In this document: piece by piece, positions 1 to 64,000 of the stretch
Layout: the number at the start of each line of letters is the position of its first letter
Position numbering within the stretch: the stretch's first letter is position 1
Source of the DNA: Auanema rhodensis
Taxonomy: Eukaryota; Animalia; Nematoda
Assembly (NCBI GenBank): GCA_964057225.1
Contig: OZ059898.1
Span: 20,398,001-20,462,000 of the forward strand
DNA length: 64,000 nucleotides
Direction: 5' to 3'
Notes under the pieces: model-generated
Databases searched by the model: none
Told to the model about the DNA's origin: nothing
What the model saw: only the letters and a program-made list of their open reading frames with translations
Position numbers and translations under genes: made by a program

Positions 1-3000
1 AAGTCATGGTTACCATGAACCAATATCAATAAAAATTTGTTTTCAAACTAATATGGACATGGGGATTCTAATTTTGAAAACCGCATCTCTTTATCTTTCA
101 CGTGAAGCGAGTTACATACCTAGTGCACATCACGTGTACATTTAATTAGCATAAATTAAAGTTCACGCAAATTTCAAAGTCATGGTTACCATGAACCAAT
201 ATCAATAAAAATTTGTTTTTAGACTAATTTGGACATGGGGATTCTAATTTTGAAAACCGCATCTCTTTATCTTTCACGTGAAGCGAGTTACATACCTAGT
301 GCACATCACGTGTACATTTAATTAGCATAAATTAAAGTTCACGTAAATTTCAAAGTCATGGTTACCATGAACCAATATCAATAAAAATTTGTTTTTAGAC
401 TAATTTGGACATGGGGATTCTAATTTTGAAAACCGCATCTCTTTATCTTTCACGTGAAGCGAGTTACATACCTAGTGCACATCACGTGTACATTTAATTA
501 GCATAAATTAAAGTTCACGTAAATTTCAAAGTCATGGTTACCATGAACCAATATCAATAAAAATTTGTTTTTAAACTAATATGGACATGGGGAATCTAAT
601 TTTGAAAACCGCATCTCTTTATCTTTCACGTGAAGCGAGTTACATACCTAGTGCACATCACGTGTACATTTAATTAGCATAAATTAAAGTTCACGTAAAT
701 TTCAAAGTCATGGTTACCATGCACCAATATCAATAAAAGTTTGTTTTTAGACTAATATGGACATGGGGAATCTAATTTTGAGAACCGCATCTCTTTATCT
801 TTCACGTGAAGCGAGTTACATATAAAGTGCACATCACGTGTACATTTAATTAGCATAAATTAAAGTTCACGTAAATTTCAAAGTCATGGTTACCATGAAC
901 CAATATCAATAAAAATTTGTTTTTAGACTAATATGGACATGGGGAATCTAATTTTGAAAACCGCATCTCTTTATCTTTCACGTGAAGCGAGTTACATACC
1001 AAGTGCACATCACGTGTACATTTAATTAGCATAAATTAAAGTTCACGTAAATTTCAAAGTCATGGTTACCATGAACCAATATCAATAAAAATTTGTTTTT
1101 AGACTAATTTGGACATGGAGAATCTAATTTTGAAAACCGCATCTCTTTATCTTTCAAGTGATGCGAGTTACATACCAAGTGCACATCACGTGTACATTTA
1201 ATTAGCATAAATTAAAGTTCACGTAAATTTCAAAGTCATGGTTACCATGAACCAATATCAATAAAAATTTGTTTTTAAACTAATATGGACATGGGGAATC
1301 TAATTTTGAAAACCGCATCTCTTTATCTTTCACGTGAAGCGAGTTACATACCTAGTGCACATCACGTGTACATTTAATTAGCATAAGTTGAAGTTCACGT
1401 AAATTTCAAAGTCATGGTTACCATGAACCAATATCAATGAAAATTTGTTTTTAGACTAATATGGACATGGGGAATCTAATTTTGAAAACCGCATCTCTTT
1501 ATCTTTCACGTGAAGCGAGTTACATATAAAGTGCACATCACGTGTACATTTAATTAGCATAAATTAAAGTTCACGTAAATTTCAAAGTCATGGTTACCAT
1601 GCACCAATATTAATAAAAATTTGTTTTTAGACTAATATGGACATGGGGAATCTAATTTTGAAAACCGCATCTCTTTATCTTTCAAGTGAAGCGAGTTACA
1701 TACCAAGTGCACATCACGTGTACATTTAATTAGCATAAATTAAAGTTCACGTAAATTTCAAAGTCATGGTTACCATGAACCAATATCAATAAAAATTTGT
1801 TTTTAAACTAATATGGACATGGGGATTCTAATTTTGAAAACCGCATCTCTTTATCTTTCACGTGAAGCGAGTTACATATAAAGTGCAACATCACGTGTAC
1901 ATTTAATTAGCATAAATTAAAGTTCACGTAAAATTCAAAGTCATGGTTACCATGAACCAATATCAATAAAAATTTGTTTTTAAACTAATATGGACATGGG
2001 GAATCTAATTTTGAAAACCGCATCTCTTTATCTTTCACGTGAAGCGAGTTACATACCAAGTGCACATCACGTGTACATTTAATTAGCATAAATTAAAGTT
2101 CACGTAAATTTCAAAGTCATGGTTACCATGAACCAATATCAATAAAAATTTGTTTTTAGACTAATATGGACATGGGGAATCTAATTTTGAAAACCGCATC
2201 TCTTTATCTTTCAAGTGAAGCGAGTTACATACCAAGTGCACATCACGTGTACACTTAATTAGCATAAATTAAAGTTCACGTTAATTTCAAAGTCATGGTT
2301 ACCATGAACCAATATCAATAAAAACTTGTTTTTAGACTAATATGGACATGGGGAATCTAATTTTGAAAACCGCATCTCTTTATCTTTCACGTGAAGCGAG
2401 TTACATATAAAGTGCACATCACGTGTACATTTAATTAGCATAAATTAAAGTTCACGTAAATTTCAAAGTCATGGTTACCATGCACCAATATTAATAAAAA
2501 TTTGTTTTTAGACTAATATGGACATGGGGAATCTAATTTTGAAAACCGCATCTTTTTATCTTTCACGTGAAGCGAGTTACATACCAAGTGCACATCACGT
2601 GTACATTTAATTAGCATAAATTAAAGTTCACGTAAATTTCAAAGTCATGGTTACCATGAACCAATATCAATAAAAATTTGTTTTTAGACTAATATGGACA
2701 TGGGGAATCTAATTTTGAAAACCGCATCTCTTTATCTTTCAAGTGAAGCGAGTTACATACCAAGTGCACATCACGTGTACATTTAATTAGCATAAATTAA
2801 AGTTCACGTAATTTTCAAAGTCATGGTTACCATGAACCAATATCAATAAAAATTTGTTTTTAAACTAATATGGACATGGGGATTCTAATTTTGAAAACCG
2901 CATCTCTTTATCTTTCACGTGAAGCGAGTTACATATAAAGTGCAACATCACGTGTACATTTAATTAGCATAAATTAAAGTTCACGTAAAATTCAAAGTCA

Positions 3001-6000
3001 TGGTTACCATGAACCAATATCAATAAAAATTTGTTTTTAAACTAATATGGACATGGGGAATCTAATTTTGAAAACCGCATCTCTTTATCTTTCACGTGAA
3101 GCGAGTTACATACCAAGTGCACATCACGTGTACATTTAATTAGCATAAATTAAAGTTCACGTAAATTTCAAAGTCATGGTTACCATGAACCAATATCAAT
3201 AAAAATTTGTTTTTAGACTAATATGGACATGGGGAATCTAATTTTGAAAACCGCATCTCTTTATCTTTCAAGTGAAGCGAGTTACATACCAAGTGCACAT
3301 CACGTGTACACTTAATTAGCATAAATTAAAGTTCACGTTAATTTCAAAGTCATGGTTACCATGAACCAATATCAATAAAAACTTGTTTTTAGACTAATAT
3401 GGACATGGGGAATCTAATTTTGAAAACCGCATCTCTTTATCTTTCACGTGAAGCGAGTTACATATAAAGTGCACATCACGTGTACATTTAATTAGCATAA
3501 ATTAAAGTTCACGTAAATTTCAAAGTCATGGTTACCATGCACCAATATTAATAAAAATTTGTTTTTAGACTAATATGGACATGGGGAATCTAATTTTGAA
3601 AACCGCATCTTTTTATCTTTCACGTGAAGCGAGTTACATACCAAGTGCACATCACGTGTACATTTAATTAGCATAAATTAAAGTTCACGTAAATTTCAAA
3701 GTCATGGTTACCATGAACCAATATCAATAAAAATTTGTTTTTAGACTAATATGGACATGGGGAATCTAATTTTGAAAACCGCATCTCTTTATCTTTCAAG
3801 TGAAGCGAGTTACATACCAAGTGCACATCACGTGTACATTTAATTAGCATAAATTAAAGTTCACGTAATTTTCAAAGTCATGGTTACCATGAACCAATAT
3901 CAATGAATATTTGTTTTTAGACTAATATGGACATGGGGAATCTAATTTTGAAAACCGCATCTATTTATCTTTCACGCGAAGCGAGTTACATACCAAGTGC
4001 ACATCACGTGTACATTTAATTAGCATAAATTAAAGTTCACGTAAATTTCAAAGTCATGGTTACCATGCACCAATATCAATAAAATTTTATTTTTAGACTA
4101 ATATGGACATGGGGATTCTAATTTTGAAAACCGCATCTCTTTATCTTTCACGTGAAGCGAGTTACATACCTAGTGCACATCACGTGTACATTTAATTAGC
4201 ATAAATTAAAGTTCACGTAAATTTCAAAGTCATGGTTACCATGAACCAATATCAATAAAAATTTGTTTTTAGACTAATTTGGACATGGGGAATCTAATTT
4301 TGAAAACCGCATCTCTTTATCTTTCAAGTGAAGCGAGTTACATACCAAGTGCACATCACGTGTACATTTAATTAGCATAAATTAAAGTTCACGTAAATTT
4401 CAAAGTCATGGTTACCATGAACCAATATCAATAAAAATTTGTTTTTAAACTAATATGGACATGGGGAATCTAATTTTGAAAACCGCATCTCTTTATCTTT
4501 CACGTGAAGCGAGTTACATACCTAGTGCACATCACGTGTACATTTAATTAGCATAAGTTAAAGTTCACGTAAATTTCAAAGTCATGGTTACCATGAACCA
4601 ATATCAATAAAAATTTGTTTTTAGACTAATATGGACATGGGGAATCTAATTTTGAAAACCGCATCTCTTTATCTTTCACGTGAAGCGAGTTACATATAAA
4701 GTGCACATCACGTGTACATTTAATTAGCATAAATTAAAGTTCACGTAAATTTCAAAGTCATGGTTACCATGAACCAATATCAATAAAAATTTGTTTTTAA
4801 ACTAATATGGACATGGGGATTCTAATTTTGAAAACCGCATCTCTTTATCTTTCACGTGAAGCGAGTTACATACCTAGTGCACATCACGTGTACATTTAAT
4901 TAGCATAAATTAAAGTTCACGTAAATTTCAAAGTCATGGTTACCATGAACCAATATCAATAAAAATTTGTTTTTAGACTAATTTGGACATGGGGATTCTA
5001 ATTTTGAGAACCGCATCTCTTTATCTTTCACGTGAAGCGAGTTACATATAGAGTGCACATCACGTGTACATTTAATTAGCATAAATTAAAGTTCACGTAA
5101 TTTTCAAAGTCATGGTTACCATGAACCAATATCAATGAATATTTGTTTTTAGACTAATTTGGACATGGGGAATCTAATTTTGAAAACCGCATCTCTTTAT
5201 CGTTCAAGTGAAGCGAGTTACATACCAAGTGCACATCACGTGTACATTTAATTAGCATAAATTAAAGTTCACGTAAATTTCAAAGTCATGGTTACCATGA
5301 ACCAATATCAATAAAAATTTGTTTTTAAACTAATATGGACATGGGGAATCTAATTTTGAAAACCGCATCTCTTTATCTTTCACGTGAAGCGAGTTACATA
5401 CCTAGTGCACATCACGTGTACATTTAATTAGCATAAGTTAAAGTTCACGTAAATTTCAAAGTCATGGTTACCATGAACCAATATCAATAAAAATTTGTTT
5501 TTAGACTAATATGGACATGGGGAATCTAATTTTGAAAACCGCATCTCTTTATCTTTCACGTGAAGCGAGTTACATATAAAGTGCACATCACGTGTACATT
5601 TAATTAGCATAAATTAAAGTTCACGTAAATTTCAAAGTCATGGTTACCATGAACCAATATCAATAAAAATTTGTTTTTAAACTAATATGGACATGGGGAT
5701 TCTAATTTTGAAAACCGCATCTCTTTATCTTTCACGTGAAGCGAGTTACATACCTAGTGCACATCACGTGTACATTTAATTAGCATAAATTAAAGTTCAC
5801 GTAAATTTCAAAGTCATGGTTACCATGAACCAATATCAATAAAAATTTGTTTTTAGACTAATTTGGACATGGGGATTCTAATTTTGAGAACCGCATCTCT
5901 TTATCTTTCACGTGAAGCGAGTTACATATAAAGTGCACATCACGTGTACATTTAATTAGCATAAATTAAAGTTCACGTAAATTTCAAAGTCATGGTTACC

Positions 6001-9000
6001 ATGAACCAATATCAATAAAAACTTGTTTTTAGACTAATATGGACATGGGGAATCTAATTTTGAAAACCGCATCTCTTTATCTTTCAAGTGAAGCGAGTTA
6101 CATACCAAGTGCACATCACGTGTACATTTAATTAGCATAAATTAAAGTTCACGTAAATTTCAAAGTCATGGTTACCATGAACCAATATCAATAAAAATTT
6201 GTTTTTAGACTAATATGGACATGGGGAATCTACTTTTGAAAACCGCATCTCTTTATCTTTCACGTGAAGCGAGTTACATACCAAGTGCACATCACGTGTA
6301 CATTTAATTAGCATAAATTAAAGTTCACGTAAATTTCAAAGTCATGGTTACCATGAACCAATATCAATAAAAATTTGTTTGCAAACTAATATGGACATGG
6401 GGATTCTAATTTTGAAAACCGCATCTCTTTATCTTTCACGTGAAGCGAGTTACATACCTAGTGCACATCACGTGTACATTTAATTAGCATAAATTAAAGT
6501 TCACGTAAATTTCAAAGTCATGGTTACCATGAACCAATATCAATAAAAATTTGTTTTTAGACTAATTTGGACATGGGGATTCTAATTTTGAAAACCGCAT
6601 CTCTTTATCTTTCACGTGAAGCGAGTTACATACCTAGTGCACATCACGTGTACATTTAATTAGCATAAATTAAAGTTCACGTAAATTTCAAAGTCATGGT
6701 TACCATGAACCAATATCAATAAAAATTTGTTTTTAGACTAATTTGGACATGGGGATTCTAATTTTGAGAACCGCATCTCTTTATCTTTCACGTGAAGCGA
6801 GTTACATATAGAGTGCACATCACGTGTACATTTAATTAGCATAAATTAAAGTTCACGTAATTTTCAAAGTCATGGTTACCATGAACCAATATCAATGAAT
6901 ATTTGTTTTTAGACTAATTTGGACATGGGGAATCTAATTTTGAAAACCGCATCTCTTTATCGTTCAAGTGAAGCGAGTTACATACCAAGTGCACATCACG
7001 TGTACATTTAATTAGCATAAATTAAAGTTCACGTAAATTTCAAAGTCATGGTTACCATGAACCAATATCAATAAAAATTTGTTTTTAAACTAATATGGAC
7101 ATGGGGAATCTAATTTTGAAAACCGCATCTCTTTATCTTTCACGTGAAGCGAGTTACATACCTAGTGCACATCACGTGTACATTTAATTAGCATAAGTTA
7201 AAGTTCACGTAAATTTCAAAGTCATGGTTACCATGAACCAATATCAATAAAAATTTGTTTTTAGACTAATATGGACATGGGGAATCTAATTTTGAAAACC
7301 GCATCTCTTTATCTTTCACGTGAAGCGAGTTACATATAAAGTGCACATCACGTGTACATTTAATTAGCATAAATTAAAGTTCACGTAAATTTCAAAGTCA
7401 TGGTTACCATGAACCAATATCAATAAAAATTTGTTTTTAAACTAATATGGACATGGGGATTCTAATTTTGAAAACCGCATCTCTTTATCTTTCACGTGAA
7501 GCGAGTTACATACCTAGTGCACATCACGTGTACATTTAATTAGCATAAATTAAAGTTCACGTAAATTTCAAAGTCATGGTTACCATGAACCAATATCAAT
7601 AAAAATTTGTTTTTAGACTAATTTGGACATGGGGATTCTAATTTTGAGAACCGCATCTCTTTATCTTTCACGTGAAGCGAGTTACATATAAAGTGCACAT
7701 CACGTGTACATTTAATTAGCATAAATTAAAGTTCACGTAAATTTCAAAGTCATGGTTACCATGAACCAATATCAATAAAAACTTGTTTTTAGACTAATAT
7801 GGACATGGGGAATCTAATTTTGAAAACCGCATCTCTTTATCTTTCAAGTGAAGCGAGTTACATACCAAGTGCACATCACGTGTACATTTAATTAGCATAA
7901 ATTAAAGTTCACGTAAATTTCAAAGTCATGGTTACCATGAACCAATATCAATAAAAATTTGTTTTTAGACTAATATGGACATGGGGAATCTACTTTTGAA
8001 AACCGCATCTCTTTATCTTTCACGTGAAGCGAGTTACATACCAAGTGCACATCACGTGTACATTTAATTAGCATAAATTAAAGTTCACGTAAATTTCAAA
8101 GTCATGGTTACCATGAACCAATATCAATAAAAATTTGTTTTTAAACTAATATGGACATGGGGAATCTAATTTTGAAAACCGCATCTCTTTATCTTTCAAG
8201 TGAAGCGAGTTACATACCAAGTGCACATCACGTGTACATTTAATTAGCATAAATTAAAGTTCACGTAAATTTCAAAGTCATGGTTACCATGAACCAATAT
8301 CAATAAAAATTTGTTTGCAAACTAATATGGACATGGGGATTCTAATTTTGAAAACCGCATCTCTTTATCTTTCACGTGAAGCGAGTTACATACCTAGTGC
8401 ACATCACGTGTACATTTAATTAGCATAAATTAAAGTTCACGTAAATTTCAAAGTCATGGTTACCATGAACCAATATCAATAAAAATTTGTTTTTAGACTA
8501 ATTTGGACATGGGGATTCTAATTTTGAGAACCGCATCTCTTTATCTTTCACGTGAAGCGAGTTACATATAAAGTGCACATCACGTGTACATTTAATTAGC
8601 ATAAATTAAAGTTCACGTAAATTTCAAAGTCATGGTTACCATGAACCAATATCAATAAAAATTTGTTTTTAGACTAATATGGACATGGGGAATCTACTTT
8701 TGAAAACCGCATCTCTTTATCTTTCACGTGAAGCGAGTTACATACCAAGTGCACATCACGTGTACATTTAATTAGCATAAATTAAAGTTCACGTAAATTT
8801 CAAAGTCATGGTTACCATGAACCAATATCAATAAAAATTTGTTTTTAAACTAATATGGACATGGGGAATCTAATTTTGAAAACCGCATCTCTTTATCTTT
8901 CAAGTGAAGCAAGTTACATACCAAGTGCACATCACGTGTACATTTAATTAGCATAAATTAAAGTTCACGTAAATTTCAAAGTCATGGTTACCATGAACCA

Positions 9001-12000
9001 ATATCAATAAAAATTTGTTTGCAAACTAATATGGACATGGGGATTCTAATTTTGAAAACCGCATCTCTTTATCTTTCACGTGAAGCGAGTTACATACCTA
9101 GTGCACATCACGTGTACATTTAATTAGCATAAATTAAAGTTCACGTAAATTTCAAAGTCATGGTTACCATGAACCAATATCAATAAAAATTTGTTTTTAG
9201 ACTAATTTGGACATGGGGATTCTAATTTTGAAAACCGCATCTCTTTATCTTTCACGTGAAGCGAGTTACATACCTAGTGCACATCACGTGTACATTTAAT
9301 TAGCATAAATTAAAGTTCACGTAAATTTCAAAGTCATGGTTACCATGAACCAATATCAATAAAAATTTGTTTTTAGACTAATTTGGACATGGGGATTCTA
9401 ATTTTGAAAACCGCATCTCTTTATCTTTCACGTGAAGCGAGTTACATACCTAGTGCACATCACGTGTACATTTAATTAGCATAAATTAAAGTTCACGTAA
9501 ATTTCAAAGTCATGGTTACCATGAACCAATATCAATAAAAATTTGTTTTTAAACTAATATGGACATGGGGAATCTAATTTTGAAAACCGCATCTCTTTAT
9601 CTTTCACGTGAAGCGAGTTACATACCTAGTGCACATCACGTGTACATTTAATTAGCATAAATTAAAGTTCACGTAAATTTCAAAGTCATGGTTACCATGA
9701 ACCAATATCAATAAAAATTTGTTTTTAGACTAATTTGGACATGGGGATTCTAATTTTGAAAACCGCATCTCTTTATCTTTCACGTGAAGCGAGTTACATA
9801 CCTAGTGCACATCACGTGTACATTTAATTAGCATAAATTAAAGTTCACGCAAATTTCAAAGTCATGGTTACCATGAACCAATATCAATAAAAATTTGTTT
9901 TTAGACTAATTTGGACATGGGGATTCTAATTTTGAAAACCGCATCTCTTTATCTTTCACGTGAAGCGAGTTACATACCTAGTGCACATCACGTGTACATT
10001 TAATTAGCATAAATTAAAGTTCACGTAAATTTCAAAGTCATGGTTACCATGCACCAATATCAATAAAAGTTTGTTTTTAGACTAATATGGACATGGGGAA
10101 TCTAATTTTGAGAACCGCATCTCTTTATCTTTCACGTGAAGCGAGTTACATATAAAGTGCACATCACGTGTACATTTAATTAGCATAAATTAAAGTTCAC
10201 GTAAATTTCAAAGTCATGGTTACCATGAACCAATATCAATAAAAATTTGTTTTTAGACTAATATGGACATGGGGAATCTAATTTTGAAAACCGCATCTCT
10301 TTATCTTTCACGTGAAGCGAGTTACATATAAAGTGCACATCACGTGTACATTTAATTAGCATAAATTAAAGTTCACGTAAATTTCAAAGTCATGGTTACC
10401 ATGAACCAATATCAATAAAAATTTGTTTTTAAACTAATATGGACATGGGGATTCTAATTTTGAAAACCGCATCTCTTTATCTTTCACGTGAAGCGAGTTA
10501 CATACCTAGTGCACATCACGTGTACATTTAATTAGCATAAATTAAAGTTCACGTAAATTTCAAAGTCATGGTTACCATGAACCAATATCAATAAAAATTT
10601 GTTTTTAGACTAATTTGGACATGGGGATTCTAATTTTGAGAACCGCATCTCTTTATCTTTCACGTGAAGCGAGTTACATACCAAGTGCACATCACGTGTA
10701 CATTTAATTAGCATAAATTAAAGTTCACGTAAATTTCAAAGTCATGGTTACCATGAACCAATATCAATAAAAATTTGTTTTTAAACTAATATGGACATGG
10801 GGAATCTAATTTTGAAAACCGCATCTCTTTATCTTTCAAGTGAAGCGAGTTACATACCAAGTGCACATCACGTGTACATTTAATTAGCATAAATTAAAGT
10901 TCACGTAAATTTCAAAGTCATTGTTACCATGAACCAATATCAATAAAAATTTGTTTTCAAACTAATATGGACATAGGGATTCTAATTTTGAAAACCGCAT
11001 CTCTTTATCTTTCACGTGAAGCGAGTTACATACCTAGTGCACATCACGTGTACATTTAATTAGCATAAATTAAAGTTCACGTAAATTTCAAAGTCATGGT
11101 TACCATGAACCAATATCAATAAAAATTTGTTTTTAGACTAATTTGGACATGGGGATTCTAATTTTGAAAACCGCATCTTTTTATCTTTCACGTGAAGCGA
11201 GTTACATACCTAGTGCACATCACGTGTACATTTAATTAGCATAAATTAAAGTTCACGTAAATTTCAAAGTCATGGTTACCATGAACCAATATCAATAAAA
11301 ATTTGTTTTTAAACTAATATGGACATGGGGAATCTAATTTTGAAAACCGCATCTCTTTATCTTTCAAGTGAAGCGAGTTACATACCAAGTGCACATCACG
11401 TGTACATTTAATTAGCATAAATTAAAGTTCACGTAAGTTTCAAAGTCATGGTTACCATGAACCAATATCAATAAAAATTTGTTTTCAAACTAATATGGAC
11501 ATGGGGATTCTAATTTTGAAAACCGCATCTCTTTATCTTTCACGTGAAGCGAGTTACATACCTAGTGCACATCACGTGTACATTTAATTAGCATAAATTA
11601 AAGTTCACGTAAATTTCAAAGTCATGGTTACCATGAACCAATATCAATAAAAATTTGTTTTTAGACTAATTTGGACATGGAGAATCTAATTTTGAAAACC
11701 GCATCTCTTTATCTTTCAAGTGATGCGAGTTACATACCAAGTGCACATCACGTGTACATTTAATTAGCATAAATTAAAGTTCACGTAAATTTCAAAGTCA
11801 TGGTTACCATGAACCAATATCAATAAAAATTTGTTTTTAGACTAATTTGGACATGGGAATTCTAATTTTGAAAACCGCATCTCTTTATCTTTCACGTGAA
11901 GCGAGTTACATACCAAGTGCACATCACGTGTACATTTAATTAGCATAAATTAAAGTTCACGTAAATTTCAAAGTCATGGTTACCATGAACCAATATCAAT

Positions 12001-15000
12001 AAAAATTTGTTTTTAGACTAATTTGGACATGGGAATTCTAATTTTGAAAACCGCATCTCTTTATCTTTCACGTGAAGCGAGTTACATATAAAGTGCACAT
12101 CACGTGTACATTTAATTAGCATAAATTAAAGTTCACGTAAATTTCAAAGTCATGGTTACCATGAACCAATATCAATAAAAATTTGTTTTTAAACTAATAT
12201 GGACATGGGGATTCTAATTTTGAAAACCGCATCTCTTTATCTTTCACGTGAAGCGAGTTACATACCTAGTGCACATCACGTGTACATTTAATTAGCATAA
12301 ATTAAAGTTCACGTAAATTTCAAAGTCATGGTTACCATGAACCAATATCAATAAAAATTTGTTTTTAGACTAATTTGGACATGGGGATTCTAATTTTGAG
12401 AACCGCATCTCTTTATCTTTCACGTGAAGCGAGTTACATATAAAGTGCACATCACGTGTACATTTAATTAGCATAAATTAAAGTTCACGTAAATTTCAAA
12501 GTCATGGTTACCATGAACCAATATCAATAAAAACTTGTTTTTAGACTAATATGGACATGGGGAATCTAATTTTGAAAACCGCATCTCTTTATCTTTCAAG
12601 TGAAGCGAGTTACATACCAAGTGCACATCACGTGTACATTTAATTAGCATAAATTAAAGTTCACGTAAATTTCAAAGTCATGGTTACCATGAACCAATAT
12701 CAATAAAAATTTGTTTTTAGACTAATATGGACATGGGGAATCTACTTTTGAAAACCGCATCTCTTTATCTTTCACGTGAAGCGAGTTACATACCAAGTGC
12801 ACATCACGTGTACATTTAATTAGCATAAATTAAAGTTCACGTAAATTTCAAAGTCATGGTTACCATGAACCAATATCAATAAAAATTTGTTTGCAAACTA
12901 ATATGGACATGGGGATTCTAATTTTGAAAACCGCATCTCTTTATCTTTCACGTGAAGCGAGTTACATACCTAGTGCACATCACGTGTACATTTAATTAGC
13001 ATAAATTAAAGTTCACGTAAATTTCAAAGTCATGGTTACCATGAACCAATATCAATAAAAATTTGTTTTTAGACTAATTTGGACATGGGGATTCTAATTT
13101 TGAAAACCGCATCTCTTTATCTTTCACGTGAAGCGAGTTACATACCTAGTGCACATCACGTGTACATTTAATTAGCATAAATTAAAGTTCACGTAAATTT
13201 CAAAGTCATGGTTACCATGAACCAATATCAATAAAAATTTGTTTTTAGACTAATTTGGACATGGGGATTCTAATTTTGAGAACCGCATCTCTTTATCTTT
13301 CACGTGAAGCGAGTTACATATAGAGTGCACATCACGTGTACATTTAATTAGCATAAATTAAAGTTCACGTAATTTTCAAAGTCATGGTTACCATGAACCA
13401 ATATCAATGAATATTTGTTTTTAGACTAATTTGGACATGGGGAATCTAATTTTGAAAACCGCATCTCTTTATCGTTCAAGTGAAGCGAGTTACATACCAA
13501 GTGCACATCACGTGTACATTTAATTAGCATAAATTAAAGTTCACGTAAATTTCAAAGTCATGGTTACCATGAACCAATATCAATAAAAATTTGTTTTTAA
13601 ACTAATATGGACATGGGGAATCTAATTTTGAAAACCGCATCTCTTTATCTTTCACGTGAAGCGAGTTACATACCTAGTGCACATCACGTGTACATTTAAT
13701 TAGCATAAGTTAAAGTTCACGTAAATTTCAAAGTCATGGTTACCATGAACCAATATCAATAAAAATTTGTTTTTAGACTAATATGGACATGGGGAATCTA
13801 ATTTTGAAAACCGCATCTCTTTATCTTTCACGTGAAGCGAGTTACATATAAAGTGCACATCACGTGTACATTTAATTAGCATAAATTAAAGTTCACGTAA
13901 ATTTCAAAGTCATGGTTACCATGAACCAATATCAATAAAAATTTGTTTTTAAACTAATATGGACATGGGGATTCTAATTTTGAAAACCGCATCTCTTTAT
14001 CTTTCACGTGAAGCGAGTTACATACCTAGTGCACATCACGTGTACATTTAATTAGCATAAATTAAAGTTCACGTAAATTTCAAAGTCATGGTTACCATGA
14101 ACCAATATCAATAAAAATTTGTTTTTAGACTAATTTGGACATGGGGATTCTAATTTTGAGAACCGCATCTCTTTATCTTTCACGTGAAGCGAGTTACATA
14201 TAAAGTGCACATCACGTGTACATTTAATTAGCATAAATTAAAGTTCACGTAAATTTCAAAGTCATGGTTACCATGAACCAATATCAATAAAAACTTGTTT
14301 TTAGACTAATATGGACATGGGGAATCTAATTTTGAAAACCGCATCTCTTTATCTTTCAAGTGAAGCGAGTTACATACCAAGTGCACATCACGTGTACATT
14401 TAATTAGCATAAATTAAAGTTCACGTAAATTTCAAAGTCATGGTTACCATGAACCAATATCAATAAAAATTTGTTTTTAGACTAATATGGACATGGGGAA
14501 TCTACTTTTGAAAACCGCATCTCTTTATCTTTCACGTGAAGCGAGTTACATACCAAGTGCACATCACGTGTACATTTAATTAGCATAAATTAAAGTTCAC
14601 GTAAATTTCAAAGTCATGGTTACCATGAACCAATATCAATAAAAATTTGTTTTTAAACTAATATGGACATGGGGAATCTAATTTTGAAAACCGCATCTCT
14701 TTATCTTTCAAGTGAAGCGAGTTACATACCAAGTGCACATCACGTGTACATTTAATTAGCATAAATTAAAGTTCACGTAAATTTCAAAGTCATGGTTACC
14801 ATGAACCAATATCAATAAAAATTTGTTTGCAAACTAATATGGACATGGGGATTCTAATTTTGAAAACCGCATCTCTTTATCTTTCACGTGAAGCGAGTTA
14901 CATACCTAGTGCACATCACGTGTACATTTAATTAGCATAAATTAAAGTTCACGTAAATTTCAAAGTCATGGTTACCATGAACCAATATCAATAAAAATTT

Positions 15001-18000
15001 GTTTTTAGACTAATTTGGACATGGGGATTCTAATTTTGAGAACCGCATCTCTTTATCTTTCACGTGAAGCGAGTTACATATAAAGTGCACATCACGTGTA
15101 CATTTAATTAGCATAAATTAAAGTTCACGTAAATTTCAAAGTCATGGTTACCATGAACCAATATCAATAAAAATTTGTTTTTAGACTAATATGGACATGG
15201 GGAATCTACTTTTGAAAACCGCATCTCTTTATCTTTCACGTGAAGCGAGTTACATACCAAGTGCACATCACGTGTACATTTAATTAGCATAAATTAAAGT
15301 TCACGTAAATTTCAAAGTCATGGTTACCATGAACCAATATCAATAAAAATTTGTTTTTAAACTAATATGGACATGGGGAATCTAATTTTGAAAACCGCAT
15401 CTCTTTATCTTTCAAGTGAAGCGAGTTACATACCAAGTGCACATCACGTGTACATTTAATTAGCATAAATTAAAGTTCACGTAAATTTCAAAGTCATGGT
15501 TACCATGAACCAATATCAATAAAAATTTGTTTGCAAACTAATATGGACATGGGGATTCTAATTTTGAAAACCGCATCTCTTTATCTTTCACGTGAAGCGA
15601 GTTACATACCTAGTGCACATCACGTGTACATTTAATTAGCATAAATTAAAGTTCACGTAAATTTCAAAGTCATGGTTACCATGAACCAATATCAATAAAA
15701 ATTTGTTTTTAGACTAATTTGGACATGGGGATTCTAATTTTGAAAACCGCATCTCTTTATCTTTCACGTGAAGCGAGTTACATACCTAGTGCACATCACG
15801 TGTACATTTAATTAGCATAAATTAAAGTTCACGTAAATTTCAAAGTCATGGTTACCATGAACCAATATCAATAAAAATTTGTTTTTAGACTAATTTGGAC
15901 ATGGGGATTCTAATTTTGAAAACCGCATCTCTTTATCTTTCACGTGAAGCGAGTTACATACCTAGTGCACATCACGTGTACATTTAATTAGCATAAATTA
16001 AAGTTCACGTAAATTTCAAAGTCATGGTTACCATGAACCAATATCAATAAAAATTTGTTTTTAAACTAATATGGACATGGGGAATCTAATTTTGAAAACC
16101 GCATCTCTTTATCTTTCACGTGAAGCGAGTTACATACCTAGTGCACATCACGTGTACATTTAATTAGCATAAATTAAAGTTCACGTAAATTTCAAAGTCA
16201 TGGTTACCATGAACCAATATCAATAAAAATTTGTTTTTAGACTAATTTGGACATGGGGATTCTAATTTTGAAAACCGCATCTCTTTATCTTTCACGTGAA
16301 GCGAGTTACATACCTAGTGCACATCACGTGTACATTTAATTAGCATAAATTAAAGTTCACGCAAATTTCAAAGTCATGGTTACCATGAACCAATATCAAT
16401 AAAAATTTGTTTTTAGACTAATTTGGACATGGGGATTCTAATTTTGAAAACCGCATCTCTTTATCTTTCACGTGAAGCGAGTTACATACCTAGTGCACAT
16501 CACGTGTACATTTAATTAGCATAAATTAAAGTTCACGTAAATTTCAAAGTCATGGTTACCATGCACCAATATCAATAAAAGTTTGTTTTTAGACTAATAT
16601 GGACATGGGGAATCTAATTTTGAGAACCGCATCTCTTTATCTTTCACGTGAAGCGAGTTACATATAAAGTGCACATCACGTGTACATTTAATTAGCATAA
16701 ATTAAAGTTCACGTAAATTTCAAAGTCATGGTTACCATGAACCAATATCAATAAAAATTTGTTTTTAGACTAATATGGACATGGGGAATCTAATTTTGAA
16801 AACCGCATCTCTTTATCTTTCACGTGAAGCGAGTTACATATAAAGTGCACATCACGTGTACATTTAATTAGCATAAATTAAAGTTCACGTAAATTTCAAA
16901 GTCATGGTTACCATGAACCAATATCAATAAAAATTTGTTTTTAAACTAATATGGACATGGGGATTCTAATTTTGAAAACCGCATCTCTTTATCTTTCACG
17001 TGAAGCGAGTTACATACCTAGTGCACATCACGTGTACATTTAATTAGCATAAATTAAAGTTCACGTAAATTTCAAAGTCATGGTTACCATGAACCAATAT
17101 CAATAAAAATTTGTTTTTAGACTAATTTGGACATGGGGATTCTAATTTTGAGAACCGCATCTCTTTATCTTTCACGTGAAGCGAGTTACATACCAAGTGC
17201 ACATCACGTGTACATTTAATTAGCATAAATTAAAGTTCACGTAAATTTCAAAGTCATGGTTACCATGAACCAATATCAATAAAAATTTGTTTTTAAACTA
17301 ATATGGACATGGGGAATCTAATTTTGAAAACCGCATCTCTTTATCTTTCAAGTGAAGCGAGTTACATACCAAGTGCACATCACGTGTACATTTAATTAGC
17401 ATAAATTAAAGTTCACGTAAATTTCAAAGTCATTGTTACCATGAACCAATATCAATAAAAATTTGTTTTCAAACTAATATGGACATAGGGATTCTAATTT
17501 TGAAAACCGCATCTCTTTATCTTTCACGTGAAGCGAGTTACATACCTAGTGCACATCACGTGTACATTTAATTAGCATAAATTAAAGTTCACGTAAATTT
17601 CAAAGTCATGGTTACCATGAACCAATATCAATAAAAATTTGTTTTTAGACTAATTTGGACATGGGGATTCTAATTTTGAAAACCGCATCTTTTTATCTTT
17701 CACGTGAAGCGAGTTACATACCTAGTGCACATCACGTGTACATTTAATTAGCATAAATTAAAGTTCACGTAAATTTCAAAGTCATGGTTACCATGAACCA
17801 ATATCAATAAAAATTTGTTTTTAAACTAATATGGACATGGGGAATCTAATTTTGAAAACCGCATCTCTTTATCTTTCAAGTGAAGCGAGTTACATACCAA
17901 GTGCACATCACGTGTACATTTAATTAGCATAAATTAAAGTTCACGTAAGTTTCAAAGTCATGGTTACCATGAACCAATATCAATAAAAATTTGTTTTCAA

Positions 18001-21000
18001 ACTAATATGGACATGGGGATTCTAATTTTGAAAACCGCATCTCTTTATCTTTCACGTGAAGCGAGTTACATACCTAGTGCACATCACGTGTACATTTAAT
18101 TAGCATAAATTAAAGTTCACGTAAATTTCAAAGTCATGGTTACCATGAACCAATATCAATAAAAATTTGTTTTTAGACTAATTTGGACATGGAGAATCTA
18201 ATTTTGAAAACCGCATCTCTTTATCTTTCAAGTGATGCGAGTTACATACCAAGTGCACATCACGTGTACATTTAATTAGCATAAATTAAAGTTCACGTAA
18301 ATTTCAAAGTCATGGTTACCATGAACCAATATCAATAAAAATTTGTTTTTAGACTAATTTGGACATGGGAATTCTAATTTTGAAAACCGCATCTCTTTAT
18401 CTTTCACGTGAAGCGAGTTACATACCAAGTGCACATCACGTGTACATTTAATTAGCATAAATTAAAGTTCACGTAAATTTCAAAGTCATGGTTACCATGA
18501 ACCAATATCAATAAAAATTTGTTTTTAGACTAATTTGGACATGGGAATTCTAATTTTGAAAACCGCATCTCTTTATCTTTCACGTGAAGCGAGTTACATA
18601 TAAAGTGCACATCACGTGTACATTTAATTAGCATAAATTAAAGTTCACGTAAATTTCAAAGTCATGGTTACCATGCACCAATATCAATGAAAATTTGTTT
18701 TTAGACTAATATGGACATGGGGAATCTAATTTTGAAAACCGCATCTCTTTATCTTTCACGTGAAGCGAGTTACATACCTAGTGCACATCACGTGTACATT
18801 TAATTAGCATAAATTAAAGTTCACGTAAATTTCAAAGTCATGGTTACCATGAACCAATATCAATAAAAATTTGTTTTTAGACTAATTTGGACATGGGGAA
18901 TCTAATTTTGTAAACCGCATCTCTTTATCTTTCAAGTGAAGCGAGTTACATACCTAGTGCACATCACGTGTACATTTAATTAGCATAAATTAAAGTTCAC
19001 GCAAATTTCAAAGTCATGGTTACCATGAACCAATATCAATAAAAATTTGTTTTTAGACTAATTTGGACATGGAGATTCTAATTTTGAAAACCGCATCTCT
19101 TTATCTTTCACGTGAAGCGAGTTACATATAAAGTGCACATCACGTGTACATTTAATTAGCATAAATTAAAGTTCACGTAAATTTCAAAGTCATGGTTACC
19201 ATGAACCAATATCAATAAAAATTTGTTTTTAGACTAATATGGACATGGGGAATCTAATTTTGAAAACCGCATCTCTTTATCTTTCACGTGAAGCGAGTTA
19301 CATATAAAGTGCACATCACGTGTACATTTAATTAGCATAAATTAAAGTTCACGTAAATTTCAAAGTCATGGTTACCATGAACCAATATCAATAAAAATTT
19401 GTTTTTAAACTAATATGGACATGGGGATTCTAATTTTGAAAACCGCATCTCTTTATCTTTCACGTGAAGCGAGTTACATACCTAGTGCACATCACGTGTA
19501 CATTTAATTAGCATAAATTAAAGTTCACGTAAATTTCAAAGTCATGGTTACCATGAACCAATATCAATAAAAATTTGTTTTTAGACTAATTTGGACATGG
19601 GGATTCTAATTTTGAGAACCGCATCTCTTTATCTTTCACGTGAAGCGAGTTACATACCAAGTGCACATCACGTGTACATTTAATTAGCATAAATTAAAGT
19701 TCACGTAAATTTCAAAGTCATGGTTACCATGAACCAATATCAATAAAAATTTGTTTTTAAACTAATATGGACATGGGGAATCTAATTTTGAAAACCGCAT
19801 CTCTTTATCTTTCAAGTGAAGCGAGTTACATACCAAGTGCACATCACGTGTACATTTAATTAGCATAAATTAAAGTTCACGTAAATTTCAAAGTCATGGT
19901 TACCATGAACCAATATCAGTAAAAATTTGTTTTCAAACTAATATGGACATAGGGATTCTAATTTTGAAAACCGCATCTCTTTATCTTTCACGTGAAGCGA
20001 GTTACATACCTAGTGCACATCACGTGTACATTTAATTAGCATAAATTAAAGTTCACGTAAATTTCAAAGTCATGGTTACCATGAACCAATATCAATAAAA
20101 ATTTGTTTTTAGACTAATTTGGACATGGGGATTCTAATTTTGAAAACCGCATCTTTTTATCTTTCACGTGAAGCGAGTTACATACCTAGTGCACATCACG
20201 TGTACATTTAATTAGCATAAATTAAAGTTCACGTAAATTTCAAAGTCATGGTTACCATGAACCAATATCAATAAAAATTTGTTTTTAGACTAATTTGGAC
20301 ATGGGAATTCTAATTTTGAAAACCGCATCTCTTTATCTTTCACGTGAAGCGAGTTACATACCTAGTGCACATCACGTGTACATTTAATTAGCATAAATTA
20401 AAGTTCACGTAAATTTCAAAGTCATGGTTACCATGAACCAATATCAATAAAAATTTGTTTTTAAACTAATATGGACATGGGGAATCTAATTTTGAAAACC
20501 GCATCTCTTTATCTTTCACGTGAAGCGAGTTACATATAAAGTGCACATCACGTGTACATTTAATTAGCATAAATTAAAGTTCACGTAAGTTTCAAAGTCA
20601 TGGTTACCATGAACCAATATCAATAAAAATTTGTTTTCAAACTAATATGGACATGGGGATTCTAATTTTGAAAACCGCATCTCTTTATCTTTCACGTGAA
20701 GCGAGTTACATACCTAGTGCACATCACGTGTACATTTAATTAGCATAAATTAAAGTTCACGTAAATTTCAAAGTCATGGTTACCATGAACCAATATCAAT
20801 AAAAATTTGTTTTTAGACTAATTTGGACATGGAGAATCTAATTTTGAAAACCGCATCTCTTTATCTTTCAAGTGATGCGAGTTACATACCAAGTGCACAT
20901 CACGTGTACATTTAATTAGCATAAATTAAAGTTCACGTAAATTTCAAAGTCATGGTTACCATGAACCAATATCAATAAAAATTTGTTTTTAGACTAATTT

Positions 21001-24000
21001 GGACATGGGAATTCTAATTTTGAAAACCGCATCTCTTTATCTTTCACGTGAAGCGAGTTACATACCAAGTGCACATCACGTGTACATTTAATTAGCATAA
21101 ATTAAAGTTCACGTAAATTTCAAAGTCATGGTTACCATGAACCAATATCAATAAAAATTTGTTTTTAGACTAATTTGGACATGGGAATTCTAATTTTGAA
21201 AACCGCATCTCTTTATCTTTCACGTGAAGCGAGTTACATATAAAGTGCACATCACGTGTACATTTAATTAGCATAAATTAAAGTTCACGTAAATTTCAAA
21301 GTCATGGTTACCATGCACCAATATCAATGAAAATTTGTTTTTAGACTAATATGGACATGGGGAATCTAATTTTGAAAACCGCATCTCTTTATCTTTCACG
21401 TGAAGCGAGTTACATACCTAGTGCACATCACGTGTACATTTAATTAGCATAAATTAAAGTTCACGTAAATTTCAAAGTCATGGTTACCATGAACCAATAT
21501 CAATAAAAATTTGTTTTTAGACTAATTTGGACATGGGGAATCTAATTTTGTAAACCGCATCTCTTTATCTTTCAAGTGAAGCGAGTTACATACCTAGTGC
21601 ACATCACGTGTACATTTAATTAGCATAAATTAAAGTTCACGCAAATTTCAAAGTCATGGTTACCATGAACCAATATCAATAAAAATTTGTTTTTAGACTA
21701 ATTTGGACATGGGGATTCTAATTTTGAAAACCGCATCTCTTTATCTTTCACGTGAAGCGAGTTACATATAAAGTGCACATCACGTGTACATTTAATTAGC
21801 ATAAATTAAAGTTCACGTAAGTTTCAAAGTCATGGTTACCATGAACCAATATCAATAAAAATTTGTTTTCAAACTAATATGGACATGGGGATTCTAATTT
21901 TGAAAACCGCATCTCTTTATCTTTCACGTGAAGCGAGTTACATACCTAGTGCACATCACGTGTACATTTAATTAGCATAAATTAAAGTTCACGTAAATTT
22001 CAAAGTCATGGTTACCATGAACCAATATCAATAAAAATTTGTTTTTAAACTAATATGGACATGGGGAATCTAATTTTGAAAACCGCATCTCTTTATCTTT
22101 CACGTGAAGCGAGTTACATATAAAGTGCACATCACGTGTACATTTAATTAGCATAAATTAAAGTTCACGTAAGTTTCAAAGTCATGGTTACCATGAACCA
22201 ATATCAATAAAAATTTGTTTTCAAACTAATATGGACATGGGGATTCTAATTTTGAAAACCGCATCTCTTTATCTTTCACGTGAAGCGAGTTACATACCTA
22301 GTGCACATCACGTGTACATTTAATTAGCATAAATTAAAGTTCACGTAAATTTCAAAGTCATGGTTACCATGAACCAATATCAATAAAAATTTGTTTTTAG
22401 ACTAATTTGGACATGGAGAATCTAATTTTGAAAACCGCATCTCTTTATCTTTCAAGTGATGCGAGTTACATACCAAGTGCACATCACGTGTACATTTAAT
22501 TAGCATAAATTAAAGTTCACGTAAATTTCAAAGTCATGGTTACCATGAACCAATATCAATAAAAATTTGTTTTTAGACTAATTTGGACATGGGAATTCTA
22601 ATTTTGAAAACCGCATCTCTTTATCTTTCACGTGAAGCGAGTTACATACCAAGTGCACATCACGTGTACATTTAATTAGCATAAATTAAAGTTCACGTAA
22701 ATTTCAAAGTCATGGTTACCATGAACCAATATCAATAAAAATTTGTTTTTAGACTAATTTGGACATGGGGAATCTAATTTTGAAAACCGCATCTCTTTAT
22801 CTTTCAAGTGAAGCGAGTTACATACCTAGTGCACATCACGTGTACATTTAATTAGCATAAATTAAAGTTCACGCAAATTTCAAAGTCATGGTTACCATGA
22901 ACCAATATCAATAAAAATTTGTTTTTAGACTAATTTGGACATGGGGATTCTAATTTTGAAAACCGCATCTCTTTATCTTTCACGTGAAGCGAGTTACATA
23001 CCTAGTGCACATCACGTGTACATTTAATTAGCATAAATTAAAGTTCACGTAAATTTCAAAGTCATGGTTACCATGAACCAATATCAATAAAAATTTGTTT
23101 TTAGACTAATTTGGACATGGGAATTCTAATTTTGAAAACCGCATCTCTTTATCTTTCACGTGAAGCGAGTTACATACCTAGTGCACATCACGTGTACATT
23201 TAATTAGCATAAATTAAAGTTCACGTAAATTTCAAAGTCATGGTTACCATGCACCAATATCAATAAAAGTTTGTTTTTAGACTAATATGGACATGGGGAA
23301 TCTAATTTTGAGAACCGCATCTCTTTATCTTTCACGTGAAGCGAGTTACATATAAAGTGCACATCACGTGTACATTTAATTAGCATAAATTAAAGTTCAC
23401 GTAAATTTCAAAGTCATGGTTACCATGAACCAATATCAATAAAAATTTGTTTTTAGACTAATATGGACATGGGGAATCTAATTTTGAAAACCGCATCTCT
23501 TTATCTTTCACGTGAAGCGAGTTACATACCAAGTGCACATCACGTGTACATTTAATTAGCATAAATTAAAGTTCACGTAAATTTCAAAGTCATGGTTACC
23601 ATGAACCAATATCAATAAAAATTTGTTTTTAAACTATTATGGACATGGGGAATCTAATTTTGAAAACCGCATCTCTTTATCTTTCAAGTGAAGCGAGTTA
23701 CATACCAAGTGCACATCACGTGTACATTTAATTAGCATAAATTAAAGTTCACGTAAATTTCAAAGTCATGGTTACCATGAACCAATATCAATAAAAATTT
23801 GTTTTCAAACTAATATGGACATGGGGATTCTAATTTTGAAAACCGCATCTCTTTATCTTTCACGTGAAGCGAGTTACATACCTAGTGCACATCACGTGTA
23901 CATTTAATTAGCATAAATTAAAGTTCACGTAAATTTCAAAGTCATGGTTACCATGAACCAATATCAATAAAAATTTGTTTTTAGACTAATTTGGACATGG

Positions 24001-27000
24001 AGAATCTAATTTTGAAAACCGCATCTCTTTATCTTTCAAGTGATGCGAGTTACATACCAAGTGCACATCACGTGTACATTTAATTAGCATAAATTAAAGT
24101 TCACGTAAATTTCAAAGTCATGGTTACCATGAACCAATATCAATAAAAATTTGTTTTTAAACTAATATGGACATGGGGAATCTAATTTTGAAAACCGCAT
24201 CTCTTTATCTTTCACGTGAAGCGAGTTACATACCTAGTGCACATCACGTGTACATTTAATTAGCATAAGTTGAAGTTCACGTAAATTTCAAAGTCATGGT
24301 TACCATGAACCAATATCAATGAAAATTTGTTTTTAGACTAATATGGACATGGGGAATCTAATTTTGAAAACCGCATCTCTTTATCTTTCACGTGAAGCGA
24401 GTTACATACCTAGTGCACATCACGTGTACATTTAATTAGCATAAATTAAAGTTCACGTAAATTTCAAAGTCATGGTTACCATGAACCAATATCAATAAAA
24501 ATTTGTTTTTAGACTAATTTGGACATGGGGAATCTAATTTTGAAAACCGCATCTCTTTATCTTTCAAGTGAAGCGAGTTACATACCTAGTGCACATCACG
24601 TGTACATTTAATTAGCATAAATTAAAGTTCACGCAAATTTCAAAGTCATGGTTACCATGAACCAATATCAATAAAAATTTGTTTTTAGACTAATTTGGAC
24701 ATGGGGATTCTAATTTTGAAAACCGCATCTCTTTATCTTTCACGTGAAGCGAGTTACATACCTAGTGCACATCACGTGTACATTTAATTAGCATAAATTA
24801 AAGTTCACGTAAATTTCAAAGTCATGGTTACCATGAACCAATATCAATAAAAATTTGTTTTTAGACTAATTTGGACATGGGAATTCTAATTTTGAAAACC
24901 GCATCTCTTTATCTTTCACGTGAAGCGAGTTACATACCTAGTGCACATCACGTGTACATTTAATTAGCATAAATTAAAGTTCACGTAAATTTCAAAGTCA
25001 TGGTTACCATGAACCAATATCAATAAAAATTTGTTTTTAAACTAATATGGACATGGGGAATCTAATTTTGAAAACCGCATCTCTTTATCTTTCACGTGAA
25101 GCGAGTTACATACCTAGTGCACATCACGTGTACATTTAATTAGCATAAATTAAAGTTCACGTAAATTTCAAAGTCATGGTTACCATGCACCAATATCAAT
25201 AAAAGTTTGTTTTTAGACTAATATGGACATGGGGAATCTAATTTTGAGAACCGCATCTCTTTATCTTTCACGTGAAGCGAGTTACATATAAAGTGCACAT
25301 CACGTGTACATTTAATTAGCATAAATTAAAGTTCACGTAAATTTCAAAGTCATGGTTACCATGAACCAATATCAATAAAAATTTGTTTTTAGACTAATAT
25401 GGACATGGGGAATCTAATTTTGAAAACCGCATCTCTTTATCTTTCACGTGAAGCGAGTTACATACCAAGTGCACATCACGTGTACATTTAATTAGCATAA
25501 ATTAAAGTTCACGTAAATTTCAAAGTCATGGTTACCATGAACCAATATCAATGAAAATTTGTTTTTAAACTAATATGGACATGGGGAATCTAATTTTGAA
25601 AACCGCATCTCTTTATCTTTCAAGTGAAGCGAGTTACATACCAAGTGCACATCACGTGTACATTTAATTAGCATAAATTAAAGTTCACGTAAATTTCAAA
25701 GTCATGGTTACCATGAACCAATATCAATAAAAATTTGTTTTCAAACTAATATGGACATGGGGATTCTAATTTTGAAAACCGCATCTCTTTATCTTTCACG
25801 TGAAGCGAGTTACATACCTAGTGCACATCACGTGTACATTTAATTAGCATAAATTAAAGTTCACGTAAATTTCAAAGTCATGGTTACCATGAACCAATAT
25901 CAATAAAAATTTGTTTTTAGCCTAATTTGGACATGGAGAATCTAATTTTGAAAACCGCATCTCTTTATCTTTCAAGTGATGCGAGTTACATACCAAGTGC
26001 ACATCACGTGTACATTTAATTAGCATAAATTAAAGTTCACGTAAATTTCAAAGTCATGGTTACCATGAACCAATATCAATAAAAATTTGTTTTTAAACTA
26101 ATATGGACATGGGGAATCTAATTTTGAAAACCGCATCTCTTTATCTTTCACGTGAAGCGAGTTACATACCTAGTGCACATCACGTGTACATTTAATTAGC
26201 ATAAGTTGAAGTTCACGTAAATTTCAAAGTCATGGTTACCATGAACCAATATCAATGAAAATTTGTTTTTAGACTAATATGGACATGGGGAATCTAATTT
26301 TGAAAACCGCATCTCTTTATCTTTCACGTGAAGCGAGTTACATATAAAGTGCACATCACGTGTACATTTAATTAGCATAAATTAAAGTTCACGTAAATTT
26401 CAAAGTCATGGTTACCATGCACCAATATTAATAAAAATTTGTTTTTAGACTAATATGGACATGGGGAATCTAATTTTGAAAACCGCATCTCTTTATCTTT
26501 CAAGTGAAGCGAGTTACATACCAAGTGCACATCACGTGTACACTTAATTAGCATAAATTAAAGTTCACGTAAATTTCAAAGTCATGGTTACCATGCACCA
26601 ATATCAATGAAAATTTGTTTTTAGACTAATATGGACATGGGGAATCTAATTTTGAAAACCGCATCTCTTTATCTTTCACGTGAAGCGAGTTACATACCTA
26701 GTGCACATCACGTGTACATTTAATTAGCATAAGTTGAAGTTCACGTAAATTTCAAAGTCATGGTTACCATGAACCAATATCAATGAAAATTTGTTTTTAG
26801 ACTAATATGGACATGGGGAATCTAATTTTGAAAACCGCATCTCTTTATCTTTCACGTGAAGCGAGTTACATATAAAGTGCACATCACGTGTACATTTAAT
26901 TAGCATAAATTAAAGTTCACGTAAATTTCAAAGTCATGGTTACCATGCACCAATATTAATAAAAATTTGTTTTTAGACTAATATGGACATGGGGAATCTA

Positions 27001-30000
27001 ATTTTGAAAACCGCATCTCTTTATCTTTCAAGTGAAGCGAGTTACATACCAAGTGCACATCACGTGTACACTTAATTAGCATAAATTAAAGTTCACGTAA
27101 ATTTCAAAGTCATGGTTACCATGCACCAATATCAATGAAAATTTGTTTTTAGACTAATATGGACATGGGGAATCTAATTTTGAAAACCGCATCTCTTTAT
27201 CTTTCAAGTGAAGCGAGTTACATACCAAGTGCACATCACGGGTACATTTAGTTAGCATAAATTAAAGTTCACGTAAATTTCAAAGTCATGGTTACCATGA
27301 ACCAATATCAATAAAAATTTGTTTTTAAACTAATATGGACATGGGGATTCTAATTTTGAAAACCGCATCTCTTTATCTTTCACGTGAAGCGAGTTACATA
27401 TAAAGTGCACATCACGTGTACATTTAATTAGCATAAATTAAAGTTCACGTAAAATTCAAAGTCATGGTTACCATGAACCAATATCAATAAAAATTTGTTT
27501 TGAAACTAATATGGACATGGGGAATCTAATTTTGAAAACCGCATCTCTTTATCTTTCACGTGAAGCGAGTTACATACCTAGTGCACATCACGTGTACATT
27601 TAATTAGCATAAATTAAAGTTCACGTAAATTTCAAAGTCATGGTTACCATGACCCAATATCAATAAAAATTTGTTTTTAGACTAATATGGACATGGGGAA
27701 TCTAATTTTGAAAACCGCATCTCTTTATCTTTCACGTGAAGCGAGTTACATATAAAGTGCACATCACGTGTACATTTAATTAGCATAAATTAAAGTTCAC
27801 GTAAATTTCAAAGTCATGGTTACAATGCACCAATATTAAAAAAAATTGGTTTTTAGACTAATATGGACATGGGGAATCTAATTTTGAAAACTGCATCTCT
27901 TTATCTTTCACGTGAAGCGAGTTACATACCAAGTGCACATCACGTGTACACTTAATTAGCATAAATTAAAGTTCACGTTAATTTCAAAGTCATGGTTACC
28001 ATGAACCAATATCAATAAAAACTTGTTTTTAGACTAATATGGACATGGGGAATCTAATTTTGAAAACCGCATCTCTTTATCTTTCACGTGAAGCGAGTTA
28101 CATATAAAGTGCACATCACGTGTACATTTAATTAGCATAAATTAAAGTTCACGTAAATTTCAAAGTCATGGTTACCATGCACCAATATTAATAAAAATTT
28201 GTTTTTAGACTAATATGGACATGGGGAATCTAATTTTGAAAACCGCATCTTTTTATCTTTCACGTGAAGCGAGTTACATACCAAGTGCACATCACGTGTA
28301 CACTAAATTAGCATAAATTAAAGTTCACGTTAATTTCAAAGTCATGGTTACCATGAACCAATATCAATAAAAATTTGTTTTTAGACTAATATGGACATGG
28401 GGAATCTAATTTTGAAAATCGCATCTCTTTATCTTTCAAGTGAAGCGAGTTACATACCAAGTGCACATCACGTGTACATTTAATTAGCATAAATTAAAGT
28501 TCACGTAAATTTCAAATTCATGGTTACCATGAACCAATATCAATAAAAATTTGTTTTTAAACTAATATGGACATGGGGATTCTAATTTTGAAAACCGCAT
28601 CTCTTTATCTTTCACGTGAAGCGAGTTACATACCTAGTGCACATCACGTGTACATTTAATTAGCATAAATTAAAGTTCACGTAAATTTCAAAGTCATGGT
28701 TACCATGAACCAATATCAATAAAAATTTGTTTTTAGACTAAATTGGACATGGGGAATCTAATTTTGAAAACCGCATCTCTTTATCTTTCAAGTGAAGCGA
28801 GTTACATACCAAGTGCACATCAAGTGTACATTTAATTAGCATAAATTAAAGTTCACGTAAATTTCAAATTCATGGTTACCATGAACCAATATCAATAAAA
28901 ATTTGTTTTTAAACTAATATGGACATGGGGAATCTAATTTTGAAAACCGCATCTCTTTATCTTTCACGTGAAGCGAGTTACATACCTAGTGCACATCACG
29001 TGTACATTTAATTAGCATAAATTAAAGTTCACGTAAATTTCAAATTCATGGTTACCATGAACCAATATCAATAAAAATTTGTTTTTAAACTAATATGGAC
29101 ATGGGGATTCTAATTTTGAAAACTGCATCTCTTTATCTTTCACGTGAAGCGAGTTACATACCTAGTGCACATCACGTGTACATTTAATTAGCATAAATTA
29201 AAGTTCACGTAAATTTCAAAGTCATGGTTACCATGAACCAATATCAATAAAAATATGTTTTTAGACTAATTTGGACATGGGGAATCTAATTTTGAAAAAC
29301 GCATCTCTTTATCTTTCACGTGAAGCGAGTTACATACCAAGTGCACATCACGTGTACATTTAATTAGCATAAATTAAAGTTCACGTAAATTTCAAAGTCA
29401 TGGTTACCATGAACCAACATCAATAAAAATTTGTTTTTAAACTAATATGGACATGGGGAATCTAATTTTGAAAACCGCATCTCTTTATCTTTCAAGTGAA
29501 GCGAGTTACATACCAAGTGCACATCACGTGTACATTTAATTAGCATAAATTAAAGTTCACGTAAATTTCAAAGTCATGGTTACCATGAACCAATATCAAT
29601 AAAAATTTGTTTTCAAACTAATATGGACATGGGGATTCTAATTTTGAAAACCGCATCTCTTTATCTTTCACGTGAAGCGAGTTACATACCTAGTGCACAT
29701 CACGTGTACATTTAATTAGCATAAATTAAAGTTCACGTAAATTTCAAAGTCATGGTTACCATGAACCAATATCAATAAAAATTTGTTTTTAGACTAATTT
29801 GGACATGGGGAATCTAATTTTGAAAACCGCATCTCTTTATCTTTCAAGTGAAGCGAGTTACATACCTAGTGCACATCACGTGTACATTTAATTAGCATAA
29901 ATTAAAGTTCACGCAAATTTCAAAGTCATGGTTACCATGAACCAATATCAATAAAAATTTGTTTTTAGACTAATTTGGACATGGGGATTCTAATTTTGAA

Positions 30001-33000
30001 AACCGCATCTCTTTATCTTTCACGTGAAGCGAGTTACATACCTAGTGCACATCACGTGTACATTTAATTAGCATAAATTAAAGTTCACGTAAATTTCAAA
30101 GTCATGGTTACCATGAACCAATATCAATAAAAATTTGTTTTTAGACTAATTTGGACATGGGGATTCTAATTTTGAAAACCGCATCTCTTTATCTTTCACG
30201 TGAAGCGAGTTACATACCTAGTGCACATCACGTGTACATTTAATTAGCATAAATTAAAGTTCACGTAAATTTCAAAGTCATGGTTACCATGAACCAATAT
30301 CAATAAAAATTTGTTTTTAAACTAATATGGACATGGGGAATCTAATTTTGAAAACCGCATCTCTTTATCTTTCACGTGAAGCGAGTTACATACCTAGTGC
30401 ACATCACGTGTACATTTAATTAGCATAAATTAAAGTTCACGTAAATTTCAAAGTCATGGTTACCATGCACCAATATCAATAAAAGTTTGTTTTTAGACTA
30501 ATATGGACATGGGGAATCTAATTTTGAGAACCGCATCTCTTTATCTTTCACGTGAAGCGAGTTACATATAAAGTGCACATCACGTGTACATTTAATTAGC
30601 ATAAATTAAAGTTCACGTAAATTTCAAAGTCATGGTTACCATGAACCAATATCAATAAAAATTTGTTTTTAGACTAATATGGACATGGGGAATCTAATTT
30701 TGAAAACCGCATCTCTTTATCTTTCACGTGAAGCGAGTTACATACCAAGTGCACATCACGTGTACATTTAATTAGCATAAATTAAAGTTCACGTAAATTT
30801 CAAAGTCATGGTTACCATGAACCAATATCAATAAAAATTTGTTTTTAAACTAATATGGACATGGGGAATCTAATTTTGAAAACCGCATCTCTTTATCTTT
30901 CAAGTGAAGCGAGTTACATACCAAGTGCACATCACGTGTACATTTAATTAGCATAAATTAAAGTTCACGTAAATTTCAAAGTCATGGTTACCATGAACCA
31001 ATATCAATAAAAATTTGTTTTCAAACTAATATGGACATGGGGATTCTAATTTTGAAAACCGCATCTCTTTATCTTTCACGTGAAGCGAGTTACATACCTA
31101 GTGCACATCACGTGTACATTTAATTAGCATAAATTAAAGTTCACGTAAATTTCAAAGTCATGGTTACCATGAACCAATATCAATAAAAATTTGTTTTTAG
31201 ACTAATTTGGACATGGAGAATCTAATTTTGAAAACCGCATCTCTTCATCTTTCAAGTGATGCGAGTTACATACCAAGTGCACATCACGTGTACATTTAAT
31301 TAGCATAAATTAAAGTTCACGTAAATTTCAAAGTCATGGTTACCATGAACCAATATCAATAAAAATTTGTTTTTAAACTAATATGGACATGGGGAATCTA
31401 ATTTTGAAAACCGCATCTCTTTATCTTTCACGTGAAGCGAGTTACATACCTAGTGCACATCACGTGTACATTTAATTAGCATAAGTTGAAGTTCACGTAA
31501 ATTTCAAAGTCATGGTTACCATGAACCAATATCAATGAAAATTTGTTTTTAGACTAATATGGACATGGGGAATCTAATTTTGAAAACCGCATCTCTTTAT
31601 CTTTCACGTGAAGCGAGTTACATATAAAGTGCACATCACGTGTACATTTAATTAGCATAAATTAAAGTTCACGTAAATTTCAAAGTCATGGTTACCATGC
31701 ACCAATATTAATAAAAATTTGTTTTTAGACTAATATGGACATGGGGAATCTAATTTTGAAAACCGCATCTCTTTATCTTTCACGTGAAGCGAGTTACATA
31801 CCTAGTGCACATCACGTGTACATTTAATTAGCATAAGTTGAAGTTCACGTAAATTTCAAAGTCATGGTTACCATGAACCAATATCAATGAAAATTTGTTT
31901 TTAGACTAATATGGACATGGGGAATCTAATTTTGAAAACCGCATCTCTTTATCTTTCACGTGAAGCGAGTTACATATAAAGTGCACATCACGTGTACATT
32001 TAATTAGCATAAATTAAAGTTCACGTAAATTTCAAAGTCATGGTTACCATGCACCAATATTAATAAAAATTTGTTTTTAGACTAATATGGACATGGGGAA
32101 TCTAATTTTGAAAACCGCATCTCTTTATCTTTCACGTGAAGCGAGTTACATACCAAGTGCACATCACGTGTACATTTAATTAGCATAAATTAAAGTTCAC
32201 ATAAATTTCAAAGTCATGGTTACCATGAACCAATATCAATAAAAATTTGTTTTTAAACTAATATGGACATGGGGAATCTAATTTTGAAAACCGCATCTCT
32301 TTATCTTTCAAGTGAAGCGAGTTACATACCAAGTGCACATCACGTGTACATTTAATTAGCATAAATTAAAGTTCACGTAAATTTCAAAGTCATGGTTACC
32401 ATGAACCAATATCAATAAAAATTTGTTTTCAAACTAATATGGACATGGGGATTCTAATTTTGAAAACCGCATCTCTTTATCTTTCACGTGAAGCGAGTTA
32501 CATACCTAGTGCACATCACGTGTACATTTAATTAGCATAAATTAAAGTTCACGTAAATTTCAAAGTCATGGTTACCATGAACCAATATCAATAAAAATTT
32601 GTTTTTAGACTAATTTGGACATGGAGAATCTAATTTTGAAAACCGCATCTCTTCATCTTTCAAGTGATGCGAGTTACATACCAAGTGCACATCACGTGTA
32701 CATTTAATTAGCATAAATTAAAGTTCACGTAAATTTCAAAGTCATGGTTACCATGAACCAATATCAATAAAAATTTGTTTTTAAACTAATATGGACATGG
32801 GGAATCTAATTTTGAAAACCGCATCTCTTTATCTTTCACGTGAAGCGAGTTACATACCTAGTGCACATCACGTGTACATTTAATTAGCATAAGTTGAAGT
32901 TCACGTAAATTTCAAAGTCATGGTTACCATGAACCAATATCAATGAAAATTTGTTTTTAGACTAATATGGACATGGGGAATCTAATTTTGAAAACCGCAT

Positions 33001-36000
33001 CTCTTTATCTTTCACGTGAAGCGAGTTACATATAAAGTGCACATCACGTGTACATTTAATTAGCATAAATTAAAGTTCACGTAAATTTCAAAGTCATGGT
33101 TACCATGCACCAATATTAATAAAAATTTGTTTTTAGACTAATATGGACATGGGGAATCTAATTTTGAAAACCGCATCTCTTTATCTTTCACGTGAAGCGA
33201 GTTACATACCTAGTGCACATCACGTGTACATTTAATTAGCATAAGTTGAAGTTCACGTAAATTTCAAAGTCATGGTTACCATGAACCAATATCAATGAAA
33301 ATTTGTTTTTAGACTAATATGGACATGGGGAATCTAATTTTGAAAACCGCATCTCTTTATCTTTCACGTGAAGCGAGTTACATATAAAGTGCACATCACG
33401 TGTACATTTAATTAGCATAAATTAAAGTTCACGTAAATTTCAAAGTCATGGTTACCATGCACCAATATTAATAAAAATTTGTTTTTAGACTAATATGGAC
33501 ATGGGGAATCTAATTTTGAAAACCGCATCTCTTTATCTTTCACGTGAAGCGAGTTACATACCTAGTGCACATCACGTGTACATTTAATTAGCATAAATTA
33601 AAGTTCACGTAAATTTCAAAGTCATGGTTACCATGAACCAATATCAATAAAAATTTGTTTTTAGACTAATTTGGACATGGAGAATCTAATTTTGAAAACC
33701 GCATCTCTTCATCTTTCAAGTGATGCGAGTTACATACCAAGTGCACATCACGTGTACATTTAATTAGCATAAATTAAAGTTCACGTAAATTTCAAAGTCA
33801 TGGTTACCATGAACCAATATCAATAAAAATTTGTTTTTAAACTAATATGGACATGGGGAATCTAATTTTGAAAACCGCATCTCTTTATCTTTCACGTGAA
33901 GCGAGTTACATACCTAGTGCACATCACGTGTACATTTAATTAGCATAAGTTGAAGTTCACGTAAATTTCAAAGTCATGGTTACCATGAACCAATATCAAT
34001 GAAAATTTGTTTTTAGACTAATATGGACATGGGGAATCTAATTTTGAAAACCGCATCTCTTTATCTTTCACGTGAAGCGAGTTACATATAAAGTGCACAT
34101 CACGTGTACATTTAATTAGCATAAATTAAAGTTCACGTAAATTTCAAAGTCATGGTTACCATGCACCAATATTAATAAAAATTTGTTTTTAGACTAATAT
34201 GGACATGGGGAATCTAATTTTGAAAACCGCATCTCTTTATCTTTCAAGTGAAGCGAGTTACATACCAAGTGCACATCACGTGTACATTTAATTAGCATAA
34301 ATTAAAGTTCACGTAAATTTCAAAGTCATGGTTACCATGAACCAATATCAATAAAAATTTGTTTTTAGACTAATTTGGACATGGAGAATCTAATTTTGAA
34401 AACCGCATCTCTTCATCTTTCAAGTGATGCGAGTTACATACCAAGTGCACATCACGTGTACATTTAATTAGCATAAATTAAAGTTCACGTAAATTTCAAA
34501 GTCATGGTTACCATGAACCAATATCAATAAAAATTTGTTTTTAAACTAATATGGACATGGGGAATCTAATTTTGAAAACCGCATCTCTTTATCTTTCACG
34601 TGAAGCGAGTTACATACCTAGTGCACATCACGTGTACATTTAATTAGCATAAGTTGAAGTTCACGTAAATTTCAAAGTCATGGTTACCATGAACCAATAT
34701 CAATGAAAATTTGTTTTTAGACTAATATGGACATGGGGAATCTAATTTTGAAAACCGCATCTCTTTATCTTTCACGTGAAGCGAGTTACATATAAAGTGC
34801 ACATCACGTGTACATTTAATTAGCATAAATTAAAGTTCACGTAAATTTCAAAGTCATGGTTACCATGCACCAATATTAATAAAAATTTGTTTTTAGACTA
34901 ATATGGACATGGGGAATCTAATTTTGAAAACCGCATCTCTTTATCTTTCACGTGAAGCGAGTTACATACCTAGTGCACATCACGTGTACATTTAATTAGC
35001 ATAAGTTGAAGTTCACGTAAATTTCAAAGTCATGGTTACCATGAACCAATATCAATGAAAATTTGTTTTTAGACTAATATGGACATGGGGAATCTAATTT
35101 TGAAAACCGCATCTCTTTATCTTTCACGTGAAGCGAGTTACATATAAAGTGCACATCACGTGTACATTTAATTAGCATAAATTAAAGTTCACGTAAATTT
35201 CAAAGTCATGGTTACCATGCACCAATATTAATAAAAATTTGTTTTTAGACTAATATGGACATGGGGAATCTAATTTTGAAAACCGCATCTCTTTATCTTT
35301 CACGTGAAGCGAGTTACATACCTAGTGCACATCACGTGTACATTTAATTAGCATAAATTAAAGTTCACGTAAATTTCAAAGTCATGGTTACCATGAACCA
35401 ATATCAATAAAAATTTGTTTTTAGACTAATTTGGACATGGAGAATCTAATTTTGAAAACCGCATCTCTTCATCTTTCAAGTGATGCGAGTTACATACCAA
35501 GTGCACATCACGTGTACATTTAATTAGCATAAATTAAAGTTCACGTAAATTTCAAAGTCATGGTTACCATGAACCAATATCAATAAAAATTTGTTTTTAA
35601 ACTAATATGGACATGGGGAATCTAATTTTGAAAACCGCATCTCTTTATCTTTCACGTGAAGCGAGTTACATACCTAGTGCACATCACGTGTACATTTAAT
35701 TAGCATAAGTTGAAGTTCACGTAAATTTCAAAGTCATGGTTACCATGAACCAATATCAATGAAAATTTGTTTTTAGACTAATATGGACATGGGGAATCTA
35801 ATTTTGAAAACCGCATCTCTTTATCTTTCACGTGAAGCGAGTTACATATAAAGTGCACATCACGTGTACATTTAATTAGCATAAATTAAAGTTCACGTAA
35901 ATTTCAAAGTCATGGTTACCATGCACCAATATTAATAAAAATTTGTTTTTAGACTAATATGGACATGGGGAATCTAATTTTGAAAACCGCATCTCTTTAT

Positions 36001-39000
36001 CTTTCAAGTGAAGCGAGTTACATACCAAGTGCACATCACGTGTACATTTAATTAGCATAAATTAAAGTTCACGTAAATTTCAAAGTCATGGTTACCATGC
36101 ACCAATATCAATAAAAGTTTGTTTTTAGACTAATATGGACATGGGGAATCTAATTTTGAGAACCGCATCTCTTTATCTTTCACGTGAAGCGAGTTACATA
36201 TAAAGTGCACATCACGTGTACATTTAATTAGCATAAATTAAAGTTCACGTAAATTTCAAAGTCATGGTTACCATGAACCAATATCAATAAAAATTTGTTT
36301 TTAGACTAATATGGACATGGGGAATCTAATTTTGAAAACCGCATCTCTTTATCTTTCACGTGAAGCGAGTTACATACCAAGTGCACATCACGTGTACATT
36401 TAATTAGCATAAATTAAAGTTCACGTAAATTTCAAAGTCATGGTTACCATGAACCAATATCAATAAAAATTTGTTTTTAAACTAATATGGACATGGGGAA
36501 TCTAATTTTGAAAACCGCATCTCTTTATCTTTCAAGTGAAGCGAGTTACATACCAAGTGCACATCACGTGTACATTTAATTAGCATAAATTAAAGTTCAC
36601 GTAAATTTCAAAGTCATGGTTACCATGAACCAATATCAATAAAAATTTGTTTTCAAACTAATATGGACATGGGGATTCTAATTTTGAAAACCGCATCTCT
36701 TTATCTTTCACGTGAAGCGAGTTACATACCTAGTGCACATCACGTGTACATTTAATTAGCATAAATTAAAGTTCACGTAAATTTCAAAGTCATGGTTACC
36801 ATGAACCAATATCAATAAAAATTTGTTTTTAGACTAATTTGGACATGGGGAATCTAATTTTGAAAACCGCATCTCTTTATCTTTCAAGTGAAGCGAGTTA
36901 CATACCTAGTGCACATCACGTGTACATTTAATTAGCATAAATTAAAGTTCACGCAAATTTCAAAGTCATGGTTACCATGAACCAATATCAATAAAAATTT
37001 GTTTTTAGACTAATTTGGACATGGGGATTCTAATTTTGAAAACCGCATCTCTTTATCTTTCACGTGAAGCGAGTTACATACCCAGTGCACATCACGTGTA
37101 CATTTAATTAGCATAAATTAAAGTTCACGTAAATTTCAAAGTCATGGTTACCATGAACCAATATCAATAAAAATTTGTTTTTAGACTAATTTGGACATGG
37201 GGATTCTAATTTTGAAAACCGCATCTCTTTATCTTTCACGTGAAGCGAGTTACATACCTAGTGCACATCACGTGTACATTTAATTAGCATAAATTAAAGT
37301 TCACGTAAATTTCAAAGTCATGGTTACCATGAACCAATATCAATAAAAATTTGTTTTTAAACTAATATGGACATGGGGAATCTAATTTTGAAAACCGCAT
37401 CTCTTTATCTTTCACGTGAAGCGAGTTACATACCTAGTGCACATCACGTGTACATTTAATTAGCATAAATTAAAGTTCACGTAAATTTCAAAGTCATGGT
37501 TACCATGCACCAATATCAATAAAAGTTTGTTTTTAGACTAATATGGACATGGGGAATCTAATTTTGAGAACCGCATCTCTTTATCTTTCACGTGAAGCGA
37601 GTTACATATAAAGTGCACATCACGTGTACATTTAATTAGCATAAATTAAAGTTCACGTAAATTTCAAAGTCATGGTTACCATGAACCAATATCAATAAAA
37701 ATTTGTTTTTAGACTAATATGGACATGGGGAATCTAATTTTGAAAACCGCATCTCTTTATCTTTCACGTGAAGCGAGTTACATACCAAGTGCACATCACG
37801 TGTACATTTAATTAGCATAAATTAAAGTTCACGTAAATTTCAAAGTCATGGTTACCATGAACCAATATCAATAAAAATTTGTTTTTAAACTAATATGGAC
37901 ATGGGGAATCTAATTTTGAAAACCGCATCTCTTTATCTTTCAAGTGAAGCGAGTTACATACCAAGTGCACATCACGTGTACATTTAATTAGCATAAATTA
38001 AAGTTCACGTAAATTTCAAAGTCATGGTTACCATGAACCAATATCAATAAAAATTTGTTTTCAAACTAATATGGACATGGGGATTCTAATTTTGAAAACC
38101 GCATCTCTTTATCTTTCACGTGAAGCGAGTTACATACCTAGTGCACATCACGTGTACATTTAATTAGCATAAATTAAAGTTCACGTAAATTTCAAAGTCA
38201 TGGTTACCATGAACCAATATCAATAAAAATTTGTTTTTAGACTAATTTGGACATGGAGAATCTAATTTTGAAAACCGCATCTCTTCATCTTTCAAGTGAT
38301 GCGAGTTACATACCAAGTGCACATCACGTGTACATTTAATTAGCATAAATTAAAGTTCACGTAAATTTCAAAGTCATGGTTACCATGAACCAATATCAAT
38401 AAAAATTTGTTTTTAAACTAATATGGACATGGGGAATCTAATTTTGAAAACCGCATCTCTTTATCTTTCACGTGAAGCGAGTTACATACCTAGTGCACAT
38501 CACGTGTACATTTAATTAGCATAAGTTGAAGTTCACGTAAATTTCAAAGTCATGGTTACCATGAACCAATATCAATGAAAATTTGTTTTTAGACTAATAT
38601 GGACATGGGGAATCTAATTTTGAAAACCGCATCTCTTTATCTTTCACGTGAAGCGAGTTACATATAAAGTGCACATCACGTGTACATTTAATTAGCATAA
38701 ATTAAAGTTCACGTAAATTTCAAAGTCATGGTTACCATGCACCAATATTAATAAAAATTTGTTTTTAGACTAATATGGACATGGGGAATCTAATTTTGAA
38801 AACCGCATCTCTTTATCTTTCACGTGAAGCGAGTTACATACCTAGTGCACATCACGTGTACATTTAATTAGCATAAGTTGAAGTTCACGTAAATTTCAAA
38901 GTCATGGTTACCATGAACCAATATCAATGAAAATTTGTTTTTAGACTAATATGGACATGGGGAATCTAATTTTGAAAACCGCATCTCTTTATCTTTCACG

Positions 39001-42000
39001 TGAAGCGAGTTACATATAAAGTGCACATCACGTGTACATTTAATTAGCATAAATTAAAGTTCACGTAAATTTCAAAGTCATGGTTACCATGCACCAATAT
39101 TAATAAAAATTTGTTTTTAGACTAATATGGACATGGGGAATCTAATTTTGAAAACCGCATCTCTTTATCTTTCACGTGAAGCGAGTTACATACCTAGTGC
39201 ACATCACGTGTACATTTAATTAGCATAAATTAAAGTTCACGTAAATTTCAAAGTCATGGTTACCATGAACCAATATCAATAAAAATTTGTTTTTAGACTA
39301 ATTTGGACATGGAGAATCTAATTTTGAAAACCGCATCTCTTCATCTTTCAAGTGATGCGAGTTACATACCAAGTGCACATCACGTGTACATTTAATTAGC
39401 ATAAATTAAAGTTCACGTAAATTTCAAAGTCATGGTTACCATGAACCAATATCAATAAAAATTTGTTTTTAAACTAATATGGACATGGGGAATCTAATTT
39501 TGAAAACCGCATCTCTTTATCTTTCACGTGAAGCGAGTTACATACCTAGTGCACATCACGTGTACATTTAATTAGCATAAGTTGAAGTTCACGTAAATTT
39601 CAAAGTCATGGTTACCATGAACCAATATCAATGAAAATTTGTTTTTAGACTAATATGGACATGGGGAATCTAATTTTGAAAACCGCATCTCTTTATCTTT
39701 CACGTGAAGCGAGTTACATATAAAGTGCACATCACGTGTACATTTAATTAGCATAAATTAAAGTTCACGTAAATTTCAAAGTCATGGTTACCATGCACCA
39801 ATATTAATAAAAATTTGTTTTTAGACTAATATGGACATGGGGAATCTAATTTTGAAAACCGCATCTCTTTATCTTTCAAGTGAAGCGAGTTACATACCAA
39901 GTGCACATCACGTGTACATTTAATTAGCATAAATTAAAGTTCACGTAAATTTCAAAGTCATGGTTACCATGCACCAATATCAATAAAAGTTTGTTTTTAG
40001 ACTAATATGGACATGGGGAATCTAATTTTGAGAACCGCATCTCTTTATCTTTCACGTGAAGCGAGTTACATATAAAGTGCACATCACGTGTACATTTAAT
40101 TAGCATAAATTAAAGTTCACGTAAATTTCAAAGTCATGGTTACCATGAACCAATATCAATAAAAATTTGTTTTTAGACTAATATGGACATGGGGAATCTA
40201 ATTTTGAAAACCGCATCTCTTTATCTTTCACGTGAAGCGAGTTACATACCAAGTGCACATCACGTGTACATTTAATTAGCATAAATTAAAGTTCACGTAA
40301 ATTTCAAAGTCATGGTTACCATGAACCAATATCAATAAAAATTTGTTTTTAAACTAATATGGACATGGGGAATCTAATTTTGAAAACCGCATCTCTTTAT
40401 CTTTCAAGTGAAGCGAGTTACATACCAAGTGCACATCACGTGTACATTTAATTAGCATAAATTAAAGTTCACGTAAATTTCAAAGTCATGGTTACCATGA
40501 ACCAATATCAATAAAAATTTGTTTTCAAACTAATATGGACATGAGGATTCTAATTTTGAAAACCGCATCTCTTTATCTTTCACGTGAAGCGAGTTACATA
40601 CCTAGTGCACATCACGTGTACATTTAATTAGCATAAATTAAAGTTCACGTAAATTTCAAAGTCATGGTTACCATGAACCAATATCAATAAAAATTTGTTT
40701 TTAGACTAATTTGGACATGGAGAATCTAATTTTGAAAACCGCATCTCTTTATCTTTCAAGTGATGCGAGTTACATACCTAGTGCACATCACGTGTACACT
40801 TAATTAGCATAAATTAAAGTTCACGTAAATTTCAAAGTCATGGTTACCATGCACCAATATTAATAAAAATTTGTTTTTAGACTAATATGGACATGGGGAA
40901 TCTAATTTTGAAAACCGCATCTCTTTATCTTTCAAGTGAAGCGAGTTACATACCAAGTGCACATCACGTGTACACTTAATTAGCATAAATTAAAGTTCAC
41001 GTAAATTTCAAAGTCATGGTTACCATGCACCAATATCAATGAAAATTTGTTTTTAGACTAATATGGACATGGGGAATCTAATTTTGAAAACCGCATCTCT
41101 TTATCTTTCAAGTGAAGCGAGTTACATACCAAGTGCACATCACGTGTACATTTAATTAGCATAAATTAAAGTTCACGTAAATTTCAAAGTCATGGTTACC
41201 ATGAACCAATATCAATAAAAATTTGTTTTTAAACTAATATGGACATGGGGATTCTAATTTTGAAAACCGCATCTCTTTATCTTTCACGTGAAGCGAGTTA
41301 CATATAAAGTGCACATCACGTGTACATTTAATTAGCATAAATTAAAGTTCACGTAAAATTCAAAGTCATGGTTACCATGAACCAATATCAATAAAAATTT
41401 GTTTTGAAACTAATATGGACATGGGGAATCTAATTTTGAAAACCGCATCTCTTTATCTTTCACGTGAAGCGAGTTACATACCTAGTGCACATCACGTGTA
41501 CATTTAATTAGCATAAATTAAAGTTCACGTAAATTTCAAAGTCATGGTTACCATGAACCAATATCAATAAAAATTTGTTTTTAGACTAATATGGACATGG
41601 GGAATCTAATTTTGAAAACCGCATCTCTTTATCTTTCACGTGAAGCGAGTTACATATAAAGTGCACATCACGTGTACATTTAATTAGCATAAATTAAAGT
41701 TCACGTAAATTTCAAAGTCATGGTTACCATGAACCAATATCAATAAAAACTTGTTTTTAGACTAATATGGACATGGGGAATCTAATTTTGAAAACCGCAT
41801 CTCTTTATCTTTCACGTGAAGCGAGTTACATATAAAGTGCACATCACGTGTACATTTAATTAGCATAAATTAAAGTTCACGTAAATTTCAAAGTCATGGT
41901 TACCATGCACCAATATTAATAAAAATTTGTTTTTAGACTAATATGGACATGGGGAATCTAATTTTGAAAACCGCATCTTTTTATCTTTCACGTGAAGCGA

Positions 42001-44512
42001 GTTACATACCAAGTGCACATCACGTGTACACTAAATTAGCATAAATTAAAGTTCACGTTAATTTCAAAGTCATGGTTACCATGAACCAATATCAATAAAA
42101 ATTTGTTTTTAGACTAATATGGACATGGGAAATCTAATTTTGAAAATCGCATCTCTTTATCTTTCAAGTGAAGCGAGTTACATACCAAGTGCACATCACG
42201 TGTACATTTAATTAGCATAAATTAAAGTTCACGTAAATTTCAAATTCATGGTTACCATGAACCAATATCAATAAAAATTTGTTTTTAAACTAATATGGAC
42301 ATGGGGATTCTAATTTTGAAAACCGCATCTCTTTATCTTTCACGTGAAGCGAGTTACATACCTAGTGCACATCACGTGTACATTTAATTAGCATAAATTA
42401 AAGTTCACGTAAATTTCAAAGTCATGGTTACCATGAACCAATATCAATAAAAATTTGTTTTTAAACTAAATTGGACATGGGGAATCTAATTTTGAAAACC
42501 GCATCTCTTTATCTTTCAAGTGAAGCGAGTTACATACCAAGTGCACATCAAGTGTACATTTAATTAGCATAAATTAAAGTTCACGTAAATTTCAAATTCA
42601 TGGTTACCATGAACCAATATCAATAAAAATTTGTTTTTAAACTAATATGGACATGGGGAATCTAATTTTGAAAACCGCATCTCTTTATCTTTCACGTGAA
42701 GCGAGTTACATACCTAGTGCACATCACGTGTACATTTAATTAGCATAAATTAAAGTTCACGTAAATTTCAAATTCATGGTTACCATGAACCAATATCAAT
42801 AAAAATTTGTTTTTAAACTAATATGGACATGGGGATTCTAATTTTGAAAACCGCATCTCTTTATCTTTCACGTGAAGCGAGTTACATACCTAGTGCACAT
42901 CACGTGTACATTTAATTAGCATAAATTAAAGTTCACGTAAATTTCAAAGTCATGGTTACCATGAACCAATATCAATAAAAATATGTTTTTAGACTAATTT
43001 GGACATGGGGAATCTAATTTTGAAAACCGCATCTCTTTATCTTTCACGTGAAGCGAGTTACATATAAAGTGCACATCACGTGTACATTTAATTAGCATAA
43101 ATTAAAGTTCACGTAAATTTCAAAGTCATGGTTACCATGCACCAATATTAATAAAAATTTGTTTTTAGACTAATATGAACATGGGGAATCTAATTTTGAA
43201 AACTGCATCTTTTTATCTTTCACGTGAAGCGAGTTACATACCAAGTGCACATCACGTGTACACTAAATTAGCATAAATTAAAGTTCACGTTAATTTCAAA
43301 GTCATGGTTACCATGCACCAATATCAATAAAAATTTGTTTTTAGACTAATTTGGACATGGGGAATCTATTTTTGAAAACCGCATCTCTTTATCTTTCACG
43401 TGAGGCGAGTTACATACCAAGTGCACATCACGTGTACATTTAATTAGCATAAATTAAAGTTCACGTAAATTTCAAAGTCATGGTTACCATGAACCAATAT
43501 CAATAAAAATTTGTTTTTAGACTAATATGGACATGGGGAATCTAATTTTGAAAACCGCATCTCTTTATCTTTCAAGTGAAGCGAGTTACATACTAAGTGC
43601 ACATCACGTGTACATTTAATTAGCATAAATTAAAGTTCACGTAAATTTCAAATTCATGGTTACCATGAACCAATATCAATAAAAATTTGTTTTTAAACTA
43701 ATATGGACATGGGGAATCTAATTTTGAAAACCGCATCTCTTTATCTTTCAAGTGAAGCGAGTTACATACCAAGTGCACATCACGTGTACATTTAATTAGC
43801 ATAAATTAAAGTTCACGTAAATTTCAAAGTCATGGTTACCATGAACCAATATCAATAAAAATTTGTTTTCAAACTAATATGGACATGGGGATTCTAATTT
43901 TGAAAACCGCATCTCTTTATCTTTCACGTGAAGCGAGTTACATACCTAGTGCACATCACGTGTACATTTAATTAGCATAAATTAAAGTTCACGTAAATTT
44001 CAAAGTCATGGTTACCATGAACCAATATCAATAAAAATTTGTTTTTAGACTAATTTGGACATGGGGAATCTAATTTTGAAAACCGCATCTCTTTATCTTT
44101 CAAGTGAAGCGAGTTACATACCTAGTGCACATCACGTGTACATTTAATTAGCATAAATTAAAGTTCACGCAAATTTCAAAGTCATGGTTACCATGAACCA
44201 ATATCAATAAAAATTTGTTTTTAGACTAATTTGGACATGGGGATTCTAATTTTGAAAACCGCATCTCTTTATCTTTCACGTGAAGCGAGTTACATACCTA
44301 GTGCACATCACGTGTACATTTAATTAGCATAAATTAAAGTTCACGTAAATTTCAAAGTCATGGTTACCATGAACCAATATCAATAAAAATTTGTTTTTAG
44401 ACTAATTTGGACATGGGGATTCTAATTTTGAAAACCGCATCTCTTTATCTTTCACGTGAAGCGAGTTACATACCTAGTGCACATCACGTGTACATTTAAT
44501 TAGCATAAATTA
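1..44512. repeat. 176-bp satellite DNA tandem array, left block (about 253 monomers; continues beyond window start)
   Basis: AAGTCATGGTTACCATG recurs at 1, 177, 353 and onward. Consensus: aagtcatggttaccatgaaccaatatcaataaaaatttgtttttagactaatatggacatggggaatctaattttgaaaaccgcatctctttatctttcacgtgaagcgagttacataccaagtgcacatcacgtgtacatttaattagcataaattaaagttcacgtaaatttca. A monomer starts at 44355 = 1 + 252x176 + 2; the +2 comes from 1-bp insertions at about 1888 and 2945. Confidence 0.99.
5530..18550. repeat. Tandem duplication of a 37-monomer block (6512 bp x2); boundaries approximate
   Basis: Rare variants recur at exactly +6512: tataGAGtgcac at 6811/13323, tcaTTgttacc at 10921/17433, acatAgggat at 10971/17483. 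Confidence 0.9.
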
Positions 44513-44945
44513 GTCAAGGTTTATTGTTCTTTATCACAGGTTATAACAATAGCAGTTTTGAAAAAAGAAAGTGGATAAAAGAAGTTCCTTACAATATGAA
44601 CATGATTATATAAATTGATTGACATGAAAACATTAATTGTATAGAGATAAGAATAATTATTGAATCAATTATGTCAGTAGAAAATATATATTCTAAACAA
44701 GTAAATCTATGTGTCATAGTTGTCAACCCATCCTTGATAAACAAGGGATTTGTTCAGTTCAAAAAATATGACCTGACCTCATTTTTACTTTTACCAGGTG
44801 CGGTGGAACTTAGAGAAAAAGTCGAGCCCGTTCTGGTAATCAGAGGTAACTATCACCAGATTCGTATGGCTAATGCCTATAGAGTCCATGGTGAAGTAAC
44901 ATTGTAGCAAAGGGAAGAACATTGTAGCAAAGGGAAATTTTTTTT
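44513..44945 (-). mobile_element. 433-bp insertion in the satellite; probable 5'-truncated non-LTR retrotransposon (LINE/SINE) 3' end
   Basis: The satellite phase shifts by exactly 436 bp (next monomer expected at 44531, found at 44967). TTA flanks both sides (44510-44512, 44946-44948). On the minus strand the insert goes from GC-richer to AT-rich sequence and ends AATAAA-CCTTGAC at the junction (TTTATT at 44520-44525). The other end has a 19-bp direct repeat and a T10 run. The insertion is certain; the class is inferred. Confidence 0.6.
44898..44936. repeat. 19-bp tandem direct repeat AACATTGTAGCAAAGGGAA x2 at the insert end
   Basis: Copies at 44898-44916 and 44918-44936, followed by T10 at 44938-44947. 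Confidence 0.95.
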
Positions 44946-47900
44946 TTAAAGTTCACGTAAATTTCAAAGTCATGGTTACCATGAACCAATATCAATAAAA
45001 ATTTGTTTTTAAACTAATATGGACATGGGGAATCTAATTTTGAAAACCGCATCTCTTTATCTTTCACGTGAAGCGAGTTACATACCTAGTGCACATCACG
45101 TGTACATTTAATTAGCATAAATTAAAGTTCACGTAAATTTCAAAGTCATGGTTACCATGCACCAATATCAATAAAAGTTTGTTTTTAGACTAATATGGAC
45201 ATGGGGAATCTAATTTTGAGAACCGCATCTCTTTATCTTTCACGTGAAGCGAGTTACATATAAAGTGCACATCACGTGTACATTTAATTAGCATAAATTA
45301 AAGTTCACGTAAATTTCAAAGTCATGGTTACCATGAACCAATATCAATAAAAATTTGTTTTTAGACTAATATGGACATGGGGAATCTAATTTTGAAAACC
45401 GCATCTCTTTATCTTTCACGTGAAGCGAGTTACATACCAAGTGCACATCACGTGTACATTTAATTAGCATAAATTAAAGTTCACGTAAATTTCAAAGTCA
45501 TGGTTACCATGAACCAATATCAATAAAAATTTGTTTTTAAACTAATATGGACATGGGGAATCTAATTTTGAAAACCGCATCTCTTTATCTTTCAAGTGAA
45601 GCGAGTTACATACCAAGTGCACATCACGTGTACATTTAATTAGCATAAATTAAAGTTCACGTAAATTTCAAAGTCATGGTTACCATGAACCAATATCAAT
45701 AAAAATTTGTTTTCAAACTAATATGGACATGGGGATTCTAATTTTGAAAACCGCATCTCTTTATCTTTCACGTGAAGCGAGTTACATACCTAGTGCACAT
45801 CACGTGTACATTTAATTAGCATAAATTAAAGTTCACGTAAATTTCAAAGTCATGGTTACCATGAACCAATATCAATAAAAATTTGTTTTTAGACTAATTT
45901 GGACATGGAGAATCTAATTTTGAAAACCGCATCTCTTTATCTTTCAAGTGATGCGAGTTACATACCAAGTGCACATCACGTGTACATTTAATTAGCATAA
46001 ATTAAAGTTCACGTAAATTTCAAAGTCATGGTTACCATGAACCAATATCAATAAAAATTTGTTTTTAAACTAATATGGACATGGGGAATCTAATTTTGAA
46101 AACCGCATCTCTTTATCTTTCACGTGAAGCGAGTTACATACCTAGTGCACATCACGTGTACATTTAATTAGCATAAGTTGAAGTTCACGTAAATTTCAAA
46201 GTCATGGTTACCATGAACCAATATCAATGAAAATTTGTTTTTAGACTAATATGGACATGGGGAATCTAATTTTGAAAACCGCATCTCTTTATCTTTCACG
46301 TGAAGCGAGTTACATATAAAGTGCACATCACGTGTACATTTAATTAGCATAAATTAAAGTTCACGTAAATTTCAAAGTCATGGTTACCATGCACCAATAT
46401 TAATAAAAATTTGTTTTTAGACTAATATGGACATGGGGAATCTAATTTTGAAAACCGCATCTCTTTATCTTTCAAGTGAAGCGAGTTACATACCAAGTGC
46501 ACATCACGTGTACACTTAATTAGCATAAATTAAAGTTCACGTAAATTTCAAAGTCATGGTTACCATGCACCAATATCAATGAAAATTTGTTTTTAGACTA
46601 ATATGGACATGGGGAATCTAATTTTGAAAACCGCATCTCTTTATCTTTCAAGTGAAGCGAGTTACATACCAAGTGCACATCACGTGTACATTTAATTAGC
46701 ATAAATTAAAGTTCACGTAAATTTCAAAGTCATGGTTACCATGAACCAATATCAATAAAAATTTGTTTTTAAACTAATATGGACATGGGGATTCTAATTT
46801 TGAAAACCGCATCTCTTTATCTTTCACGTGAAGCGAGTTACATATAAAGTGCACATCACGTGTACATTTAATTAGCATAAATTAAAGTTCACGTAAAATT
46901 CAAAGTCATGGTTACCATGAACCAATATCAATAAAAATTTGTTTTGAAACTAATATGGACATGGGGAATCTAATTTTGAAAACCGCATCTCTTTATCTTT
47001 CACGTGAAGCGAGTTACATACCTAGTGCACATCACGTGTACATTTAATTAGCATAAATTAAAGTTCACGTAAATTTCAAAGTCATGGTTACCATGAACCA
47101 ATATCAATAAAAATTTGTTTTTAGACTAATATGGACATGGGGAATCTAATTTTGAAAACCGCATCTCTTTATCTTTCACGTGAAGCGAGTTACATATAAA
47201 GTGCACATCACGTGTACATTTAATTAGCATAAATTAAAGTTCACGTAAATTTCAAAGTCATGGTTACCATGCACCAATATTAATAAAAATTGGTTTTTAG
47301 ACTAATATGGACATGGGGAATCTAATTTTGAAAACTGCATCTCTTTATCTTTCACGTGAAGCGAGTTACATACCAAGTGCACATCACGTGTACACTTAAT
47401 TAGCATAAATTAAAGTTCACGTTAATTTCAAAGTCATGGTTACCATGAACCAATATCAATAAAAACTTGTTTTTAGACTAATATGGACATGGGGAATCTA
47501 ATTTTGAAAACCGCATCTCTTTATCTTTCACGTGAAGCGAGTTACATATAAAGTGCACATCACGTGTACATTTAATTAGCATAAATTAAAGTTCACGTAA
47601 ATTTCAAAGTCATGGTTACCATGCACCAATATTAATAAAAATTTGTTTTTAGACTAATATGGACATGGGGAATCTAATTTTGAAAACCGCATCTTTTTAT
47701 CTTTCACGTGAAGCGAGTTACATACCAAGTGCACATCACGTGTACACTAAATTAGCATAAATTAAAGTTCACGTTAATTTCAAAGTCATGGTTACCATGA
47801 ACCAATATCAATAAAAATTTGTTTTTAGACTAATATGGACATGGGGAATCTAATTTTGAAAATCGCATCTCTTTATCTTTCAAGTGAAGCGAGTTACATA

Positions 47901-50900
47901 CCAAGTGCACATCACGTGTACATTTAATTAGCATAAATTAAAGTTCACGTAAATTTCAAATTCATGGTTACCATGAACCAATATCAATAAAAATTTGTTT
48001 TTAAACTAATATGGACATGGGGATTCTAATTTTGAAAACCGCATCTCTTTATCTTTCACGTGAAGCGAGTTACATACCTAGTGCACATCACGTGTACATT
48101 TAATTAGCATAAATTAAAGTTCACGTAAATTTCAAAGTCATGGTTACCATGAACCAATATCAATAAAAATTTGTTTTTAGACTAAATTGGACATGGGGAA
48201 TCTAATTTTGAAAACCGCATCTCTTTATCTTTCAAGTGAAGCGAGTTACATACCAAGTGCACATCAAGTGTACATTTAATTAGCATAAATTAAAGTTCAC
48301 GTAAATTTCAAATTCATGGTTACCATGAACCAATATCAATAAAAATTTGTTTTTAAACTAATATGGACATGGGGAATCTAATTTTGAAAACCGCATCTCT
48401 TTATCTTTCACGTGAAGCGAGTTACATACCTAGTGCACATCACGTGTACATTTAATTAGCATAAATTAAAGTTCACGTAAATTTCAAATTCATGGTTACC
48501 ATGAACCAATATCAATAAAAATTTGTTTTTAAACTAATATGGACATGGGGATTCTAATTTTGAAAACCGCATCTCTTTATCTTTCACGTGAAGCGAGTTA
48601 CATACCTAGTGCACATCACGTGTACATTTAATTAGCATAAATTAAAGTTCACGTAAATTTCAAAGTCATGGTTACCATGAACCAATATCAATAAAAATAT
48701 GTTTTTAGACTAATTTGGACATGGGGAATCTAATTTTGAAAACCGCATCTCTTTATCTTTCACGTGAAGCGAGTTACATATAAAGTGCACATCACGTGTA
48801 CATTTAATTAGCATAAATTAAAGTTCACGTAAATTTCAAAGTCATGGTTACCATGCACCAATATTAATAAAAATTTGTTTTTAGACTAATATGAACATGG
48901 GGAATCTAATTTTGAAAACCGCATCTTTTTATCTTTCACGTGAAGCGAGTTACATACCAAGTGCACATCACGTGTACACTAAATTAGCATAAATTAAAGT
49001 TCACGTTAATTTCAAAGTCATGGTTACCATGCACCAATATCAATAAAAATTTGTTTTTAGACTAATTTGGACATGGGGAATCTAATTTTGAAAACCGCAT
49101 CTCTTTATCTTTCACGTGAGGCGAGTTACATACCAAGTGCACATCACGTGTACATTTAATTAGCATAAATTAAAGTTCACGTAAATTTCAAAGTCATGGT
49201 TACCATGAACCAATATCAATAAAAATTTGTTTTTAGACTAATATGGACATGGGGAATCTAATTTTGAAAACCGCATCTCTTTATCTTTCAAGTGAAGCGA
49301 GTTACATACCAAGTGCACATCACGTGTACATTTAATTAGCATAAATTAAAGTTCACGTAAATTTCAAATTCATGGTTACCATGAACCAATATCAATAAAA
49401 ATTTGTTTTTAAACTAATATGGACATGGGGATTCTAATTTTGAAAACCGCATCTCTTTATCTTTCACGTGAAGCGAGTTACATACCTAGTGCACATCACG
49501 TGTACATTTAATTAGCATAAATTAAAGTTCACGTAAATTTCAAAGTCATGGTTACCATGAACCAATATCAATAAAAATTTGTTTTTAGACTAATTTGGAC
49601 ATGGGGAATCTAATTTTGAAAACCGCATCTCTTTATCTTTCAAGTGAAGCGAGTTACATACCAAGTGCACATCACGTGTACATTTAATTAGCATAAATTA
49701 AAGTTCACGTAAATTTCAAATTCATGGTTACCATGAACCAATATCAATAAAAATTTGTTTTTAAACTAATATGGACATGGGGAATCTAATTTTGAAAACC
49801 GCATCTCTTTATCTTTCACGTGAAGCGAGTTACATACCTAGTGCACATCACGTGTACATTTAATTAGCATAAATTAAAGTTCACGTAAATTTCAAATTCA
49901 TGGTTACCATGAACCAATATCAATAAAAATTTGTTTTTAAACTAATATGGACATGGGGATTCTAATTTTGAAAACCGCATCTCTTTATCTTTCACGTGAA
50001 GCGAGTTACATACCTAGTGCACATCACGTGTACATTTAATTAGCATAAATTAAAGTTCACGTAAATTTCAAAGTCATGGTTACCATGAACCAATATCAAT
50101 AAAAATTTGTTTTTAGACTAATTTGGACATGGGGAATCTAATTTTGAAAACCGCATCTCTTTATCTTTCAAGTGAAGCGAGTTACATACCAAGTGCACAT
50201 CACGTGTACATTTAATTAGCATAAATTAAAGTTCACGTAAATTTCAAAGTCATGGTTACCATGAACCAATATCAATAAAAATTTGTTTTTAGACTAATAT
50301 GGACATGGGGAATCTAATTTTGAAAACCGCATCTTTTTATCTTTCACGTGAAGCGAGTTACATACCAAGTGCACATCACGTGTACACTAAATTAGCATAA
50401 ATTAAAGTTCACGTTAATTTCAAAGTCATGGTTACCATGCACCAATATCAATAAAAATTTGTTTTTAGACTAATTTGGACATGGGGAATCTAATTTTGAA
50501 AACCGCATCTCTTTATCTTTCAAGTGAGGCGAGTTACATACCAAGTGCACATCACGTGTACATTTAATTAGCATAAATTAAAGTTCACGTAAATTTCAAA
50601 GTCATGGTTACCATGAACCAATATCAATAAAAATTTGTTTTTAGACTAATATGGACATGGGGAATCTAATTTTGAAAACCGCATCTCTTTATCTTTCAAG
50701 TGAAGCGAGTTACATACCAAGTGCACATCACGTGTACATTTAATTAGCATAAATTAAAGTTCACGTAAATTTCAAATTCATGGTTACCATGAACCAATAT
50801 CAATAAAAATTTGTTTTTAAACTAATATGGAAATGGGGAATCTAATTTTGAAAACCGCATCTCTTTATCTTTCACGTGAAGCGAGTTACATACCTAGTGC

Positions 50901-53900
50901 ACATCACGTGTACATTTAATTAGCATAAATTAAAGTTCACGTAAATTTCAAATTCATGGTTACCATGAACCAATATCAATAAAAATTTGTTTTTAAACTA
51001 ATATGGACATGGGGATTCTAATTTTGAAAACCGCATCTCTTTATCTTCCACGTGAAGCGAGTTACATACCTAGTGCACATCACGTGTACATTTAATTAGC
51101 ATAAATTAAAGTTCACGTAAATTTCAAAGTCATGGTTACCATGAATCAATATCAATAAAAAGTTGTTTTTAGACTAATTTGGACATGGGGAATCTAATTT
51201 TGTAAAACGCATCTCTTTATCTTTCAAGTGAAGCGAGTTACATACCAAGTGCACATCACGTGTACATTTAATTAGCATAAATTAAAGTTCACGTAAATTT
51301 CAAAGTCATGGTTACCATGAACCAATATCAATAAAAATTTGTTTTTAGACTAATATGGACATGGGGAATCTAATTTTGAAAACCGCATCTTTTTATCTTT
51401 CACGTGAAGCGAGTTACATACCAAGTGCACATCACGTGTACACTAAATTAGCATAAATTAAAGTTCACGTTAATTTCAAAGTCATGGTTACCATGCACCA
51501 ATATCAATAAAAATTTGTTTTTGGACTAATTTGGACATGGGGAATCTAATTTTGAAAACCGCATCTCTTTATCTTTCACGTGAGGCGAGTTACATACCAA
51601 GTGCACATCACGTGTACATTTAATTAGCATAAATTAAAGTTCACGTAAATTTCAAAGTCATGGTTACCATGAACCAATATCAATAAAAATTTGTTTTTAG
51701 ACTAATATGGACATGGGGAATCTAATTTTGAAAACCGCATCTCTTTATCTTTCACGTGAGGCGAGTTACATACCAAGTGCACATCACGTGTACATTTAAT
51801 TAGCATAAATTAAAGTTCACGTAAATTTCAAAGTCATGGTTACCATGAACCAATATCAATAAAAATTTGTTTTTAGACTAATTTGGACATGGGGAATCTA
51901 ATTTTGAAAACCGCATCTCTTTATCTTTCAAGTGAAGCGAGTTACATACCAAGTGCACATCACGTGTACATTTAATTAGCATAAATTAAAGTTCACGTAA
52001 ATTTCAAATTCATGGTTACCATGAACCAATATCAATAAAAATTTGTTTTTAAACTAATATGGACATGGGGAATCAAATTTTGAAAACCGCATCTCTTTAT
52101 CTTTCACGTGAAGCGAGTTACATACCTAGTGCACATCACGTGTACATTTAATTAGCATAAATTAAAGTTCACGTAAATTTCAAAGTCATGGTTACCATGA
52201 ATCAATATCAATAAAAATTTGTTTTTAGACTAATTTGGACATGGGGAATCTAATTTTGAAAACCGCATCTCTTTATCTTTCAAGTGAAGCGAGTTACATA
52301 CCAAGTGCACATCACGTGTACATTTAATTAGCATAAATTAAAGTTCACGTAAATTTCAAAGTCATGGTTACCATGAACCAATATCAATAAAAATTTGTTT
52401 TTAGACTAATATGGACATGGGGAATCTAATTTTGAAAACCGCATCTTTTTATCTTTCACGTGAAGCGAGTTACATACCAAGTGCACATCACGTGTACACT
52501 GAATTAGCATAAATTAAAGTTCACGTTAATTTCAAAGTCATGGTTACCATGCACCAATATCAATAAAAATTTGTTTTTAGACTAATTTGGACAAGGGGAA
52601 TCTAATTTTGAAAACCGCATCTCTTTATCTTTCACGTGAGGCGAGTTACATACCAAGTGCACATCACGTGTACATTTAATTAGCATAAATTAAAGTTCAC
52701 GTAAATTTCAAATTCATGGTTACCATGAACCAATATCAATAAAAATTTGTTTTTAAACTAATATGGACATGGGGATTCTAATTTTGAAAACCGCATCTCT
52801 TTATCTTTCACGTGAAGCGAGTTACATACCTAGTGCACATCACGTGTACATTTAATTAGCATAAATTAAAGTTCACGTAAATTTCAAAGTCATGGTTACC
52901 ATGAACCAATATCAATAAAAATTTGTTTTTAGACTAATTTGGACATGGGGAATCTAATTTTGAAAACCGCATCTCTTTATCTTTCAAGTGAAGCGAGTTA
53001 CATACCAAGTGCACATCACGTGTACATTTAATTAGCATAAATTAAAGTTCACGTAAATTTCAAATTCATGGTTACCATGAACCAATATCAATAAAAATTT
53101 GTTTTTAAACTAATATGGACATGGGGAATCTAATTTTGAAAACCGCATCTCTTTATCTTTCACGTGAAGCGAGTTACATACCTAGTGCACATCACGTGTA
53201 CATTTAATTAGCATAAATTAAAGTTCACGTAAATTTCAAATTCATGGTTACCATGAACCAATATCAATAAAAATTTGTTTTCAAACTAATATGGACATGG
53301 GGATTCTAATTTTGAAAACCGCATCTCTTTATCTTTCACGTGAAGCGAGTTACATACCTAGTGCACATCACGTGTACATTTAATTAGCATAAATTAAAGT
53401 TCACGTAAATTTCAAATTCATGGTTACCATGAACCAATATCAATAAAAATTTGTTTTTAAACTAATATGGACATGGGGATTCTAATTTTGAAAACCGCAT
53501 CTCTTTATCTTTCACGTGAAGCGAGTTACATACCTAGTGCACATCACGTGTACATTTAATTAGCATAAATTAAAGTTCACGTAAATTTCAAAGTCATGGT
53601 TACCATGAACCAATATCAATAAAAATTTGTTTTTAGACTAATTTGGACATGGGGAATCTAATTTTGAAAACCGCATCTCTTTATCTTTCAAGTGAAGCGA
53701 GTTACATACCAAGTGCACATCACGTGTACATTTAATTAGCATAAATTAAAGTTCACGTAAATTTCAAAGTCATGGTTACCATGAACCAATATCAATAAAA
53801 ATTTGTTTTTAGACTAATATGGACATGGGGAATCTAATTTTGAAAACCTTATCTCTTTATCTTTCACGTGAAGCGAGTTACATATAAAGTGCACATCAAG

Positions 53901-55424
53901 TGTACATTTAATTAGCATAAATTAAAGTTCACGTAAATTTCAAAGTCATGGTTACCATGCACCAATATTAATAAAAATTTGTTTTTAGACTAATATGGAC
54001 ATGGGGAATCTAATTTTGAAAACCGCATCTCTTTATCTTTCACGTGAAGCGAGTTACATATAAAGTGCACATCAAGTGTACATTTAATTAGCATAAATTA
54101 AAGTTCACGTAAATTTCAAAGTCATGGTTACCATGCACCAATATTAATAAAAATTTGTTTTTAGACTAATATGGACATGGGGAATCTAATTTTGAAAACC
54201 GCATCTCTTTATCTTTCACGTGAAGCGAGTTACATACCAAGTGCACATCACGTGTACATTTAATTAGTATAAATTAAAGTTCACGTAAATTTCAAAGTCA
54301 TGGTTACCATGAACCAATATCAATAAAAATTTGTTTTTAGACTAATTTGGACATGGGGAATCTAATTTTGAAAACCGCATCTCTTTATCTTTCAAGTGAA
54401 GCGAGTTACATACCAAGTGCACATCACGTGTACATTTAATTAGCATAAATTAAAGTTCACGTAAAATTCAAAGTCATGGTTACCATGAACCAATATCAAT
54501 AAAAATTTGTTTTTAGACTAATTTGGACATGGGGAATCTAATTTTGAAAACCGCATCTCTTTATCTTTCAAGTGAAGCGAGTTACATACCAAGTGCACAT
54601 CACGTGTACATTTAATTAGCATAAATTAAAGTTCACGTAAATTTCAAAGTCATGGTTACTATGAACCAATATCAATAAAAATTTGTTTTTAAACTAATAT
54701 GGACATGGGGAATCTAATTTTGAAAACCGCATCTCTTTATCTTTCACGTGAGGCGAGTTACATACCAAGTGCACATCACGTGTACATTTAATTAGCATAA
54801 ATTAAAGTTCACGTAAATTTCAAAGTCATGGTTACCATGAACCAATATCAATAAAAATTTGTTTTTAGACTAATATGGACATGGGGAATCTAATTTTGAA
54901 AACCGCATCTCTTTATCTTTCAAGTGAAGCGAGTTACATACCAAGTGCACATCACGTGTACATTTAATTAGCATAAATTAAAGTTCACGTAAATTTCAAA
55001 TTCATGGTTACCATGAACCAATATCAATAAAAATTTGTTTTTAGACTAATTTGGACATGGGGAATCTAATTTTGAAAACCGCATCTCTTTATCTTTCACG
55101 TGAAGCGAGTTACATACCTAGTGCACATCACGTGTACATTTAATTAGCATAAATTAAAGTTCACGTAAATTTCAAAGTCATGGTTACCATGAATCAATAT
55201 CAATAAAAATTTGTTTTTAGACTAATATGGACATGGGGAATCTAATTTTGAAAACCGCATCTCTTTATCTTTCAAGTGAAGCGAGTTACATACCAAGTGC
55301 ACATCACGTGTACATTTAATTAGCATAAATTAAAGTTCACGTAAATTTCAAATTCATGGTTACCATGAACCAATATCAATAAAAATTTGTTTTTAAACTA
55401 ATATGGACATGGGGAATCTAATTT
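44946..55424. repeat. 176-bp satellite DNA tandem array, right block (about 59 monomers)
   Basis: Same monomer and orientation. Phase is kept from 44967 to 55351 (59x176). The last monomer is cut at ...GGGGAATCTAATTT by the LTR. Confidence 0.99.
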
Positions 55425-55684
55425 TGTGCTTGAGCACTCTATATTCCTAAAAAACCTTAAAAACTCTATCTTTTTCTAATACTTCATAATTCTTTATAAA
55501 TCTCTTTTAACTGATCAATATTCGTGTAAGTTGAACCTAAGGCTCTTTTTACTCATGACTCATAGGCTACTCATCCCCCACGCATATCTCCGCAGAATAA
55601 GCATGAGATAACGCTTGCTTCTCCTCCCCCTTTTTGTATCTCTGAATTCTCTAAGTTAACATTATATCTTGCCTCTCGCGTTAG

Positions 55685-55691
55685 TATATAA
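55685..55691 (+). promoter_or_regulatory. LTR TATA box (TATATAA)
   Basis: gTATATAAgcc in a U3-like position, about 70 bp upstream of AATAAA. Confidence 0.7.
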
Positions 55692-55759
55692 GCCGAGAGG
55701 ATTCCTCAAATTCTTAGGTGTCAATAGTGTAAAAGAATTTATTCTTGTTACCGTTGCAT

Positions 55760-55765
55760 AATAAA
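55760..55765 (+). terminator. LTR polyadenylation signal AATAAA
   Basis: Canonical hexamer downstream of the TATA box, in an R-like position. Confidence 0.65.
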
Positions 55766-55824
55766 TATTCTCTCCATATTCTCTTCGATCAAGAGCACTA
55801 CAAAAATCTACCACTGAACCAACT

Positions 55825-57240
55825 ATGCCACTGCTCCGCTCACCCATTTCTAAGGACACGACGGCGCAAAACATGGTGCATCAGGCCGAGCCTAGTGAAG
55901 CAGCCCGCGCCGAAGCGTGGATTGGAAAATGCTACCAACTATTGGAAAAGATTCGCGAATCGGACAACAAAAGGAAATCGTTCGTCAACCGAACGGTTAA
56001 CTATCATTCTAACCGTGCCTCCAATATGATTGAAATTCGTCTCACGGAAATAAGATCTATCCAAGAGGACACCGAAGCAATCCAAAACTTGATCGAGGAA
56101 ATGAGAAACATAACGGACAACCTAACGGCAGAGGATCAAGAACGCCTAACCGCCAACGAGTGTACTCTCAGAAGACACATCAAATCTCTCACGGACTACA
56201 AAATCCATATCGAAGGACAAATCGAGTTTCTTCGCAACTCGAGACAAGATCAGGACCTGAGAGGAACAATTCCTCGTCTACAAACTCCACAACTTGAAGA
56301 GTCAATTGGAGGATTTCCCTCGAACCAGGACACCAACATCAATCAAGGACATCCTATGATAGTCCAAGATAATTACCGCTATCGCCAGACAGTGAAACCA
56401 GTTGACATTCCAAAGTTTGATGGTAACATCAAGAACTGGACCAATTTCTGGACACTTTTCAACCGGCTTATCCATACCGCCAACATACAGGACATTGAGA
56501 AGTTCAATTACCTTCGCCAATCACTCACGGGTGAAGCAGCCTCATTGATTTCCTCATTTTCAACTGATGAAGAGTCGTACCACCCAGCGGTAAGCTACCT
56601 GAGAAGTGTCTACGATCACGAAGACAAAATTCTCCGATATCTCATGCTCGATTTCATACAACTGAAAGCGCAATCTCCGAGCAACAAGGACTTATTGCTC
56701 CTTATGAGAAAAATTAATGGGATAGCAAGACAAACTGAAAGGAACAATGAAGCTGCCCTCAATGCACTTGCCATCGTCCTTATTCAACAAAAACTGCCTG
56801 GACACATCCTGCAAGAAGTCTACCGCTCAGGATCCAACTCGAACATGAACTGGAGACAACTAGTGGACAATACCGAAAAATACCTCCAACATGAACAAGA
56901 GGTTAAAAACATTTCATCGGACCTGCAGACGAAACCGGTTCCAAGAACCATGCATCAATCCTACAACAGACAAAACTTTGTCACCAATAACCGTCCAAAA
57001 CCGGATAACAAAAAACCTTCCGGTAAGCAAACCTCGAACAGCTGCATATTTTGTCAAAAACCACACGCCCCATGGACCTGTGACACTCCAAAGACAAGGA
57101 AAGAGAGACTGACCATACTGAATCAGGACAAAAGATGCATAAACTGTCTCAGAAAATCTCACGCAACAGAAGCATGCCCAAGCAAGCGCTTATGTTCGAA
57201 CTGTGGAGGAAAACATATTGACCTTCTCTGCTTCAAAAAG
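55825..57240 (+). CDS. gag: Gag region of the polyprotein (BEL/Pao DUF1759-type capsid plus three CCHC knuckles)
   Basis: IPKFDGNIKNWTNFWTLF...EKFNYLRQSLTGEA (56407-56538). Knuckles CIFCQKPHAPWTC, CINCLRKSHATEAC and CSNCGGKHIDLLC (57043-57231). Confidence 0.92.
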
Positions 57241-60200
57241 AAAACGACAAAAGTCAACTTAACGAACAGCTTCCCCATGGAAGACGAGGACGAAGAGGAA
57301 CACGTTATACAGTTTTCAACTCAAACGAAAACTAACCAATACCACAGCGCATTGTTACCCATTGGACAAATAGAGCTCCTTCATAAGGACAGGACCATAT
57401 CAATCCCAGCCCTACTAGACTGTGGATCAGACACTTCATTTATCGACGAGGACCTATCTAAGGAACTGGAACTCCCAATAGTGGAATCCAAAAGAGTCAA
57501 AATCAAAACATTTGGTAACACAGCATCAATCGAAAGACTCAACAAAGTGGAAACAATGTTCAAAGGACACAATTCCCACATCCTCGCACAACTTTGGACT
57601 AAGAAAGTCCTAACAGGACCTATTTCTACCGTCCGATTCTCTAAACCGACCAACACGTGCTACAAGCTGAACAAAAATATGAAGATAACTCCAAGAATCC
57701 TCATAGGATCTGACCTCATGTGGCAAGCATTAATCTCAGTCGAACCATTATCCAAGGAACACATGGTAGTACACACCCAGTTCGGAGACTTTATTACCGG
57801 CCAAGCCACAAACCAGAAGTCGTTGAATGCTCACTCAGTAATATCGGAAGACTTATCCATTTCAATTCCAATATGGAACAAAAGCTTTGTAGAAGAACAA
57901 AGCGAATTCACCGGAACAGAAGCTGAGGAAAAAACCGCCAGAGACAAACTAATTCTGGATCAATTCAAGGAAACAATCCAACAAAAAGAAGATGGTTACT
58001 ACGTATCATTTCCATGGAAAGACAACGCCCATCTACTCCCCGACAACAAAGTTTTAGCACTCAAAAGACTCACCAGTCTTGTACTAAAACTATCCCAACA
58101 ACCAACATTACTCGAAGGATACAACAAAATAATTGAAGAACAGTTGGACCTAGGAATAATCGAAGAAGCTAAGGACCCTTATCCCAACGCATACAGGATC
58201 CATTACATAGCTCACCAAGCAGTAGTAACTCCTCAGAAAGAGACTACTAAAATCAGGATTGTCTACGATGCTTCTGGACATTATCAAAACAAGCCTAGCT
58301 TGAACGACGTCATACACCAAGGACCACTAATCTTACCATCACTAATTGGAATGATTCTAAGATTTAGATGTGGAAACACAGCTATGATAGCGGACGTACA
58401 AAAAGCCTTCTTACAAATTCGACTCCATGAGTCAGAAAGAGATGCTACTCGTTTCTTTTGGCTCAGAGATATTCATCAACCACTAAGCACGGACAACACC
58501 AGAACTCTACGATTCTGCCGAGTACCATTTGGCATCAATGCATCACCATTCCTTCTCGGAGCCACCATACGACACCACCTACAGAAGAAAAGCTCAGAAA
58601 GTCTTCTAGCACATAAAATCAAAGACAATCTTTATGTGGACAACTTACTCCTTGCCTCTGACTCAGCAGACCAAGTCAGAATGTGGTATTCCGAAACAAA
58701 GGATATATTCCAGGAAATGAATATGAAACTCCAAGAGTTCATATCCAACGATCAGATATTCAATTCAAATCTGACTCCTGAAGAACGGAATGCCTCCACA
58801 ACACCTAAAATATTAGGACTTCCCTGGGACACATTATCAGACCAATGGATAATTCAAGCTCAAATCCCGGAAACCAAGCTAACAAAGAGAGGAGTCACAC
58901 AAGCTATCGCATCAATCTTCGATCCAATGGGTATGATCTGCCCAAGTTTACACCCACTACGAATCTTCCTTCAAAATCTATGGACAGAAAGTTTCGATTG
59001 GGACACTACACTACCAATGGAAATCCAAACCAGATGGAAACAATTATGCGAAAATTTTCACATCAACATAAGGATCCCCCGTCCCCTACCATCGGATACC
59101 AATGGACAATACCATCTGGTAACATGTACCGATTCTAGCGGCAATGCATTAGGATTCTGCTGCTACTTAATCGCAGCATCAACACGACAATTAGCCTTAA
59201 TATTCGCAAAATCTAAATTGCATTCCAAAAACTCAACAATAACAATTCCAAAGGCTGAAATCTCGGCACTAACGATTGGAGTTTTTAACACGCTAAAAAT
59301 CGTGAAGGAAATACAGGACAACATCAAGATTCTAACAGCTACATTCCTCTCCGACTCAGAAATAACACTTGCTTGGATTCGCAAAAAACCAGACCAAAAA
59401 ACGACAGGAGTTTTAGTACAGAACCGAATCAAGGAAATTTCTAATCACATTGAAGAGCTCGAAGATCTGGACATAAAAACTTCATTTGGATACATCCACA
59501 CCAAAGACAACCCAGCGGACCTAGCCACAAGAGGCTGCACAACTGAAGAACTTGAGGATCACTTTTGGTGGAACCCAAAAGCACAGCTAGAAAAAGCTTT
59601 AAACGGACCTCTGTTTTCACTCTGTGACGAAGAAATACGGATACACGCAGCCACTACAGAAACAAGCGATGAAGAACCTTGGATATCAGACTGCTCATCC
59701 TGGATTGAAGCTCAACAAAAATGGATATCCGTACACTACCCACTGACAACAACTCATACGCCTTCCATGTATGCAGAAGCAGAAACCAATCTTCTTCACC
59801 TTCATCAAAACAATTTAATGGTCAGGCTATCAGCAGCCCAAAGGAACGATTTGCGACCTTTACTTAAAAACCATTTATGGTATAGTAGAGGACGTATGAA
59901 CAATGCTGAACTCGAAGAGAGTGCAAAACTACCGATTATAATCTTACCTAAAACAAAAACGGCAAGATTATTAATCGAACATGTTCACGGACAACTCCAC
60001 AAGAGCACAGCACACACAATGGCTGATATTCGCCAAAAATACTGGATACCGCAACTTCGCTCACAAACTCAATCCGTAATAAGGAAATGCCCTGATTGTC
60101 AAAAGATGAACAATCGGCCATACATCTACCCACCTTCAGGAGATGTACCAAGCAGACGTATAAGGAAAAGTCGCCCATTTCAACACGTTGGACTAGACTA

Positions 60201-63200
60201 CTTCGGACCCATAACAACACAGGACCGAAACCAGAAAGCTTGGGGCTGCATCTACACCTGTACCGTCACAAGACTCATTCACTTGGAAGTGATTGAAGAT
60301 TTAACTACTAAATCTTTCTTGAGTTGCTTGAGAAAAATTTGGGCCAGACGAGGATGCCCAGAAAGCATCACATGTGACAATGCATCTACCTTCGAGCTAG
60401 GACAGAAAATCGCCAACAAGCTCATCGTAACAGCCACTACTAACACTTCCGAGAATCAGCATCGAATCAAATGGTACAACATAACTCCATACGCCCCATG
60501 GCAAGGAGGATTTTATGAACGACTCATAAGATCAGTAAAAAATGCCTTATACAAAACACTTCACGGCACACCATCAACAGAAGAATTGTCAATCACATTG
60601 GCAGAATGTGAAGCGACAATCAACACACGACCACTAACCTATATTGGATCAGACACGACGAGAGACGAAATCATTCGACCATGCGACTTCATCCATAAGG
60701 ACATAGATCTGAACATCTACATTGAATCTGAAGATGAAGATTCAGAATACATCGACAATCCAGCTCTTCAAACACAAGCAGATACGGAACTAGCCTTACA
60801 CTCTTCCCGTAAACGGACAAACAAATTTTGGGAACTATGGTCTGAACTCTACCTCAAAGAACTCCGAGAGTCTCATCACCACACAATATCCGTGAAGAAA
60901 GCAGGCACCAACACAAAACCAGAAATTGGACAAATCGTTTTGATCAACGATAGCCCAATTCCTAGACACAAATGGCCAACAGGACGAATTACGAATATTC
61001 ACCCCGACTCAGCGGGTAATATAAGGGAAGTCACACTTCTATCAGAGAATGGAAGAGAATTGAAAAGACCAGTCAACTTACTACACCCAATGGAACTATC
61101 CACGGACAATATTCCACAAACTCTTCAGAAATTGGAAACTATAAGCCCCGCAGTCACTCAACGACAACAAAATCCTCGCAATCTTGAAAGAAAATGGTAC
61201 GGAGAAACTGCATCAATACTCACTCTTCTAACAATATTCACTATATTCCTACCTACAACAATGGCCAATCCAACTATCTCCTGCAATCCAAAGGGAGTCT
61301 TGATACAAGGAATGAACACGGATAATCAACAAGTATGCTCACACAACACTTGTTACAACAGTAGTGAAGGAGGATTGATAACTCTTCCTCTTGAGGACAT
61401 CCTATCAGACTACGAAGTAACTTGGACCTTTAATCACAACTCCAGACTACAATACATGACATTAAACTGTCCAGCAGTTCATTTTTGCTCTACAGTGTCA
61501 TGCACGTTCTGCTCAGCCACATTATTTAACCCATCTTGCTGGCCCTGGACCTCTATGTTACTATTCAGCTTCATAACCTACATAATCACAGCCATTTGCT
61601 ACGGACTATTGCATTCACCATGGGTCATTGGAAAAGCCATCAGACTTTGGACCAACTTCATATACGCAATATGCACATCGTTATTCGGACAGCTATACAT
61701 CCGGACAAATAGATTTAACAAGAAAACAGTTATCCCATTAATAACGCTTCTGTTAATTCACCAATCAATGGCTTGCCAAGAACTTAGTATGAGCACTTCC
61801 CAAGAATCCTCATGCAACAAAGAAACATGCAAGATACAGACTGGACAATCTCTCACTATCAGCCCGTACACACAAGAAGCATGCCTAACGTTCACTAACA
61901 ATCAGAACAAGTTCTCCTTTCTGCGCATACAATGGATCAAAACAACATACTTCTGTGAAATCCGTTCACTCTTCTTCACCCGAGCAACCAGTACTCATGT
62001 AAAGAATAGCAAAAGATGCGCAAGAACTGGATCTTGCCAAGAAAACAAATGCAGCACCATTCAATCGGACACCATGGTTCACGAACTAGAACTAGCCAAC
62101 CAATATCCTGGATCTACACACTGCACAGAATCCTGCGGAGGATTTGGCTGTGGCTGCTTCTATCCATCTTCAGGATGCCTCTTCTACCGCACCTACATGA
62201 AACCTATAGACAAATCTGTTTACGAAGTCTTTTCATGTAACGAATGGATACCTTCCACACAACTACATATCACCTATCTGAACGGAACCACAACCACTTC
62301 ACGGAACATCACGCTTCATTCGGACATTCAAACAGACGTACATCCTTTCAAATTCTCCGCAATCAGTCTAACACCTCCTATTATTCCAAGAATGCAAGGA
62401 CAATTTATTAGAAATTTGACAAGACTGGCCATATGGAACATGAAGTCTACACTGACATGCTCATCTCATGAAAAAGCAAAGAAATTGGACTGTAAAGCAA
62501 ACCCTCAGTGTGAATGCACTCCTGCAGAAGACTCAGTCAACTGCCATTGTGAAAACCAGAACATTCAATCAGTCTTTAACAGTGTTCAAACCATTTTACC
62601 TATATTCACACCTGCTTACTCAATCGAACAGTCACAACGGAACCTTGAAATCAACATCTATCGCAACATGATGGCAGAAATTTATGTAACAGTGGATGGA
62701 ATCTTCAATGTATCATCATCGCACGACGACTCGACATGTTTAATCCATGACTCAATGGTTAGAGGATGCTACAACTGCCAAAACGGAGCACAAGCCAACA
62801 TCATATGTACTTCACCCATAAATGCTTTAGCTGCCACGAACTGCGGTGACACAGCCTTTATGCTACAATGCAGTCCAAAAGGAACATCAAACAATATTCG
62901 ATTACCTATCACTACAGCATCACCATGGATCAACTGTTCATATTCATGCGGACACAATATACAATATTTCTCTCTAACAGGAATATTATATTACGTCAGC
63001 AATATTCAGGACCTACAGAAACACTACATAGAAGGAAACCACTCCTCACTTCACGAAACAGCTATTACCTTTCAATGGCCCGATATTACCCATTTCTACA
63101 ACATCTACCTAGGCTGGTACAAAGAAATTGCAATCTGCATCCTTATAGTAATGCTAGCCCTTGCTGTTTCTTATCACATCATCGCGGCTTACGCAACAAA

Positions 63201-64000
63201 ATTCACCGTCAGCTCCGCCCATGTCATCATTCACCTCGTAAAAATTATTCTCTGGTTACCCATCGCTGTCACCAGCTTCTTCGCCCGCCAGCTCTTTCTT
63301 CTATACAAAAGAAAGACTCACATCCTTCTCGTATTCATACTCACTATAATGTCTATTCCTACTACTCGCTGCTCCGATATTCAAGGTGTCATTGATCGCT
63401 CCAATCATAGATGCCAGAAATACATCCGACTTCCCTTGGAAAAGAGGACCGAATGCCTCAAAGAACTGACTAGGACCATGGACTCCACCCTGAAGCTTCT
63501 CTTTAGCTTAGAGGAGAACAAGGAAACCCCCACCGGAAAAGTCAACGATGTCGCAGCTAATGCTTTAATAGCATACATCAAGCTCAAAGATTTCCTATCT
63601 ACAGCTAAAACATCTTATGTTTTTAATATGGAAAAGGAAAAGCTTAGAATTTTTGGCAATGAGAAGCGCCTCACAGACCTCGTCCGCAACATTCAGAAGG
63701 ACCATCTTAGCTCTATCGAACTTAAGAACATGCCTTATGGATTTACAAAGGTCCAGAAGGAAAGGGATCCAGCTCCCACTACAAAGAGCAACATTATAGT
63801 CGTAGAAGCTATGCCCGAACTCAAAAGGATAGATCTCACAACCCGCAACATCGGTGAGGATCTTACAACTTTGACTCGAATTATTATGAGATCAAACAAT
63901 GACGACAAAGGCAAGGACATATTGGATGAACTCCGACAGATCAAGGACCTATTGAAGCAAATGGTCCCAAAGACCATTCAGCCAACCTTATCAAAGGACA
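55825..64000 (+). CDS. Gag-Pol-Env(+X) polyprotein, at least 2725 aa, open at the window end
   Basis: Hand translation in frame +1 found no stop from ATG 55825 (MPLLRSPISKD...) to ...MVPKTIQPTLSKD. Upstream in-frame stops lie at 55759-55764. An alternative in-frame ATG is at 55873. Confidence 0.95.
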   Translation, partial: MPLLRSPISKDTTAQNMVHQAEPSEAARAEAWIGKCYQLLEKIRESDNKRKSFVNRTVNYHSNRASNMIEIRLTEIRSIQEDTEAIQNLIEEMRNITDNLTAEDQERLTANECTLRRHIKSLTDYKIHIEGQIEFLRNSRQDQDLRGTIPRLQTPQLEESIGGFPSNQDTNINQGHPMIVQDNYRYRQTVKPVDIPKFDGNIKNWTNFWTLFNRLIHTANIQDIEKFNYLRQSLTGEAASLISSFSTDEESYHPAVSYLRSVYDHEDKILRYLMLDFIQLKAQSPSNKDLLLLMRKINGIARQTERNNEAALNALAIVLIQQKLPGHILQEVYRSGSNSNMNWRQLVDNTEKYLQHEQEVKNISSDLQTKPVPRTMHQSYNRQNFVTNNRPKPDNKKPSGKQTSNSCIFCQKPHAPWTCDTPKTRKERLTILNQDKRCINCLRKSHATEACPSKRLCSNCGGKHIDLLCFKKKTTKVNLTNSFPMEDEDEEEHVIQFSTQTKTNQYHSALLPIGQIELLHKDRTISIPALLDCGSDTSFIDEDLSKELELPIVESKRVKIKTFGNTASIERLNKVETMFKGHNSHILAQLWTKKVLTGPISTVRFSKPTNTCYKLNKNMKITPRILIGSDLMWQALISVEPLSKEHMVVHTQFGDFITGQATNQKSLNAHSVISEDLSISIPIWNKSFVEEQSEFTGTEAEEKTARDKLILDQFKETIQQKEDGYYVSFPWKDNAHLLPDNKVLALKRLTSLVLKLSQQPTLLEGYNKIIEEQLDLGIIEEAKDPYPNAYRIHYIAHQAVVTPQKETTKIRIVYDASGHYQNKPSLNDVIHQGPLILPSLIGMILRFRCGNTAMIADVQKAFLQIRLHESERDATRFFWLRDIHQPLSTDNTRTLRFCRVPFGINASPFLLGATIRHHLQKKSSESLLAHKIKDNLYVDNLLLASDSADQVRMWYSETKDIFQEMNMKLQEFISNDQIFNSNLTPEERNASTTPKILGLPWDTLSDQWIIQAQIPETKLTKRGVTQAIASIFDPMGMICPSLHPLRIFLQNLWTESFDWDTTLPMEIQTRWKQLCENFHINIRIPRPLPSDTNGQYHLVTCTDSSGNALGFCCYLIAASTRQLALIFAKSKLHSKNSTITIPKAEISALTIGVFNTLKIVKEIQDNIKILTATFLSDSEITLAWIRKKPDQKTTGVLVQNRIKEISNHIEELEDLDIKTSFGYIHTKDNPADLATRGCTTEELEDHFWWNPKAQLEKALNGPLFSLCDEEIRIHAATTETSDEEPWISDCSSWIEAQQKWISVHYPLTTTHTPSMYAEAETNLLHLHQNNLMVRLSAAQRNDLRPLLKNHLWYSRGRMNNAELEESAKLPIIILPKTKTARLLIEHVHGQLHKSTAHTMADIRQKYWIPQLRSQTQSVIRKCPDCQKMNNRPYIYPPSGDVPSRRIRKSRPFQHVGLDYFGPITTQDRNQKAWGCIYTCTVTRLIHLEVIEDLTTKSFLSCLRKIWARRGCPESITCDNASTFELGQKIANKLIVTATTNTSENQHRIKWYNITPYAPWQGGFYERLIRSVKNALYKTLHGTPSTEELSITLAECEATINTRPLTYIGSDTTRDEIIRPCDFIHKDIDLNIYIESEDEDSEYIDNPALQTQADTELALHSSRKRTNKFWELWSELYLKELRESHHHTISVKKAGTNTKPEIGQIVLINDSPIPRHKWPTGRITNIHPDSAGNIREVTLLSENGRELKRPVNLLHPMELSTDNIPQTLQKLETISPAVTQRQQNPRNLERKWYGETASILTLLTIFTIFLPTTMANPTISCNPKGVLIQGMNTDNQQVCSHNTCYNSSEGGLITLPLEDILSDYEVTWTFNHNSRLQYMTLNCPAVHFCSTVSCTFCSATLFNPSCWPWTSMLLFSFITYIITAICYGLLHSPWVIGKAIRLWTNFIYAICTSLFGQLYIRTNRFNKKTVIPLITLLLIHQSMACQELSMSTSQESSCNKETCKIQTGQSLTISPYTQEACLTFTNNQNKFSFLRIQWIKTTYFCEIRSLFFTRATSTHVKNSKRCARTGSCQENKCSTIQSDTMVHELELANQYPGSTHCTESCGGFGCGCFYPSSGCLFYRTYMKPIDKSVYEVFSCNEWIPSTQLHITYLNGTTTTSRNITLHSDIQTDVHPFKFSAISLTPPIIPRMQGQFIRNLTRLAIWNMKSTLTCSSHEKAKKLDCKANPQCECTPAEDSVNCHCENQNIQSVFNSVQTILPIFTPAYSIEQSQRNLEINIYRNMMAEIYVTVDGIFNVSSSHDDSTCLIHDSMVRGCYNCQNGAQANIICTSPINALAATNCGDTAFMLQCSPKGTSNNIRLPITTASPWINCSYSCGHNIQYFSLTGILYYVSNIQDLQKHYIEGNHSSLHETAITFQWPDITHFYNIYLGWYKEIAICILIVMLALAVSYHIIAAYATKFTVSSAHVIIHLVKIILWLPIAVTSFFARQLFLLYKRKTHILLVFILTIMSIPTTRCSDIQGVIDRSNHRCQKYIRLPLEKRTECLKELTRTMDSTLKLLFSLEENKETPTGKVNDVAANALIAYIKLKDFLSTAKTSYVFNMEKEKLRIFGNEKRLTDLVRNIQKDHLSSIELKNMPYGFTKVQKERDPAPTTKSNIIVVEAMPELKRIDLTTRNIGEDLTTLTRIIMRSNNDDKGKDILDELRQIKDLLKQMVPKTIQPTLSKD
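55874..55888 (+). promoter_or_regulatory. Primer binding site, tRNA-Gly(GCC)-like
   Basis: TGGTGCATCaGGCCG directly follows the LTR-terminal CA. TGGTGCATC is complementary to the invertebrate tRNA-Gly(GCC) 3' end (...GATGCACCA). Confidence 0.8.
57349..57801 (+). CDS. Aspartic protease domain of the polyprotein
   Basis: ALLDCGSDTSFI (catalytic D at 57418), downstream ILIGSD, and TQFGDFITG. Confidence 0.9.
57961..59580 (+). CDS. pol: Reverse transcriptase and RNase H domains of the polyprotein
   Basis: RT motifs KIRIVYDAS, SLNDVIHQGP, ADVQKAFLQI, RVPFGINASPFLL, LYVDN (58633), KILGLPWD, SIFDPMG. RNase H motifs CTDSS, TIPKAE, SDSEITLAWI, NPADLATRG. Confidence 0.96.
59881..61098 (+). CDS. Integrase (HHCC zinc finger, DDE core, DUF5641-like C-terminus)
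   Basis: HGQLH...CPDC; PFQHVGLDYFGP (D 60196); CDNA (D 60376); PWQGGFYERL (E 60517); NTRPLTY; FWELWSELYLKELRE; PRHKWPTGRI; RPVNLLHPME. Confidence 0.96.
61210..61773 (+). CDS. Env N-terminal part: internal signal peptide, about 93-aa Cys-rich Gn-like ectodomain, TM segment, tail and second signal peptide
   Basis: RKW...ASILTLLTIFTIFLPTTMA|NPTISC; CPAVHFCSTVSCTFCSATLFNPSCWP; hydrophobic WTSMLLFSFITYIITAICYGLL; KKTVIPLITLLLIHQSMA|C. Confidence 0.75.
61774..63189 (+). CDS. env: Phlebovirus/phenuivirus Gc-like class II membrane fusion glycoprotein
   Basis: Starts CQELSMST after the signal peptide. Motifs EACL, SKRCARTGSC, fusion loop CGGFGCGCF (62134-62160), GCLFYR, GCYNCQNGA. Sequons NGT, NIT, NLT, NVS. 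C-terminal TM IAICILIVMLALAVSYHII. Confidence 0.93.
63307..64000 (+). CDS. Post-Env in-frame module of unknown function (signal-peptide-like segment plus at least 209 aa charged helical domain)
   Basis: No stop after the Gc TM. KRKTHILLVFILTIMSIPTTRC is followed by SDIQGVIDRSNHRCQKYIRLPLEKRTECLKELTRTMDSTLKLLFSLEE...DILDELRQIKDLLKQM. Confidence 0.75.

What the first reader, a model, noticed from the sequence alone, without database searches (positions are those of the whole stretch)
63190..64000. Polyprotein continues past Gc into an extra, unrecognised protein behind a third signal-peptide-like segment
Seen: phlebovirus Gc normally ends a few residues after its TM, but here the frame stays open. 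TM, then a hydrophobic/amphipathic stretch (VIIHLVKIILWLPIAVTSFFARQLFLLY), KRK and ILLVFILTIMSIPTTRC|S repeat the architecture of the Gn-to-Gc junction (TM, amphipathic stretch, KK, VIPLITLLLIHQSMA|C). At least 209 aa of Lys/Glu/Leu-rich, helical-looking sequence follow, with no N-X-S/T sequon and few Cys. Inference: an accessory protein released by signal peptidase, a cytosolic matrix-like or silencing-suppressor protein if the middle segment crosses the membrane, or a separately initiated protein from ATG 63349. This is the best candidate for an undescribed component.
Basis: partly seen in the sequence, partly recalled or inferred. Interest (0 to 1): 0.85.

Follow-up and report, generated by a model that had tools for sequence, protein, structure and literature searches.

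The report
Extra protein behind nematode virus envelope
A retrovirus-like element, likely from a roundworm, carries an extra, conserved protein of no recognised family fused in frame behind its envelope fusion protein, where it is likely cut free into the secretory pathway; extra genes at this spot are known, but this fused form was not found in the papers searched.

Summary
Observation confirmed. The window ends in an intact BEL/Pao (Belpaoviridae) element with a phlebovirus-like Gn-Gc envelope. Its single ORF runs past the Gc anchor through a signal-peptide-like segment into a domain X (from 63373; 209 aa in the window, at most about 271 aa before a stop). X is real: 20 of 26 codons with listed differences among sister copies are synonymous, and a distant element from Auanema sp. 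JU1783 (CAI4220989.1, 41% identical over Env) has an in-frame homologue (28% over 119 columns) behind the same KRKTH-hydrophobic junction. The 'middle segment' is the ordinary Gc tail of these elements, so it probably does not cross the membrane. Charge distribution favours signal-peptidase release of X into the ER lumen (about 0.45). No shared Cys, no sequons and an NLS-like S/P/R-rich tail in the homologue keep a nuclear or cytosolic role open (about 0.3). No Pfam, PDB or fold match. Extra genes 3' of env are known (Cer19-ORF2, zinc knuckles, separate gene); the in-frame, knuckle-less form is a new variant. Function untested.

The parts
1..55424 (.). 176-bp satellite array into which the element is inserted (host context)
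   Evidence: 311 copies, mostly 96-100% identical; 312 unit hits from 127 to 55301
55425..55873 (+). 5' LTR (starts TG, TATA-like at 55685, AATAAA near 55761, ends CA)
   Evidence: contigs join 64000 to 55425 across 133 nt in 4 of 4 RNA-guessed runs, which marks 55425 as the LTR start
55874..55891 (+). Primer-binding site TGGTGCATC..., likely tRNA-Gly (assignment recalled); the in-frame ATG at 55873 straddles LTR end and PBS
   Evidence: ICTV profile PMC8742986 gives tRNA-Arg or tRNA-Gly
55873..61191 (+). Gag (three CCHC knuckles at 57043, 57136, 57193), protease (DCGS 57418), RT (YVDN 58633), RNase H, integrase
   Evidence: Pfam; motifs
61192..61266 (+). Signal 1 (integrase/Gn), predicted cut TMA|N
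   Evidence: KD12 2.68; -3 T, -1 A
61267..61773 (+). Short Gn-like protein, its TM, amphipathic tail and signal 2 (predicted cut SMA|C)
   Evidence: 41-47% identical to P0153
61774..63114 (+). Gc class II fusion ectodomain
   Evidence: PF07245 8e-81; Atlas Gc PDB 7A4A 3e-41
63115..63195 (+). Gc transmembrane anchor
   Evidence: KD19 2.70
63214..63315 (+). Amphipathic, basic Gc tail ending KRK; general in nematode belpaovirus Gc; likely cytosolic and interfacial
   Evidence: 6 basic, 0 acidic residues between TM and third segment; same layout in relatives
63316..63372 (+). Third signal-peptide-like segment, predicted cut TRC|S; contains in-frame ATG 63349
   Evidence: KD12 3.07, -3 T, -1 C; homologue KRKTH + hydrophobic stretch + VHA|L
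63373..64000 (+). Domain X (cut by window end): predicted helical bundle about 1-111, linker, coiled-coil-like helices about 149-197
   Evidence: selection; homologue; low-confidence AF2 models; 3' LTR begins about 133 nt past 64000

Best explanation
Domain X is a conserved accessory protein of an intact nematode-type BEL/Pao element, encoded in frame behind Gc and likely threaded into the ER by a third internal signal peptide and likely cut free by signal peptidase at TRC|S. Shown: the open frame, purifying selection among sister copies, an in-frame homologue in a distant family, and a conserved basic-hydrophobic-small-residue junction. Inferred: the Gc tail (TM, amphipathic helix, KRK) stays on the cytosolic side as the Gn tail does, so the third segment points N-in/C-out and X is released in the lumen in step with Gn and Gc. 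Inferred: X folds as a helical bundle plus an oligomerising coiled coil. Least certain: it travels with the envelope proteins or is secreted, acting as an envelope helper or host-facing factor, placed like flavivirus NS1 behind the E anchor (analogy recalled). Confidence that X is a real selected protein is about 0.93; the figure given covers the luminal-release mechanism.
For: Selection: of 422 differences found, one search listed 40; 28 lie in X, 21 of them at third positions; 20 of 26 affected codons are synonymous against 22-29% expected (p 3e-9 to 6e-7), and none makes a stop. Homologue: P0153 = CAI4220989.1, Auanema sp. JU1783, 41% identical over 887 aa of Env. Its post-Gc domain aligns with X at score 108, against a shuffle maximum of 60 in 3000, with 33 of 119 columns identical. 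Window and P0153 are sisters in a Gc C-terminal tree of 68 rows (100/99). The junction is kept: KRKTH, a 12-residue hydrophobic core (KD 2.43 and 2.27), small residues at -3/-1 (T/C and V/A), like signals 1 and 2. Positive-inside rule: 6 and 7 basic, 0 acidic residues before the segment, 2 and 1 basic in the 15 after the cut. In 4 of 4 RNA-guessed runs (one study) one contig covers Gc and X without gaps or an internal joint. Class II precursors are processed by signal peptidase (PMC8706100, passages).
Against: No SignalP or TM predictor could be run; cleavage rests on hydropathy and the -3/-1 rule. X's two Cys are absent from the homologue (0 Cys), neither protein has a sequon (chance 0.16 and 0.29), and the homologue ends in an S/P/R-rich tail with an NLS-like PDTKRPR: features of nucleocytoplasmic proteins. 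Caenorhabditis gene models with a similar third segment (P0046/P0151, P0055) continue into CCHC zinc-knuckle proteins, which would not work in the lumen. All 4 listed differences in the junction are non-synonymous, and 3 of 4 differences in X in the near-identical RNA-guessed contigs are non-synonymous. The variant rows are the tool's 'best supported' subset pooled over several copies, not a true dN/dS. Only one protein homologue was found, and it is a gene model whose DNA I could not inspect. AF2 models are low confidence (pLDDT 46 and 43).
Confidence: 0.45

Rival explanations
1. X is a nuclear or cytosolic regulator descended from the second gene (Cer19-ORF2 type) that many nematode BEL elements carry 3' of env. 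It lost the zinc knuckles, would be made from the Met in the third segment on a subgenomic RNA or escape translocation, and would regulate or bind viral RNA, working like CERV or Rev.
For: Same genomic slot as Cer19-ORF2 (PMC7084138 passages and Fig S3 text). 8 of 24 hand-picked long tails of Gc relatives carry CCHC knuckles after helical or coiled-coil and low-complexity regions. The homologue has an NLS-like KRPR and the highest RS/SR/SP density of the 27 sequences compared (7.4 per 100). A Met lies 7-8 residues before the predicted cut in both proteins. No shared Cys or sequon. ORF2-like groups barely match each other either (best hhalign probability 7%), so lack of a match to X is weak evidence. 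Nematode precedent for a regulator encoded at the env position: CERV of Cer1 (PMC10309623 passages).
Against: No profile match of X to five groups of such tails (hhalign probability 0.4% or less); best single hit P0050, E 0.015-0.02 among 25 sequences, coiled coil only. No acceptor-like TTTCAG between 63010 and 63349 and no joint inside Env or X. Frame and hydrophobic segment are kept across families 41% apart. The window's X shows no NLS-like motif in the 209 aa visible.
Confidence: 0.3
2. X stays attached to Gc on the cytosolic side, because the middle segment and the third segment both cross the membrane, and acts as a matrix-like bridge between envelope and capsid.
For: The middle segment is fairly hydrophobic (KD19 2.11 in the window, 1.86 in P0153). 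X is charged and helical. Atlas MA lacks a myristoylation signal (10.64898/2026.03.22.711591, section 5), so another membrane link is conceivable.
Against: This topology puts KRK and other basic residues in the lumen, against the positive-inside rule. The same amphipathic basic tail ends the protein in most relatives (70 of 110 end 45-100 aa after the TM start), so the envelope works without X. Small residues at -3/-1 are kept in both families.
Confidence: 0.15
3. Neutral read-through private to this copy; the extension is not a functional protein.
For: Most relatives stop shortly after the Gc tail; no homologue in three word-based protein searches, HMMER over 1.84 billion representatives, or the ESM Atlas.
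Against: Synonymous excess; sister contigs under 90% identical span TM to X; in-frame homologue in a distant family.
Confidence: 0.04

Closest known systems
Atlas virus (Ancylostoma ceylanicum) and Cer13-type belpaoviruses with phlebovirus-like Gn-Gc (PMC9094657; 10.64898/2026.03.22.711591)
   Same: Single Gag-Pol-Env ORF, YVDN in RT, three Gag knuckles, Gn-Gc envelope; Gc matches PDB 7A4A at 3e-41.
   Different: In Atlas, Gc spans the last 498 residues and has one C-terminal TM. Here a third signal-like segment and a 209-271 aa domain follow.
Cer19-ORF2 (C38D9.2, F15D4.5) of Caenorhabditis BEL/Pao elements (PMC7084138)
   Same: Extra coding unit inside the LTRs beside gag-pol(-env); the paper reports a C. 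inopinata copy with gag-pol-env plus ORF2. Similar-looking CCHC tails follow Gc in 8 of 24 examined gene models; calling these ORF2-like is my inference.
   Different: ORF2 is a separate gene with zinc knuckles. X is in frame with Env behind a signal-like segment, its complete homologue has no Cys at all, and no homology to the ORF2-like tails was detected. C38D9.2 itself was not compared.
Cer7-type 'additional reading frames 3' of env' (Bowen and McDonald 1999; recalled, paper not held)
   Same: Extra coding capacity 3' of env in nematode BEL elements.
   Different: Could not be checked; as recalled these are separate frames, not a signal-linked fusion.
Flavivirus E-NS1 junction (recalled) and bunyavirus NSm modules (PMC8706100 passages)
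   Same: Works like: a class II envelope precursor from which signal peptidase frees an extra non-structural protein.
   Different: NS1 is a Cys-rich glycoprotein (recalled); bunyavirus NSm lies before or between Gn and Gc. X follows Gc, is predicted helical, has no conserved Cys, and matched neither by sequence nor fold.
CERV of Cer1 (PMC10309623)
   Same: Nematode LTR element with a non-envelope accessory protein encoded just before the 3' LTR.
   Different: Cer1 is Ty3/Gypsy without Gn-Gc; CERV comes from a spliced mRNA and is nuclear. No sequence comparison was made.

Membership tests
Belpaoviridae (BEL/Pao, Semotivirus) | LTRs of 0.2-1.2 kb, genome 4.2-10 kb | tested here: met
   5' LTR 449 nt; 3' LTR inferred about 133 nt past the window, giving about 9.2 kb; ranges from PMC8742986
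Belpaoviridae (BEL/Pao, Semotivirus) | Gag, then PR-RT-RH-IN, with Pao-type domains | tested here: met
   DUF1759, Asp protease (weak, E 0.016), RVT_1, Peptidase_A17, Integrase_H2C2, DUF5641 in that order
Belpaoviridae (BEL/Pao, Semotivirus) | Three CCHC knuckles in Gag; YVDN in RT of nematode members | tested here: met
   features
Belpaoviridae (BEL/Pao, Semotivirus) | PBS for tRNA-Arg or tRNA-Gly | tested here: inconclusive
   TGG-starting PBS at 55874; match to tRNA-Gly is recalled, no host tRNA was compared
Belpaoviridae (BEL/Pao, Semotivirus) | RT phylogeny | not tested
   only a Gc C-terminal tree was built
Atlas virus clade (Zhai et al. 2026) | Phlebovirus-like Gn-Gc Env | tested here: met
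Atlas virus clade (Zhai et al. 2026) | CA core over 50% identical to Atlas CA | not tested
   Atlas Gag was not fetched
Cer19-ORF2-type protein (domain X) | Lies inside the LTRs next to gag-pol(-env) | tested here: met
Cer19-ORF2-type protein (domain X) | Separate gene | tested here: not met
   in frame with Env here and in P0153; a separate start at an internal Met is not excluded
Cer19-ORF2-type protein (domain X) | zf-CCHC knuckles | tested here: not met
   none in 209 aa of X or in the complete 217-aa homologue, which has 0 Cys; up to 45 codons beyond the window are unseen
Cer19-ORF2-type protein (domain X) | Sequence or fold homology | tested here: inconclusive
   no match to ORF2-like tails, which barely match each other; C38D9.2 itself not compared; models too poor
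Signal-peptidase-released product | Basic n-region, hydrophobic h-region, small -3/-1 residues | tested here: met
   (hydropathy and rule of thumb only)
Signal-peptidase-released product | Actual cleavage and luminal location | not testable with these tools
   needs SignalP/DeepTMHMM and experiment

The most novel reading that the evidence does not exclude
One reading frame gives two proteins in two compartments: a secreted form of X released from the envelope precursor by the third signal peptide, and a nuclear form started at the Met inside that signal. It would work like hepatitis B precore/core (analogy recalled) and be a protein of a new fold family in a class II-enveloped reverse-transcribing virus of nematodes.
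Probability: 0.15. Interest if true: 0.75.

Novelty: new variant of a known kind. Interest (0 to 1): 0.5.

Why it matters
Nematode belpaoviruses with a phlebovirus-type envelope are the clearest case of a retrotransposon borrowing a class II fusion machine, and the described ones (Atlas) end at Gc. A lineage that adds a selected, unrecognised protein to the envelope precursor shows these elements carry accessory functions as complex retroviruses do. It also links the known separate ORF2 slot to the envelope polyprotein. The element is intact, has near-identical and divergent copies, and its Env-X region is covered by contigs of RNA-guessed runs, so processing and location of X can be tested directly. 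The reach is narrow: two families, one named host genus, no function shown.

Tried and rejected
No whole genome is held for the window. Word-based protein searches found nothing: polyprotein region 2400-2725, X against longer proteins and near-length proteins. HMMER over 1.84 billion representatives with Gc C-terminus + X gave 200 hits, 150 listed, all on the Gc part; none covered X, and the furthest reached query residue 221, where X starts at 208. The homologue surfaced only as a cluster member, so these blanks understate the family. Pfam: only DUF6674 at E 0.08-0.1, below cut-off. ESM Atlas: no usable hit for X, only Gc clusters for Gc+X. Metagenome contigs: 67 and 478 pattern matches, none confirmed. 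PDB sequences: nothing for X. AF2 pLDDT 46 (single sequence) and 43 (two sequences). Foldseek found no hit at E<=0.001 in BFVD or PDB. VIA-align best Z 10.6 (Kar9, rmsd 3.0, 103 aligned) and 8.9 (MSP-1, rmsd 2.3, 82 aligned), under the level meaningful for helical bundles and with different top hits in the two models. Rejected: duplication of the Gn junction by sequence; X as a copy of MA or another part of the polyprotein; lack of sequons as evidence; a C14-C28 disulfide as conserved; one origin of the third segment (5 marked rows need 3-4 changes on the tree). No tRNA gene in the element (37). No listed run is on record as RNA; the four RNA-guessed runs lack cover over part of pol and their Env contigs start at 59747, 60431, 60431 and 60622 (35), which contigs cannot turn into evidence for a subgenomic RNA. 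Earlier scan findings: none. Complex prediction was not used. Literature searches showed no description of a post-Gc protein in these elements; Bowen and McDonald 1999 and Ganko 2001 are not held, and the bioRxiv supplement listing the 11 Atlas-clade viruses is closed and may bear on novelty.

Full report
Setting. The first 55.4 kb of the window is a 176-bp satellite. At 55425 an LTR begins; it ends at 55873, followed by a TGG primer-binding site. One stop-free frame runs from 55765 to the window end. Pfam gives DUF1759, protease, RT, Peptidase_A17, integrase, DUF5641 and Phlebovirus_G2; Gag has three CCHC knuckles and RT has YVDN; Gc matches Atlas Gc (PDB 7A4A, 3e-41). This is an intact nematode-type belpaovirus. 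The host is inferred to be a nematode from the named relatives.

Observation. X starts at 63373 and has 209 aa in the window; 0 of 20000 shuffles of its DNA are stop-free. In 4 of 4 RNA-guessed runs from one study, a contig 99% alike joins 64000 to the LTR start across 133 letters. If this copy is the same, at most 45 codons remain before the 3' LTR and 17 more to the first stop inside it, so X is 209-271 aa and most of it is in view. The lack of sequons is not informative (773 of 5000 shuffles), and the two junctions share layout but not sequence (820 of 2000 shuffles score as high).

Is X real? Contigs of four DNA runs (three studies) include sister copies under 90% identical that run from the Gc anchor into X, for example an 861-nt contig over 62940-63794 with 116 differences and two compensating one-base gaps. 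The tool listed 40 of 422 differences. Of these, 28 lie in X, 21 at third positions; 20 of the 26 affected codons are synonymous, against 22-29% expected (p at most 6e-7), and none is a stop. This is a pooled, tool-selected subset, not a dN/dS, and a stop among the 382 unlisted rows cannot be excluded. Against the trend, all 4 listed junction differences are non-synonymous, and 3 of 4 differences in X in the near-identical RNA-guessed contigs are non-synonymous. Independent support comes from P0153 (CAI4220989.1, Auanema sp. JU1783), 41% identical over Env: Gc ectodomain 50%, Gn 41%, Gc tail and junction 31%, X 28% over 119 columns with score 108 against a shuffle maximum of 60 in 3000. It keeps KRKTH, a hydrophobic core and a small-residue site (VHA|L), and its domain is 217 aa with a stop. 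It is a gene model whose DNA I could not see.

Relatives. HMMER over 1.84 billion representatives gave 200 hits, 150 listed, all on the Gc C-terminal part. Of the 150, 110 had a recognisable Gc TM: 24 end under 45 aa after its start (many probably fragments), 70 end at 45-100 aa and 16 run longer (a looser rule gave 113 with 82, 17 and 14). The usual ending is TM, basic amphipathic helix, basic patch, stop. So the 'middle segment' is the standard Gc tail. A third hydrophobic segment by a fixed rule occurs in 2 of 110 (P0046 C. nigoni, P0055 C. brenneri), plus the window, P0153 and P0151; P0048 looks similar by eye. These do not form one group in the Gc tree, whereas window and P0153 are sisters. 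Among 24 long tails picked by hand, 8 carry CCHC knuckles. They resemble Cer19-ORF2 in position and motif (my inference), and several models lack the TM, which suggests gene-finder joins. X matches none of them beyond a coiled coil. In C. nigoni, P0152 stops 18 aa after a similar third segment while P0046 and P0151 run on.

Mechanism. Shown: open frame, selection, homologue, conserved junction. Inferred topology: between the Gc TM and the third segment lie 6 (window) and 7 (P0153) basic and no acidic residues, as in the Gn tail (6 and 0), and few basic residues follow the cut. The tail is thus likely cytosolic, the third segment N-in/C-out, and X luminal after signal-peptidase cleavage, the enzyme that processes class II precursors (PMC8706100). 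I give this 0.45. The main rival (0.3) is a nuclear or cytosolic regulator derived from the ORF2 slot: no shared Cys, no sequons, an NLS-like S/P/R-rich tail in P0153, a Met just before the cut in both proteins, and Caenorhabditis models where a similar segment precedes zinc knuckles. Against it, no acceptor-like site lies near 63349 and no joint is seen. A tethered matrix-like domain (0.15) breaks the positive-inside rule. Neutral read-through (0.04) is largely refuted. Both AF2 models agree on helices at about 2-111 and 149-197 but have pLDDT under 50, and four fold searches gave nothing beyond generic bundles. What X does is untested; an envelope-associated or secreted helper is the committed guess.

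Known systems. Atlas ends at Gc with one TM (PMC9094657, passages). The Atlas capsid preprint (abstract and section 5) and the ICTV profile (whole text) mention no post-Gc protein in what I read. Cer19-ORF2 is a separate zinc-knuckle gene inside the LTRs, with gag-pol-env beside it in C. inopinata (PMC7084138, passages and supplement passages). CERV shows that nematode elements encode regulators at the env position (PMC10309623, passages). PMC3118150, PMC554778, PMC8706100 and PMC4367959 were seen as passages only. Extra reading frames 3' of env in Cer7-type elements are recalled from Bowen and McDonald 1999, which is not held; flavivirus NS1 and HBV precore analogies are also recalled. Nine searches showed no description of an in-frame post-Gc protein; the library lacks most subscription papers, and GyDB and Repbase were not searchable.

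Verdict. The element is a new member of a known family. Domain X is a real, selected, unrecognised protein in a known accessory-gene slot but in an arrangement I did not find described: fused in frame to Gc behind a third signal-like segment and without zinc knuckles. New variant of a known kind; interest 0.5.

Noticed in passing
window 1-55424: Homogeneous 176-bp satellite array (about 312 units, 31.5% GC); the element is inserted within a unit.
   Followed up: partly
window about 44512-44945: A roughly 435-bp AT-rich insert interrupts the satellite; it has no similarity to the element or its LTR and ends in a short tandem duplication and a T run.
   Followed up: partly
window 55873-55876: The likely Gag start ATG is formed by the last LTR base and the first two PBS bases; the upstream in-frame ATG at 55825 lies inside the LTR.
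   Followed up: no
window 59747-64000: Contigs of the RNA-guessed runs cover Env-X and the LTR and begin at 59747, 60431 (twice) and 60622; one study only and contigs cannot show starts, so at most a hint of a subgenomic env RNA.
   Followed up: partly
window 61267-61542: The Gn ectodomain is only about 92 aa, much shorter than phlebovirus Gn; conserved in P0153 (41%).
   Followed up: no
P0023, P0038, P0048, P0050, P0055, P0063, P0087, P0119, P0151: Gene models from strongylids, Heterorhabditis and Caenorhabditis join Gc to a helical, coiled-coil, acidic, CCHC-knuckle protein: an ORF2-like gene 3' of env seems widespread beyond Caenorhabditis; Pfam names no family in those tails that were scanned (P0151 not scanned).
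   Followed up: partly
short-tailed Gc relatives: 19 of 64 end in a K/Q-L-L-like motif, at about the position where the window's third hydrophobic segment begins; possibly a sorting signal.
   Followed up: no
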